Assembly (NCBI GenBank): GCA_934149245.1
Contig: CAKPER010000005.1
Coordinates: 367-64,366, forward strand
Direction of reading: 5' to 3'
DNA from: an uncultured Bacilli bacterium
GTDB taxonomy: Bacteria; Bacillota_I; Bacilli_A; RF39; UBA660
Length of the DNA stretch: 64,000 nucleotides
Shown: in pieces, positions 1 to 64,000 of the stretch
Position numbering within the stretch: position 1 is the first letter of the stretch
How the letters are laid out: each line of letters begins with the position of its first letter
Translations under genes and position numbers: made by a program
Notes under the pieces: model-generated
Databases searched by the model: none
What the model was told of the DNA's origin: nothing
What the model saw: the letters and a program-made list of their open reading frames with translations, nothing else

Positions 1-11
1 AAAGGAATTTT

Positions 12-350
12 ATGGTTTTATCTGATAACTGTTTTGGTAAAATACTTAGAACTATTCAATTGGATTTACCTAAGTTTAATGAGTATTCACTAGAAGAAGA
101 ATGTAATGGATTGAAAGATAAAATTAAGTATTGTGATCCGTGGTATCAGGGTGATATAGTTAGTCAAGATTTTTATGATGCTGTTTATGATTATAATAAG
201 CAAATAGAGGATAATGAAAAAACAGTTAAAGATAAATTTATAGATTTATTTAAAGAGTATTACTATGTGATTGTTCCTGTTATTATTCTAATATTTATAA
301 TAATTTTATTTGTTGTTTGGAAGAAACACAATAAAAATGTTTTAGAATAA
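12..350 (+). CDS. Hypothetical tail-anchored membrane protein, first visible gene of the pilus-like cluster
   Basis: ORF track. AAAGGA lies 5 nt upstream of the ATG. Single C-terminal hydrophobic helix VIVPVIILIFIIILFVVW followed by KKHNK. The frame is open to the window edge, so the start is uncertain. Confidence 0.4.
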   Translation: MVLSDNCFGKILRTIQLDLPKFNEYSLEEECNGLKDKIKYCDPWYQGDIVSQDFYDAVYDYNKQIEDNEKTVKDKFIDLFKEYYYVIVPVIILIFIIILFVVWKKHNKNVLE

Positions 351-379
351 TTGTTTTTTTGAATAGAGGTGAGTGAGTA

Positions 380-3160
380 TTGAAATGGTATAAGTATTTA
401 TTTTTTTATTGTTTAGTATTTTTTTGCTTTAGTTGTAATGTTTTTGGAATAAGTGTTAAGGATGAAAAATATCCAAAAGATTGTGATGGAAATGTTATAA
501 CTGGATTAGATCAAGAACCTAGTACTGTTAATTTTTCGGATAATGATAGTTGTTCTATTTCTGTTTCAAAGCAAATTAAAGATTTTGATGACACAAAACC
601 TAATCCACAAACTTGTTTGGGTTTTAAAATTGAAGATAAATGGTATAAAAGAGATGTTTTATTGCTTATTGATAATAGTTGGTCGATGAAAGGTAAGGAA
701 CAGCAAGTAAGAAAAATATTTAGAAAAGTAGCTGCACAATTAAAAACTGGAGAAAATATATATGTGAAGTATTTCTTAGGCTCAGAAGGGGCTGAAAAAT
801 ATTCTTTTTCGCAGGTTGATACTAAAAAAAAGCAAGGCGGAATAGCTGGAAAGATTTTAGAATATAAAGATGGCGATTCTACTAAACCTTTAAGGTATGG
901 AACTAATACATATTCTAGTTCTGCACTTAATAAGGCAGCTGATTGGGTAAAAACAGAGGTTAAAAAGAGTGAACATATCCCAATTGTTATTTTTATTACG
1001 GATGGTTATCCTACGGCTTATAAAGATACAGATGGAAATAAGTATGAACTCGGATATCTTTCTTCTGCTAGACATTTTTATGAATTTGCAGTGGCACTGA
1101 AAAATTTGCAAAATCAATTTTTAACAATTAGTAAAAATGGAAAAAATAAACTTATGAATAATAGTATAGTTAAACCAAAGTTTGCCACAATTGGACTTGG
1201 TATTAGTAATGATAAAACTGATATGTCTGCTAAATATCTTTTAACAACTAAAAGTAGTGATTTTGATAATTTAAAAAATCTTACTACTAGTGATAAGCAA
1301 CATAAAGAAGATAAAAGATTTTATCAGTTATTAAACGGTGATATTAGTAGTGGGATTGAACTAACACTTTCGATAGCTTCTAATCCAGATTTAGGCGTTG
1401 TTGGTTATTCAAGTTATAATAGTAGTACTAAGACAGTAAATTTTAAAAATTTTGGAAATATTGATACTACCAATGGTGGAAAATTAGCTAAAGATAATGG
1501 CATTGCAATTGGACCTATAAAAGAAAATTTGATAACTCAAATTAAAAGTAATGGAAGAACAATTAATCATACTAAGAAAGATTTAGATGGAAAGTATACT
1601 GGGTATAGTATTATTTTTCTTAAAAAAGCAGATGTGTGGAACACTTTGAAACAAAATAAAACTATTTCTATTCATCTTAGAAACTCTAATGCTTTAATGA
1701 AATATAATATTAATCGATCTGCAATAGGTTCTACTTTGAATGGTTTTATTGATTATTATAAGTTTTCACCAACTGATGTAGACTTAAATGATATTATTTC
1801 TGTTTTAGAAGTTAAGTCTAATGTTGGTAATGTTTCTAAAGGGAATAAAGATATTGACTATAAAAAAAGGACATATTATGGTTTAAACAGTGATTATAAA
1901 TATTTAGATTTAAATGGTAGGGGATATGTTAGACATTGTTCGAAAGAAAAACTTATTAAAAATGATTCTGAATGTTCTGCTGTTTATGTAAATGAAATAC
2001 GTGTTAAATATTTTATCAATTATAGTTTGGTTTTTAACGCTGGGACACTGAAAACTGAAAATAAAGAATCATATTCTCCTGGATTGGGCTTTAAATTTAG
2101 TGGAATTGATACCGCTTTTCATAATAGTTGGTATTATGCATACTATGTTGAAAATAATGTTAGTTCTTCTCCAGTTGTTGAATATAAGTATAGTGGCAAT
2201 TGGTATAAAATTAATTTTGACTCTATTAAGAAAAGCCAAAATATGATTGGCGAACCATTTATGAGTAGAGATGACATATGGAATAAAATTAGCTCTGCTG
2301 TGAAAGTAGAAACTTCAAATTTTAGTGTTAACTATGAAACAGTTTCAAGTAATGATTCAACTATTCTTTCAGAAAGTATTAATGGAAAAATAGAGAGAAA
2401 AAAATCAAATGTTGAAACTAGTAGTGATGGCAATGGCGGAACTCTTTATAATATAAGTGAAACTGATAGTATTAAAAAATCTTGTATTAAGGGAACTAAC
2501 TTTGAATATGTTAATGAAAATGATGAATGCTCTGCTGAATATGCTCAAACTGATAGTTATGCTGGAGAAGATTTTTCTTATATTGAAAAGAATGGTAGGT
2601 ATTATTTTATTCCTTTTGGATATAAACAAAAAACAGTTGATGTTAAAGTAGAACTTAATGTTGCTGGTAAAAATCTTTCTACTACTTGTAAAATTAATGT
2701 TCATAATAATGGTAGTCCTTGTTCAACTAGTAAAGAAGATGGAAATAGTAGTATTGAGGAACAAGTTAGTTATAGATCAATTGATAAAGGTAATCCTTTT
2801 CCTAGAGCGGCTAATAAATATTATTCTATACCGTTAAATTGGAGAAGTTGGTACTGTAATAGCTATGGAACTAGTGGCAATTGTGTACCTGATGACCAAA
2901 ACCAAAGACGTTTAATAAATAGTTATTCGGGTGGGTATTATTATTCCAAACAATATAAGTCTCAGGAGTTGACAGAAATTGCAAATGATACTCGTAATAA
3001 TTCTAGTAATTATTATTCTTCTTGGAATAATATAGATCAATCTGGAAAAAGTAACAGCATTGGTGATAGTGGTATTATAAATAAAAATTTTAGTAGTAAT
3101 ATTGAGAGTTATTGTCCTTTAGGTTCTTTTAGTTCTAATTGTGATGGGGTGATAAAATGA
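380..3160 (+). CDS. Secreted von Willebrand factor A (vWA) domain protein, 926 aa, putative pilus-associated adhesin
   Basis: TTG start after AGAGGTGAG. Signal-like N-terminus YLFFYCLVFFCFSCNVFG. MIDAS-type vWA motifs LLLIDNSWSMKG (DxSxS), GTNTYSS and VIFITDGYPT. No LPXTG. The stop overlaps the next start (ATGA). Confidence 0.65.
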   Translation: MKWYKYLFFYCLVFFCFSCNVFGISVKDEKYPKDCDGNVITGLDQEPSTVNFSDNDSCSISVSKQIKDFDDTKPNPQTCLGFKIEDKWYKRDVLLLIDNSWSMKGKEQQVRKIFRKVAAQLKTGENIYVKYFLGSEGAEKYSFSQVDTKKKQGGIAGKILEYKDGDSTKPLRYGTNTYSSSALNKAADWVKTEVKKSEHIPIVIFITDGYPTAYKDTDGNKYELGYLSSARHFYEFAVALKNLQNQFLTISKNGKNKLMNNSIVKPKFATIGLGISNDKTDMSAKYLLTTKSSDFDNLKNLTTSDKQHKEDKRFYQLLNGDISSGIELTLSIASNPDLGVVGYSSYNSSTKTVNFKNFGNIDTTNGGKLAKDNGIAIGPIKENLITQIKSNGRTINHTKKDLDGKYTGYSIIFLKKADVWNTLKQNKTISIHLRNSNALMKYNINRSAIGSTLNGFIDYYKFSPTDVDLNDIISVLEVKSNVGNVSKGNKDIDYKKRTYYGLNSDYKYLDLNGRGYVRHCSKEKLIKNDSECSAVYVNEIRVKYFINYSLVFNAGTLKTENKESYSPGLGFKFSGIDTAFHNSWYYAYYVENNVSSSPVVEYKYSGNWYKINFDSIKKSQNMIGEPFMSRDDIWNKISSAVKVETSNFSVNYETVSSNDSTILSESINGKIERKKSNVETSSDGNGGTLYNISETDSIKKSCIKGTNFEYVNENDECSAEYAQTDSYAGEDFSYIEKNGRYYFIPFGYKQKTVDVKVELNVAGKNLSTTCKINVHNNGSPCSTSKEDGNSSIEEQVSYRSIDKGNPFPRAANKYYSIPLNWRSWYCNSYGTSGNCVPDDQNQRRLINSYSGGYYYSKQYKSQELTEIANDTRNNSSNYYSSWNNIDQSGKSNSIGDSGIINKNFSSNIESYCPLGSFSSNCDGVIK

Positions 3161-3645
3161 AAATGAGTTTTCAAGCATTGACTCTTATCTTATTAGGTAT
3201 GGTTGGTATTGTAGTTATATCCGTTTTTGAATCTGTTACTATAAATAATGAGTCGTCATATTATGTTTTAAAAGAAGCTATGAAGTCTTCGATGATTGAA
3301 TCTATTGATAAACAATATTATGCAACACATCGTTATTGTAGTAATGATGTTAAGATTTGCCCAAATGCAGGTAACAATAATGGTATAAAGTGTAGTGGAG
3401 CAATAAAGATATCAGAGCAAAAATTTGTTGAAAATTTTACTAGAAGATTTGCTGCTAGTATAAATGGTGATGTTAATAAGTATACTTTAGAATTTTATGA
3501 TATTATTGAGTCACCACCTAAAGCTACTGTTTTGATAAAATCTAATACTACAACTTATACAAATAAAGATAAACAGACTATGGTTCAATCTAGTGCTGAT
3601 ATAGAAAATACTTTGACTGGTATTTTAGAGGTTTATGATTCATAA
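3157..3645 (+). CDS. TadE/pseudopilin-like small protein with N-terminal hydrophobic segment
   Basis: Translationally coupled to the vWA gene. N-terminus MKMSFQALTLILLGMVGIVVISVFE followed by a soluble domain. Position within a Tad-type locus. Family assignment is by context only. Confidence 0.35.
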   Translation: MKMSFQALTLILLGMVGIVVISVFESVTINNESSYYVLKEAMKSSMIESIDKQYYATHRYCSNDVKICPNAGNNNGIKCSGAIKISEQKFVENFTRRFAASINGDVNKYTLEFYDIIESPPKATVLIKSNTTTYTNKDKQTMVQSSADIENTLTGILEVYDS

Positions 3646-3690
3646 TAGTTTCGGCTATTTTGATATAGATAAATAAAGAGGAGGAAGAAA

Positions 3691-4581
3691 ATGAAAGATA
3701 CTTTAAAGAAGTTTCTTGGTAATAAGAATACTGTAACAATTATAGGGGTAGTTTTGTGTATGATTTTGCTGTATGTTTTTTACAATGTTAGAATTAATCA
3801 AAAGGTTGCTTTAGTTAGAATACCTTATGCTAATCAAACTATTCAGCCTAAAACAGAGATTACATCTGATATGATTTCTTATATGGAAGTAGCAGGAGCA
3901 TTTTTGACTAAAGCTTCATATTTGAAGTCTGCTGATGATATAGTTGGAAGATATTCAGGTTATAATACTGTAATAGCAGAAGGAAGTCCTTTTTATTCAG
4001 ATTTAGTTATTGATAAGAAAGATTTACCTGATGCATCATTTATAGATGTACCTAAAGATTATACTGTTATTAATTATAAAGTAGATATGGATAGTACTTA
4101 TGCTAATAGTATGATGCCTAATGATTATATAAATATTTATTTTAAGGGTGTTGGTGATGATGGTAATGTTATGTTTGGTAAATTCTTAAGTAATGTTAAG
4201 ATATTAGATGTTAAAGATGGTTCTGGACAACATGTATTTGAAAATTCTGATGAAGCTAGAACACCTGCTTATATGTTATTTGCGTTACCTGAAGATATGC
4301 ACTTATTATTTAGAAAAGCATTATATTTAGAGGGACAATATGGAGTAGAACTTATACTTATTCCTGATACTCAAGATACTATAAAGAAAGATAGTGAAAC
4401 TATTAGTTCTGCTGATATTCAATCATTTATTGATAGTAAAACTAAGATGGTGTCTGTAAATGAGATTTTATCTTCTACTAAAAGTAAAGTAGATGGAAGT
4501 GATACAACAACAAATACTACTACAACAACAGATACTACTACTAAGAAAAATAATACTAAAACAACTACTAATAATAGATAA
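3691..4581 (+). CDS. CpaB/RcpC-like Flp pilus assembly protein (SAF-domain type) with Thr-rich tail
   Basis: Strong RBS AGAGGAGGAAG. N-terminal TM VTIIGVVLCMILLYVFY. SAF-like segment VALVRIPYANQTIQPKTEITSDMISYMEV...IVGRY...IAEGSPF. C-terminus DTTTNTTTTTDTTTKKNNTKTTTNN. Confidence 0.55.
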   Translation: MKDTLKKFLGNKNTVTIIGVVLCMILLYVFYNVRINQKVALVRIPYANQTIQPKTEITSDMISYMEVAGAFLTKASYLKSADDIVGRYSGYNTVIAEGSPFYSDLVIDKKDLPDASFIDVPKDYTVINYKVDMDSTYANSMMPNDYINIYFKGVGDDGNVMFGKFLSNVKILDVKDGSGQHVFENSDEARTPAYMLFALPEDMHLLFRKALYLEGQYGVELILIPDTQDTIKKDSETISSADIQSFIDSKTKMVSVNEILSSTKSKVDGSDTTTNTTTTTDTTTKKNNTKTTTNNR

Positions 4582-4593
4582 TGGGGTGATTTG

Positions 4594-6105
4594 ATGAATG
4601 AGTTTCAACAAGTAGATTTTGGACCCATAAAAGAATATTTAGATAATGATGATATAACAGATATATCATATAGTAATGGTGGACAAGTTTGGTTGAAAAC
4701 ATTATCTAAGGGAGTTTATAGAGTTGAAAATCCTGCAGTTAATAATGCATTTATGGAAAAGATGGCCTTTCAGTGTGCTAATTCTATGGGAAAAGCCTTT
4801 AATATGGCTAATCCTTTCCTTGATGCAGAAAGTGCTGAGTTAAGAATGAATTTTGTTCATGAATCAATAGCAAAAAATGGAATAGCAGTATTAATTCGTA
4901 AAACACCTGCAAAGATACGATTACAAAAAGATAAAATAATTAAAGAAGATTATATTAGATTAGATATTCATGATTTTTTACTTACTTGTGTTACAGGACA
5001 TTGTAATATATTGGTTAGTGGAGAAACTGGTAGTGGTAAGACAGAATTTATTAAATATTTAGCTGCTCATACAAAAGAAAATGAGAAAATAATAACTATA
5101 GAAGATACTTTGGAACTTCATTTAGATAAAATATTTCCTCATAGAGATATAGTAGCAATGAAAACTAATAATATAGCTAGTTATGCTGATGTACTTGTTA
5201 CTTGTATGAGACAAAATCCTAGATGGATATTACTTTCTGAGGTAAGAAGTGCGGAAGCTGTTATGGCTGTTAGGGATTCTATTTCATCTGGACATAATAT
5301 TTTATCTACAATACATGCTGATAAGGCAGAGAGTATTCCTAGCCGTTTATATAGTTTATTAGAGTCTAGTATAGATATGGATCAATTTTTAAGAAGTATT
5401 CATAGGTATGTACAACTTGGAGTACATATAAAGGGCTATTATAGTTCTGAATTAAAAAGATTTAAAAGAGAAGTAGCTGAAGTAGTAGAATTTTATGTTA
5501 CAGAAGAAAACAAGGCAGAATATAGAATTTTATATAAAAGAACTCCAGATGGACATACTATTCTTAATAATCCTTCTAAATATTTAATTGGATATTTAGA
5601 AAGTCAGGGAGTAATAATGGAGCCAGATATTCTTGTTAAAGAACAATTTCATGATCCTAATGATAATAAAGATAAGAGTACTAGTGTTAATGATAATAAG
5701 CCTAATAATTTAGAACAGAAGTCTACTACTAACAATATTCAGAGTAATTATTCTAATGTTAAAACAAGTACTAATAATATTTCTTCAAATGGGAATATTA
5801 ACAATGTGAATGTACCTAATAAAAATGTAGTAACTAATAGTGTTTATGGTTCTTCTAATCAAATAAATACTAATAATAGTAATATTGTAAAAAATACTAT
5901 TCCTAGTAATGTAGGCTCTAATTTTATAAATTCTCAAATAAATAACCATTCTAATGTTTCTGCTAATGTTAATGGTGTTAATAGTCAAGTTATAAATAGT
6001 AATATTAATACTAGCCCTACAAATGTTTTAAAAAATCCTCAAGATACTATTGTTAATAATCAAAATATGAGGTATAATGTTATTAACAATAGTAGTCAGG
6101 TATAG
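4594..6105 (+). CDS. tadA: Tad/Cpa-type pilus secretion ATPase (TadA/CpaF family) with Asn/Ser-rich C-terminal extension
   Basis: Walker A GETGSGKT, Asp box TIEDTLEL, Walker B WILLSEVR and His box LSTIHA. ATG at 4594 is preferred over TTG at 4591, with GGGGTG upstream. The last ~150 aa are low-complexity N/S-rich. Confidence 0.85.
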   Translation: MNEFQQVDFGPIKEYLDNDDITDISYSNGGQVWLKTLSKGVYRVENPAVNNAFMEKMAFQCANSMGKAFNMANPFLDAESAELRMNFVHESIAKNGIAVLIRKTPAKIRLQKDKIIKEDYIRLDIHDFLLTCVTGHCNILVSGETGSGKTEFIKYLAAHTKENEKIITIEDTLELHLDKIFPHRDIVAMKTNNIASYADVLVTCMRQNPRWILLSEVRSAEAVMAVRDSISSGHNILSTIHADKAESIPSRLYSLLESSIDMDQFLRSIHRYVQLGVHIKGYYSSELKRFKREVAEVVEFYVTEENKAEYRILYKRTPDGHTILNNPSKYLIGYLESQGVIMEPDILVKEQFHDPNDNKDKSTSVNDNKPNNLEQKSTTNNIQSNYSNVKTSTNNISSNGNINNVNVPNKNVVTNSVYGSSNQINTNNSNIVKNTIPSNVGSNFINSQINNHSNVSANVNGVNSQVINSNINTSPTNVLKNPQDTIVNNQNMRYNVINNSSQV

Positions 6106-6118
6106 GATGTGATGATTA

Positions 6119-7015
6119 ATGTTGGAAATAATTTTAATTGGTATAATAGTTTTATTTATAGTTTCTTATAGGTTTAGTTCTGGAGCTGGTGTTTATAAAT
6201 TTATAAATGAACAAGCTACATCATTATATGATAAATATGCTCCTTATTCTTATAAGGAAATGCGTAGTAAAATAAAGAGTTTAGGCATTGATTATACGCC
6301 TAGACAGTATATTACGCAGATAGTTTTACTTGGTGGTTTTTTTGCCGGAGTTGGTTATTTATATTTTTATAGTTTGATAGTTGCTATTGTTTATTTGATT
6401 ATTGCTGTTGCATCTGTACCTTATTTGACATATTTGAGATCTAAGAGGCAGTATAGTGAGTTTATATTTGAACAAATACAAGTGTATGTAACAAATACTA
6501 TAATGGAATTTGCAACAACACAAGCTTTTATAAAATCATTAGAGGGAGTTGTAGAATCTGGTGTATTAGAGGATCCAGTGTTGTCAGATGTTCAGACTAT
6601 GATAGCTCTTTCTTATGAAAAAGGAGATGTACAAGATTCAATTAATTATATGAATGCTAAGTATCCATTTTTTATGGTAAAGAATATGCATCAGTTGTTT
6701 TTACAGGTTACTAAAGAAGGTGCCAAGGATACTGGTGAGATGTTTGAAAATATGCTAGTCGATATAGATGCTTTGGTAGAAGGCGTCTATAGAGATAGAA
6801 TGGATAGAGCAGCCTTTCATAGACAATTTCTTACTTTTGGATTTGCGTTGTATAGCCTTGATATTTTAATACAGTTTTTGGTACAAGTTGATACCTATAT
6901 TTCAATGCTTGATAATATTTTTGTGTGTATAGCATTGCATGTGTTAGTTTTAATAAATACTGGTTTTCTGTTAAAAGGAGAGAGATACTATAATGAGAAT
7001 GTAGGAGCTGAGTAA
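6119..7015 (+). CDS. tadB: TadB-like inner-membrane platform protein (T2SSF-type)
   Basis: Polytopic. Cytoplasmic helical domain between TM segments (SLEGVVESGVLEDPVLSDVQTMIALSYEKGD...). Lies immediately after the TadA ATPase and is paired with a second similar gene. Confidence 0.55.
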   Translation: MLEIILIGIIVLFIVSYRFSSGAGVYKFINEQATSLYDKYAPYSYKEMRSKIKSLGIDYTPRQYITQIVLLGGFFAGVGYLYFYSLIVAIVYLIIAVASVPYLTYLRSKRQYSEFIFEQIQVYVTNTIMEFATTQAFIKSLEGVVESGVLEDPVLSDVQTMIALSYEKGDVQDSINYMNAKYPFFMVKNMHQLFLQVTKEGAKDTGEMFENMLVDIDALVEGVYRDRMDRAAFHRQFLTFGFALYSLDILIQFLVQVDTYISMLDNIFVCIALHVLVLINTGFLLKGERYYNENVGAE

Positions 7016-7016
7016 T

Positions 7017-7823
7017 ATGATTGAGATATTTTTAATAGGCCTAATTGTTTTGTTTGTTATGTTTTATACAGGAAAGATTAATTCAAACAAGTTTGTAGAA
7101 GATAACAAAGATATATTTGATATTTTGAAAGAAAGTGATTATGAATTTTTGCTTTATGCTAAGTACGGCGATAGAGTTTATGATCCAGAAAAGGTGTACA
7201 TGGGTAGAATAAAAAGAGCAGGTATTGCTTTTGCAGTTTTATTTCTAATATTTATGACTAGACTAAACTTTATAAATATTGTTATTTGTTTAATATTAAG
7301 TTTTTTAGTTTTTAAATATGATTATATTAGTTTGAAAAATTATTACAAGCAACATTTAACATTAATAGATTCATTGCTTCCATATTATTTAAAAGGTTTG
7401 GAAGTATTAGTGCAACATTACACAGTTCCTGTTGCACTTGCTAGAAGTATTGAAGATGCACCAGAAGTATTTAAACCAGGTTTAAAAGAGATGGTTGCAA
7501 AGATAGAAGCTGGGGATTCTAGTATTCAACCTTATGTTGATTTTGCTAATAGGTATCCTGTAAGAGATTCTATGAGAATGATGAGACTTTTATATAGATT
7601 AGGACTTGGTGAACAAGAAAAAAAGCACCAACAATTACTTTCTTTTAGTAAAAGTGTATCTAGTTTGCAAGAGAAGTCTAGGGAAGCTAAATATAAGCAA
7701 AGACTTGATAAAATGGAAAATATGACAATGGTAATGCTTATGTGTACTGGCGGATTTGGTTTGATATTAATGTTAGTAGCTATGGTAATGATGTTAGTTA
7801 ATGCTGCTGGGGTTGCTATTTAG
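7017..7823 (+). CDS. tadC: TadC-like inner-membrane platform protein (T2SSF-type)
   Basis: Starts 1 nt after the tadB-like stop. TM-helical domain-TM layout (LPYYLKGLEVLVQHYTVPVALARSIEDAPEVFKPGLKEMVAKIEAGDS...). Confidence 0.55.
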   Translation: MIEIFLIGLIVLFVMFYTGKINSNKFVEDNKDIFDILKESDYEFLLYAKYGDRVYDPEKVYMGRIKRAGIAFAVLFLIFMTRLNFINIVICLILSFLVFKYDYISLKNYYKQHLTLIDSLLPYYLKGLEVLVQHYTVPVALARSIEDAPEVFKPGLKEMVAKIEAGDSSIQPYVDFANRYPVRDSMRMMRLLYRLGLGEQEKKHQQLLSFSKSVSSLQEKSREAKYKQRLDKMENMTMVMLMCTGGFGLILMLVAMVMMLVNAAGVAI

Positions 7824-7855
7824 TGTGTAAAGATATTTAAGGAGGTGATAGTTTT

Positions 7856-8017
7856 ATGAAAGAAACATCAGGTGAGTTCTCAATGACTGTTGTTGTTATA
7901 ATAGGTGCTATTTTGATTGTTGGCATTTTAGCTACTTTGATTCCTAATATGTCTAATTTTATTAATGATAAGTGGCAAGATGCGGTGAATGATCCTAATA
8001 AATATAAAACACCTTAA
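7856..8017 (+). CDS. 53-aa Flp-sized putative pilin (absent from the ORF track because it is under 60 aa)
   Basis: My translation: MKETSGEFSMTVVVIIGAILIVGILATLIPNMSNFINDKWQDAVNDPNKYKTP. RBS AAGGAGGTGA lies 6-7 nt upstream. Short polar leader ending in Gly, then a ~22-aa hydrophobic helix. Located directly after tadC, where flp genes normally sit. Confidence 0.5.
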   Translation: MKETSGEFSMTVVVIIGAILIVGILATLIPNMSNFINDKWQDAVNDPNKYKTP

Positions 8018-8025
8018 TTTTTTGT

Positions 8026-8053
8026 AATGGTGGTGATAAAATGGTGGTGATAA
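8026..8053 (+). repeat. Perfect 14-bp tandem duplication aatggtggtgataa x2, each copy carrying an SD-like GGTGGTGA
   Basis: Read directly: 8026-8039 is identical to 8040-8053. Lies between the pilin stop and the ATG at 8057. Confidence 0.8.
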
Positions 8054-8056
8054 TTA

Positions 8057-8497
8057 ATGAAAGAAGCTTATGGAGGAATGACTAATATTTATTTGTTTTT
8101 ATTCTTTTTTGTGGTATATGTTTCTTTTTTAGCTTTTGCATTGCAGTTTGCAAAAGCTTATAGAGTAAAAAACTATGTTATAGATGTTCTAGAACAAGGA
8201 CAATATGATGGTGGTTCTATAGAAAATAATGGAACGAATAGTACTATAGAAAGCAAATTGAATAACTACTTTAAAAGCATACCGTATAATGGTGTTGAAG
8301 AAAGTGCTAAAAACTTTTGCGATGAATATGGTGATAAAGCTAATACTTTTGAGGGAACATGTATTATTAAATATGGTGAAGATAGTGCCCCATATTATAA
8401 GGTGTATACTTTTGTTAATTTTAGTTTGCCACTTCTAGATTTAGATCTTACAATACCTGTTGGTGGAGAAACTATGACAATTAAACAAAATACATAA
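8057..8497 (+). CDS. TadE-like / minor pilin-like protein with N-terminal hydrophobic segment
   Basis: N-terminus MKEAYGGMTNIYLFLFFFVVYVSFLAFALQF followed by a soluble domain. Located directly after the pilin-like ORF. Assignment is by context. Confidence 0.35.
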   Translation: MKEAYGGMTNIYLFLFFFVVYVSFLAFALQFAKAYRVKNYVIDVLEQGQYDGGSIENNGTNSTIESKLNNYFKSIPYNGVEESAKNFCDEYGDKANTFEGTCIIKYGEDSAPYYKVYTFVNFSLPLLDLDLTIPVGGETMTIKQNT

Positions 8498-8512
8498 ATG
8501 GAGGAAGATAAT

Positions 8513-9484
8513 ATGAATGTACTTGTGTCAAATTTGAATAAAGATAAGTTTAGTAGTTTAGGCGTTGATATAATAAAGTCTATTACTGGAGAATTTGATG
8601 TAGATGAAATAGTTCAATCTTTCTCCAATTTTTTCTTTAATAGAATGTTTTTAGATATAACGGCTATTAAAGATTATAAAAATTTTGCTAATATTCAGAA
8701 ACTTTCTTTGGGGCTTGATGTAGATAAGATTATTATTTTGTTAAATGACGATCCAGTAGTAAATTCTAATATTTATTTAGCAAGATTGGTTAGTATGGGA
8801 ATTTATAATTTTGCTAAAAATATGGAAGAAGTTATGTATTTATATAATAACCCTAATAGTTATAAAGATGTTGCTCATTATCAACAAGTTGAAAATCAAA
8901 CTGTTGATAATATACAGAGTATACAAAATGTATCTAATGAATTGATAATTAATAATGATGTTAGAGTTATTGGAGTTAAAAATATAACTACTCATGCTGG
9001 TGCAACTAGTTTAATCTATATGATGAAAAATATATTAGCTAAATATTATTCTATTATGTGTATAGAAGTAAATAAAAGAGATTTTATGTTTTATAAAAAT
9101 AAAGATATGATTTCTGTTATAGAAAAACAACTATCTGATACTATTTTAAAATATAAAGATGTTAATATTATTTTAGTAGATTTAAATAATTTACCAGAGG
9201 CTGTATGTAATAATATTTGTACTGATATATTGTATTTAGTTGAACCATCTTTATTTAGAATAAACAAATTAATAACTTTGGATAGAGATGTATTTGTTAA
9301 GTTTAATAGTGAAAAAATAATATTAAATAAGAGTTTCTTTACAGAAAAAGATGTTAAAGATTTTGAATTTGAGGGTGATATAAAGATTTTTTATAATATT
9401 CCACCTTTGAATGATCGTATTGATAATTCTAGCGTATTAATGCCTTTTTTAGAAAAACTAGGTTTATTTAGGAAAGATTATTAA
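8513..9484 (+). CDS. TadZ/CpaE-like protein: receiver-like N-domain plus ParA/MinD-fold domain with degenerate Walker A
   Basis: GGAGGA lies 7 nt before the ATG at 8513. The ATG at 8498 is also possible. C-domain VRVIGVKNITTHAGATSLIYMM sits where ParA/MinD proteins have GxKGGxGK[ST]. Later ILVDL (Walker B-like). Last gene before a terminator. Confidence 0.45.
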   Translation: MNVLVSNLNKDKFSSLGVDIIKSITGEFDVDEIVQSFSNFFFNRMFLDITAIKDYKNFANIQKLSLGLDVDKIIILLNDDPVVNSNIYLARLVSMGIYNFAKNMEEVMYLYNNPNSYKDVAHYQQVENQTVDNIQSIQNVSNELIINNDVRVIGVKNITTHAGATSLIYMMKNILAKYYSIMCIEVNKRDFMFYKNKDMISVIEKQLSDTILKYKDVNIILVDLNNLPEAVCNNICTDILYLVEPSLFRINKLITLDRDVFVKFNSEKIILNKSFFTEKDVKDFEFEGDIKIFYNIPPLNDRIDNSSVLMPFLEKLGLFRKDY

Positions 9485-9514
9485 AAAAGATTGATTTTAT
9501 CTTTTTTTTTTTTT
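9485..9514 (+). terminator. Rho-independent terminator closing the pilus operon
   Basis: Stem aaaagat/atctttt with a 7-nt loop, followed by a run of about 11 T. Confidence 0.6.
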
Positions 9515-9545
9515 ATAATTAAGTTGTATTAGTAGTGGAGGATAT

Positions 9546-11093
9546 ATGAAAAAAGTTGTAATAATTGGTGCTGGACCAGCAGGTCTTACGGCTGCTTATG
9601 AGTTGTTAAAAAAATCGAATGAATATGAGGTAATTATTTTGGAAGCAAGTAATTCTATTGGTGGTATTAGTCGTACTGTAAAATATAATGGCAATAGAAT
9701 GGATATAGGTGGTCATCGCTTTTTTTCTAAAAATGAAGAAATATTAGCAATTTGGAAAGAAATTTTGCCTCTTCAGGGTGTTGGAGCATATGATGATAAA
9801 AAGTTAAACAGAAACTTTAATGATACTAATACAGATGTTGATCCAGATAAAACGGATAAAGTTTTATTGATAAGAAATAGAGTTAGTAGAATTTTTTATT
9901 TGGATAAATTTTTTGATTATCCAGTTACATTAAAATTTTCTACTTTAAAAAATTTAGGTTTGTTTAAGACAATTTCGTGTGGTTTTAGTTATTTAAAATC
10001 ATTAATTCATAAAAAAAAGGAAACTTCTTTGGAGAATTTTTATATCAATAGATTTGGAAAAAAAATGTATAGTATGTTTTTTGAGGGATATACGGAAAAA
10101 TTATGGGGTAGACATCCAAAAGATATTTCTAGTGATTGGGGATCTCAAAGGGTTAAAGGATTATCAATAATTGAAATTTTGAGAGATATGTTTTGTAAAA
10201 CCTTTAAAATTAAATCTGTTAATACTGAGACTTCTTTAATAGAAAGTTTTTATTATCCTAAGTTTGGACCAGGGCAACTCTGGGAAAGCATGGCTGCTAA
10301 GATTGAGAAAATGGGAGGAAAAATTTATAAAAACTCTTTAGTTATTAATATTGACTATAAATACAATAAAATAAACTCTGTTAAATATCAAGTTAATGAT
10401 AAAATAGAAAGTATTGATGCAGATATTTTAATATCTTCAATGCCTATTAAGGATTTAGTACAATCTATGGGGAAAAAAGTTCCTAAAGAAGTACAACAAA
10501 TTGCTTTAAATTTACCTTATCGTGATTTTGTTACTATTGGTTTGCTTGTTGATAGACTTAAATTAAAGAATACTACTTCTATAAAAACATTGAATAATAT
10601 TATTCCAGATTGTTGGATTTATGTTCAAGATACTTCTGTTAAATTAGGCAGAATACAAGTGTTTAACAATTGGAGTCCGTATATGGTAAAGGATCCTGAT
10701 AATACTGTTTGGATTGGCTTAGAATACTTTTGTAATGAAGGTGACGATTTTTGGCAAATGACAGATAAAGAATTGTGCAAAATTGCTGTTAATGAATTGG
10801 TAAAAATGAAAATTATAGATAGAAGAAGTGTCTTAGATTATCATTGTGAAAAGGTAAAAAAAGCCTATCCAGCATATTTTGATAGTTATAATGATATATC
10901 GAAGGTTATAAGATATTTAAATAAAATAAGTAATTTATATTGTATTGGAAGAAATGGTCAACATCGTTATAATAATATGGATCATTCTATGGAAACTGCT
11001 ATTTTGTGTGTAGATAATATTATTAATAATATTTCTGACAAAAGTAATATTTGGAATGTTAATTCTGATGATTCATATCATGAAAAGAGGTAG
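9546..11093 (+). CDS. FAD/NAD(P)-dependent oxidoreductase (amine-oxidase/PPOX-like, polysaccharide-locus type)
   Basis: N-terminal dinucleotide fold [18 protein letters not shown]...[15 protein letters not shown] motif. C-terminal [18 protein letters not shown]. Confidence 0.7.
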
Positions 11094-11098
11094 TTATT

Positions 11099-12598
11099 TT
11101 GATCAAAAAATTGAAAAATATTAAGTTTCCATATCTTAGAAAATATTCTTATTATTGTTTCTTTTTAATATTAATATTTTGTCTTTTTATTAAAAGTTTA
11201 GAATTAAATAATGATATTTGGTTTTTACTTAATCATGGAAAATATGTTTTTTTTAAAGGAATTCCTTATATAGAGCCTTTTACTATTCATAGTGATTTTA
11301 AATTTATTATGCAGCAATGGGCAAGTTCTTTGACTTTCTTTTTAACATATCATTATTTGGGAATAAATTCTTTATTGTTTCTTGTTATGTTTATTAATAT
11401 ATTAATAATTTTTATTTCTTATAAATTATGTATGTTGATAAGTGATAATAATTATAAAACTTCTATATTAACTGTCTTTGTAATTGATTTACTTTTAATT
11501 ATAACTAATTTTATTGTAACAAGACCTCAAATATTTACTTATTTATTTGTTTTAGGTATGTTTTTTTGCTTAGAATATTACATAAAAAAGAATAGTAAAA
11601 AGATACTTTTCTTTTTACCGATTATTTCAATGATGCAGATTAATTTTCATGCTTCTATGTGGTGGCTATTGATAATTTTTATGATTCCATATTTATTAGA
11701 TGGTTATAATTTTAAACTTTTTTATAAAGAGTCATACTCAAAGATTCCTATTATAGTTGCTATAGTTTTTATGTTCCTTTTTGCTTTGATAAATCCTTAT
11801 GGTGTTAGGGCATTAGGGTATGTATTTAATTCTTATGGTGTATCATATATTGATAATTATATATTGGAAATGATGGCTTTAGATGTCCATAGTTTTATTG
11901 GAAAATTTATTTTTATAGTGATAATAATAGTCTATTTAATATATTTATTAGGTTCTAGAAAGAGAATTAAGAGTAGATATTTATTATTGCTTTTAGGAAC
12001 AACGTACATGGCGTTTTCTTCTTATAAATGTTTTAGCTATTTCGTTATATCTTCAATATTTCCACTATCTTTTTATTTAAAGAATAAATTAAAAATTATA
12101 AAAAATTTGGAGCTTTATCCTATAAATTATAAATTACAATTTGGTTCTTTAATAGCTGTTCTTTTAATATTACTGTTTAGTTTTGGAAAATCTTTAGATA
12201 TAAATTATAAAAATAATTTACAATCTGGTATAGACTATTTATTAAAAAATTATAATCAAAAAAAGATAATTTTATATGTTGGGTATGATCAAGGGGGGTA
12301 TACAGAATTTAGAGGTATAAAATCGTATATTGATCCTAGAGCTGAAGTTTTTTTAAAGGCTAATAATGGAAAAAAAGATGTATTTAAAGAATATTATGAG
12401 TTACAAAATAGAGATATTGATTATGAAAAGTTTTTAAATGGTTATAATTTTTCTCATGTTTTAGTTACAGAGCAAGATTCATTTTATTCGAAGATAAAAA
12501 ATAACAAGAATTATAAATTAATTTACAAGGGGAGGATATCTTTAAAAAATAAAGATAGTCATTATCAAAAATATATGTTGTACGCTAGAAAAAATTAG
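11099..12598 (+). CDS. Polytopic membrane protein, possible GT-C-type glycosyltransferase or polymerase
   Basis: TTG start after AAGAGGTAG. More than 10 predicted TM helices, then a ~130-aa soluble C-terminal domain. Function inferred from context only. Confidence 0.4.
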   Translation: MIKKLKNIKFPYLRKYSYYCFFLILIFCLFIKSLELNNDIWFLLNHGKYVFFKGIPYIEPFTIHSDFKFIMQQWASSLTFFLTYHYLGINSLLFLVMFINILIIFISYKLCMLISDNNYKTSILTVFVIDLLLIITNFIVTRPQIFTYLFVLGMFFCLEYYIKKNSKKILFFLPIISMMQINFHASMWWLLIIFMIPYLLDGYNFKLFYKESYSKIPIIVAIVFMFLFALINPYGVRALGYVFNSYGVSYIDNYILEMMALDVHSFIGKFIFIVIIIVYLIYLLGSRKRIKSRYLLLLLGTTYMAFSSYKCFSYFVISSIFPLSFYLKNKLKIIKNLELYPINYKLQFGSLIAVLLILLFSFGKSLDINYKNNLQSGIDYLLKNYNQKKIILYVGYDQGGYTEFRGIKSYIDPRAEVFLKANNGKKDVFKEYYELQNRDIDYEKFLNGYNFSHVLVTEQDSFYSKIKNNKNYKLIYKGRISLKNKDSHYQKYMLYARKN

Positions 12599-12623
12599 TA
12601 TTTAAGAGAAGGAGTTAAGTATT

Positions 12624-13969
12624 ATGTTTAGAAAAAACTGGAAGTATATCTTAATATTTATTGCAGTATTTTTAATAACTTTTATATATCATTTTTTTCT
12701 AAATAATAAAGGTGGTATGGATGAGTTTTGGTGTTATGGCTTTGCTTATAATATATCTAAAGGTCTTATTCCATATAGAGATTTTAATATGATTGTTACA
12801 CCTATGTATTCTTTTGCTGGTAGTGTATTTGTAAAAATAATTGGAAATTATTTGTTTTCTATACATATATTTAATGCATTGATAGTAGCATTGTTTGTCT
12901 CTGTTGGCTATAGGTTTTTAAATAAAAAAGTTTTTATATTATATCTTTTTAGTTTAAGTATTTTGTATCCTTCTTATAATTCTGTTTGTGTTGTTTTATT
13001 TTGCTTCTTTCTATTTTTTTATGATAAAAAATTTAAATATAAAGATTTTTTATTAGGATTAATTATTGCTTGCTTATTTTTAACTAAACAAACTTTTGGT
13101 ATTATGATAATTCCTTTATTATTTTTTAGTAAAAATAGAATAAAGTGCTTAATAGGATTTTTATTTCCTTGTTTAGTATTTTTGATATATTTAATATATT
13201 TTAATGCTTTTTATCAATTTATAGATTATTGTTTTTTAGGAATGTTTGACTTTACTAGTAAGAATTCTTTTAATAATATTTCTGCTTATTTCACAGCCTT
13301 TTTTGAATTCATTATTATAGCAGGAATTATTTATAAATTAAAGATAAAAAATTTTAAAGATCAAATATTAGTTTTTGTTTTATGTTTTCAAATAATGGCA
13401 TTCCCACTTTTAGAGTATCAACATATTTATTATTCATGTATACCAGTATGTTGCTACATTTTAATGAATTATAGTTTAAATAGAATTATATATTTGCTAC
13501 TTGTTATAATATTTGGACTATATTTAGGTATTAATATCTTTTCAAATGTAAGTTCTTCTTATTATCATTTGTATCCAAATAGAAATAGCTTTTTATATGG
13601 AAGAAGTATTAATGGTATTTATGATAAACAGATAGATGCATTATATTCATATTTAGATAAAAATAGAGATGATAATAGAGTGTATATATTCTCTTGTTAT
13701 GCATATTTAATTAGACTTAATAATGGAGAAGTTCCCAATAAATATGATTTAATAAATATGGAAATATGGGATATAACGGAGAAGATAAGTACATTAAAGA
13801 AATAGATAGTTATTGTTCTCAAAATAAATGTATGTTTGTTCTTGTAAGCGAAGATTTAGTTCATCCAAATCAAACTAGTAAGAAAATACTAGATTATGTA
13901 CAGAAAAAATATGATAATATAACTAATTTTGAAGCATTTTCTATATATACAAACGAATTTAGAAAATAG
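12624..13969 (+). pseudogene. Frameshifted paralogue of the 14006..15349 GT-C-like membrane glycosyltransferase
   Basis: ORFs 12624..13805 and 13766..13969 together align end-to-end with the 447-aa downstream protein. Copy 1 reads ttaataaatatggaaatatggg where copy 2 reads ttaataaataatggaaatatgggg. This is a 1-nt deletion near 13758. Confidence 0.7.
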
Positions 13970-14005
13970 TTTATGAGATGAATATTTGAAGGGAAGTGTA
14001 GTATT

Positions 14006-15349
14006 ATGATTAAAAAGAATTGGAAGTATATTGTTTTATTTATAGTTGCTTTTGTAATAACTTTTGTATATGATTTTTTTATAGTAAGATTAGGAATGGA
14101 TGAAGTGTGGTGCTATGGTTTTACATATAATATTTCTAAAGGTCTTATTCCATATAGAGATTTTAATATGATTATTACCCCATTATATTCGTTTGTTGGC
14201 TCTTTATTTATAAAAATATTTGGAAATCACTTGTTTTCTGTACATATTTTTAATGCTTTATTTTTAGCTTTATTTGTTACGGTTGGATATAAAGTTTTAA
14301 ACAAAAAAATTTTTATATTATGGCTTTTAAGTTTAAGTATTTTATATCCTTGTTATAATACATTTTGTGTTTTAATATTTTGCTTTTTTCTATTTCTTTA
14401 TAATAAAAAATTTAAACATAAGGACTTTGTATTAGGTTTAATTATTGCTTGTTTATTTCTTAGTAAGCAAACTTTAGGAATATTGATACTTCCTTTATTA
14501 TTCTTTAGTAAAGATAGAATTAAGTGTTTAATAGGATTTTTGTTTCCATGCTTGATATTTTTAATATATTTGATATATTTCAATACTTTTTATCAATTTA
14601 TTGATTATTGTCTTTTAGGAATGTTTGATTTTACTAGTAAAAATTCTTTAAAAAATAATTCATTTATATTAACTGCTTTTTTTGAAATAATAGTTATTAT
14701 AACTATTTTGTATAAGTTAATAAAAGGAAAATTTAAAAATCAAAAACTGATTTTTGTTTTGGCTTTTCAAATAATGGCATTTCCACTTCTTGATTATCAG
14801 CATGTTTTTTATGCTTTTATACCTGTTGTTTGTTATATTTTAATGAATTATAATTTAAATAAGATTTCGTTTTATTTGTTTGGAATATTATGTGCTTTTT
14901 ATTTACTTATTTCATTTTATATTGGAACTAATTTAGCATATTTTCATTTATATTCAAAGAAAAATAGTTTTTTATATGGACGTCCTATCATTGGAATTGT
15001 TGATAAGCAGATAGATAAATTGTATTCATATTTAGATAAAAATAAAGATGATAATAGATTATATATATTTTCTTGTTATGCATATTTAATTAGAATTAAT
15101 AATGGAGAGATACCTGATAAGTATGATTTAATAAATAATGGAAATATGGGGTATAAAGGAGAAGAGAAGTATATTAAAGAAATAGATAATTATTGTTCTC
15201 AAAATAAATGTATGTTTGTTCTTATAAGTGAAGATTTAGCAGGTAAGAATCAAACTAGTAAGAAATTATTAGATTATGTACAGAGAAATTATGATAATGT
15301 AACTAATTTTGAGGCTTTTGGAATATATACAAATAATTTAAAAAGATAG
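14006..15349 (+). CDS. GT-C-like polytopic membrane glycosyltransferase (PMT/ArnT-like first-loop DE motif)
   Basis: About 11 TM helices. First extracytoplasmic loop GMDEVWCYGF resembles the DE motif of GT39/GT83 enzymes. Soluble C-terminal domain. Family assignment is by motif and topology only. Confidence 0.5.
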   Translation: MIKKNWKYIVLFIVAFVITFVYDFFIVRLGMDEVWCYGFTYNISKGLIPYRDFNMIITPLYSFVGSLFIKIFGNHLFSVHIFNALFLALFVTVGYKVLNKKIFILWLLSLSILYPCYNTFCVLIFCFFLFLYNKKFKHKDFVLGLIIACLFLSKQTLGILILPLLFFSKDRIKCLIGFLFPCLIFLIYLIYFNTFYQFIDYCLLGMFDFTSKNSLKNNSFILTAFFEIIVIITILYKLIKGKFKNQKLIFVLAFQIMAFPLLDYQHVFYAFIPVVCYILMNYNLNKISFYLFGILCAFYLLISFYIGTNLAYFHLYSKKNSFLYGRPIIGIVDKQIDKLYSYLDKNKDDNRLYIFSCYAYLIRINNGEIPDKYDLINNGNMGYKGEEKYIKEIDNYCSQNKCMFVLISEDLAGKNQTSKKLLDYVQRNYDNVTNFEAFGIYTNNLKR

Positions 15350-15365
15350 TTTTGAGGTGTAATAA

Positions 15366-17987
15366 ATGAAGAAGTATAAATATTATTTAATACCACCTAT
15401 AATAGTTATGTTGATCTTGACTATTATATATTTAATTAATGGAGTATATCCTTTTGGAAAAAATACAATTTTAAACGGTGATTTTCCTAGTGCATATATA
15501 CCTATTTATTATTATATGTGGGATTTATTTAGAGGAAATGCTAATCTTTTTATTAATTTTAAGGTTGGTATGGGGACTTGTATGTATGATTTAACTTCTA
15601 TATATGGAATATTGTCTCCGCTTTCTTGGATAATTGCTTTATGTGAAAGAAGTGATATTCCATATTTTATGTCCATATTATTTATGATTAAGGTAAGCTT
15701 GATATCAGTTACAACATTTATGTTATTTAATAAAGTTTTAAATGGATTAAAGGTATTTTATAAAGTTTTATTTAGTGTTTTTTATGCTCTTAGTACTTAT
15801 GTTATAGTATATTATACTAACTTCGTATGGTTAGATAATTTAATACTATTTCCAGTATTACTTTTGGGAATAAAAAGAATTATTGATAAAAATGATAATA
15901 AATTATATACAATTATACTTTTTTTATCTATTAGCTATTCTTTTTATATTTCCTATATGGAACTTTTATTTATATTATTTTTATCATTTGGTTATATTGT
16001 ATTTTTATGTGATGATAAAACGCAAAAAAGAAAGTTTATTTTCTCTTTAGGAATTGGTACTATATTAGCAATTGGTATGTCTTTGGTATTTCTACTTCCT
16101 GTTATATCTTTAGTTTTTGATTCTGTTAGAAGTGAAGCTTTTAATCCAAGCGGAATTAGTATGATTAGTGCTAATACACTAGATAAGATGATGATAATAT
16201 TAGGTTATGGATTTCCAATACTATTATTTTTAAATTTATTTGTTTTAAAATCTATCCCTAAAAAAATAAAGCATTTTTTTGCTTTTATGATTTTTATAAC
16301 TTGCATTGGGGTAATATTTGAACCTATTAATCTAATGTGGCATACTGGTAGTTATATTATGATTCCATATAGATATGGGTTTATTCCAATTATGGTTATT
16401 TATTTGGGAGCCCTTTTATGTTTATCTAAAGAAAAAAGATATAGAAGTAATGTAGGAAGTATATTTTTAATACTAATTATTATTTTAATAGCTGTTTTAA
16501 TTGGACTATTTATAATATTTATTCCGATCAGTTCTTCTTTAGAACCAGCGTTTGCATTAAGTGATATTAAACAAAACTTAATTATTTCTCTTATATTGAT
16601 AGTAACTTTAATTTTAGGATTTATTCTATTACATTTGAAAAATACTACTTATAGAAATATATTTATGTCTATCATTTTTCTAGTATATTGTGTAGGATTT
16701 GCAGTTGGTTATATTGGAATTTATTCTCCTAAGATAGTTGGTCAATCTACTATTAAGCCAGTTTTAAAATCTAATTCAATGTATGATATATTAAAAAGTG
16801 ATAGTAATAAGTTTGATAGATATAAAAATCTTGATAATGATCTTAGTGATAATTATGGTTTTATAATAGATAAGGCTGTTATATCTAATTGGCATTTGAC
16901 AAATAAAGATAGTTTTTTAACAGCAAGAAAGATGGGATATAGGACAGCAATGTCTATTAATGATAAAGGAGGAACAATATTTTCAGATAATATACTAGGA
17001 ATAAATAAATATATAAGTAGCAAGAAATTAGATAATGATTTATATAGTTTAGAGCAAAAAAATAATAGATATAACTTGTATAAATTGAATAAATATTTAG
17101 GAATGGGAGTTTTATATAATAAAAATAATAATATAGCTAAGTATATTGGAAGTAATTCATTTGCATATCAAAATTATGTATATAGGTATTTATTTAATAA
17201 AGATAGTGCTATACTTAAAAATGTTATTGCTAGAACTGATGGTATTGATGCTTCAGTTAGTACTTTTTGTATAAATGATAAAAGTAAAAAAATAGATTTT
17301 TATGTTGACATTAAGGGAAAAAGCTTGTTATATTTTGGCTACGATAATATGACTATTGGCAAAGATATTATGTATGTTAAAGTAAATGATAAATTTGTTT
17401 ATAATAATAGTGTTGATGGAAGTAAAAAGAGTACATATAACGCATTTGATGGTATAATTAATTTAGGAATTCATTCTAATGAGAAAGTAAAGGTTACTAT
17501 TTATTTGAAAAAAGATACATGTATTTCTAATTATTCATTTGCTACCATTAATTTAGAAGAATTTAATAAATTTATAGATGAAAATAAGAGTAGTGTAGAT
17601 ATAAAACATAAAGAAAATAAACTTTTAGTAAATGTAGATAATAAGGATAATAAAGAAAGTTTATTTTTACCAATTAATTATTTGAATGGATATAAGTGTA
17701 TTGTAAATGGTAAACTTGTTAAGTTAGATAAAGTTTTTGATAATTTTATTAGTATAGATGTAGATAAGGGAAAAAATAAGATAGAACTTATATATTATCC
17801 ACCATTTATAAAGATTGGACTCATAGTATCTATTATATCTTTGATTTTATTTATACTTGTATCAAAAATAAAGATAAGTAATGTACCAATAATTATTCTT
17901 AATATAAGTAGTGTATTATATTATGGAATAGTTGCTATTATGTTTTTTATAGTGTATATATATGCTTTTATTAAATTATTGTTATAG
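15366..17987 (+). CDS. yfhO: YfhO-family membrane glycosyltransferase (GT-C)
   Basis: 873 aa. N-terminal YPFGKNTILNGDFPSAYIPIYYYMWD as in YfhO proteins. Many TM helices, a large extracytoplasmic domain and a terminal TM. Lies near a CsbB/GtrB-like GT2, as in the B. subtilis csbB-yfhO pair. Confidence 0.75.
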   Translation: MKKYKYYLIPPIIVMLILTIIYLINGVYPFGKNTILNGDFPSAYIPIYYYMWDLFRGNANLFINFKVGMGTCMYDLTSIYGILSPLSWIIALCERSDIPYFMSILFMIKVSLISVTTFMLFNKVLNGLKVFYKVLFSVFYALSTYVIVYYTNFVWLDNLILFPVLLLGIKRIIDKNDNKLYTIILFLSISYSFYISYMELLFILFLSFGYIVFLCDDKTQKRKFIFSLGIGTILAIGMSLVFLLPVISLVFDSVRSEAFNPSGISMISANTLDKMMIILGYGFPILLFLNLFVLKSIPKKIKHFFAFMIFITCIGVIFEPINLMWHTGSYIMIPYRYGFIPIMVIYLGALLCLSKEKRYRSNVGSIFLILIIILIAVLIGLFIIFIPISSSLEPAFALSDIKQNLIISLILIVTLILGFILLHLKNTTYRNIFMSIIFLVYCVGFAVGYIGIYSPKIVGQSTIKPVLKSNSMYDILKSDSNKFDRYKNLDNDLSDNYGFIIDKAVISNWHLTNKDSFLTARKMGYRTAMSINDKGGTIFSDNILGINKYISSKKLDNDLYSLEQKNNRYNLYKLNKYLGMGVLYNKNNNIAKYIGSNSFAYQNYVYRYLFNKDSAILKNVIARTDGIDASVSTFCINDKSKKIDFYVDIKGKSLLYFGYDNMTIGKDIMYVKVNDKFVYNNSVDGSKKSTYNAFDGIINLGIHSNEKVKVTIYLKKDTCISNYSFATINLEEFNKFIDENKSSVDIKHKENKLLVNVDNKDNKESLFLPINYLNGYKCIVNGKLVKLDKVFDNFISIDVDKGKNKIELIYYPPFIKIGLIVSIISLILFILVSKIKISNVPIIILNISSVLYYGIVAIMFFIVYIYAFIKLLL

Positions 17988-18005
17988 GTAGTTGAGGTGA
18001 TAATT

Positions 18006-18818
18006 ATGACTAAAAAAATTAAAAAATATTCTCATACTTTTGTTGTTTGTGCATATCAGAAATGTAAATATTTAGAAGAATGTGTTAAATCTTTAAAAAA
18101 TCAAACAGTCTTGGCTTCTATTATAATGGTTACTTCTACAGATAATGATTATATTAGAAATATTGCTTCTAAATATAAGATAAAATTATATGTTAGAAAT
18201 GGTGAAAGTGATATTCAAGATGATTGGAATTTTGGATATAGCAAGGCTAAGAGTGATTTAGTTACTATAGCTCATCAAGATGATGTTTATGATAGTAAAT
18301 ATTTAGAGAATATTTTAAAGTATTTTAAAAAATATAATGATACACTTTATGTTAGTACTAATTATTATGTATTAAAGAATGGAAAGCTGGAAATTGATCT
18401 TAATAGTAAATTAAAAAGAATATTAAAATATCCTTTAAAGAGCGCTTGCTTTAATAGATTTAAGTTATTTAAAGTTGGCTCTTTAATGGTTGGTAATAGT
18501 GTTAATTGTCCATCTGTTAGTTATAATAAAAATATATTAGGAACTTCTAACATATTTACTTCAACATTAAAGTTTTCTCTTGATTGGGATACTTTTTTGA
18601 AATTATCTAGAATGAAAGGGAGAGTTGGCTATATAGATAAAAGATTAATATGTTATAGGATACATAGTAATGCTACAACTGTTAAATTTATTAATAATGA
18701 TAAGAGGACTGAAGAGGATATTATTATGTTTAGAAAGATGTGGCCTAAGGTATTTATTCCTATTATTATGAAATTTTATTCTAAAGCTAGCGATACATAT
18801 GGAGGTTGTGATGAATAA
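18006..18818 (+). CDS. Glycosyltransferase family 2
   Basis: GAGGTG lies 7 nt before the ATG at 18006. GT-A N-terminus HTFVVCAYQKCKYLEECVKSLKNQT and AHQDD (DxD-like). Confidence 0.6.
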   Translation: MTKKIKKYSHTFVVCAYQKCKYLEECVKSLKNQTVLASIIMVTSTDNDYIRNIASKYKIKLYVRNGESDIQDDWNFGYSKAKSDLVTIAHQDDVYDSKYLENILKYFKKYNDTLYVSTNYYVLKNGKLEIDLNSKLKRILKYPLKSACFNRFKLFKVGSLMVGNSVNCPSVSYNKNILGTSNIFTSTLKFSLDWDTFLKLSRMKGRVGYIDKRLICYRIHSNATTVKFINNDKRTEEDIIMFRKMWPKVFIPIIMKFYSKASDTYGGCDE

Positions 18819-19758
18819 ATGTCTATATATGGTAATTCCTTGCTATAATGAAGAAGAAGTTATCGAATCTACTATAAAAATATTAACTAATAAAATAAAG
18901 TTATTGATAAAATCAAAAAAAATTGATAAGAATAGTAAAATAGTTATAGTAGATGATGGAAGTAGTGATAAAACATTAGAAATAGTAAAGAAGTTAAAAA
19001 TTAAAAATAAATTTTTAATGATAATAAAGTTATCAAGAAACTTTGGCCATCAAAAGGCTATATATGCTGGAATGATGGAAGTTATGAAGGAAGCTTCTAT
19101 GGTTATTACTATGGATGCTGATTTACAAGATGATATAGAGGCTATTGATAAAATGGTTGATTGTTATAATGATGGCGTTGATATAGTTTATGGTGTGAGA
19201 AGTTCTAGAGATACAGATAGCTTTTTTAAAAAGTATAGTGCTTTATTATTTTATAAAGTTATGTCTTTTTTAGGAGTAGAGCTTATCTATAATTGTGCTG
19301 ATTTTAGATTAATGAGTAAAAGAAGTATAGAAGAATTGTCTAGGTATGGAGAGTCTAATTTATTTATAAGAGGTATAGTCCCTATGCTGGGATTTAAGAC
19401 TGATAAAGTATATTACGAAAGAAAAAAAAGAGAATTAGGAACTACTAAATATACACTTGGTAAGATGACAAGATTAGCTTTAGATGGGGTTACATCTTTT
19501 AGTATTAAACCTATTAGATTTATAATAAATCTTGGATTAATATTTTCTCTACTTAGTTTTTCATATCTTATTTATATAGTGTTTAGTTATTTTAAAGGTT
19601 CTTCAGTAGTTACTGGTTGGACTTCTACTATAGCTTTTATATGTTTTTTTGGTAGTTTTCAAATTCTTTGTATAGGTGTTATTGGAGAGTATATATCTAG
19701 AATATATATAGAAACTAAGAATAGACCTAAATATACAGTTGATGAAATTATTAGATAA
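18811..19758 (+). CDS. csbB: Polyprenol-phosphate glycosyltransferase (CsbB/GtrB/ArnC-like GT2)
   Basis: MVIPCYNEEEVI, IVDDGSSDKT, LSRNFGHQKA and DADLQDD, plus two C-terminal TM helices. GGAGG precedes the ATG at 18811. Overlaps the previous gene by 8 nt. Confidence 0.8.
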   Translation: MNKCLYMVIPCYNEEEVIESTIKILTNKIKLLIKSKKIDKNSKIVIVDDGSSDKTLEIVKKLKIKNKFLMIIKLSRNFGHQKAIYAGMMEVMKEASMVITMDADLQDDIEAIDKMVDCYNDGVDIVYGVRSSRDTDSFFKKYSALLFYKVMSFLGVELIYNCADFRLMSKRSIEELSRYGESNLFIRGIVPMLGFKTDKVYYERKKRELGTTKYTLGKMTRLALDGVTSFSIKPIRFIINLGLIFSLLSFSYLIYIVFSYFKGSSVVTGWTSTIAFICFFGSFQILCIGVIGEYISRIYIETKNRPKYTVDEIIR

Positions 19759-19898
19759 TTGTAATTTATGAGTGAATATAGTTTTAGTGGTTTAATATTA
19801 AAAATATTTTTTTAGTAATTTTTATGGCAATATTGACTTTTTAGTCATTATAGTTTATCATTTAATTATAGTTTATAGATGTGAGGAGGAAATATAAT

Positions 19899-20216
19899 AT
19901 GTATTTTTTAGTTGATTATTGTACTGGGTTAGCACCTCTTATTAGATTAGTTAAGTCAGTTGTTAAATTGATTCAGTTTGGAGTTCCAATATTGTTGATT
20001 TTATTTGGAATGATTGATTTAGGTAAGGCTGTTATGTCAAGTAAAGAGGATGAGATGAAAAAAGCTCAAGGTACTTTACTTAAGAGATTTATATATGCGG
20101 TTGCTGTATTTTTAGTTGTTACTTTAGTTATGTTTGTTATGAATCTTGTTAGTGATTCTCAAGCTAAAGGAGCTGATACAAATTCTTGGAGTAATTGCTG
20201 GAATAGGATTAAGTAG
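19899..20216 (+). CDS. Small two-TM membrane protein (VirB2/TrbC-pilin-like topology), function unknown
   Basis: GAGGAGG lies 8 nt before the ATG at 19899. The track's GTG at 19881 overlaps this RBS. Two hydrophobic helices flank the charged loop GKAVMSSKEDEMKKAQ. Confidence 0.5.
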   Translation: MYFLVDYCTGLAPLIRLVKSVVKLIQFGVPILLILFGMIDLGKAVMSSKEDEMKKAQGTLLKRFIYAVAVFLVVTLVMFVMNLVSDSQAKGADTNSWSNCWNRIK

Positions 20217-20240
20217 ATGTATATATAATTTACTGGATGA

Positions 20241-20269
20241 ATGTGTTCTTGTGGACACATTTTTCTTTT
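20241..20269 (+). terminator. Rho-independent terminator
   Basis: Stem atgtgttc/ggacacat (one G-T pair), loop ttgt, then ttttctttt. Confidence 0.55.
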
Positions 20270-20314
20270 GGATTTATGATTATTGTGTTATTATAGTTAT
20301 AGGGAAGTGAGAAG

Positions 20315-22876
20315 ATGGAGAAGGTTGTTTTAGTAGATGGTAATAACTTACTATTTAGAAGCTATTATGCTACTGCTTATAGTGGTAATTTTATGAAAAA
20401 TAGTAGAGGATTTCCAACTAATGGTTTATATGGTTTTGTAAATATGATAAATAAGATAATTAATGAAGAAAAACCTAAATATATGATGGTAGCATTTGAT
20501 ATTGGTAAAACTTTTAGACATGAAAAATATGATGAATATAAGGGAGGAAGAGCTGAAACTCCGGATGAACTTAAAAGCCAATTTCCTGTTGCTAAAGAGA
20601 TATTGAATTGTATGGGAATAAAGTATTTAGAAAAAGATTTATATGAAGCTGATGATATCATAGGAACTTTTGCTAAGATGATTGATGAATCTTCTTTGTA
20701 TGAAGGTTTAATAGTAAGTAGTGATAAAGATTTATTACAATTAATTAGTGATAAGGTAACGGTTAAGTTATTAAAAACTAAGGATTATATAATGATGAAT
20801 CATGATACATTTGTTGATACTTATGGAATAGAACCAATTAGAATGATAGATCTTAAAGGATTAATGGGAGATGCTTCTGATAATATTCCAGGTGTTAAAG
20901 GAATAGGAGAGAAAACAGCTTTAAAATTACTTTCTACTTATGATACTATAGAAGATATATATAATAATATAGAACAGATAAAGGGAGCTGTTAAGAATAA
21001 ACTTATTGATGGCAGAAAGCAAGCAATTGATAGTAAAGATTTAGCTACTATATATAGAGAGGTTCCTCTTGATGTTACATTTGATGATATAAAATATACT
21101 TATACTTTTAGTGAAGAATTGATGAATTTATATAAAGAGTTAGAATTTTATTCTTTTATAAAGAAAAATGATATGAAAAGGGAAAAAGAAGATATAGAAG
21201 TCAAGGTAATTTATGATACTAAAACTTTGAATATAACTGATGATGTTTCTGTATATGTGGATATTAGTGATAGTAATTATCATAGAGGAATTATAGAGGG
21301 AATTAGTATCTATAATGATAGTAATAGTATTTATATACCAGGAGATAATATTGGAGACCTTAGTTATATTAAAGGAAATATTTATACTTATGATGCTAAA
21401 AGATTATATGTTAGTTTTTTTAAGAAGAATATAAACATTGATACTATTACTAGTGATATTATGATTGCTGCTTATTTAGTTAATTATAATGTTAGTGATG
21501 ATATTGCTAAGTTAGCTTTAGAGCTTGGTTATGATATACCTAGTCCTAATAAAAATGAGGATATTTCTCTTGAAGATAAAGCTAAGATAGGAATTAGTAA
21601 GGCTAAGTTTATATATGAAACTAAGGATTTATTTGACAAGAAAATGCAAGAAGAGGGAGTAATTGATTTATATAATAATATAGAGTTACCACTTTCGTTT
21701 GTGCTTGGAAGAATGGAATATACTGGTATAAAGTGTGATAGTAGTGTTTTAGATAAAATGGGGCTTGATATAAGAAGTAAAGTTAGTGAAATTCAAAATA
21801 GTATATATGACCTAGCTGGAAATGTTTTTAATATATCTAGTCCTAAACAATTAGGAGAAGTATTATTTGATAAGTTAGGTCTTCCTCATGGGAAAAAAGG
21901 AAAGAGTGGTAATTATTCTACTGATGAGGCTACTTTATCTAAACTTATAGATTATCCTATTATTCAGTTAATTCTTGAGTATAGAATGCTTACTAAATTA
22001 GAGAATACTTACATAGAGGGATTAAAGTCTAATATAATGGCTGATGGACGTATACATACTATTTATACGCAAACGATAACTGCTACTGGTAGACTTTCTT
22101 CTATTGCTCCTAATTTGCAGAATATTCCTGTCCGAAATGAATATGGAAGACTTATTAGAAAGAGTTTTGTTAGTGATAAAGATAGTGTTATTTTAAGTAG
22201 TGATTATTCCCAAATAGAGCTTAGAATGTTTGCTCATTTAGCATCTATTGATAGCATGAGAGAGGCTTTTATTAATAATTTTGATATTCATACTCATACT
22301 GCTTCTTTAATTTATCATGTTCCTATGGATAAAGTTACTAAAAATATGAGAAGAAGTGCTAAGGCTGTTAATTTTGGAATTATATATGGAATTAGTAGTT
22401 ATGGACTTGCTAAGGATTTGAATATTAGTGTTAAAGAAGCTAAAGATTTTATTAATAATTATTTTGAGACATATCCTGGTATTAGAGATTACATGGATAA
22501 AGAGATAAAAGAGGCACATGAGGTTGGTTATGTAAAGACAATAATGGGTAGGAAGAGAGTTATTAATGAACTTAAGAATAAGAATTATAATATAAGAAGT
22601 ATGGGTGAGAGAATGGCTTTAAATACTCCTATTCAAGGAAGTAGTGCAGATATTTTAAAGAAAGCAATGATTGAGATTGATAGAGAGTTTACTAAGCGTG
22701 GTCTTAAGAGTAGAATGTTATTACAAGTTCATGATGAGCTTGTATTTAATGTTTTAGTTGATGAAGAAGAAATTGTAAAAAAAATTGTTAAAAATATAAT
22801 GGAAAATACTTATAAAATTAGTGTTCCAATAGTAGCAGATATTAATATTGGGGCTGATTTATATGAGGCTAAGTAA
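20315..22876 (+). CDS. polA: DNA polymerase I
   Basis: 5'-nuclease N-terminus VLVDGNNLLFRSYYA. Polymerase motifs DYSQIELR (A), RRSAKAVNFGIIYG (B) and LQVHDEL (C). Confidence 0.92.
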   Translation: MEKVVLVDGNNLLFRSYYATAYSGNFMKNSRGFPTNGLYGFVNMINKIINEEKPKYMMVAFDIGKTFRHEKYDEYKGGRAETPDELKSQFPVAKEILNCMGIKYLEKDLYEADDIIGTFAKMIDESSLYEGLIVSSDKDLLQLISDKVTVKLLKTKDYIMMNHDTFVDTYGIEPIRMIDLKGLMGDASDNIPGVKGIGEKTALKLLSTYDTIEDIYNNIEQIKGAVKNKLIDGRKQAIDSKDLATIYREVPLDVTFDDIKYTYTFSEELMNLYKELEFYSFIKKNDMKREKEDIEVKVIYDTKTLNITDDVSVYVDISDSNYHRGIIEGISIYNDSNSIYIPGDNIGDLSYIKGNIYTYDAKRLYVSFFKKNINIDTITSDIMIAAYLVNYNVSDDIAKLALELGYDIPSPNKNEDISLEDKAKIGISKAKFIYETKDLFDKKMQEEGVIDLYNNIELPLSFVLGRMEYTGIKCDSSVLDKMGLDIRSKVSEIQNSIYDLAGNVFNISSPKQLGEVLFDKLGLPHGKKGKSGNYSTDEATLSKLIDYPIIQLILEYRMLTKLENTYIEGLKSNIMADGRIHTIYTQTITATGRLSSIAPNLQNIPVRNEYGRLIRKSFVSDKDSVILSSDYSQIELRMFAHLASIDSMREAFINNFDIHTHTASLIYHVPMDKVTKNMRRSAKAVNFGIIYGISSYGLAKDLNISVKEAKDFINNYFETYPGIRDYMDKEIKEAHEVGYVKTIMGRKRVINELKNKNYNIRSMGERMALNTPIQGSSADILKKAMIEIDREFTKRGLKSRMLLQVHDELVFNVLVDEEEIVKKIVKNIMENTYKISVPIVADINIGADLYEAK

Positions 22877-22894
22877 GTAGTAAGGGGTGGAAGT

Positions 22895-23719
22895 ATGCCA
22901 GAGTTACCAGAGGTTGAGACAGTAAGACGTGGTCTTTTAGATAAAGTATTAAATAGAGTTATAAAAGGTGTTAGAGTAAATTATCCAGGGATTATAGAAT
23001 ATCCTAGTATTTCTTTATTTAAAAAAGAGATTATAGGACAAAGAATTAACGATATTTCTAGATATGGTAAATGGTTGATATTTGTTTTGGATGATTTTTA
23101 TTTATTATCTCATTTAAGAATGGAAGGTAAGTATTTTATAAAGAGTAGTAAAGATGTTGATTTAAAACATGAGCATGTTATATTTGAATTAGATGATAAG
23201 ACTGAACTTAGGTATATGGATGTAAGAAAGTTTGGAAAGATGCATCTTATTCCAAAAGATAAGATAAAAGAAATTGGGCCTTTAAAAGAACTTGGATTAG
23301 AGCCATGGGACGAAAATTTAACTTTAGAATATTTGCAAGATAAATTTAGCAAGAAGAGATTACCAATAAAGAGTGTGCTTTTAGATCAGAGTATTATTGT
23401 AGGAATTGGAAATATTTATGCTGATGAAATTTTGTTTTTAGCAAAAATTAATCCATATACAAGAGCAATGGATTTGAATGATGATTCTATTAAAAACATT
23501 ATAAAGTACACTAGAATTGTTTTGGAAGATGCTATAAAAGCTGGTGGTACTACTATTAGAAGTTATAGTAGTGTTAATGGAATTCATGGAATGTTTCAAC
23601 AAAATTTGAATGTTCATTCTCGTAGTGGTGAGGCTTGTCCAGTATGTGGTTCTGAAGTTATTAAAGTTAAAATAGGAGGAAGAGGCACTTATTATTGTAG
23701 TAAATGTCAGGTTAAGTAA
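22895..23719 (+). CDS. mutM: Formamidopyrimidine-DNA glycosylase
   Basis: N-terminal MPELPEVETVRRGL. H2TH region. C-terminal zinc finger CPVCG...YYCSKCQ. Confidence 0.92.
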   Translation: MPELPEVETVRRGLLDKVLNRVIKGVRVNYPGIIEYPSISLFKKEIIGQRINDISRYGKWLIFVLDDFYLLSHLRMEGKYFIKSSKDVDLKHEHVIFELDDKTELRYMDVRKFGKMHLIPKDKIKEIGPLKELGLEPWDENLTLEYLQDKFSKKRLPIKSVLLDQSIIVGIGNIYADEILFLAKINPYTRAMDLNDDSIKNIIKYTRIVLEDAIKAGGTTIRSYSSVNGIHGMFQQNLNVHSRSGEACPVCGSEVIKVKIGGRGTYYCSKCQVK

Positions 23720-23928
23720 AATTGGCATTTTCGTTTAGCTAGTTAGAATATAAGAATAATAATATTTTAATTTTGCTGTTAGTTTGATATTTAAAAAAAC
23801 TTAAGTCGATAGTAGGAATGTTTTAGCATAGAAAAAGTTATTTTTCTCTTTGAATAATATAAATTATTCATATAGTTTAAAGATTGAAAATAATGAAATT
23901 TTAGATTTGATAACAATTAAACATAATA

Positions 23929-23957
23929 TTGACTTTTAGGTAAATATTTGATACTAT
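23929..23957 (+). promoter_or_regulatory. Candidate sigma-A promoter for the TasA-like gene
   Basis: TTGACT (23929-23934), a 17-nt spacer, then TACTAT (23952-23957), about 25 nt before the RBS. Confidence 0.35.
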
Positions 23958-23981
23958 TAATACAATAAAGGGTGATAGCAA

Positions 23982-24950
23982 ATGAATGAGAATATGGAAA
24001 AAAATCAAAATTTAGATAATCAAGCTAGGCAGCCAGAAAATAAGAGAAATACATTCAATATCATTATTGGAGTTTCAACACTTCTAATAGCAATATTAGG
24101 AGCAACTTTTGCTTATTTCTCTGCAACTGCTACAAGTAAAGATAATGATGTAAATGTTAAATCAGCATATGTTAGTATTTCTTATGATGGTGGTACAGAA
24201 ATTAAGGCTAGTAATTTGATACCTTCAACTGAGAGAGTAGCCTTAAAAATGTTTCAAAAAGAAAATATTGAATCAATAGGTGCTGAGGGTGACGAGGGCT
24301 TGGAAATAGCTGATGAAGATTTATATACTAATGATACATCTAGGAGATGTATTGATGTAAGAGGAAGAGAAGTTTGCTATGTATATCAATTTACTATCAC
24401 TAGCGATGGAGAGGTTGGAGGAACAACCGGTATAACAGGATATATTAAAGTAAATCAAAATCAGTTTGATAATTTGAGTTATGTTATATACGAGGTAACT
24501 TTTAAGAAAAATGAAAACGGTAAAATACTTCTTGATAAGTACGGACATAAAATAGTTGAGGAATATAAGATGGTTGATGGAATTAATTTTCCTAATGTAG
24601 ATAATAATACTGATCACGAAGATGATGATCCAAACTATTCACTTTTTGAAAAGCCAATTGATGTAAGAGGTGATAATAATGAGTATCAATCTACTAAATA
24701 TCCACTTGCTTGTTTATTCGGACAATCAGATTCATATGCTACAGCAGAAATAGATGATCCAGCAAGATGCAGAACGGCTCAGATTAGTAATAAAGAAAGT
24801 CACACTTACCAAGTAATGGTATGGTTAAATGAAACTGGAAAAATTCAAAATGAACAAGGTAAAGAATTTAAAGGAACCGTATCAATAGAAGTACCAGGTG
24901 GTACTGGTGGTAGTGATTATGAAGATGGTAAGATTACTGGTAAACAATAG
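23982..24950 (+). CDS. TasA/camelysin-like secreted protein with SipW-type signal peptide
   Basis: N-terminus ...IIIGVSTLLIAILGATFAYFSATATSKDNDV matches the G(G/A)TFAYFSD-type signal motif of TasA/CalY/camelysin proteins. Beta-rich remainder. Confidence 0.5.
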   Translation: MNENMEKNQNLDNQARQPENKRNTFNIIIGVSTLLIAILGATFAYFSATATSKDNDVNVKSAYVSISYDGGTEIKASNLIPSTERVALKMFQKENIESIGAEGDEGLEIADEDLYTNDTSRRCIDVRGREVCYVYQFTITSDGEVGGTTGITGYIKVNQNQFDNLSYVIYEVTFKKNENGKILLDKYGHKIVEEYKMVDGINFPNVDNNTDHEDDDPNYSLFEKPIDVRGDNNEYQSTKYPLACLFGQSDSYATAEIDDPARCRTAQISNKESHTYQVMVWLNETGKIQNEQGKEFKGTVSIEVPGGTGGSDYEDGKITGKQ

Positions 24951-25031
24951 TAGTAGTATATATTTAAGATAGAAATAGTTCTTTATTGATGAATAGAGAA
25001 AAAATGGTTCTTCGAAACGATGGACCTTAAA

Positions 25032-25060
25032 AATCACATCTAAATTTTAGGTGTGATTTT
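25032..25060 (+). terminator. Hairpin / probable terminator downstream of the TasA-like gene
   Basis: 11-bp stem aatcacatcta/taggtgtgatt (one G-T pair), loop aattt, then a T-rich tail. Confidence 0.4.
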
Positions 25061-25243
25061 ATCATATTTTATTTCTTAAAATTTAAAAAAACTAAATCAT
25101 TCTTTAAAAAAATCAAATTAATATTAAGTAAATTTATAACGAATACTTTTTGCTAGGTCCACCGAATTACAAAGAATCATTTTTGAAGTAAGGTGCGATA
25201 TGTTTTGTAATATAATAATACATAAGAAAGAAGAGAAATTCAT

Positions 25244-26433
25244 ATGAAATGTATTTTAATGAATAAAAATAAAGAGGCAATGTTAACAGAATATGATTCT
25301 GCTACAGGAGTGTTTACCAATATTTATAAAATTTACAATATTGATTATGCACCATATATATTAAAAAGTTTTTATAAAAATGAAGATGTTAATGATACCT
25401 CTTTAAGGACTAATTTAAGTGAATGGTTTAAAGGAAGGGGAATACCATCTTGGAGAGATAAGTTAGACTTATTACTACATAGACTTAATGTTAATGCTCC
25501 ATGTGAGTTGTTGGGTAAAGCATTTGGACTTTCTCTATCAGATCAATACTGGTTAAAGCCAGAAGAATCCAATCTTAACTATGAAGATATTAATTTTTTT
25601 GATAATAGCTTTGATTACGCTGAGTTTATGGAGGCATCACTTTCAAAAAATAGTAAAATGATTCAAAATATTTCCTCTCTAAAAACACCTAACAATACTA
25701 CAGATGGTATGTTAAAGAAAGCTTGGATTATAGAAAATGATATAAGATATTTATTAAAAGGTGGATATAGGAATGAAACAGTCCAACCATTTAATGAAGT
25801 ACTAGCAAGTGAAATATGTAAAAGGTTGGGATTTTATCATGTAGAATACTCACTTGATACTTATAAAGATATGGTGGTATCCAAATGTCCTTGTTTTATT
25901 ACAAAAGATACAGAATTAGTCACTTGCCATCAAATAAGAAATGGTATGAAAAATCATAATAGTATAGAAGATTATGAGGAATACATAAAAAAACTTGAAT
26001 CTGAAGGAATAAAAGATGCAAGAGAAAAAATGGAAAATATGTATATTTTGGATTTTTTAATTATGAATGAGGATAGACATCTTAATAATTTTGGAATAAT
26101 AAGAGATGTTAACACTTTAAAGTGGCTGGATGTAGCTCCAATATTTGATAATGGTCAAAGTTTAAATATTGAGTATTATGATGATGAAGAAAGGCATATT
26201 ACTGGTGAAGGCAAACTATTTTATGAAGTTAAACCATTTGATGAAATTATTAAAATAGTAAAAGATATAAAAAAATTGATGTAACTAAATTGGACGATAT
26301 TCCTAAATGGATTGATAACTTATTACATGAGTACCAAGGCATAACAGGATATTCAGATAAAAGAATTAATAAACTATGTATTTTATTAAATAGACAAATA
26401 AATAAATTAAAAAAATTAATTCAAAATAGTTAG
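25244..26433 (+). pseudogene. HipA-like Ser/Thr kinase (HipA_C-type), reading frame broken at an A7 homopolymer
   Basis: Kinase-core motif FLIMNEDRHLNNFGII. The ORF stops at 26284 just after gatataaaaaaattgatgtaa. With one extra A the frame continues as IDVTKLDDIPKWIDNLLHEYQGITGYSDKRINKLCILLNRQINKLKKLIQNS to the TAG at 26431-26433. Confidence 0.5.
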
Positions 26434-26592
26434 AAGTTAAGGTTAATTTTTTATTTTGACGCACTTAAGAAAAAATAGAAAAGTTTATCATATACTTTAA
26501 TTTAGTAAGGAATCCTTATGAAAGAATTGGTAAAAATAAACATTAAATTATGGTATTAGTGTAATACTTTTGGCTGGATTTTATATATTTTT

Positions 26593-26672
26593 CAAAAGTG
26601 TGATAAAAGCAAACAAAATAATTACAAAAGCGTGATTAAAAAAACATATTTTCTTCAAAAATGTGATATAAT
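26593..26672 (+). repeat. Three spaced direct repeats caaaaRYgtgatWaaa upstream of the AAA ATPase gene
   Basis: caaaagtgtgataaaa (26593), caaaagcgtgattaaaa (26625) and caaaaatgtgatataat (26656), spaced 31-32 bp apart. The third overlaps an extended -10, TGaTATAAT (26664-26672). Confidence 0.6.
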
Positions 26673-26692
26673 GTAATTAAGGAGGGGATAAT

Positions 26693-27997
26693 ATGCAAAG
26701 ATTTATAACTGAAAAACTAATTAAATGGAAGGATAGTAAAGATAGAAAGCCTTTAATTTTAAAAGGTGCAAGACAAGTTGGTAAGACATATATATTAAAG
26801 GAATTTGGAAAAAATAATTATGATAATGTGGCTTATTTTAACTTTGATCATGATGATGGACTAGCTGAATTATTTTTAAATACTAAAGATCCAAAAAGAG
26901 TTATTGAACAACTATCTTTGGCAAATGGTAAAAAAATAAATCCAAATACAACATTAATTATATTTGATGAAATACAAGAATGTTCTAATGCATTAAATTC
27001 TTTAAAGTATTTTTGTGAAGAAGCAAGTGAATATCATGTTGCTTGTGCTGGATCACTTCTTGGAATAAGACTTTCTAAAACATCTTTTCCTGTTGGTAAA
27101 GTAGATTTTTTGAATTTATATCCAATGACATTTAGTGAATTTTTAATTGCTGATAATTCTGAAAATTTAGTATTAGTTATGAGGCAAACTAAAGATATAA
27201 AAGAGATTCCTAAAATTTTTGAAGATAGATTGATAGAAAAATTAAAAATATATTATATTATTGGTGGAATGCCAGAGGTAGTATACAGTTGGGTTAATGA
27301 TAAGGATATAGAGAAAGTTAATAAAATTCAAAAAAATATTTTAGATTCCTATGAAAATGACTTTTCAAAACATACTGAAACAAGTGAGGCAAATAAGATA
27401 TCTTTAATATGGAATGGAATACCATCACAATTAGCAAGAGAAAATAAAAAGTTTGTATATCAGGTGGTAAAGGAAGGCGCTCGTGCTAGAGAATATGAAG
27501 GTGCATTAAATTGGCTAAATGCTGCTAATTTAATATCTAAGTGTTATTTAGTAAAAAAATGTGCTTTTCCTTTAAAAGCATATCATGATTTGTCTGCTTA
27601 TAAGATTTATATGAATGATGTAGGACTTTTAAGAAGAATGTCTAATTTAGATAGCAGAATTATTTTAGGTGGCAATAAACTTCTAGAAGAATTTAAAGGT
27701 TCTTTCACTGAAAATTATGTTGCTAATGTGTTAAATTATTTGTTAGATGAATCTCCTAATTATTATACTTTTGATAGAAACGAAATAGATTTTGTAATAC
27801 AAAGAAATAATAAAATAATTCCAATAGAAGTAAAGTCTGATAAAAGTACTAATCATAATAGTTTAACAAAGTATAATAATAAATTTAATAGTGAAATATC
27901 ACTTAGGTTTTCATTAAATAACTTAAGTAAAGATGGTAAAATAATTAACATTCCACTTTACTTTATAGAGTATATTAATGATTTAGATCTAGATTAA
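26693..27997 (+). CDS. AAA-family ATPase (AAA_14 + DUF4143-type)
   Basis: RBS AAGGAGGGG. Walker A LKGARQVGKT, Walker B LIIFDEIQ. C-terminal restriction-endonuclease-like segment EIDFVIQ...IPIEVKS typical of DUF4143 proteins. Confidence 0.75.
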   Translation: MQRFITEKLIKWKDSKDRKPLILKGARQVGKTYILKEFGKNNYDNVAYFNFDHDDGLAELFLNTKDPKRVIEQLSLANGKKINPNTTLIIFDEIQECSNALNSLKYFCEEASEYHVACAGSLLGIRLSKTSFPVGKVDFLNLYPMTFSEFLIADNSENLVLVMRQTKDIKEIPKIFEDRLIEKLKIYYIIGGMPEVVYSWVNDKDIEKVNKIQKNILDSYENDFSKHTETSEANKISLIWNGIPSQLARENKKFVYQVVKEGARAREYEGALNWLNAANLISKCYLVKKCAFPLKAYHDLSAYKIYMNDVGLLRRMSNLDSRIILGGNKLLEEFKGSFTENYVANVLNYLLDESPNYYTFDRNEIDFVIQRNNKIIPIEVKSDKSTNHNSLTKYNNKFNSEISLRFSLNNLSKDGKIINIPLYFIEYINDLDLD

Positions 27998-28332
27998 TAA
28001 AAGTTAATATTACAATAAATAGTAGATGTAAAGGTATAGATATGAAAAAATTTAATTTAATTTAAAGAAGAAATACTTAGTGTCTTAAATTTAGAGGATA
28101 AGAAAAAATTTGAAATAATTACTAATGGTAACTAAACTCAACAGGAGCTGGAGGAAGTAAAATTATTGATTTTAATAAAAGTGATTTAATTTTTACTTAG
28201 ATGATAAATATAAAATTAAATTAATTAAAAATGGATATGGGATAAGAAATTTATCTGGTATCTTTTTATTTTTGCTAAAAATCATATTTTAATACATAAA
28301 AAAAGCCCATTAAAGGACTTCTGAATACATTA

Positions 28333-28408
28333 TGGTGACCAATATGGGATTTGAACCCATGAATGTAGCCTTGAGAGGGCTATGTGTTAACCACTTCACC
28401 AATTGGCC
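28333..28408 (-). tRNA. tRNA-Glu, anticodon CUC, CCA encoded
   Basis: The reverse complement folds by hand into a cloverleaf: GGCCAAT-TG-GTGAAGTGGTTAACAC-A-TAGCC-CTCTCAA-GGCTA-CATTC-ATGGG-TTCAAAT-CCCAT-ATTGGTC-A-CCA. Strongly resembles Bacillus tRNA-Glu except for C34. Confidence 0.85.
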
Positions 28409-28505
28409 AATGACATTATCATTCTATCATATTTTTTTTCACTTTTCAAGTAACTTACTTTAAAAAAATAAAATTATGTTGTATAATGAAAGTGTGGTGA
28501 TAAGT

Positions 28506-28754
28506 ATGTATGAATATAAAAGTCAAAGAGAGTTATATTTAAGTTTGATACCTGCTTTGAATGTTAAATTAAGATTATTAAAAAATAGTGATTATAAAAA
28601 TATAGATAAAATAGATATTTGGAACTATTTAAAGATTAGTAAGTGGAAAAATAGTATTAATTTAACAATATCAGAGATGGTGAATGATATAATTCATGCT
28701 GATAATAAAGATATAGATATTTATCTAAAAAAATATAAAAAAAATTATAGTTAG
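28506..28754 (+). CDS. comN: ComN-like post-transcriptional regulator
   Basis: Motifs IWNYLKISKWK and ISEMVNDII as in B. subtilis ComN/YrzD. Conserved position immediately upstream of secDF. The ATG at 28506 is preferred because the track's upstream extension contains a TATAAT. Confidence 0.65.
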   Translation: MYEYKSQRELYLSLIPALNVKLRLLKNSDYKNIDKIDIWNYLKISKWKNSINLTISEMVNDIIHADNKDIDIYLKKYKKNYS

Positions 28755-28764
28755 AGGGAGAAAT

Positions 28765-31164
28765 ATGGATTTAAGAGTTGTTTATGTAGTCTTAGCAGCT
28801 ATAATATTGATAAGCTTACTATCTTATTTTAAGTTTAAAAAGAAAATAGTTAAGTTTTTATGCGCTTTTATAATGAGTATCTCTATTATAGCGGGATGTT
28901 TGTTATCATATAGCCCAATATTATCTAAGACTAATTATGGATTGGATTTACAAGGTGGCTTTGAGGTGCTGTATCAAGTATCACCAATTAAAAAAGGGAA
29001 AAAGTTAGATAGTGATATGGTATATAATACTTACCAATCTTTGGTAAAAAGAGTAGATATTTTAGGTGTTAGTGAGCCTGAAATTTCTATTGAGGGTGAT
29101 GATAAGATTAGGGTAAAGCTTGCTGGTGTTACTAATAAAAAAGAGGCTAGAGAAATTTTATCTTCAACTGCATCACTTACATTTAGAGATTCTACTGATC
29201 ATTTACTTATGACAAGTGAAGTTTTAGGAGGAAACGCTAAAGTAACAACAGATCAGTCGGGAAAACCTGCTGTAAGTTTATCAATTAAAGATAAAGATAA
29301 ATTTTATGATGTAACCAGTAGTGTTTCTAAAAAGACAAATAACGTAATAGTAATATGGCTAGATTATGATGAAGATAGTGATAGCTATTCAAGTGAAAAA
29401 GATAGATGCGGTGCTGATAGTAATTCTCATTGTTTAAGTGCTGCTACAGTATCTCAAGGATTCTCGAGTGATGTTATAATTACTGGAAATTTTACAGAAA
29501 AAGAGGCTAAAAGCCTAGTAGAACTTATTAATTCTGGAGCATTACCAACTAAACTTAAAGAAATTTCATCTCGTAGTGTAGAGGCATCATTTGGGGCAAA
29601 CAGTTTAGACAAAACATTAACTGCTGGAGTAATAGGTATTAGTTTGGTAGTATTATTAATGATTGCAATATATCATTTTGCTGGTTTTATAGCAAGTATG
29701 GGAATTATTTTGTATACTGCTGTAACATTTTTAGTTTTCTATTTATTAAATGGTGTTTTAACACTTCCTGGAATAGCAGCAATGCTTTTAGGAATAGGTA
29801 TGGCTGTTGATGCGAATGTTATTACTTTTGAAAGAATAAAAGACCAATTAAAGATAGGAAAAAGTGTAAAAGAAGCACTTAGTTTAGGTAATAAATCATC
29901 ATTATCAAGTATAATTGATGCAAATATAACAACAATGATAGCAGCTGTAATAATCTTTGTTTTAGGTCAAAGTTCAGTTAAAGGTTTTGCAACAATGCTA
30001 ATAATAAGTGTAATAGTAACAATCTTGGTAATGGTAATATTTACTAAATTTATGCTAAAAATATTTGTAGATACTGAGTTTTTTGAAAATAAACCAAATC
30101 TTTTTATTGGTGTAAGTAAGAAAAAAATTCATAAACAAGATAATATAGAAATACCATTTAAAAAATTAGAATTTGTTAGAAACAGAAAATATTTCTTTGC
30201 TATCACAATCATAATTGTAGTATTAGGATTTACACTTACTTTGGTAAGAGGTGCTAATCTTGGAGTAGATTTTACTGGTGGAACTAGTATTACAGTTAAT
30301 AAGAATTCTAAAGTTAGTCTTAATAAAATTAAAAACGATATGAAAAAAGATGGCTATACTATAAAGAAACAAGAAGAAACTGACAGTGATATTACAATAG
30401 TAATAAAGGAAGTATTGAATAAGACACAGACAGAAAAATTAAGTAAAAGTTTGGAAAAAGAATATAATACTAATACAGATATATATACAGTTAGTAAAAT
30501 AGTAAAACAACAATTAACAAAAAATGCTATTTACTCAGTTCTCTTAGCAACGGTAGGTATTTTACTATATGTAAGCTTACGCTTTAAGTTTGATTATGCA
30601 GTTTCAGCTATAGTAGCATTAATTCATGATGTAGCTATAATAATTTTCTTCTTCTGTATATTTGAATTGGAAATAGATACAATGTTTATAGCGGCAATTT
30701 TGACGATTATAGGTTATTCTATTAATGATACGATTGTTACTTTTGATATGATTAGAGAAAATTATGCTAAGAGATTAAAAGAAAAGGAAGAAAAAGTAAA
30801 AGAACAAAAGAAAGAAAATAAGAAGTTAGCTAAAGGAAAGACTATGTTGACTAAAAAGTTTACAGATGAAGATTTAATTGATTTAGTTAATGATAGTGTT
30901 AGAATTACATTCTTTAGAAGTCTTTTAACAACAACAACTACATTAATACCAGTTTTATGTTTAATGGTATTAGGCGCCAAAGAAATTGTAAACTTTAATA
31001 TTGCTTTATTTGTAGGTTTTATTGCAGGTGTATATTCTTCAATATATATATCTAATCAGTTGTGGTTAGTATTAGAGTCAAAAAGATTAAAGAAACCTAA
31101 AAAAGAAAAGCCTAAAGATGATGATGAAATAGAAGAAATAAAAGTAAAAGGTGTAAATTGTTAA
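28765..31164 (+). CDS. secDF: Protein translocase subunit SecDF (fused)
   Basis: GLDLQGGFEV near the N-terminus. Two 6-TM SecD/SecF modules with periplasmic domains. 799 aa. Confidence 0.9.
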   Translation: MDLRVVYVVLAAIILISLLSYFKFKKKIVKFLCAFIMSISIIAGCLLSYSPILSKTNYGLDLQGGFEVLYQVSPIKKGKKLDSDMVYNTYQSLVKRVDILGVSEPEISIEGDDKIRVKLAGVTNKKEAREILSSTASLTFRDSTDHLLMTSEVLGGNAKVTTDQSGKPAVSLSIKDKDKFYDVTSSVSKKTNNVIVIWLDYDEDSDSYSSEKDRCGADSNSHCLSAATVSQGFSSDVIITGNFTEKEAKSLVELINSGALPTKLKEISSRSVEASFGANSLDKTLTAGVIGISLVVLLMIAIYHFAGFIASMGIILYTAVTFLVFYLLNGVLTLPGIAAMLLGIGMAVDANVITFERIKDQLKIGKSVKEALSLGNKSSLSSIIDANITTMIAAVIIFVLGQSSVKGFATMLIISVIVTILVMVIFTKFMLKIFVDTEFFENKPNLFIGVSKKKIHKQDNIEIPFKKLEFVRNRKYFFAITIIIVVLGFTLTLVRGANLGVDFTGGTSITVNKNSKVSLNKIKNDMKKDGYTIKKQEETDSDITIVIKEVLNKTQTEKLSKSLEKEYNTNTDIYTVSKIVKQQLTKNAIYSVLLATVGILLYVSLRFKFDYAVSAIVALIHDVAIIIFFFCIFELEIDTMFIAAILTIIGYSINDTIVTFDMIRENYAKRLKEKEEKVKEQKKENKKLAKGKTMLTKKFTDEDLIDLVNDSVRITFFRSLLTTTTTLIPVLCLMVLGAKEIVNFNIALFVGFIAGVYSSIYISNQLWLVLESKRLKKPKKEKPKDDDEIEEIKVKGVNC

Positions 31165-31165
31165 A

Positions 31166-31195
31166 AATAGGGAATTACTTAATCTCTATTTTTTA
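31166..31195 (+). terminator. Rho-independent terminator after secDF
   Basis: Stem aataggga/tctctatt (one G-T pair), 9-nt loop, then a T run. Confidence 0.5.
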
Positions 31196-31257
31196 ATATT
31201 CTATTGACAATACTTTGTAACTAGTATAATCTTTTATTTAAGAATGGATGTGATACT

Positions 31258-33408
31258 ATGGATGAACATAAAAAAAATACAATAACAATAGAGGATTTGT
31301 TGGCAAAATTTAAACTTTATGATAATGATAAAGATGATATAGATTTAATAATTAGAGCTTATAATTATGCTTATAAGAAACATTTTGGAGTAAAAAGAAT
31401 AAGTGGGGATGACTACATAACTCATCCTTTGAATGTTGCGATGATTTTAACGGATATCAATGCTGATGCTGAGTGTATGGCAGCAGCATTACTTCATGAT
31501 ACAATAGAAGATACTGATAGCACTAAAGAAGAGATAACAAGGTTATTTGGTAGTACAGTTGCACTTTTAGTAGATGGAGTAACAAAGATAAATAGATTGC
31601 ATTTTTCTACTACTAGCGAGCAGGTCGCAGCTAATCAAAGAAAAATATTGGTTGGTCTTTCTGAAGATGTTAGAGTTATAATAATTAAATTAGCAGATAG
31701 ACTTCATAATTTAAGAACTATTTATGTTATGCCTGTAGAAAAGCAGAGAAAGAAAGCTAAGGAAACTCTTGAAATCTTAACTCCTGTAGCAGATAGATTA
31801 GGTATTAATAAAATTAAGAGTGAGCTTGAAGATTTATCGCTACGCTATTTAAAACCAGATGCTTATTTTGATATTTTAGAAAAGTTAAATGCAAAGAAAA
31901 CAGAAATGGATGCTGATGTTGCTGAAATGTTAAATGATGTTTCAAGTTTACTTACTGAGCATAATATAAAACATGAGATTTTTGGAAGAAGTAAAAGTAT
32001 ATATAGTATTTATAAAAAAATGCAGAAGGGTAAGAAGTTTAATGATATTTATGATATCTTAGCTTTAAGAGTAATTGTTGATACAGAATCTGAATGTTAT
32101 TTATCTTTGGGACTTATTCATTCAAAGTATAAACCAGTTCCTAATAGATTTAAGGATTATATAGCAATGCCTAAGACTAATATGTATCAATCTCTTCATA
32201 CAACGATTTTTGGTGCAGAGGGAAAACTTTTTGAAATTCAAATAAGAACGCATGAAATGCATAAAATAGCTGAGTATGGTATAGCTTCTCATTGGACTTA
32301 TAAGGCTAAAGGTGGAAGTGTTAAGACTGTAAAAGATTCTATGGAACAAAAGCTTCAGATATTTAGAAATATTATGGAGATAAATGAAGTCTCTGATACT
32401 CCGGAGGAATTTATAAATAGTATAAAGCAAGAAGTTTTAACAACAGATTCTATATATGTATATACTCCTAAAGGAGATGTTATAGAGCTTCCTAAAAATT
32501 CTACTCCCATAGATTTTGCTTATAAAGTTCATACAGAAGTTGGAAATACTGTAGTAGGAGCTATTGTAAATGATGCAATTGTGCCTTTAGATTATAACTT
32601 GAAAACGGGCGATATAATAAAGATAAATACAAGTAAATCAGCAAGACCAAATAAAGATTGGCTTAGTTTTGTTATAACATCTCAAGCTCGTAGTAAGATT
32701 AAAGCATATTATAATAAATTAGAAAAAGATGTTAATTTAGAAAAGGGACAAGAGTTATTAGAGAGTGAATTAAGACATCAATCTCTTCCAATAGAAGATA
32801 CATTAAGTAATAAAAACTTAGAAAAGATATTTAGAGAGTTAAATATAAAAAATATTAATGAATTATATTTAGGAATAGCTTCAAATAAATATACAGCCCA
32901 GTCAATTGTAAGAATAATAAGAAAAGAAGAAGAGGAAGCTAAGCCAAAGATTGGAAATCTTAAAGTACCTACTTCTAATAAAAATGATATTTTAGTAGAG
33001 GGTATGAATGATATAAAGGTAAATCTAAGTGGTTGTTGCAAACCTATACCAGGTGATAAAATAATTGGTTACATAACAAAGGGCTCTGGTATTACAATTC
33101 ATAGAATTACTTGTAGTAATATTTCTGATTTAAGTGAAAGATTAGTAAAAGTTAGATGGAATAGTAATATTACCAAAAAATATTTTACAGATATTATTGT
33201 TCATACTAATACTTCTGATAATTTATTAGATATAGTTACAAAAGCTAATGCTAATGGAATAGGAATAGATAGTATTTCTACTATTAATAAAAGTCAATCT
33301 AAAATATATAGCATAACAGTATTAGTAGAAAATCTTGATAAGTTAAATAAATTTATAACTGAATTAAATAATCTTCCATTTACAATAGAAGTGGAGAGAA
33401 TAAAGTAA
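31258..33408 (+). CDS. relA: Bifunctional (p)ppGpp synthetase/hydrolase Rel
   Basis: HD hydrolase motif LLHDTIEDT, synthetase region RSKSIYSIYKKM...ALRVIV, TGS and C-terminal ACT-like domain. 716 aa. Confidence 0.92.
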   Translation: MDEHKKNTITIEDLLAKFKLYDNDKDDIDLIIRAYNYAYKKHFGVKRISGDDYITHPLNVAMILTDINADAECMAAALLHDTIEDTDSTKEEITRLFGSTVALLVDGVTKINRLHFSTTSEQVAANQRKILVGLSEDVRVIIIKLADRLHNLRTIYVMPVEKQRKKAKETLEILTPVADRLGINKIKSELEDLSLRYLKPDAYFDILEKLNAKKTEMDADVAEMLNDVSSLLTEHNIKHEIFGRSKSIYSIYKKMQKGKKFNDIYDILALRVIVDTESECYLSLGLIHSKYKPVPNRFKDYIAMPKTNMYQSLHTTIFGAEGKLFEIQIRTHEMHKIAEYGIASHWTYKAKGGSVKTVKDSMEQKLQIFRNIMEINEVSDTPEEFINSIKQEVLTTDSIYVYTPKGDVIELPKNSTPIDFAYKVHTEVGNTVVGAIVNDAIVPLDYNLKTGDIIKINTSKSARPNKDWLSFVITSQARSKIKAYYNKLEKDVNLEKGQELLESELRHQSLPIEDTLSNKNLEKIFRELNIKNINELYLGIASNKYTAQSIVRIIRKEEEEAKPKIGNLKVPTSNKNDILVEGMNDIKVNLSGCCKPIPGDKIIGYITKGSGITIHRITCSNISDLSERLVKVRWNSNITKKYFTDIIVHTNTSDNLLDIVTKANANGIGIDSISTINKSQSKIYSITVLVENLDKLNKFITELNNLPFTIEVERIK

Positions 33409-33409
33409 G

Positions 33410-34420
33410 ATGATATATCCTAAATTTTTGCAGAAGTTTGATACGATCGCTGTTAGTGCACCATCTGATGGAAAGACAGATAAGTTGGATTTGATAAGGT
33501 TAGATAATGCTTATAGTAAATTGGAGAATATTGGCTTTAAGATAAAGGAAGATAGTAATGTTAGGGTAAGTATTAATGCTAGGAGTGCTAGTGCTTTAGT
33601 ACGAGCTAAGAATATTTTAAATAATTTTAAAGATAAGGATGCTAAGGCTATTATAAGTGCTAGTGGTGGAGAGTTTTTGATGGAAATTCTTCCATATATA
33701 GATGCAAATGTTATAAAAAATAACCCAACATGGTTTTGTGGTTATTCTGATAATACAGCTTTATCATTTTTTATAACTACAGCTCTTGATATAGCTACTA
33801 TTTATTCAGATAATATAAGTTGTTTTGGAATGGATAACTGGCATGATAGTGTTTACAATTTTTTAGAAGTATTAAAGGGAAATATTATAATTCAAAATAG
33901 TTTTTCAATGTACCAAAGTAATTATCTTGAATATAAAACTGGTTTGGAAGGCTATAACTTGGATACTAAAGTTAATTGGTGTAATCTAAATAGGCAAAAG
34001 ATAAGTATGAGTGGTAGGCTAGTAGGTGGATGTTTAGATGTTCTTTTAAACTTAGTTGGAACTAGGTATGATAAGGTTAGTGAATTTACTACTAGGTATA
34101 AAGATGATGGTATAATTTGGTTTCTAGAGAGTTGTGATTTAACAAATGAGCAAATAATAAGAGGATTATGGCAATTAAAAGAAGCTGGCTGGTTTAGCAG
34201 TACTAAAGGATTTATTTTTGGAAGAAGTGTATTTACTAAAACTTATACTAATACAAGTTATGAGGATGCTATTAAAACATCTTTAGAAGAACTTGATGTT
34301 CCTATTATAATAGGTGCAGATTTTGGACATACGGCTCCTAGAATGACTTTAATTAATGGATCATATGCTAAAATAAAATCAATAGATGGAAAAGGAAGTA
34401 TAGAAATGTTATTAAAATGA
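33410..34420 (+). CDS. LD-carboxypeptidase / S66 family peptidase
   Basis: SGGEFLMEILPYID, nucleophile motif CGYSDNTAL and C-terminal ADFGHTAP. Confidence 0.7.
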   Translation: MIYPKFLQKFDTIAVSAPSDGKTDKLDLIRLDNAYSKLENIGFKIKEDSNVRVSINARSASALVRAKNILNNFKDKDAKAIISASGGEFLMEILPYIDANVIKNNPTWFCGYSDNTALSFFITTALDIATIYSDNISCFGMDNWHDSVYNFLEVLKGNIIIQNSFSMYQSNYLEYKTGLEGYNLDTKVNWCNLNRQKISMSGRLVGGCLDVLLNLVGTRYDKVSEFTTRYKDDGIIWFLESCDLTNEQIIRGLWQLKEAGWFSSTKGFIFGRSVFTKTYTNTSYEDAIKTSLEELDVPIIIGADFGHTAPRMTLINGSYAKIKSIDGKGSIEMLLK

Positions 34421-34508
34421 TATTTTGAGACTACTGAAAAAGTCTATAAGACTTAAACTAAGTGATAGTTATAATGATTATAATATTAACATTTAGGAGG
34501 CTAAAGCT

Positions 34509-34697
34509 ATGAATGAAAGAGAATTGGATTCAAGCGTTAATGAATATAAAGAACAATATAAATCCAATAATTATGTGAGACAATTACAATTGGATATGGC
34601 TATTGGACTTCAAGAAGTCAATAATTTAAAACCTTCTAAATATTTAAAAAAACTATTAGAGGAAGAAGTAGAAGGTAATTTAACAATAGAAGATTAA
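34509..34697 (+). CDS. VbhA-like small protein (Fic-antitoxin-like), orphan
   Basis: RBS TAGGAGG. 62 aa. MAIGLQEVNNLKPSKYLKKLLEEEVEGNLTIED parallels the VbhA pattern A.AS..LEG.EPS......Y..GEI..EE. The [ST]xxxE[GN] inhibitory motif is not conserved. Similarity judged by eye only. Confidence 0.3.
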   Translation: MNERELDSSVNEYKEQYKSNNYVRQLQLDMAIGLQEVNNLKPSKYLKKLLEEEVEGNLTIED

Positions 34698-34795
34698 TTT
34701 CTTCTTTTTTAGTTAGTAAAACTTTATTAAAATATTTTAAGTTATTATTTAAATGTATTAATTTAATAGCTTTTTACAATATAATAATATATAGT

Positions 34796-34890
34796 CAAAA
34801 TACAAAAAGCAATAATTTTATAAAAAAGTATTCTGCAAAATACAAAAAATAATGATTTTATAAAAAAGTATTCTACAAAATACAAAATTA
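34796..34890. repeat. 40-bp tandem direct repeat, about 2.4 copies
   Basis: caaaatacaaaaagcaataattttataaaaaagtattctg (34796-34835), caaaatacaaaaaataatgattttataaaaaagtattcta (34836-34875), then caaaatacaaaatta. Confidence 0.85.
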
Positions 34891-35225
34891 AATTTTAGTA
34901 AATATTTTTAATTATAGTTATAATAATAAAAACAATTAATTTTTGAAAGTAATTAAAAGATATTGTAGATTTTTTATTTGTATACGATAAAAGACAAATA
35001 TTCTTCAGCGATGGAAAGAATTTGTAAAGGTATAATCATAATGGTTAAATATTTTTAAGATATATTTCAGAAGAAATAAGAGCTTTTGAGATTTATAGAA
35101 AAGAGCCAAAATATAGAGAAAGAATAGTTAGATATTTTGATTTTATTTTCCAATTTTTTCAACTGTCTTATATTTTTATATTCTTTTTTTTAGTTTTACA
35201 TATAATTATATAGAAGGTGATCTAA

Positions 35226-35609
35226 ATGGGAAATAGTAAAGTCGATGAATTTAAAATGTTTGTAAAAGCTAATCCTTTCTTGATAGATTATATAAAAAAG
35301 GGTAAAAAAAGTTGGCAGGACTTGTATGAAATATATGATATTTATGGTAGTGATGAAGAGTATTGGAATAAGTATTTAGAAGAAACCAAGCAAGATAATG
35401 ACAAAAATAATGCAGAGAGAAATAATTCCACTTTTACTAATCATGTAGATGAACTAATTAAAATGGCTAAAAATGTAGATGTAGATAAAGTTCAAGAGGG
35501 AATTACTTCATTACAAAAAACTTTAGCTTTATTTGGAGATCTGTTTGCTAGTAAAAAGCCTACTAGTACGTATAATCCTCGTCCATTATATAAAAGGTTT
35601 GATGATTAA
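35226..35609 (+). CDS. ylbD: YlbD-like protein (putative spore coat protein family)
   Basis: VDEFKMFVKANPFLIDYIKKGKKSWQDLYEIYDIYG resembles B. subtilis YlbD. Synteny with ylbE-ylbF-rsmD. Confidence 0.6.
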   Translation: MGNSKVDEFKMFVKANPFLIDYIKKGKKSWQDLYEIYDIYGSDEEYWNKYLEETKQDNDKNNAERNNSTFTNHVDELIKMAKNVDVDKVQEGITSLQKTLALFGDLFASKKPTSTYNPRPLYKRFDD

Positions 35610-35833
35610 TGCTTTATGATATTCAATATAAAATAAATAGTGATATAAATTTAAAAAAATTTTTAAGAGAGAACTCTTATTGGTATAAAGAATTAAATAG
35701 AAATCCAGAGAATTTTAAGTATTTTGTAGAGGATATGAAAATAAAATATAAATTAACTCCTGCTGATAAAATTAATAGAACTGTAGAGAGTATAAATATG
35801 TTACAAAGCTTTTTAGATATTTTAAATAAGTGA
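35609..35833 (+). CDS. ylbE: YlbE-like protein
   Basis: LKKFLRENSYWYKELNRNPENFKYF matches the YlbE-family signature. Start overlaps the previous stop. Confidence 0.6.
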   Translation: MLYDIQYKINSDINLKKFLRENSYWYKELNRNPENFKYFVEDMKIKYKLTPADKINRTVESINMLQSFLDILNK

Positions 35834-35899
35834 TTGTTATAATTTTAGAGACAAATAGAATTAATTTTGGTAAAATATAATAAGAAAAGAGGTTTTGCT

Positions 35900-36199
35900 A
35901 TGAACGAGGTTATAGAAAAAACTTATGATTTAATAGATGAATTAGATAATAGTGTAATTATAAAAGAACTACTTTTATATAAAAAAGAAATAACTCATAA
36001 TAAGGAAATTCAAGAATTGTTATCTCGAGGAAATAATCTAGAAGATGATTATGCTTTAAAAAGTATTAAGGAAAAGTTATATAGTTATAAGGAATATAAG
36101 AAATATATGGAAAATTATACTAAGTTAAGATATATAACTATGGATATAAATAATAAAATAAATAGCTTAATTAATAATAAGAGTTGTCATAGGATATAG
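35900..36199 (+). CDS. ylbF: YlbF/YmcA/YheA-family helical regulator-like protein
   Basis: AAAAGAGG RBS before the ATG at 35900. All-helical ~99 aa. Position between ylbE and rsmD as in Bacillus. Confidence 0.5.
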   Translation: MNEVIEKTYDLIDELDNSVIIKELLLYKKEITHNKEIQELLSRGNNLEDDYALKSIKEKLYSYKEYKKYMENYTKLRYITMDINNKINSLINNKSCHRI

Positions 36200-36207
36200 G
36201 TGATATT

Positions 36208-36756
36208 ATGAAGATAATTAGTGGTACTTTGAAAGGAAGAACAATTAAAGGATTTAATATAGAGGGAACAAGGCCAACTATGGATAGAGTGAAAGAGAGT
36301 GTCTTTGCTAGTATTCAGAATTATTTACCAAATAGTCAAGTTTTAGATTTATTTGCAGGTACAGGTAATCTTGGAATAGAGGCTATAAGTAATGGGGCTA
36401 AATGTTGTTATTTTGTTGATAATAATATAAAATGTATAAAAAACATAAAAAATACTATAAAAGAGTTTCAGATAGAAAATTATTCTAGAGTTCTTAATAC
36501 TGATTATAAGTCTGCTTTAAATTTATTAAAAAAAGATAATATTAAGTTTGATATTATATTTATAGATCCACCATATGATTATAAAAATATAAGTGATATA
36601 GTTTTAATGATTAAGAAAAATAATTTGTTAAATGAAGGTGGAATATTGGTATTAGAGTTTAGATATGATAATTTGGATATAGATAATGAGGAATTTACTT
36701 TAAGGAAAGCTAAAAAATATGGAGATAAATATGTCTATATTTATGTAAAGAAATAA
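36208..36756 (+). CDS. rsmD: 16S rRNA (guanine966-N2)-methyltransferase RsmD
   Basis: MKIISGTLKGRTIKG...TRPTMDRVKESVF...LDLFAGTGNLGIEA...FIDPPY. Confidence 0.9.
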   Translation: MKIISGTLKGRTIKGFNIEGTRPTMDRVKESVFASIQNYLPNSQVLDLFAGTGNLGIEAISNGAKCCYFVDNNIKCIKNIKNTIKEFQIENYSRVLNTDYKSALNLLKKDNIKFDIIFIDPPYDYKNISDIVLMIKKNNLLNEGGILVLEFRYDNLDIDNEEFTLRKAKKYGDKYVYIYVKK

Positions 36757-36813
36757 ATAGCGTTTGTATATAGGACTTTATTCATGGTATACTACTATTA
36801 GATAGGAGTAGTT

Positions 36814-37572
36814 ATGAGTGGAAATATAGAAAGTTTAGAAGAACAGTACTTTAAAGTAATAGAGGGTTTAACAGAGGTTGATGATATTAAGAAAGCACTT
36901 CCAGAAGATGATTATGTAAATTTTTTCTCTTTGATGGAGGGAATAATTGAAAGAATAGATAATTCTGTTAAGGAACTAGAAAAAGAGATAGCGACAGAAC
37001 AAGACAAGGAAATGCTATTAGAGTATAAGTTGGAAATAGAATTGTTTGGACTAAAAAAAGAATTATGTCTACAAAAATTAAAGAAAGCTAATAATGATGT
37101 TGAAATAGAAAAGCGTTCTTTAGTCAATCCTAAAAAACATATAATCTTTGCAAAAAGAAGTGGAGATGGTACTTATTTAGAAAAGGATTTAAGAAATATG
37201 TCTCCAGAATATTATGATAGGGTTAGAGAGACATTAGCTGATTTAGAAAATGGAACTGCAAAAATAAAGGCTTTAACTGGTAATAAAAAGTTAGTGAATA
37301 TTTTGGAAGTAACTCCATTTAAGGTAAGAGTTATGTTTAAAAATTTAAGTGAAGATACAATATATGTTATTATGGCTAGAGTAAAAAAATCTGATAATAG
37401 TGTACTTGATAGACAAGAACCAATAAAACGAGCTCAAAATACAGATAGCGAATACCAAAAATTAAAAGAAGATATAAATAATCCGGAAAAGAGGGAAAAA
37501 CTGTTAAAGGAACATGGTCAGATTAGGGATGATATTTTTAAATATATGACTCATCATAATAGGAAGGGATAA
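36814..37572 (+). CDS. Hypothetical protein: coiled-coil N-domain fused to a RelE/HigB (Gp49-like) toxin-fold domain
   Basis: C-terminal half KHIIFAKRSG...KALTGNKKLVNILEVTPFKVRVMFKNLSEDTIYVIMARVKKSDNSVLDRQEPIKRA follows the HigB/Gp49 pattern K.L.G...L.E.R....R..F......I.V....KK......E.I.RA. Pattern match by eye. Confidence 0.4.
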   Translation: MSGNIESLEEQYFKVIEGLTEVDDIKKALPEDDYVNFFSLMEGIIERIDNSVKELEKEIATEQDKEMLLEYKLEIELFGLKKELCLQKLKKANNDVEIEKRSLVNPKKHIIFAKRSGDGTYLEKDLRNMSPEYYDRVRETLADLENGTAKIKALTGNKKLVNILEVTPFKVRVMFKNLSEDTIYVIMARVKKSDNSVLDRQEPIKRAQNTDSEYQKLKEDINNPEKREKLLKEHGQIRDDIFKYMTHHNRKG

Positions 37573-37576
37573 GTAT

Positions 37577-37846
37577 ATGGATGATAATGTAATTAGAAAA
37601 AGAAAAATAAGAAATGAAACTGCAAAGAAACTAGAAAAAAAGTTGAAGTTAGAGTATTCTAGAATAATTCTAGATGAAATAAGTCAAGAACCTAAACTTT
37701 TTTATGAACTTTTAGATGATTTAGATGTTTTGGAGCAGGATTTATTTGATAGTTTATCAGGAAAGAAAGAGAGAAATATTAGTTTTTATGATCAGGCGTT
37801 GGTTAGTGTTAAAGAAAAGAAATTAAAAATGAAAAAAGGCAAATAA
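37577..37846 (+). CDS. Small highly charged helical protein, unknown (possible partner of the preceding gene)
   Basis: ORF with RBS GGAAGGGA, 4 nt after the previous stop. 89 aa, K/E-rich. Confidence 0.4.
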   Translation: MDDNVIRKRKIRNETAKKLEKKLKLEYSRIILDEISQEPKLFYELLDDLDVLEQDLFDSLSGKKERNISFYDQALVSVKEKKLKMKKGK

Positions 37847-37875
37847 TGACTAATGAATAATTTATTCTTATATAG

Positions 37876-37911
37876 ATAGTATTGTTGAATAATTACATCA
37901 ATACTATTTTT
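37876..37911 (+). terminator. Rho-independent terminator
   Basis: 9-bp stem atagtattg/caatactat, 14-nt loop, then TTTTT. Confidence 0.55.
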
Positions 37912-37931
37912 AATCTTTAATTAAAAAATGC

Positions 37932-37960
37932 TTGCCAAATTAATTAAAGTGTGTCATACT
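37932..37960 (+). promoter_or_regulatory. Candidate promoter of the XRE regulator gene (extended -10)
   Basis: TTGCCA, a 17-nt spacer, then TGtCATACT. Confidence 0.4.
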
Positions 37961-37968
37961 ATTACTTG

Positions 37969-38007
37969 TTAGTTTAATTTGATGAAAAAAGTCCTAAATT
38001 AAACTAA
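37969..38007. promoter_or_regulatory. 12-bp perfect inverted repeat, candidate XRE operator or 5'-UTR hairpin
   Basis: ttagtttaattt (37969-37980) and aaattaaactaa (37996-38007), separated by 15 nt. Lies between the candidate promoter and the XRE start. Confidence 0.45.
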
Positions 38008-38059
38008 ATAACTTATTAACAAATGGTATTAAAAATATTATGTAAGTGAGGTAGTAGAT

Positions 38060-38413
38060 ATGTTAATTGGAAAAAGAATTAAAGAATTGAGATTAGAAAG
38101 AAAAATGAGTCAACAAGAATTAGGTGATATGATTGGTGTGACTAAAGTCTCTATTTGTGGATATGAAAACGGAACAAGAACTCCAAGCTTAGAAACATTT
38201 TGTATGATGGCAGATATTTTTGAAACAACAACAGATTATTTGTTGGGTAGAGAAGTACCAGTTATAACAGAGGATGGAAGCGAATACTTAGGAGCAGTTT
38301 CAAGAGATGATATTGATATTATTGCTGAAATAAAACACTATCCAACATTGTATGCTAAATTAATAAAAGATGTAAAAAGATATGTAAGTTTAATTGTTAA
38401 AAAAATGAGATAA
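38060..38413 (+). CDS. XRE-family helix-turn-helix transcriptional regulator
   Basis: IGKRIKELRLERKMSQQELGDMIGVTKVSICGYENGTRTPSLETFCMMADIFETTTDYLLG. Confidence 0.85.
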   Translation: MLIGKRIKELRLERKMSQQELGDMIGVTKVSICGYENGTRTPSLETFCMMADIFETTTDYLLGREVPVITEDGSEYLGAVSRDDIDIIAEIKHYPTLYAKLIKDVKRYVSLIVKKMR

Positions 38414-38507
38414 TGCTAATAATGGCAGTATTTCATTTTTTTTGGAAAAAATTGGCAATATTAATATTTTATTTTTTGTACATATTAATAATGATTGGAG
38501 GGAAGAA

Positions 38508-39152
38508 ATGAAAAAAATATTAATATTCTTAAGCATATTATTTTTAATATCAGGTTGTGGTAGTAATAAAACATTAACTTGTAAAGCTAAAAATACAGCT
38601 AATGGCATGGATACTAATATTGATTATAAAGCAGAATACAAGGATAAAAATTTAAAGTATGTAACTATTACATATGATTATTTAAAAAATGATAATAATG
38701 AAACAACTGGAACTGTAACAACAACAACTCAAACAACCAATGGTACCACAACTACAACTACAACAAACCAGTCAACTACAACTAATGATAAAGATGGTAT
38801 TAATGCTGATAGTGATGGAATTACTAATAATAAGTCTAATAAAAATACTACATCTGATGATGTTGTAGATGGATTAGTTGGAGATACAATAGATGGTGCA
38901 GTAGATGGTGTAACAAATACTATATTAGATTTATCTGGCATTAAAGATAAATATGAGAACCAGATTACAACTTATGATGGAATAGAAGGTTTTTCATATA
39001 AAATAGATACTGATAATGATAATGAGTATAAAGTTGTATATAAGATTGATATGGATAAAATAAGTGATTCAGATTTAGCTAGATTTAATATTGACAGAGA
39101 TGTTGATAAATTTAGAAATAATTATGAAGATTTAGGCTATACATGTAAATAA
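38508..39152 (+). CDS. Lipoprotein with Thr-rich linker
   Basis: GGAGGGA RBS before the ATG at 38508. Lipobox MKKILIFLSILFLISGCGSN. Low-complexity TGTVTTTTQTTNGTTTTTTTNQSTTTN. Confidence 0.75.
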   Translation: MKKILIFLSILFLISGCGSNKTLTCKAKNTANGMDTNIDYKAEYKDKNLKYVTITYDYLKNDNNETTGTVTTTTQTTNGTTTTTTTNQSTTTNDKDGINADSDGITNNKSNKNTTSDDVVDGLVGDTIDGAVDGVTNTILDLSGIKDKYENQITTYDGIEGFSYKIDTDNDNEYKVVYKIDMDKISDSDLARFNIDRDVDKFRNNYEDLGYTCK

Positions 39153-39180
39153 AAGAAAGCAAAATTTGATGCTTTCTTTT
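39152..39180. terminator. Bidirectional terminator between convergent lipoprotein and ponA genes
   Basis: Stem aaagaaagc/gctttcttt with a 10-nt loop, A-run on one side and T-run on the other. Confidence 0.55.
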
Positions 39181-41932
39181 ATGGTTGATTAAGGTTAATT
39201 GTTTTAGTAGTAGAATTATCTGTTTTTCCTTGATATTTGACAGTGTAAGATATTCTATAACTACCAGGAGTAGTAATAGCATTAATTAATGTTTCTAGTT
39301 CTGATATAGATTTAAATGTTTGACTAATACTAGAACCACTTATACTTCCGCTTATTTCACATTTACTTGTTACATCATTACCATTATATTTAACATTAAG
39401 ACTATCATGGTAGTCTCCAAGACTAAATGATGTCGAACCACCACTAGTAATTTTTAATCCATCATTACTACTATCATCTTCATTAGTAACACTACCACCA
39501 CTAGCAACAGCTTTAACCGAAACACCATTAGAAGCATTATTTTTAAAGCTTCGATATTCTGCTTTTACAACAATATTTAGATTTCCAGCATTAGGAGATT
39601 TGTAAGTATAGGTTTTATCAGTTGTAAAAGCAACTTCGTTACCATTAATGTAGATTCCATATCCAAATCCTCCTAATGTACTATTATTATATGCTTTTCT
39701 TTCTGAAACAAAAGTAGCTGTGCTTTTACCAAATACTGATTGTGAAAAATATTTATTTAAATAATCATCTGATATTACTTGAGGAGTATCAGCATCCCAA
39801 GTTAATTTAATACCAGAAGATGTATTAGATGCTTTTAAATTTTTTACATCATCTAATTTAGAAAATCTATTAGAAGTTGCAGTAGGTTCAGCACCCTTTA
39901 TAAAGTATTCACTCTTGACTAAATCTGATGGAGTGTATTCACTAGGCTTTTGAGCAGGCCAAGAGCCATACTCAACTTCAGATTTTACAACAGATGATGG
40001 TTGTTTAAATTCTTCTTTAGTAACAGGAATATTTTTCATTATAGCAGACATTAAATTATCTTTATAACTAGATGAAACATTATAATATTGACTTGATACT
40101 TCATCATATCCATACCAAAGAGAGATAGAGTATTGAGGTGTATAAGCAACTGACCATAAATCATTAACAGCACTACTTGGCAAGTGATATTTTTGAATAA
40201 CTTTTTCTGTATAGTTAGAAGTACCAGTTTTTACAGCAACAGTACCAGAATAGCTACCAGTACCACCACTAAATCCATAATGAGCAGCATATTCCAAAAT
40301 ATTAGTAATTAAATAAGCAGTAGAGTCTTTCATAGTTTGTTTTCTTTTTGACTCAAACTTTTCTGTTTTACCATTACTTCTATATGTAATTGATTTAACT
40401 GTATAAGGATCAGTGTAGTAACCACCATTAGCAAAAGCAGCATAAGCAGCAGCCATTTGAACTGTATTAACTCCTTCATCTAATCCACCAATAGCATAAG
40501 ATTCATATGCTACATTATTTTTTAATTTTATTCCAAGATTTTCTACAAATTCAACTATCTTTTTATTTCCAACATCTTTTTGAACTGTTTGTAAGGATTT
40601 TACAGCTGGAACATTTCTTGAAACACTAAGGGCATCTCTTAAAGTCATTAATCCTTTATAACCTTTATCCCAGTTTCCAAGTTCGGTACCATCTGAATAA
40701 GACCATGATTCATCAGTAAATAGTTGATAAGTAGAGAAGTTATCATATTCAAAACCAGGGCCATATGCAAATATAGGTTTTGCTGTTGAACCAGGTTGTC
40801 TATATGCTTGAGTGGCATAGTTAAATGTTCTTTCACCAACTCTATTTCTTCCAGCTCCAATAGCAGTTATAGCACCTGTTTTAACATCTACAACAGTAAG
40901 ACCTGCTTGAACTTTATCATCTCGCCATTTATAGCCATTACCTGCAAGAACACTATTTATTCCTTCTTGAATTTTAGGATCCATTGTAGTATGAATTTCC
41001 ATAGATACTAAATAAGGATCATTCTTTGTTTTCTTTTTAACTTCTGATACAACAGTATCAATAAATCCTTGATAATTATTAGAATCACTAGTACCAGATA
41101 ATAAACTTTTAACATCAATAGCATTAGCAATATCAGCTTCTTTTTGAGTAATATATCCATGTCTAACCATCAATTTAAGTACCGTTTTCATTCTAGCTTG
41201 AGCTCTATCTGGATTGTTATATGGATTGTATCCATTAGGAGATTGGAATAATCCAGCAATTAGAGCAGCTTCTGGCAAGCTAAGTTCTGATACACTTTTA
41301 CCAAAATAGTATTTAGAAGCTTCTTCAACGCCATAAACATTTCCTCCTAATAAGCTATCATTAACATAAAATTCCATTATTTCTTCTTTTGTATACTTCT
41401 TTTCCATAAAGAATACAGATAAATATACATCCTTAAATTTTCTGACAATGGTTTGATCAGTAGAGGTTAAGTTATTTTTAACTACCTGCATTGTTAAGGT
41501 TGACGCTCCACCAGCACTGCTATTTCCTAACACTTGTCCTACTGATGCTTTTAGAAATCTTGCTCCATCAACACCATTGTGTTGAAAAAATCTAGAATCT
41601 TCTGTTGCAATAATAGCATCAATTAACACTTGAGGTAAATCATTATACTTAACCGATTCACGCCTTTCATTTCCTAGTGACGCTATTACTTTATCATTAT
41701 TATCATAAATTATAGTTTGATCTTGATTAGCAAGAGCATTAGGATCAAATTGTCCAGTAGTAGCAACTATATAGAGTAGAAACCCAAAAACACTAAAAAT
41801 ACCACAGGCACCTAACGCTATAAAGACAGTAAGAACTTTTTTCCAAAGTTTTCTTTTATTTTTAATGTTCTTTTTCTTAGAAGTTGTTCTTCCTCTTCTA
41901 TTAGGCACACTCTTTCTTTTTTTCTTTTTCAT
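39179..41932 (-). CDS. ponA: Class A penicillin-binding protein 1A (transglycosylase/transpeptidase) with long C-terminal extension
   Basis: GT51 motif EDSRFFQHNGVD. Transpeptidase motifs GSTAKP (SxxK), SVSRN (SxN) and VKTGTS (KTG). recU lies immediately upstream, as in Bacillus. Confidence 0.9.
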   Translation of the reverse strand: MKKKKRKSVPNRRGRTTSKKKNIKNKRKLWKKVLTVFIALGACGIFSVFGFLLYIVATTGQFDPNALANQDQTIIYDNNDKVIASLGNERRESVKYNDLPQVLIDAIIATEDSRFFQHNGVDGARFLKASVGQVLGNSSAGGASTLTMQVVKNNLTSTDQTIVRKFKDVYLSVFFMEKKYTKEEIMEFYVNDSLLGGNVYGVEEASKYYFGKSVSELSLPEAALIAGLFQSPNGYNPYNNPDRAQARMKTVLKLMVRHGYITQKEADIANAIDVKSLLSGTSDSNNYQGFIDTVVSEVKKKTKNDPYLVSMEIHTTMDPKIQEGINSVLAGNGYKWRDDKVQAGLTVVDVKTGAITAIGAGRNRVGERTFNYATQAYRQPGSTAKPIFAYGPGFEYDNFSTYQLFTDESWSYSDGTELGNWDKGYKGLMTLRDALSVSRNVPAVKSLQTVQKDVGNKKIVEFVENLGIKLKNNVAYESYAIGGLDEGVNTVQMAAAYAAFANGGYYTDPYTVKSITYRSNGKTEKFESKRKQTMKDSTAYLITNILEYAAHYGFSGGTGSYSGTVAVKTGTSNYTEKVIQKYHLPSSAVNDLWSVAYTPQYSISLWYGYDEVSSQYYNVSSSYKDNLMSAIMKNIPVTKEEFKQPSSVVKSEVEYGSWPAQKPSEYTPSDLVKSEYFIKGAEPTATSNRFSKLDDVKNLKASNTSSGIKLTWDADTPQVISDDYLNKYFSQSVFGKSTATFVSERKAYNNSTLGGFGYGIYINGNEVAFTTDKTYTYKSPNAGNLNIVVKAEYRSFKNNASNGVSVKAVASGGSVTNEDDSSNDGLKITSGGSTSFSLGDYHDSLNVKYNGNDVTSKCEISGSISGSSISQTFKSISELETLINAITTPGSYRISYTVKYQGKTDNSTTKTINLNQP

Positions 41933-41934
41933 TT

Positions 41935-42480
41935 TTAATCAACATCCTTTACCATGATTTTATCAATTATACTAATATAATCGAGTCTTGGAATATATTT
42001 TAATTCTACTAAAAAACCATTCTTTCTAAAGTAATCTATAGGAATAGATTTTCTATCATTACTCTCTATAAAGTTAAATAATTCCCTCCCTAACAATATA
42101 TATGTTTCATTTATCTTTGTAAATCTTACAATAAGAAAAGTAATTCCTCCAAAATATATAACTTTCTTCATATGTTCTAGTTGATGTTTATGTATATTAG
42201 CAATAGGGAAGCTAGTATTACTTTGAGTTTCTTTAGCATCAAATTCTAAATACTTTCCTTTATATATCCCATTGTAATCTAGAGTAGATGGCTCATTAAA
42301 ATAAGCTTCTTTAATAACATTTTTAGGATATTCTACTTTTACAACTTTTATGGGAGTAGGTTTTTTATAGATTAAAGCAATATTATGATCTAAATAATAT
42401 TTATTACTTTGATTGATGTCTCTTTCTAACATCATTCCTCTATTAGCATATGTATTAGTTTTAAAATATTTATAAATCAT
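41935..42480 (-). CDS. recU: Holliday junction resolvase RecU
   Basis: YANRGMMLERDINQSNKYYL...IYKKPTPIKVV...TLDYNGIYKGKYLEFDAKET is near-collinear with B. subtilis RecU. Confidence 0.92.
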   Translation of the reverse strand: MIYKYFKTNTYANRGMMLERDINQSNKYYLDHNIALIYKKPTPIKVVKVEYPKNVIKEAYFNEPSTLDYNGIYKGKYLEFDAKETQSNTSFPIANIHKHQLEHMKKVIYFGGITFLIVRFTKINETYILLGRELFNFIESNDRKSIPIDYFRKNGFLVELKYIPRLDYISIIDKIMVKDVD

Positions 42481-42605
42481 AATACCACCTTTAGCTAATT
42501 ATACTATAAATAAATCTATTTTACTACTAAATATATTCATTATTTTCTTTTTATGTCTAGGAAGTGTAAAGTAGTAAATAGAGTGTAAAAGACATAATAT
42601 ATAAT

Positions 42606-43298
42606 ATGAAAAAATTACCTAAATTAGTAACCATAATGCTATATATAGTAGGAATTACTTTTATATTATCTTTAATAATAATAAGATATTTTTCTACTAA
42701 GTTAGAACCAGCTTTAAAATATTATTTGTCAACTGAAGTAAAGAGAGTATTATCCCTAGTTATAAATGATACAATATCTAATACAACAAATAATATAGAT
42801 ATAAATAATATAATAGTTACTAACAATAATTCAAACACTATAGATATAAATACAAAATATGTAAACCAAATTTTATCTAATATAAATAAAGATATAGAAA
42901 AAAATTTAAGATTAATAGAGGCTGGTAAAATAAATAATTTAAAGAAATATTTTTCTAGTTTATCTGATATAGATTATGAAGAATTAAAGGGAGGCGTTAT
43001 ATATTATATATCTTCTGGTAATATCTCTGGAAATATTCTTACTAATAATATAGGACCTAAGATACCAATAAAATTTGCAATGGCAGGTCATGTTACTAGT
43101 AAGATAGATAGTAATATACGGGAATATGGTATTAATAATGCCTTATTAGAGATAAATGTAAATGTTTCTGTTAATATGAATGTAAATATTCCCTTTGTAA
43201 CAAAAGAAGTAAAGGTAGAAACATCTATGCCATTAATTATAAAAGTAGTAGAGGGAGAGATACCAGATTATTATTTAACTAATAGTAAAAATAAATAA
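42606..43298 (+). CDS. yunB: Sporulation protein YunB
   Basis: N-terminal TM. C-terminus GPKIPIKFAMAGHVTSKIDSNIREYGINNALLEINVNVSVNMNVNIPFVTKEVKVETSMPLIIKVVEGEIPDYY follows the YunB family pattern. Confidence 0.7.
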   Translation: MKKLPKLVTIMLYIVGITFILSLIIIRYFSTKLEPALKYYLSTEVKRVLSLVINDTISNTTNNIDINNIIVTNNNSNTIDINTKYVNQILSNINKDIEKNLRLIEAGKINNLKKYFSSLSDIDYEELKGGVIYYISSGNISGNILTNNIGPKIPIKFAMAGHVTSKIDSNIREYGINNALLEINVNVSVNMNVNIPFVTKEVKVETSMPLIIKVVEGEIPDYYLTNSKNK

Positions 43299-43353
43299 GT
43301 TTAATTCTTAATTTTTCATCTAAGAATATAGGCTTATTTTTTTATGTTTTTTC

Positions 43354-43382
43354 TTGACATCCTTAGGACAAAATTATAAAAT
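43354..43382 (+). promoter_or_regulatory. Candidate sigma-A promoter of the first variable-protein gene
   Basis: TTGACA, a 17-nt spacer, then TAAAAT, about 58 nt upstream of the ATG. Confidence 0.45.
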
Positions 43383-43440
43383 TATTATAATAGTAGATGT
43401 TAAATTACTTTACAAGAAAATATAAGGATAGTGATAATTT

Positions 43441-44418
43441 ATGAAGAATAGTAGAAAAATTAAAAATACTATTAGATTCTTAATAGGTCTAACTTTAGGT
43501 ATAATAGTATCAGCTATAGGAGTATATGCTGCTACTAAGTATGATGCTAGTGATGTATATTATGATAATTCTAATAGTAGTTTAATGAATATAGATGTTC
43601 AAGGAGCAGTAGATGAATTAGCTGATAAATATAAAAGTGTAATGCCAACTAAATGTCCTAATGGTTACCTTTGTTTAGATAAGAAAACATCTTTAGCTTT
43701 AGGAGATTATGTAAAGATGACACCTACTAAGTCATCTTATACAACAGATAAATCTAAAACTGGATATGATAGTACACAAACTATTAATCCTAAAGAATTA
43801 AATTTATGGAGAGTAATATCTCTAAATAGTGATGGAACAGTAGATATAGTAAGTGAACATGTATCATCAACGACGATATTTTTTCAAGGACAAACAGGAT
43901 ATCAAAATTTAGTCGGATATTTAAATTTACTAGCAAGTCAGTATGAGAATAGTAAATATACAAAAAGCTCAAGGCATTTTGGCTATAATGGCCAGACTGA
44001 ATATATAACAGATACATCTAAATTTACTAACCCAGCTCCTTGGGAATGTGATACAGGAGATAGTTGTAACCCGGTTGAAAGCCAAGGCGGAGGAGATGAA
44101 TTATATGCTAAAGATTATAATTTGGTGAGGAGTGTGTTAGATACACCAGTAGCAAGTAAACCAGATGGCACAAATTATTATTATTGGATTGCATCTCGCT
44201 ATTATCGCTATTATTCCACTACCAACTATGACTGGAAGGGTCGGTGTGTGGACTCGTCGGGTAGCGTTTGCAGCAGCAACCTGTATTTCTATTATAGTTC
44301 GAGTTTCAACTCCAGCAGCGATAGCCGCTCTCTTCGCCCAGTACTGACTCTGAAATCTGGGCTCAAGTATTCAGGAGTTGGTACAGAGGATTATCCTATG
44401 GAAATACAGGGGAGTTGA
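43441..44418 (+). CDS. Membrane-anchored surface protein, paralogue 1, with DGR-type variable C-terminal domain
   Basis: N-terminal signal anchor FLIGLTLGIIVSAIGVYAA. Motif ASDVYYDNSNSSL..IDVQGAVDEL. C-terminus YYYWIASRYY...SLRPVLTLKSG, encoded by a GC-rich block. About 80-85% nt identity to paralogue 2 outside that block (by eye). Confidence 0.8.
   Translation: MKNSRKIKNTIRFLIGLTLGIIVSAIGVYAATKYDASDVYYDNSNSSLMNIDVQGAVDELADKYKSVMPTKCPNGYLCLDKKTSLALGDYVKMTPTKSSYTTDKSKTGYDSTQTINPKELNLWRVISLNSDGTVDIVSEHVSSTTIFFQGQTGYQNLVGYLNLLASQYENSKYTKSSRHFGYNGQTEYITDTSKFTNPAPWECDTGDSCNPVESQGGGDELYAKDYNLVRSVLDTPVASKPDGTNYYYWIASRYYRYYSTTNYDWKGRCVDSSGSVCSSNLYFYYSSSFNSSSDSRSLRPVLTLKSGLKYSGVGTEDYPMEIQGS
44206..44341 (+). 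other. Candidate DGR variable repeat VR1
   Basis: 136-nt GC-rich block. Differs from 45303-45438 at about 37 positions, concentrated on codon positions 1-2 of about 24 codons. The scaffold is otherwise identical (hand alignment). Confidence 0.6.
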
Positions 44419-44543
44419 TGTAAAATGTTATAATTTCTTATTATGTAACTTAGATAGTATATACTTTAATGATTGTTAAATATATTTAATTTTAGATAGT
44501 TATTTATCTTCTTATATAAATTATAAAATAAATAGATAGGTAG

Positions 44544-45509
44544 GTGTTATATATAGTGATAAAAAATAAAAATAATTTAATAGTAGTAATAGGTTTTATT
44601 ATAGGTATTGTTATATCAGCAACAGGAGTATATGCTGCAACTATAATAGGAAAAGGTTCTGATCTTACATATAGTAATACTTCTAGTGGACTTTCTTCTA
44701 CTAATATACAAGGTAGTCTTGATGAACTTTATAAATATAAAGAAAATATTGATTGTCCAGAAGGCAAGATATGCTTGAAACAAAAAAATTCTTTGGCTTT
44801 AGGAGATTATGTAAAGATGACACCTACTAAGTCATCATATACTATTGACACTTCAAAGACTGGATATTATGTTACTTCTATTAATCCCCAGGAATTAAAC
44901 TTATGGCGTGTAATATCTCTAAATGATGATGGAACAGTTGATGTTATAAGTGAGCATGTATCATCAACAACAATATATTTTAAAGGACAAACTGGGTATC
45001 TTAATTTTGTTGGATATTTAAATGAATTAGCTAAACAATATGAAAATAGTACATATACAAAAGGTTCGAGATATTTTGGATATAATGGACAAACTGAATA
45101 TATAACTGATACATCAAAATTTACTAATCCAGCACCATGGACTTGTGATACAGGAGGTAGTTGCAATCCAGTTGAAAGCCAAGGTGGAGGAGATGAATTA
45201 TATACAAAAGATTATAATTTGGTGAAGAGTGTGTTGGGTACAGCAGGAGCAAGCAAACCAGATGGAACGGCATATTATTACTGGGTGGCATCTCGCTATT
45301 ATGACTATTCTTCCGCTACCGACTATCGCTGGGCTGGGCGGTATGTGGGCTCGGTGGGTGTCGTTTTCTACGGCAGCCTGTATAGCTATAGTGGTTCGAG
45401 TTTTAACTCCAACCTCACTGTCGGCTCTCTTCGCCCAATACTGACTCTGAAATCTGGGCTCAAGTATTCAGGCGTTGGTACAGAAGCATATCCTATGGAA
45501 ATACAGTGA
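44544..45509 (+). CDS. Membrane-anchored surface protein, paralogue 2, with DGR-type variable C-terminal domain
   Basis: Same architecture as paralogue 1. GTG start at 44544 or 44556. C-terminus YYYWVASRYY...SLRPILTLKSG. Confidence 0.8.
   Translation: MLYIVIKNKNNLIVVIGFIIGIVISATGVYAATIIGKGSDLTYSNTSSGLSSTNIQGSLDELYKYKENIDCPEGKICLKQKNSLALGDYVKMTPTKSSYTIDTSKTGYYVTSINPQELNLWRVISLNDDGTVDVISEHVSSTTIYFKGQTGYLNFVGYLNELAKQYENSTYTKGSRYFGYNGQTEYITDTSKFTNPAPWTCDTGGSCNPVESQGGGDELYTKDYNLVKSVLGTAGASKPDGTAYYYWVASRYYDYSSATDYRWAGRYVGSVGVVFYGSLYSYSGSSFNSNLTVGSLRPILTLKSGLKYSGVGTEAYPMEIQ
45303..45438 (+). other. Candidate DGR variable repeat VR2
   Basis: Counterpart of VR1. See the alignment in the findings. 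Confidence 0.6.
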
Positions 45510-45527
45510 AGTTGATGTGTAGTGGAT

Positions 45528-45562
45528 TATCCCCGAGGCCGCCTAAGGTGGCCTTGGGGATA
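45528..45562 (+). other. Long GC-rich hairpin 19 nt downstream of paralogue 2 (DGR target-site hairpin candidate and/or terminator)
   Basis: tatccccgaggccgcc-taa-ggtggccttggggata: a 16-bp stem with two G-T pairs. It is the most GC-rich short segment I saw in the window apart from the tRNA and the two variable repeats. No T-run follows. Confidence 0.7.
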
Positions 45563-45689
45563 CTGTTGAAAACTAAGAATAAAGCTATTCTTGTCATACC
45601 ATCTTATCTATAGTAAACACTTATGAAAATCTAACACAAATTAAATATTTTTTGCTATAATTAAATAATCAAGTTAAGAGGTGTTTGAG

Positions 45690-64000: not shown

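Follow-up and report, generated by a model that had tools for sequence, protein, structure and literature searches.

The two tandem paralogous genes at 43441–45509 of the window (the whole 64,000-nucleotide stretch analysed) are probably the two targets of a diversity-generating retroelement (DGR) that is chromosomal, has the MutS-like plus Avd architecture and has been deleted in this strain. Each gene carries, near its 3′ end, a variable repeat (VR) related to the template repeat (TR) found in conspecific strains, and the short spacer between them contains the stump of a reverse transcriptase (RT) gene. The features of the locus are as follows.

43441..44418, + strand: target gene 1, a 325 aa ORF with an identical gene call in L001 and L002
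44197–44341, + strand: VR1, the variable repeat of gene 1, aligned without gaps to the conspecific TR (L013, about 7827–7971)
44422..44482, no strand: putative deletion scar (filler), the 5′ part of a 73-nt segment (44422–44494) standing in for a ~2 kb cassette
44483..44539, + strand: RT gene stump, the last 18 codons plus the stop codon
44556..45509, + strand: target gene 2, 317 aa from a GTG at 44556, the position to which the L001 gene call maps
45294–45438, + strand: VR2, the variable repeat of gene 2, aligned to the L013 TR
45528..45562, + strand: GC-rich hairpin, 19 nt past the gene 2 stop codon, with a conserved CCTAAGG apex

The longest ORF of gene 2 starts at a GTG at 44544, and its product (P0058, present on seven contigs) is 70% identical to that of gene 1 in a protein alignment. 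The gene 1 protein has an N-terminal membrane anchor (a helix at residues 4–22 in the full-length structure model) and an unannotated extracellular domain of ~240 aa, with VR1 at the C-terminal end of the domain. Gene 1 has 702 homologues, and the target-domain family forms 3300 clusters at 50% identity, without annotation. Across this family the VR columns are hypervariable (mean entropy 1.57 versus 0.55 bits), with 99 distinct VR peptides among 121 proteins. The target proteins are probably membrane-anchored, surface-exposed ligand binders. A 568-aa homologue (L018) was set aside; it is at a different locus and showed no VR that matches the TR. The material behind the window is ENA ERZ28613546 (scaffold_861), with Hadza ERZ4561222 as a further source. 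The host is a human-gut bacterium and the window is core chromosome, encoding PolA, SecDF, RelA, PolC and topoisomerase IV; an Rfam search of the window returned one tRNA only.

The encoded C-terminal end had been likened in the earlier note to C-type-lectin/FGE-fold variable proteins, a resemblance that was not confirmed in searches for Pfam FGE-sulfatase or DUF1566 matches, PDB sequence matches or Foldseek matches. Neither target protein of the window has a Pfam match (nor, for gene 1, an NCBIfam match), and at lenient thresholds no FGE-sulfatase or DUF1566 match was obtained for 82 + 66 family members. DUF6273 matched one family member of 82, below significance (E = 0.015), and the family profile found nothing at E ≤ 10 among PDB sequences. 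The domain-only structure model (pLDDT 91.7, pTM 0.90) gave no match to the PDB with Foldseek (best E 0.2, TM ≤ 0.15). The full-length model was set aside (pLDDT 65; Foldseek searches against PDB and BFVD uninformative).

Comparison of 44206–44341 with 45303–45438 gave exactly 37 mismatches in 136 nt, as the earlier note had estimated by hand, with 17 at codon position 1, 17 at position 2 and three at position 3 (34/37 at positions 1–2). Its description of about 24 discrete variable codons on an invariant scaffold also holds: 24 codons differ (22 non-synonymous and two synonymous changes), and the remaining 99 of the 136 bases are identical between both copies. The block is correctly placed in broad terms, but the true TR-homologous segment starts 9 nt further upstream in each gene (44197–44341 and 45294–45438). 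Over the 402 nt 5′ of the block (43795–44196) the genes differ at 66 positions (16.4%), 40 of them third positions, in agreement with the scattered and often synonymous differences first described; per codon, 32 changes there are synonymous versus 21 non-synonymous. The contrast in codon position between block and upstream region is strong (Fisher p = 8.5e-8), and at the upstream divergence rate the probability that all 108 non-variable sites of the 145-nt repeat would be identical by chance is ~4e-9. The claim that the block uses GC-rich codons is likewise upheld, with G+C content at 50% (VR1) and 53% (VR2) versus 26% in the entire window, third-position G+C at 60% in the repeats versus 13%, and third-position adenine at 2% in the repeats versus 41% upstream (p = 4e-9).

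Both repeats bear the adenine signature of a DGR when set against the TR of conspecific strain L013, RYYNYSSTTNYNWNGRNVNTSGDVNNNNLYNYNSSSFNSNNNNNSLRP, which has a core of AACTATAACTGGAATGGACGGAATGTGAAC...AACAACAATAACAACTCTCTTCGCCCAG. Adenine accounts for 50 of the 145 nt of this TR, and 48 of these adenines occupy codon positions 1–2; with adenines so placed (AAC/AAT), no stop codons can arise. VR1 differs from it at 25 positions, 22 of which are TR adenines (22/50 TR adenines changed), and VR2 at 33 positions, 29 of which are TR adenines (29/50 changed). Thus, 51 of the 58 pooled differences from an independently found TR lie on its adenines, while the few differences at other bases are each confined to one repeat. 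The original proposal, that a DGR wrote two variable repeats from one adenine-rich template, is supported accordingly, and the variable positions, which might have fallen off template adenines, coincide with those of the conspecific TR. The pattern persists with the TR of a different species (L003), on whose adenines 26 of the 37 VR1/VR2 differences fall (p = 2e-7). VR1 ends 77 nt and VR2 71 nt before the respective stop codon. A degenerate pattern of the VR scaffold matched only the two VRs in the window, and no TR; it had no match in the genome collection, where this species did not turn up, or in the viral collection, and blastn of VR1 against phage genomes also gave no match.

The TR with adjoining RT and Avd-like gene that the earlier note suggested searching for lies between the corresponding two genes in the conspecific contigs L013 and L021 but is absent from the window. 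Cassette-bearing strains are represented by ERZ28565136 (scaffold_386) and ERZ27287109 (k141_189874). These contigs belong to the same species (flanking genes 98–99% identical to the window) and share the yunB-polC locus, with conserved synteny: PBP, recU, yunB, gene 1, cassette, gene 2, polC. The intact order in L013 and L021, as in the related species represented by L003–L006, is target 1, hairpin, MutS-like gene, Avd-like gene, TR, RT, target 2, and the arrangement of gene 1, cassette and gene 2 is common to at least five species. In the L003 cassette, RVT_1 (E = 1.5e-12) and MutS_I (E = 3.6e-8, above the Pfam cut-off) were identified, and both domains were called in L013 and L021. The L013 RT carries the motifs IGFMTSQ and YQDD, and its Avd-like neighbour matches NCBIfam DivGenRetAVD over its full length (E = 3.2e-5), at 24 bits, below the 80-bit curated cut-off. 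L003 has a third target ~8 kb away from its cassette. Both long conspecific contigs bearing an RT (L013 and L021) have it at this locus, and their cassettes are presumably active. A phage origin was rejected, the closest viral RTs being just 30–51% identical and the window being core chromosome.

In the window, genes 1 and 2 are only 125–137 nt apart and the cassette is missing. The window was examined by tblastn with the conspecific RT, Avd-like and MutS-like proteins and by blastn with the whole cassette. The only tblastn match of the RT in the 64 kb is the stump (83% identity, E = 0.002), which encodes YLILDSYLSSYINYKINR followed by the stop codon, where the conspecific RT ends in YITLNSYLSSYINYKINR and its stop codon; no similarity to the Avd-like or MutS-like proteins was found. 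At the DNA level, 44478–44543 is 92.6% identical to L013 8978–9045, and RTs of other species share the C-terminal peptide SYLSSYINYK. The last 12 nt of the 73-nt segment overlap the stump. The segment is present at 94–100% identity in every cassette-less allele (L011, L012, L014–17, L020, L051–54), while both cassette-bearing loci (L013 and L021) lack it. It does not appear to derive from a decayed RT, as shuffled sequence resembles the cassette just as well. An assembly artefact was also rejected as the source of the cassette-less junction, given the unique 73-nt filler and the recurrence of one junction in contigs whose name formats differ and which come from many samples and cohorts.

The hairpin after gene 2 (-15.3 kcal/mol, z = -6.6; loop of 3 nt) lies ~90 nt beyond the VR end. 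The same element is found 3′ of target genes in five species, with compensatory changes in 10 of 13 base pairs. In cassette-bearing L013 and L021 it follows both genes, while in the window the gene 1 copy is missing; gene 2 and the third target of L003 are without it. It could serve as a target-site element of the DGR or as a terminator.

The cassette-less arrangement was found in at least 30 contigs from other cohorts, and none of the 23 contigs read for the gene 2 allele P0051 has the cassette. Base-by-base comparison of seven other cassette-less contigs of the same haplotype with the window did not reveal the sister-strain heterogeneity at variable positions that had been anticipated: VR1 differs at 1/145 positions and VR2 at 0/145, versus ~1% in the flanks, ~5% in the 5′ part of gene 1 and ~4% in the spacer, making the VRs the least variable segment of the locus within this haplotype. 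VR2 is identical in L011, L019 and L045–L050, including in the single-gene recombinant L019, and 15 distinct gene 1 protein alleles have essentially one VR1 peptide. Because the flanks differ by ~1% yet the repeats hardly at all, VR1 and VR2 of the window look frozen, no longer being overwritten in this lineage. At least five cassette-less haplotypes share the scar and have different adenine-type repeats; in L051, for example, the filler is identical (73/73) and VR2 differs from the TR at 29 sites, 28 of them adenine sites. Such differing repeats on a shared scar probably result from recombination between haplotypes, as the gene bodies beside the repeats differ by 12–15% while the scar region is nearly identical. 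No strain pair with the same gene body and different repeats was found, repeat differences always accompanying this divergence of the adjacent gene body.

In the intact system, a TR transcript would be reverse-transcribed with misincorporation opposite adenines, and the cDNA would replace the final ~145 nt of each flanking gene's variable domain, randomising ~24 AAC/AAT-templated codons and leaving the adenine-free scaffold unaltered. The deletion, deduced from comparison with cassette-bearing strains, would have taken everything from just past the gene 1 stop codon, including the hairpin, to 18 codons before the RT end, leaving the 73-nt filler. Without a local TR and RT, both repeats would now be ordinary, fixed coding sequence, as their invariance across many contigs suggests.

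An origin without any retroelement history, by positive selection on a binding surface with gene conversion keeping the scaffold identical, is scarcely credible. The C-terminal block does resemble a binding surface, and strains differ unusually strongly in the gene bodies of this locus (10–15% versus 1% in the flanks), suggesting diversifying selection, but this would leave unexplained the concentration of differences on adenines of an independently found template, the fall in third-position adenine and the RT stump between the genes; it is refuted because the differences map onto TR adenines. It is also very unlikely, if somewhat less so, that the cassette-less state came first and only a minority of the strains later gained a cassette between the two paralogues, the window having lost nothing. 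Among the sampled contigs more are cassette-less than cassette-bearing, and no homology between filler and cassette was detected; however, the adenine-type repeats of cassette-less strains fit the TR, requiring earlier exposure to it, the spacer retains RT C-terminal codons for a peptide kept in other species, and the order of gene 1, cassette and gene 2 is that of at least five species.

Less improbable than either, although still unlikely, is that the repeats are live and diversified in trans by a cassette elsewhere in the genome, outside the 64-kb window. Remote, non-adjacent targets are documented (PMC5758913), L003 has its distant third target, and haplotypes with the same scar and different repeats fit an L013-type TR almost perfectly (in L051 VR2, 1/29 differences is non-adenine); gene 2 also retains its conserved downstream hairpin. 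Against this, VR1 and VR2 are invariant over contigs compared from several cohorts, despite flanks differing by ~1%, the gene 1 hairpin is lost, the RT of both long RT-bearing conspecific contigs sits at this very locus, and the constant association of repeat differences with adjacent gene-body divergence points to allele exchange. Deletion of a resident cassette is the preferred explanation.

More tentatively, cassette and 73-nt scar could be two exchangeable alleles of the inter-paralogue segment. The borders of this segment (an 80-nt gene 1 tail and a stretch upstream of gene 2) are nearly identical in all haplotypes, and the repeats of at least three haplotypes (window, L051 and L013) fit one single TR. 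Homologous recombination would bring the mutator module into a haplotype, both repeats would be rewritten, and the module would later be swapped out for the scar, freezing the result; if true, this would amount to a population-level on/off switch for targeted hypermutation. Alternatively, the scar may be older than the writing of the repeats, which would imply a DGR acting in trans.

With deletion as the preferred reading, the adenine-mutagenesis signature of a DGR is recognisable in raw sequence even without the retroelement, and genomes can therefore hold orphaned variable repeats, which can be expected to escape RT-centred DGR finders. Strains of this species can be compared naturally at a single locus: some have the mutator cassette there, some the common cassette-less scar, and one a fusion of both genes into one, with a different fixed variant in each cassette-less haplotype. 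Such a comparison could help to show how frequently targeted hypermutation is turned off in the human gut and which of the variants become fixed.

The closest known systems are Architecture D DGRs, which combine a MutS-like (MSL) gene, avd, TR and RT and include the Legionella pneumophila DGR (Wu et al. 2018, PMC5758913). The cassette of the relatives similarly encodes a small MutS_I-domain protein, an Avd-like protein, TR and RT on one strand, with several targets; unlike in that class, two paralogous targets flank the cassette, the target domain is without a Pfam family, and the window itself has no cassette apart from the RT stump. Adenine-specific TR/VR differences, an AAC/AAT-rich TR and a VR at the 3′ end of the target ORF are shared with the prototypic DGR, that of Bordetella phage BPP-1 (target Mtd); the GC-rich structured hairpin downstream, with variable stem sequence and conserved apex, is reminiscent of the phage elements (Guo et al. 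2011, PMC3240598). Phage DGR hairpin elements have 4-nt GRNA loops at 4–34 bp (Guo et al. 2011, PMC3240598), whereas the loop here is 3 nt and the element ~90 nt past the VR end; the system is also chromosomal rather than phage-borne, and the searches gave no match to a C-type-lectin fold. As in the Treponema denticola DGR and others with remote targets, one TR serves several target genes, and in DGRs of this type targets can sit away from the RT (PMC5758913); their genomes possess RT and TR, however, while the locus of the window has neither and its repeats do not vary from strain to strain. The position of the VR at the C-terminal end of a globular domain recalls the DUF6273/‘tentaclin’ DGR targets of gut phages, a domain that standard sequence searches do not connect to C-type lectins (PMC10743442, PMC11792537), although the proteins described here are cellular and membrane-anchored and yielded no structural match. 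This is, then, a known kind of system, and its informative element is the cassette-loss polymorphism.

The two tandem target genes lie in the core chromosome, between polC and a stretch that carries yunB, recU and a class A PBP gene; PolA, SecDF, RelA and topoisomerase IV are also encoded in the window. A human-gut metagenome scaffold (ENA ERZ28613546) matches the window, and a Hadza sample holds an identical copy. The gene products are 70% identical to each other, and neither has a match in Pfam or NCBIfam.

Features of the target locus.
43441–44418: gene 1, target ORF (325 aa)
44197–44341: VR1, variable repeat of gene 1
44422–44494: 73-nt filler
44483–44536: stump of a reverse transcriptase (RT) gene
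44556–45509: gene 2, target ORF (317 aa; longest ORF begins at 44544)
45294–45438: VR2, variable repeat of gene 2
45528–45562: GC-rich hairpin, 19 nt past gene 2 (-15.3 kcal/mol, z = -6.6)

The earlier note's observation on the paired repeats is confirmed in every particular. The roughly 37 mismatches it had claimed for 136 nt were counted exactly (37/136), and they fall mainly at codon positions 1 and 2, as described (17 at position 1, 17 at position 2, 3 at position 3), in 24 differing codons, the number proposed, 22 of them non-synonymous. The scaffold said to be invariant shows no difference between the repeats at any of the 108 non-variable sites in 145 nt (chance at the upstream divergence rate, ~4e-9). 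Scattered, often synonymous differences do occur upstream, where 402 nt differ at 16.4% of sites, with 40/66 differences at third positions and, by codon, 32 synonymous vs 21 non-synonymous (codon-position contrast between block and upstream region, p = 8.5e-8). The block is GC-rich as reported (50–53% GC vs 26% across the window), and third-position adenine falls from 41% upstream to 2% in the repeats. These third-position counts suggest that the GC-rich codons arise because adenine is barred from the scaffold of a template repeat (TR), so that even in an AT-rich genome only T, G and C are available there.

No third scaffold copy was found in the window, and neither exact-pattern scans of genome and viral collections nor blastn against phages gave a match. 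Related gut MAG loci were recovered by a C-terminal peptide profile search, and in four loci from related species (L003–L006) the block occurs a third time, in an adenine-rich version, between two tandem target genes. The predicted template beside an RT gene and an Avd-like gene was thus located, both in relatives (L003) and in two conspecific contigs, L013 and L021. The L013 RT carries the motifs IGFMTSQ and YQDD, and the neighbouring Avd-like protein aligns along its entire length with the NCBIfam DGR-Avd model, under the curated cut-off.

Gene order in L003.
target 1
MutS_I-domain protein (149 aa; E = 3.6e-8)
Avd-like protein (114 aa)
TR (sequence ...NYNWNGRNVNTSGSTSNNNLYNYNSSSFNTNNNNNSLRP)
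RVT_1 reverse transcriptase (322 aa; E = 1.5e-12)
target 2
third target, ~8 kb away

Of the 145 nt in the L013 TR, 50 are adenines, and 48 of these occupy codon position 1 or 2. Differences from this template map to its adenines at 22/25 positions in VR1 and 29/33 in VR2, supporting the claim that a diversity-generating retroelement (DGR) wrote both repeats from one adenine-rich template. Non-adenine differences are few, each private to one repeat, and L013's own repeats show 2–3 such mismatches with their own TR. The window repeats fit this TR as closely as L013's own repeats do, so the TR that wrote them was essentially the L013 one. In L021 (TR, 7832–7978; VR1, 6766–6913; VR2, ~9800–9960), the TR differs from that of L013 in a 12-nt patch (ATCTCCGGCTTT in L021, AGTTCGAGTTTC in L013); VR1, with an indel of 3 nt, retains the patch in its L013 form, and VR2 is diverged (31 mismatches at non-adenine sites, 15 gap columns). 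These repeats are therefore out of step with their template despite the cassette, and the system drifts even in this cassette-bearing strain.

Conspecific strains (flanking genes 98–99.5% identical to the window), found via contigs encoding close homologues, carry the yunB–polC site in three states.

States of the yunB–polC site.
A, cassette present (L013, L021): gene 1, hairpin, MutS-like gene, Avd-like gene, TR, RT, gene 2
B, cassette absent (window, L002, L011, L012, L014–17, L020, L045–54): gene 1, ~125 nt, gene 2
C, one hybrid gene (L019, 6001–6978)

The L019 gene is gene 1-like in its 5′ part, with a VR identical to VR2 of the window, and looks like the outcome of a recombination between gene 1 and gene 2 in which the spacer and one of the copies were lost.

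When the L013 MutS-like, Avd-like and RT proteins were compared with the whole 64-kb window (tblastn), the sole match was to RT residues 293–310 (the stump; 83% identical, E = 0.002), with none for the MutS-like and Avd-like proteins. Cassette DNA matches only four places: VR1, VR2, 44478–44543 and the hairpin after gene 2. The window spacer encodes YLILDSYLSSYINYKINR, the RT terminus being YITLNSYLSSYINYKINR, each followed by a stop codon; this terminus is conserved in RTs of other species. The left junction lies at 44421, directly after AGTTGATGT; beyond this point cassette-bearing strains have a GC-rich hairpin and then the MutS-like gene, and the window has the filler instead, with no detectable homology to the cassette. 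All cassette-less contigs examined share this junction and the filler (94–100% identical); as they come from many different samples and cohorts and are named in several formats, an assembly artefact was rejected. The DGR element is thus missing from this locus in the window's strain; a deletion probably took the cassette and the hairpin copy of gene 1, leaving RT stump and filler.

All 23 contigs read with the gene-2 allele P0051 are cassette-less, and seven of this type were compared with the window at the DNA level.

Mismatches with the window in seven P0051-type contigs.
recU–yunB and polC flanks: 9–16/1364 and 31–39/3220 (~1%)
5′ part of gene 1: 36–40/756 (~5%)
gene 1 tail and spacer: 8/214 (~4%)
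gene 2 tail: 10–11/243 (~4%)
VR1: 1/145
VR2: 0/145

The ‘hypervariable’ block therefore varies less than any other part of the locus in this haplotype, the opposite of what an active target would show, and the continuing variation anticipated in the earlier note is not seen here. Fifteen distinct gene 1 protein alleles (>70 contigs together) also share essentially one VR1 peptide, with varying N-terminal halves; the DNA comparison is the stronger evidence, because 90% clustering favours proteins sharing one repeat. The window repeats appear to behave as fixed sequence.

At least five cassette-less haplotypes (window type, L014, L020, L051, L052) share the scar and differ in their repeats, and those of L051 fit an L013-type TR almost perfectly, a pattern that a DGR acting in trans could produce. 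However, these differences are accompanied by 12–15% divergence of the adjoining gene bodies, and no pair of strains was found with the same gene body and different repeats, the expected product of trans activity, which we consider unlikely in the window's strain. L051 and the window differ at 3/80 sites in the gene 1 tail, 0/73 in the filler and 0/61 upstream of gene 2, and this mosaic of divergent gene bodies and near-identical central sequence points to recombination, through which divergent target alleles may trade their central segment, be it cassette or scar. Between conspecific haplotypes, 43801–44196 and 44901–45293 diverge by 12–15%, with flanking genes at ~1%. Lying outside the TR-templated region, gene-body divergence is not DGR-caused, and points either to long-standing alleles or to diversifying selection combined with recombination.

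The target protein has 702 homologues. Across 67 homologues, residues 246–300 have a mean column entropy of 1.57 bits vs 0.55 for residues 60–245, with residue spectra (N, S, Y, D, G, R and others) as expected from AAC codons. At 50% identity the domain family forms 3300 clusters, and its N-terminal architectures are many and varied; pilin-type N-terminal methylation motifs occur in 6/66 distant relatives. The whole-protein model is poor (pLDDT 65); that of residues 85–325 (82 homologues as input) is confident (pLDDT 91.7, pTM 0.90), and in it two long helices precede a series of long beta-hairpins that includes the repeat. The C-type-lectin fold that had been suggested is unconfirmed: this model has no Foldseek match in the PDB (best E = 0.2, TM <= 0.15), the family profile matches no PDB sequence, and in none of 148 family members does the domain fall within a Pfam family (one weak match, DUF6273, E = 0.015). 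Longer homologues at a different locus (L018, 10001–11707, P0005, 568 aa; and 9018–9971) adjoin hisS, argS and a gene for a Flg_new-repeat protein of 2459 aa. No VR that fits the TR was found there, and the domain apparently also occurs outside DGR control. Elsewhere in the window, a cluster at 380–8000 encodes a 926-aa VWA-domain protein (380–3160) and a T2SSE-type secretion/pilus ATPase (4591–6105), and a second tandem paralogue pair (12624–13805 and 14006–15349; 393 and 447 aa; 82–85% DNA identity over ~730 nt; no Pfam match) adjoins a YfhO-family membrane protein gene (15366–17987).

The hairpin, absent from Rfam, recurs after DGR target genes in five species (L003, 7273–7305; L004, ~7283 and ~10309; L005, ~10300 and ~13236; L006, ~7282 and ~10300; L013, ~6992 and ~10034), with an invariant apex (CCTAAGG) and stems that differ yet remain complementary (compensatory changes in 10/13 pairs). 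It is not present after gene 2 or the third target of L003, and the gene 1 copy is missing from the window. It resembles the DGR target-site hairpins of Guo et al. 2011 (PMC3240598) in its variable stem and conserved apex, but differs in lying ~90 nt from the VR end and in its 3-nt loop. Since two L003 targets lack it, no single role is assigned; it may serve as a target-site element, act as a terminator, or mark the 5′ limit of the cassette's transcript.

The L003 cassette has the MSL + avd arrangement of ‘Architecture D’ DGRs (Wu et al. 2018; PMC5758913). Two RT homologues (P0179 and P0207, 447–448 aa) contain a MutS_I domain within the RT protein (precomputed Pfam PF00078 + PF01624); three RTs with MutS_I-like C-terminal extensions are reported in the same study. 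The DGR system itself is of an already known kind, and what it adds is within-species polymorphism for cassette loss.
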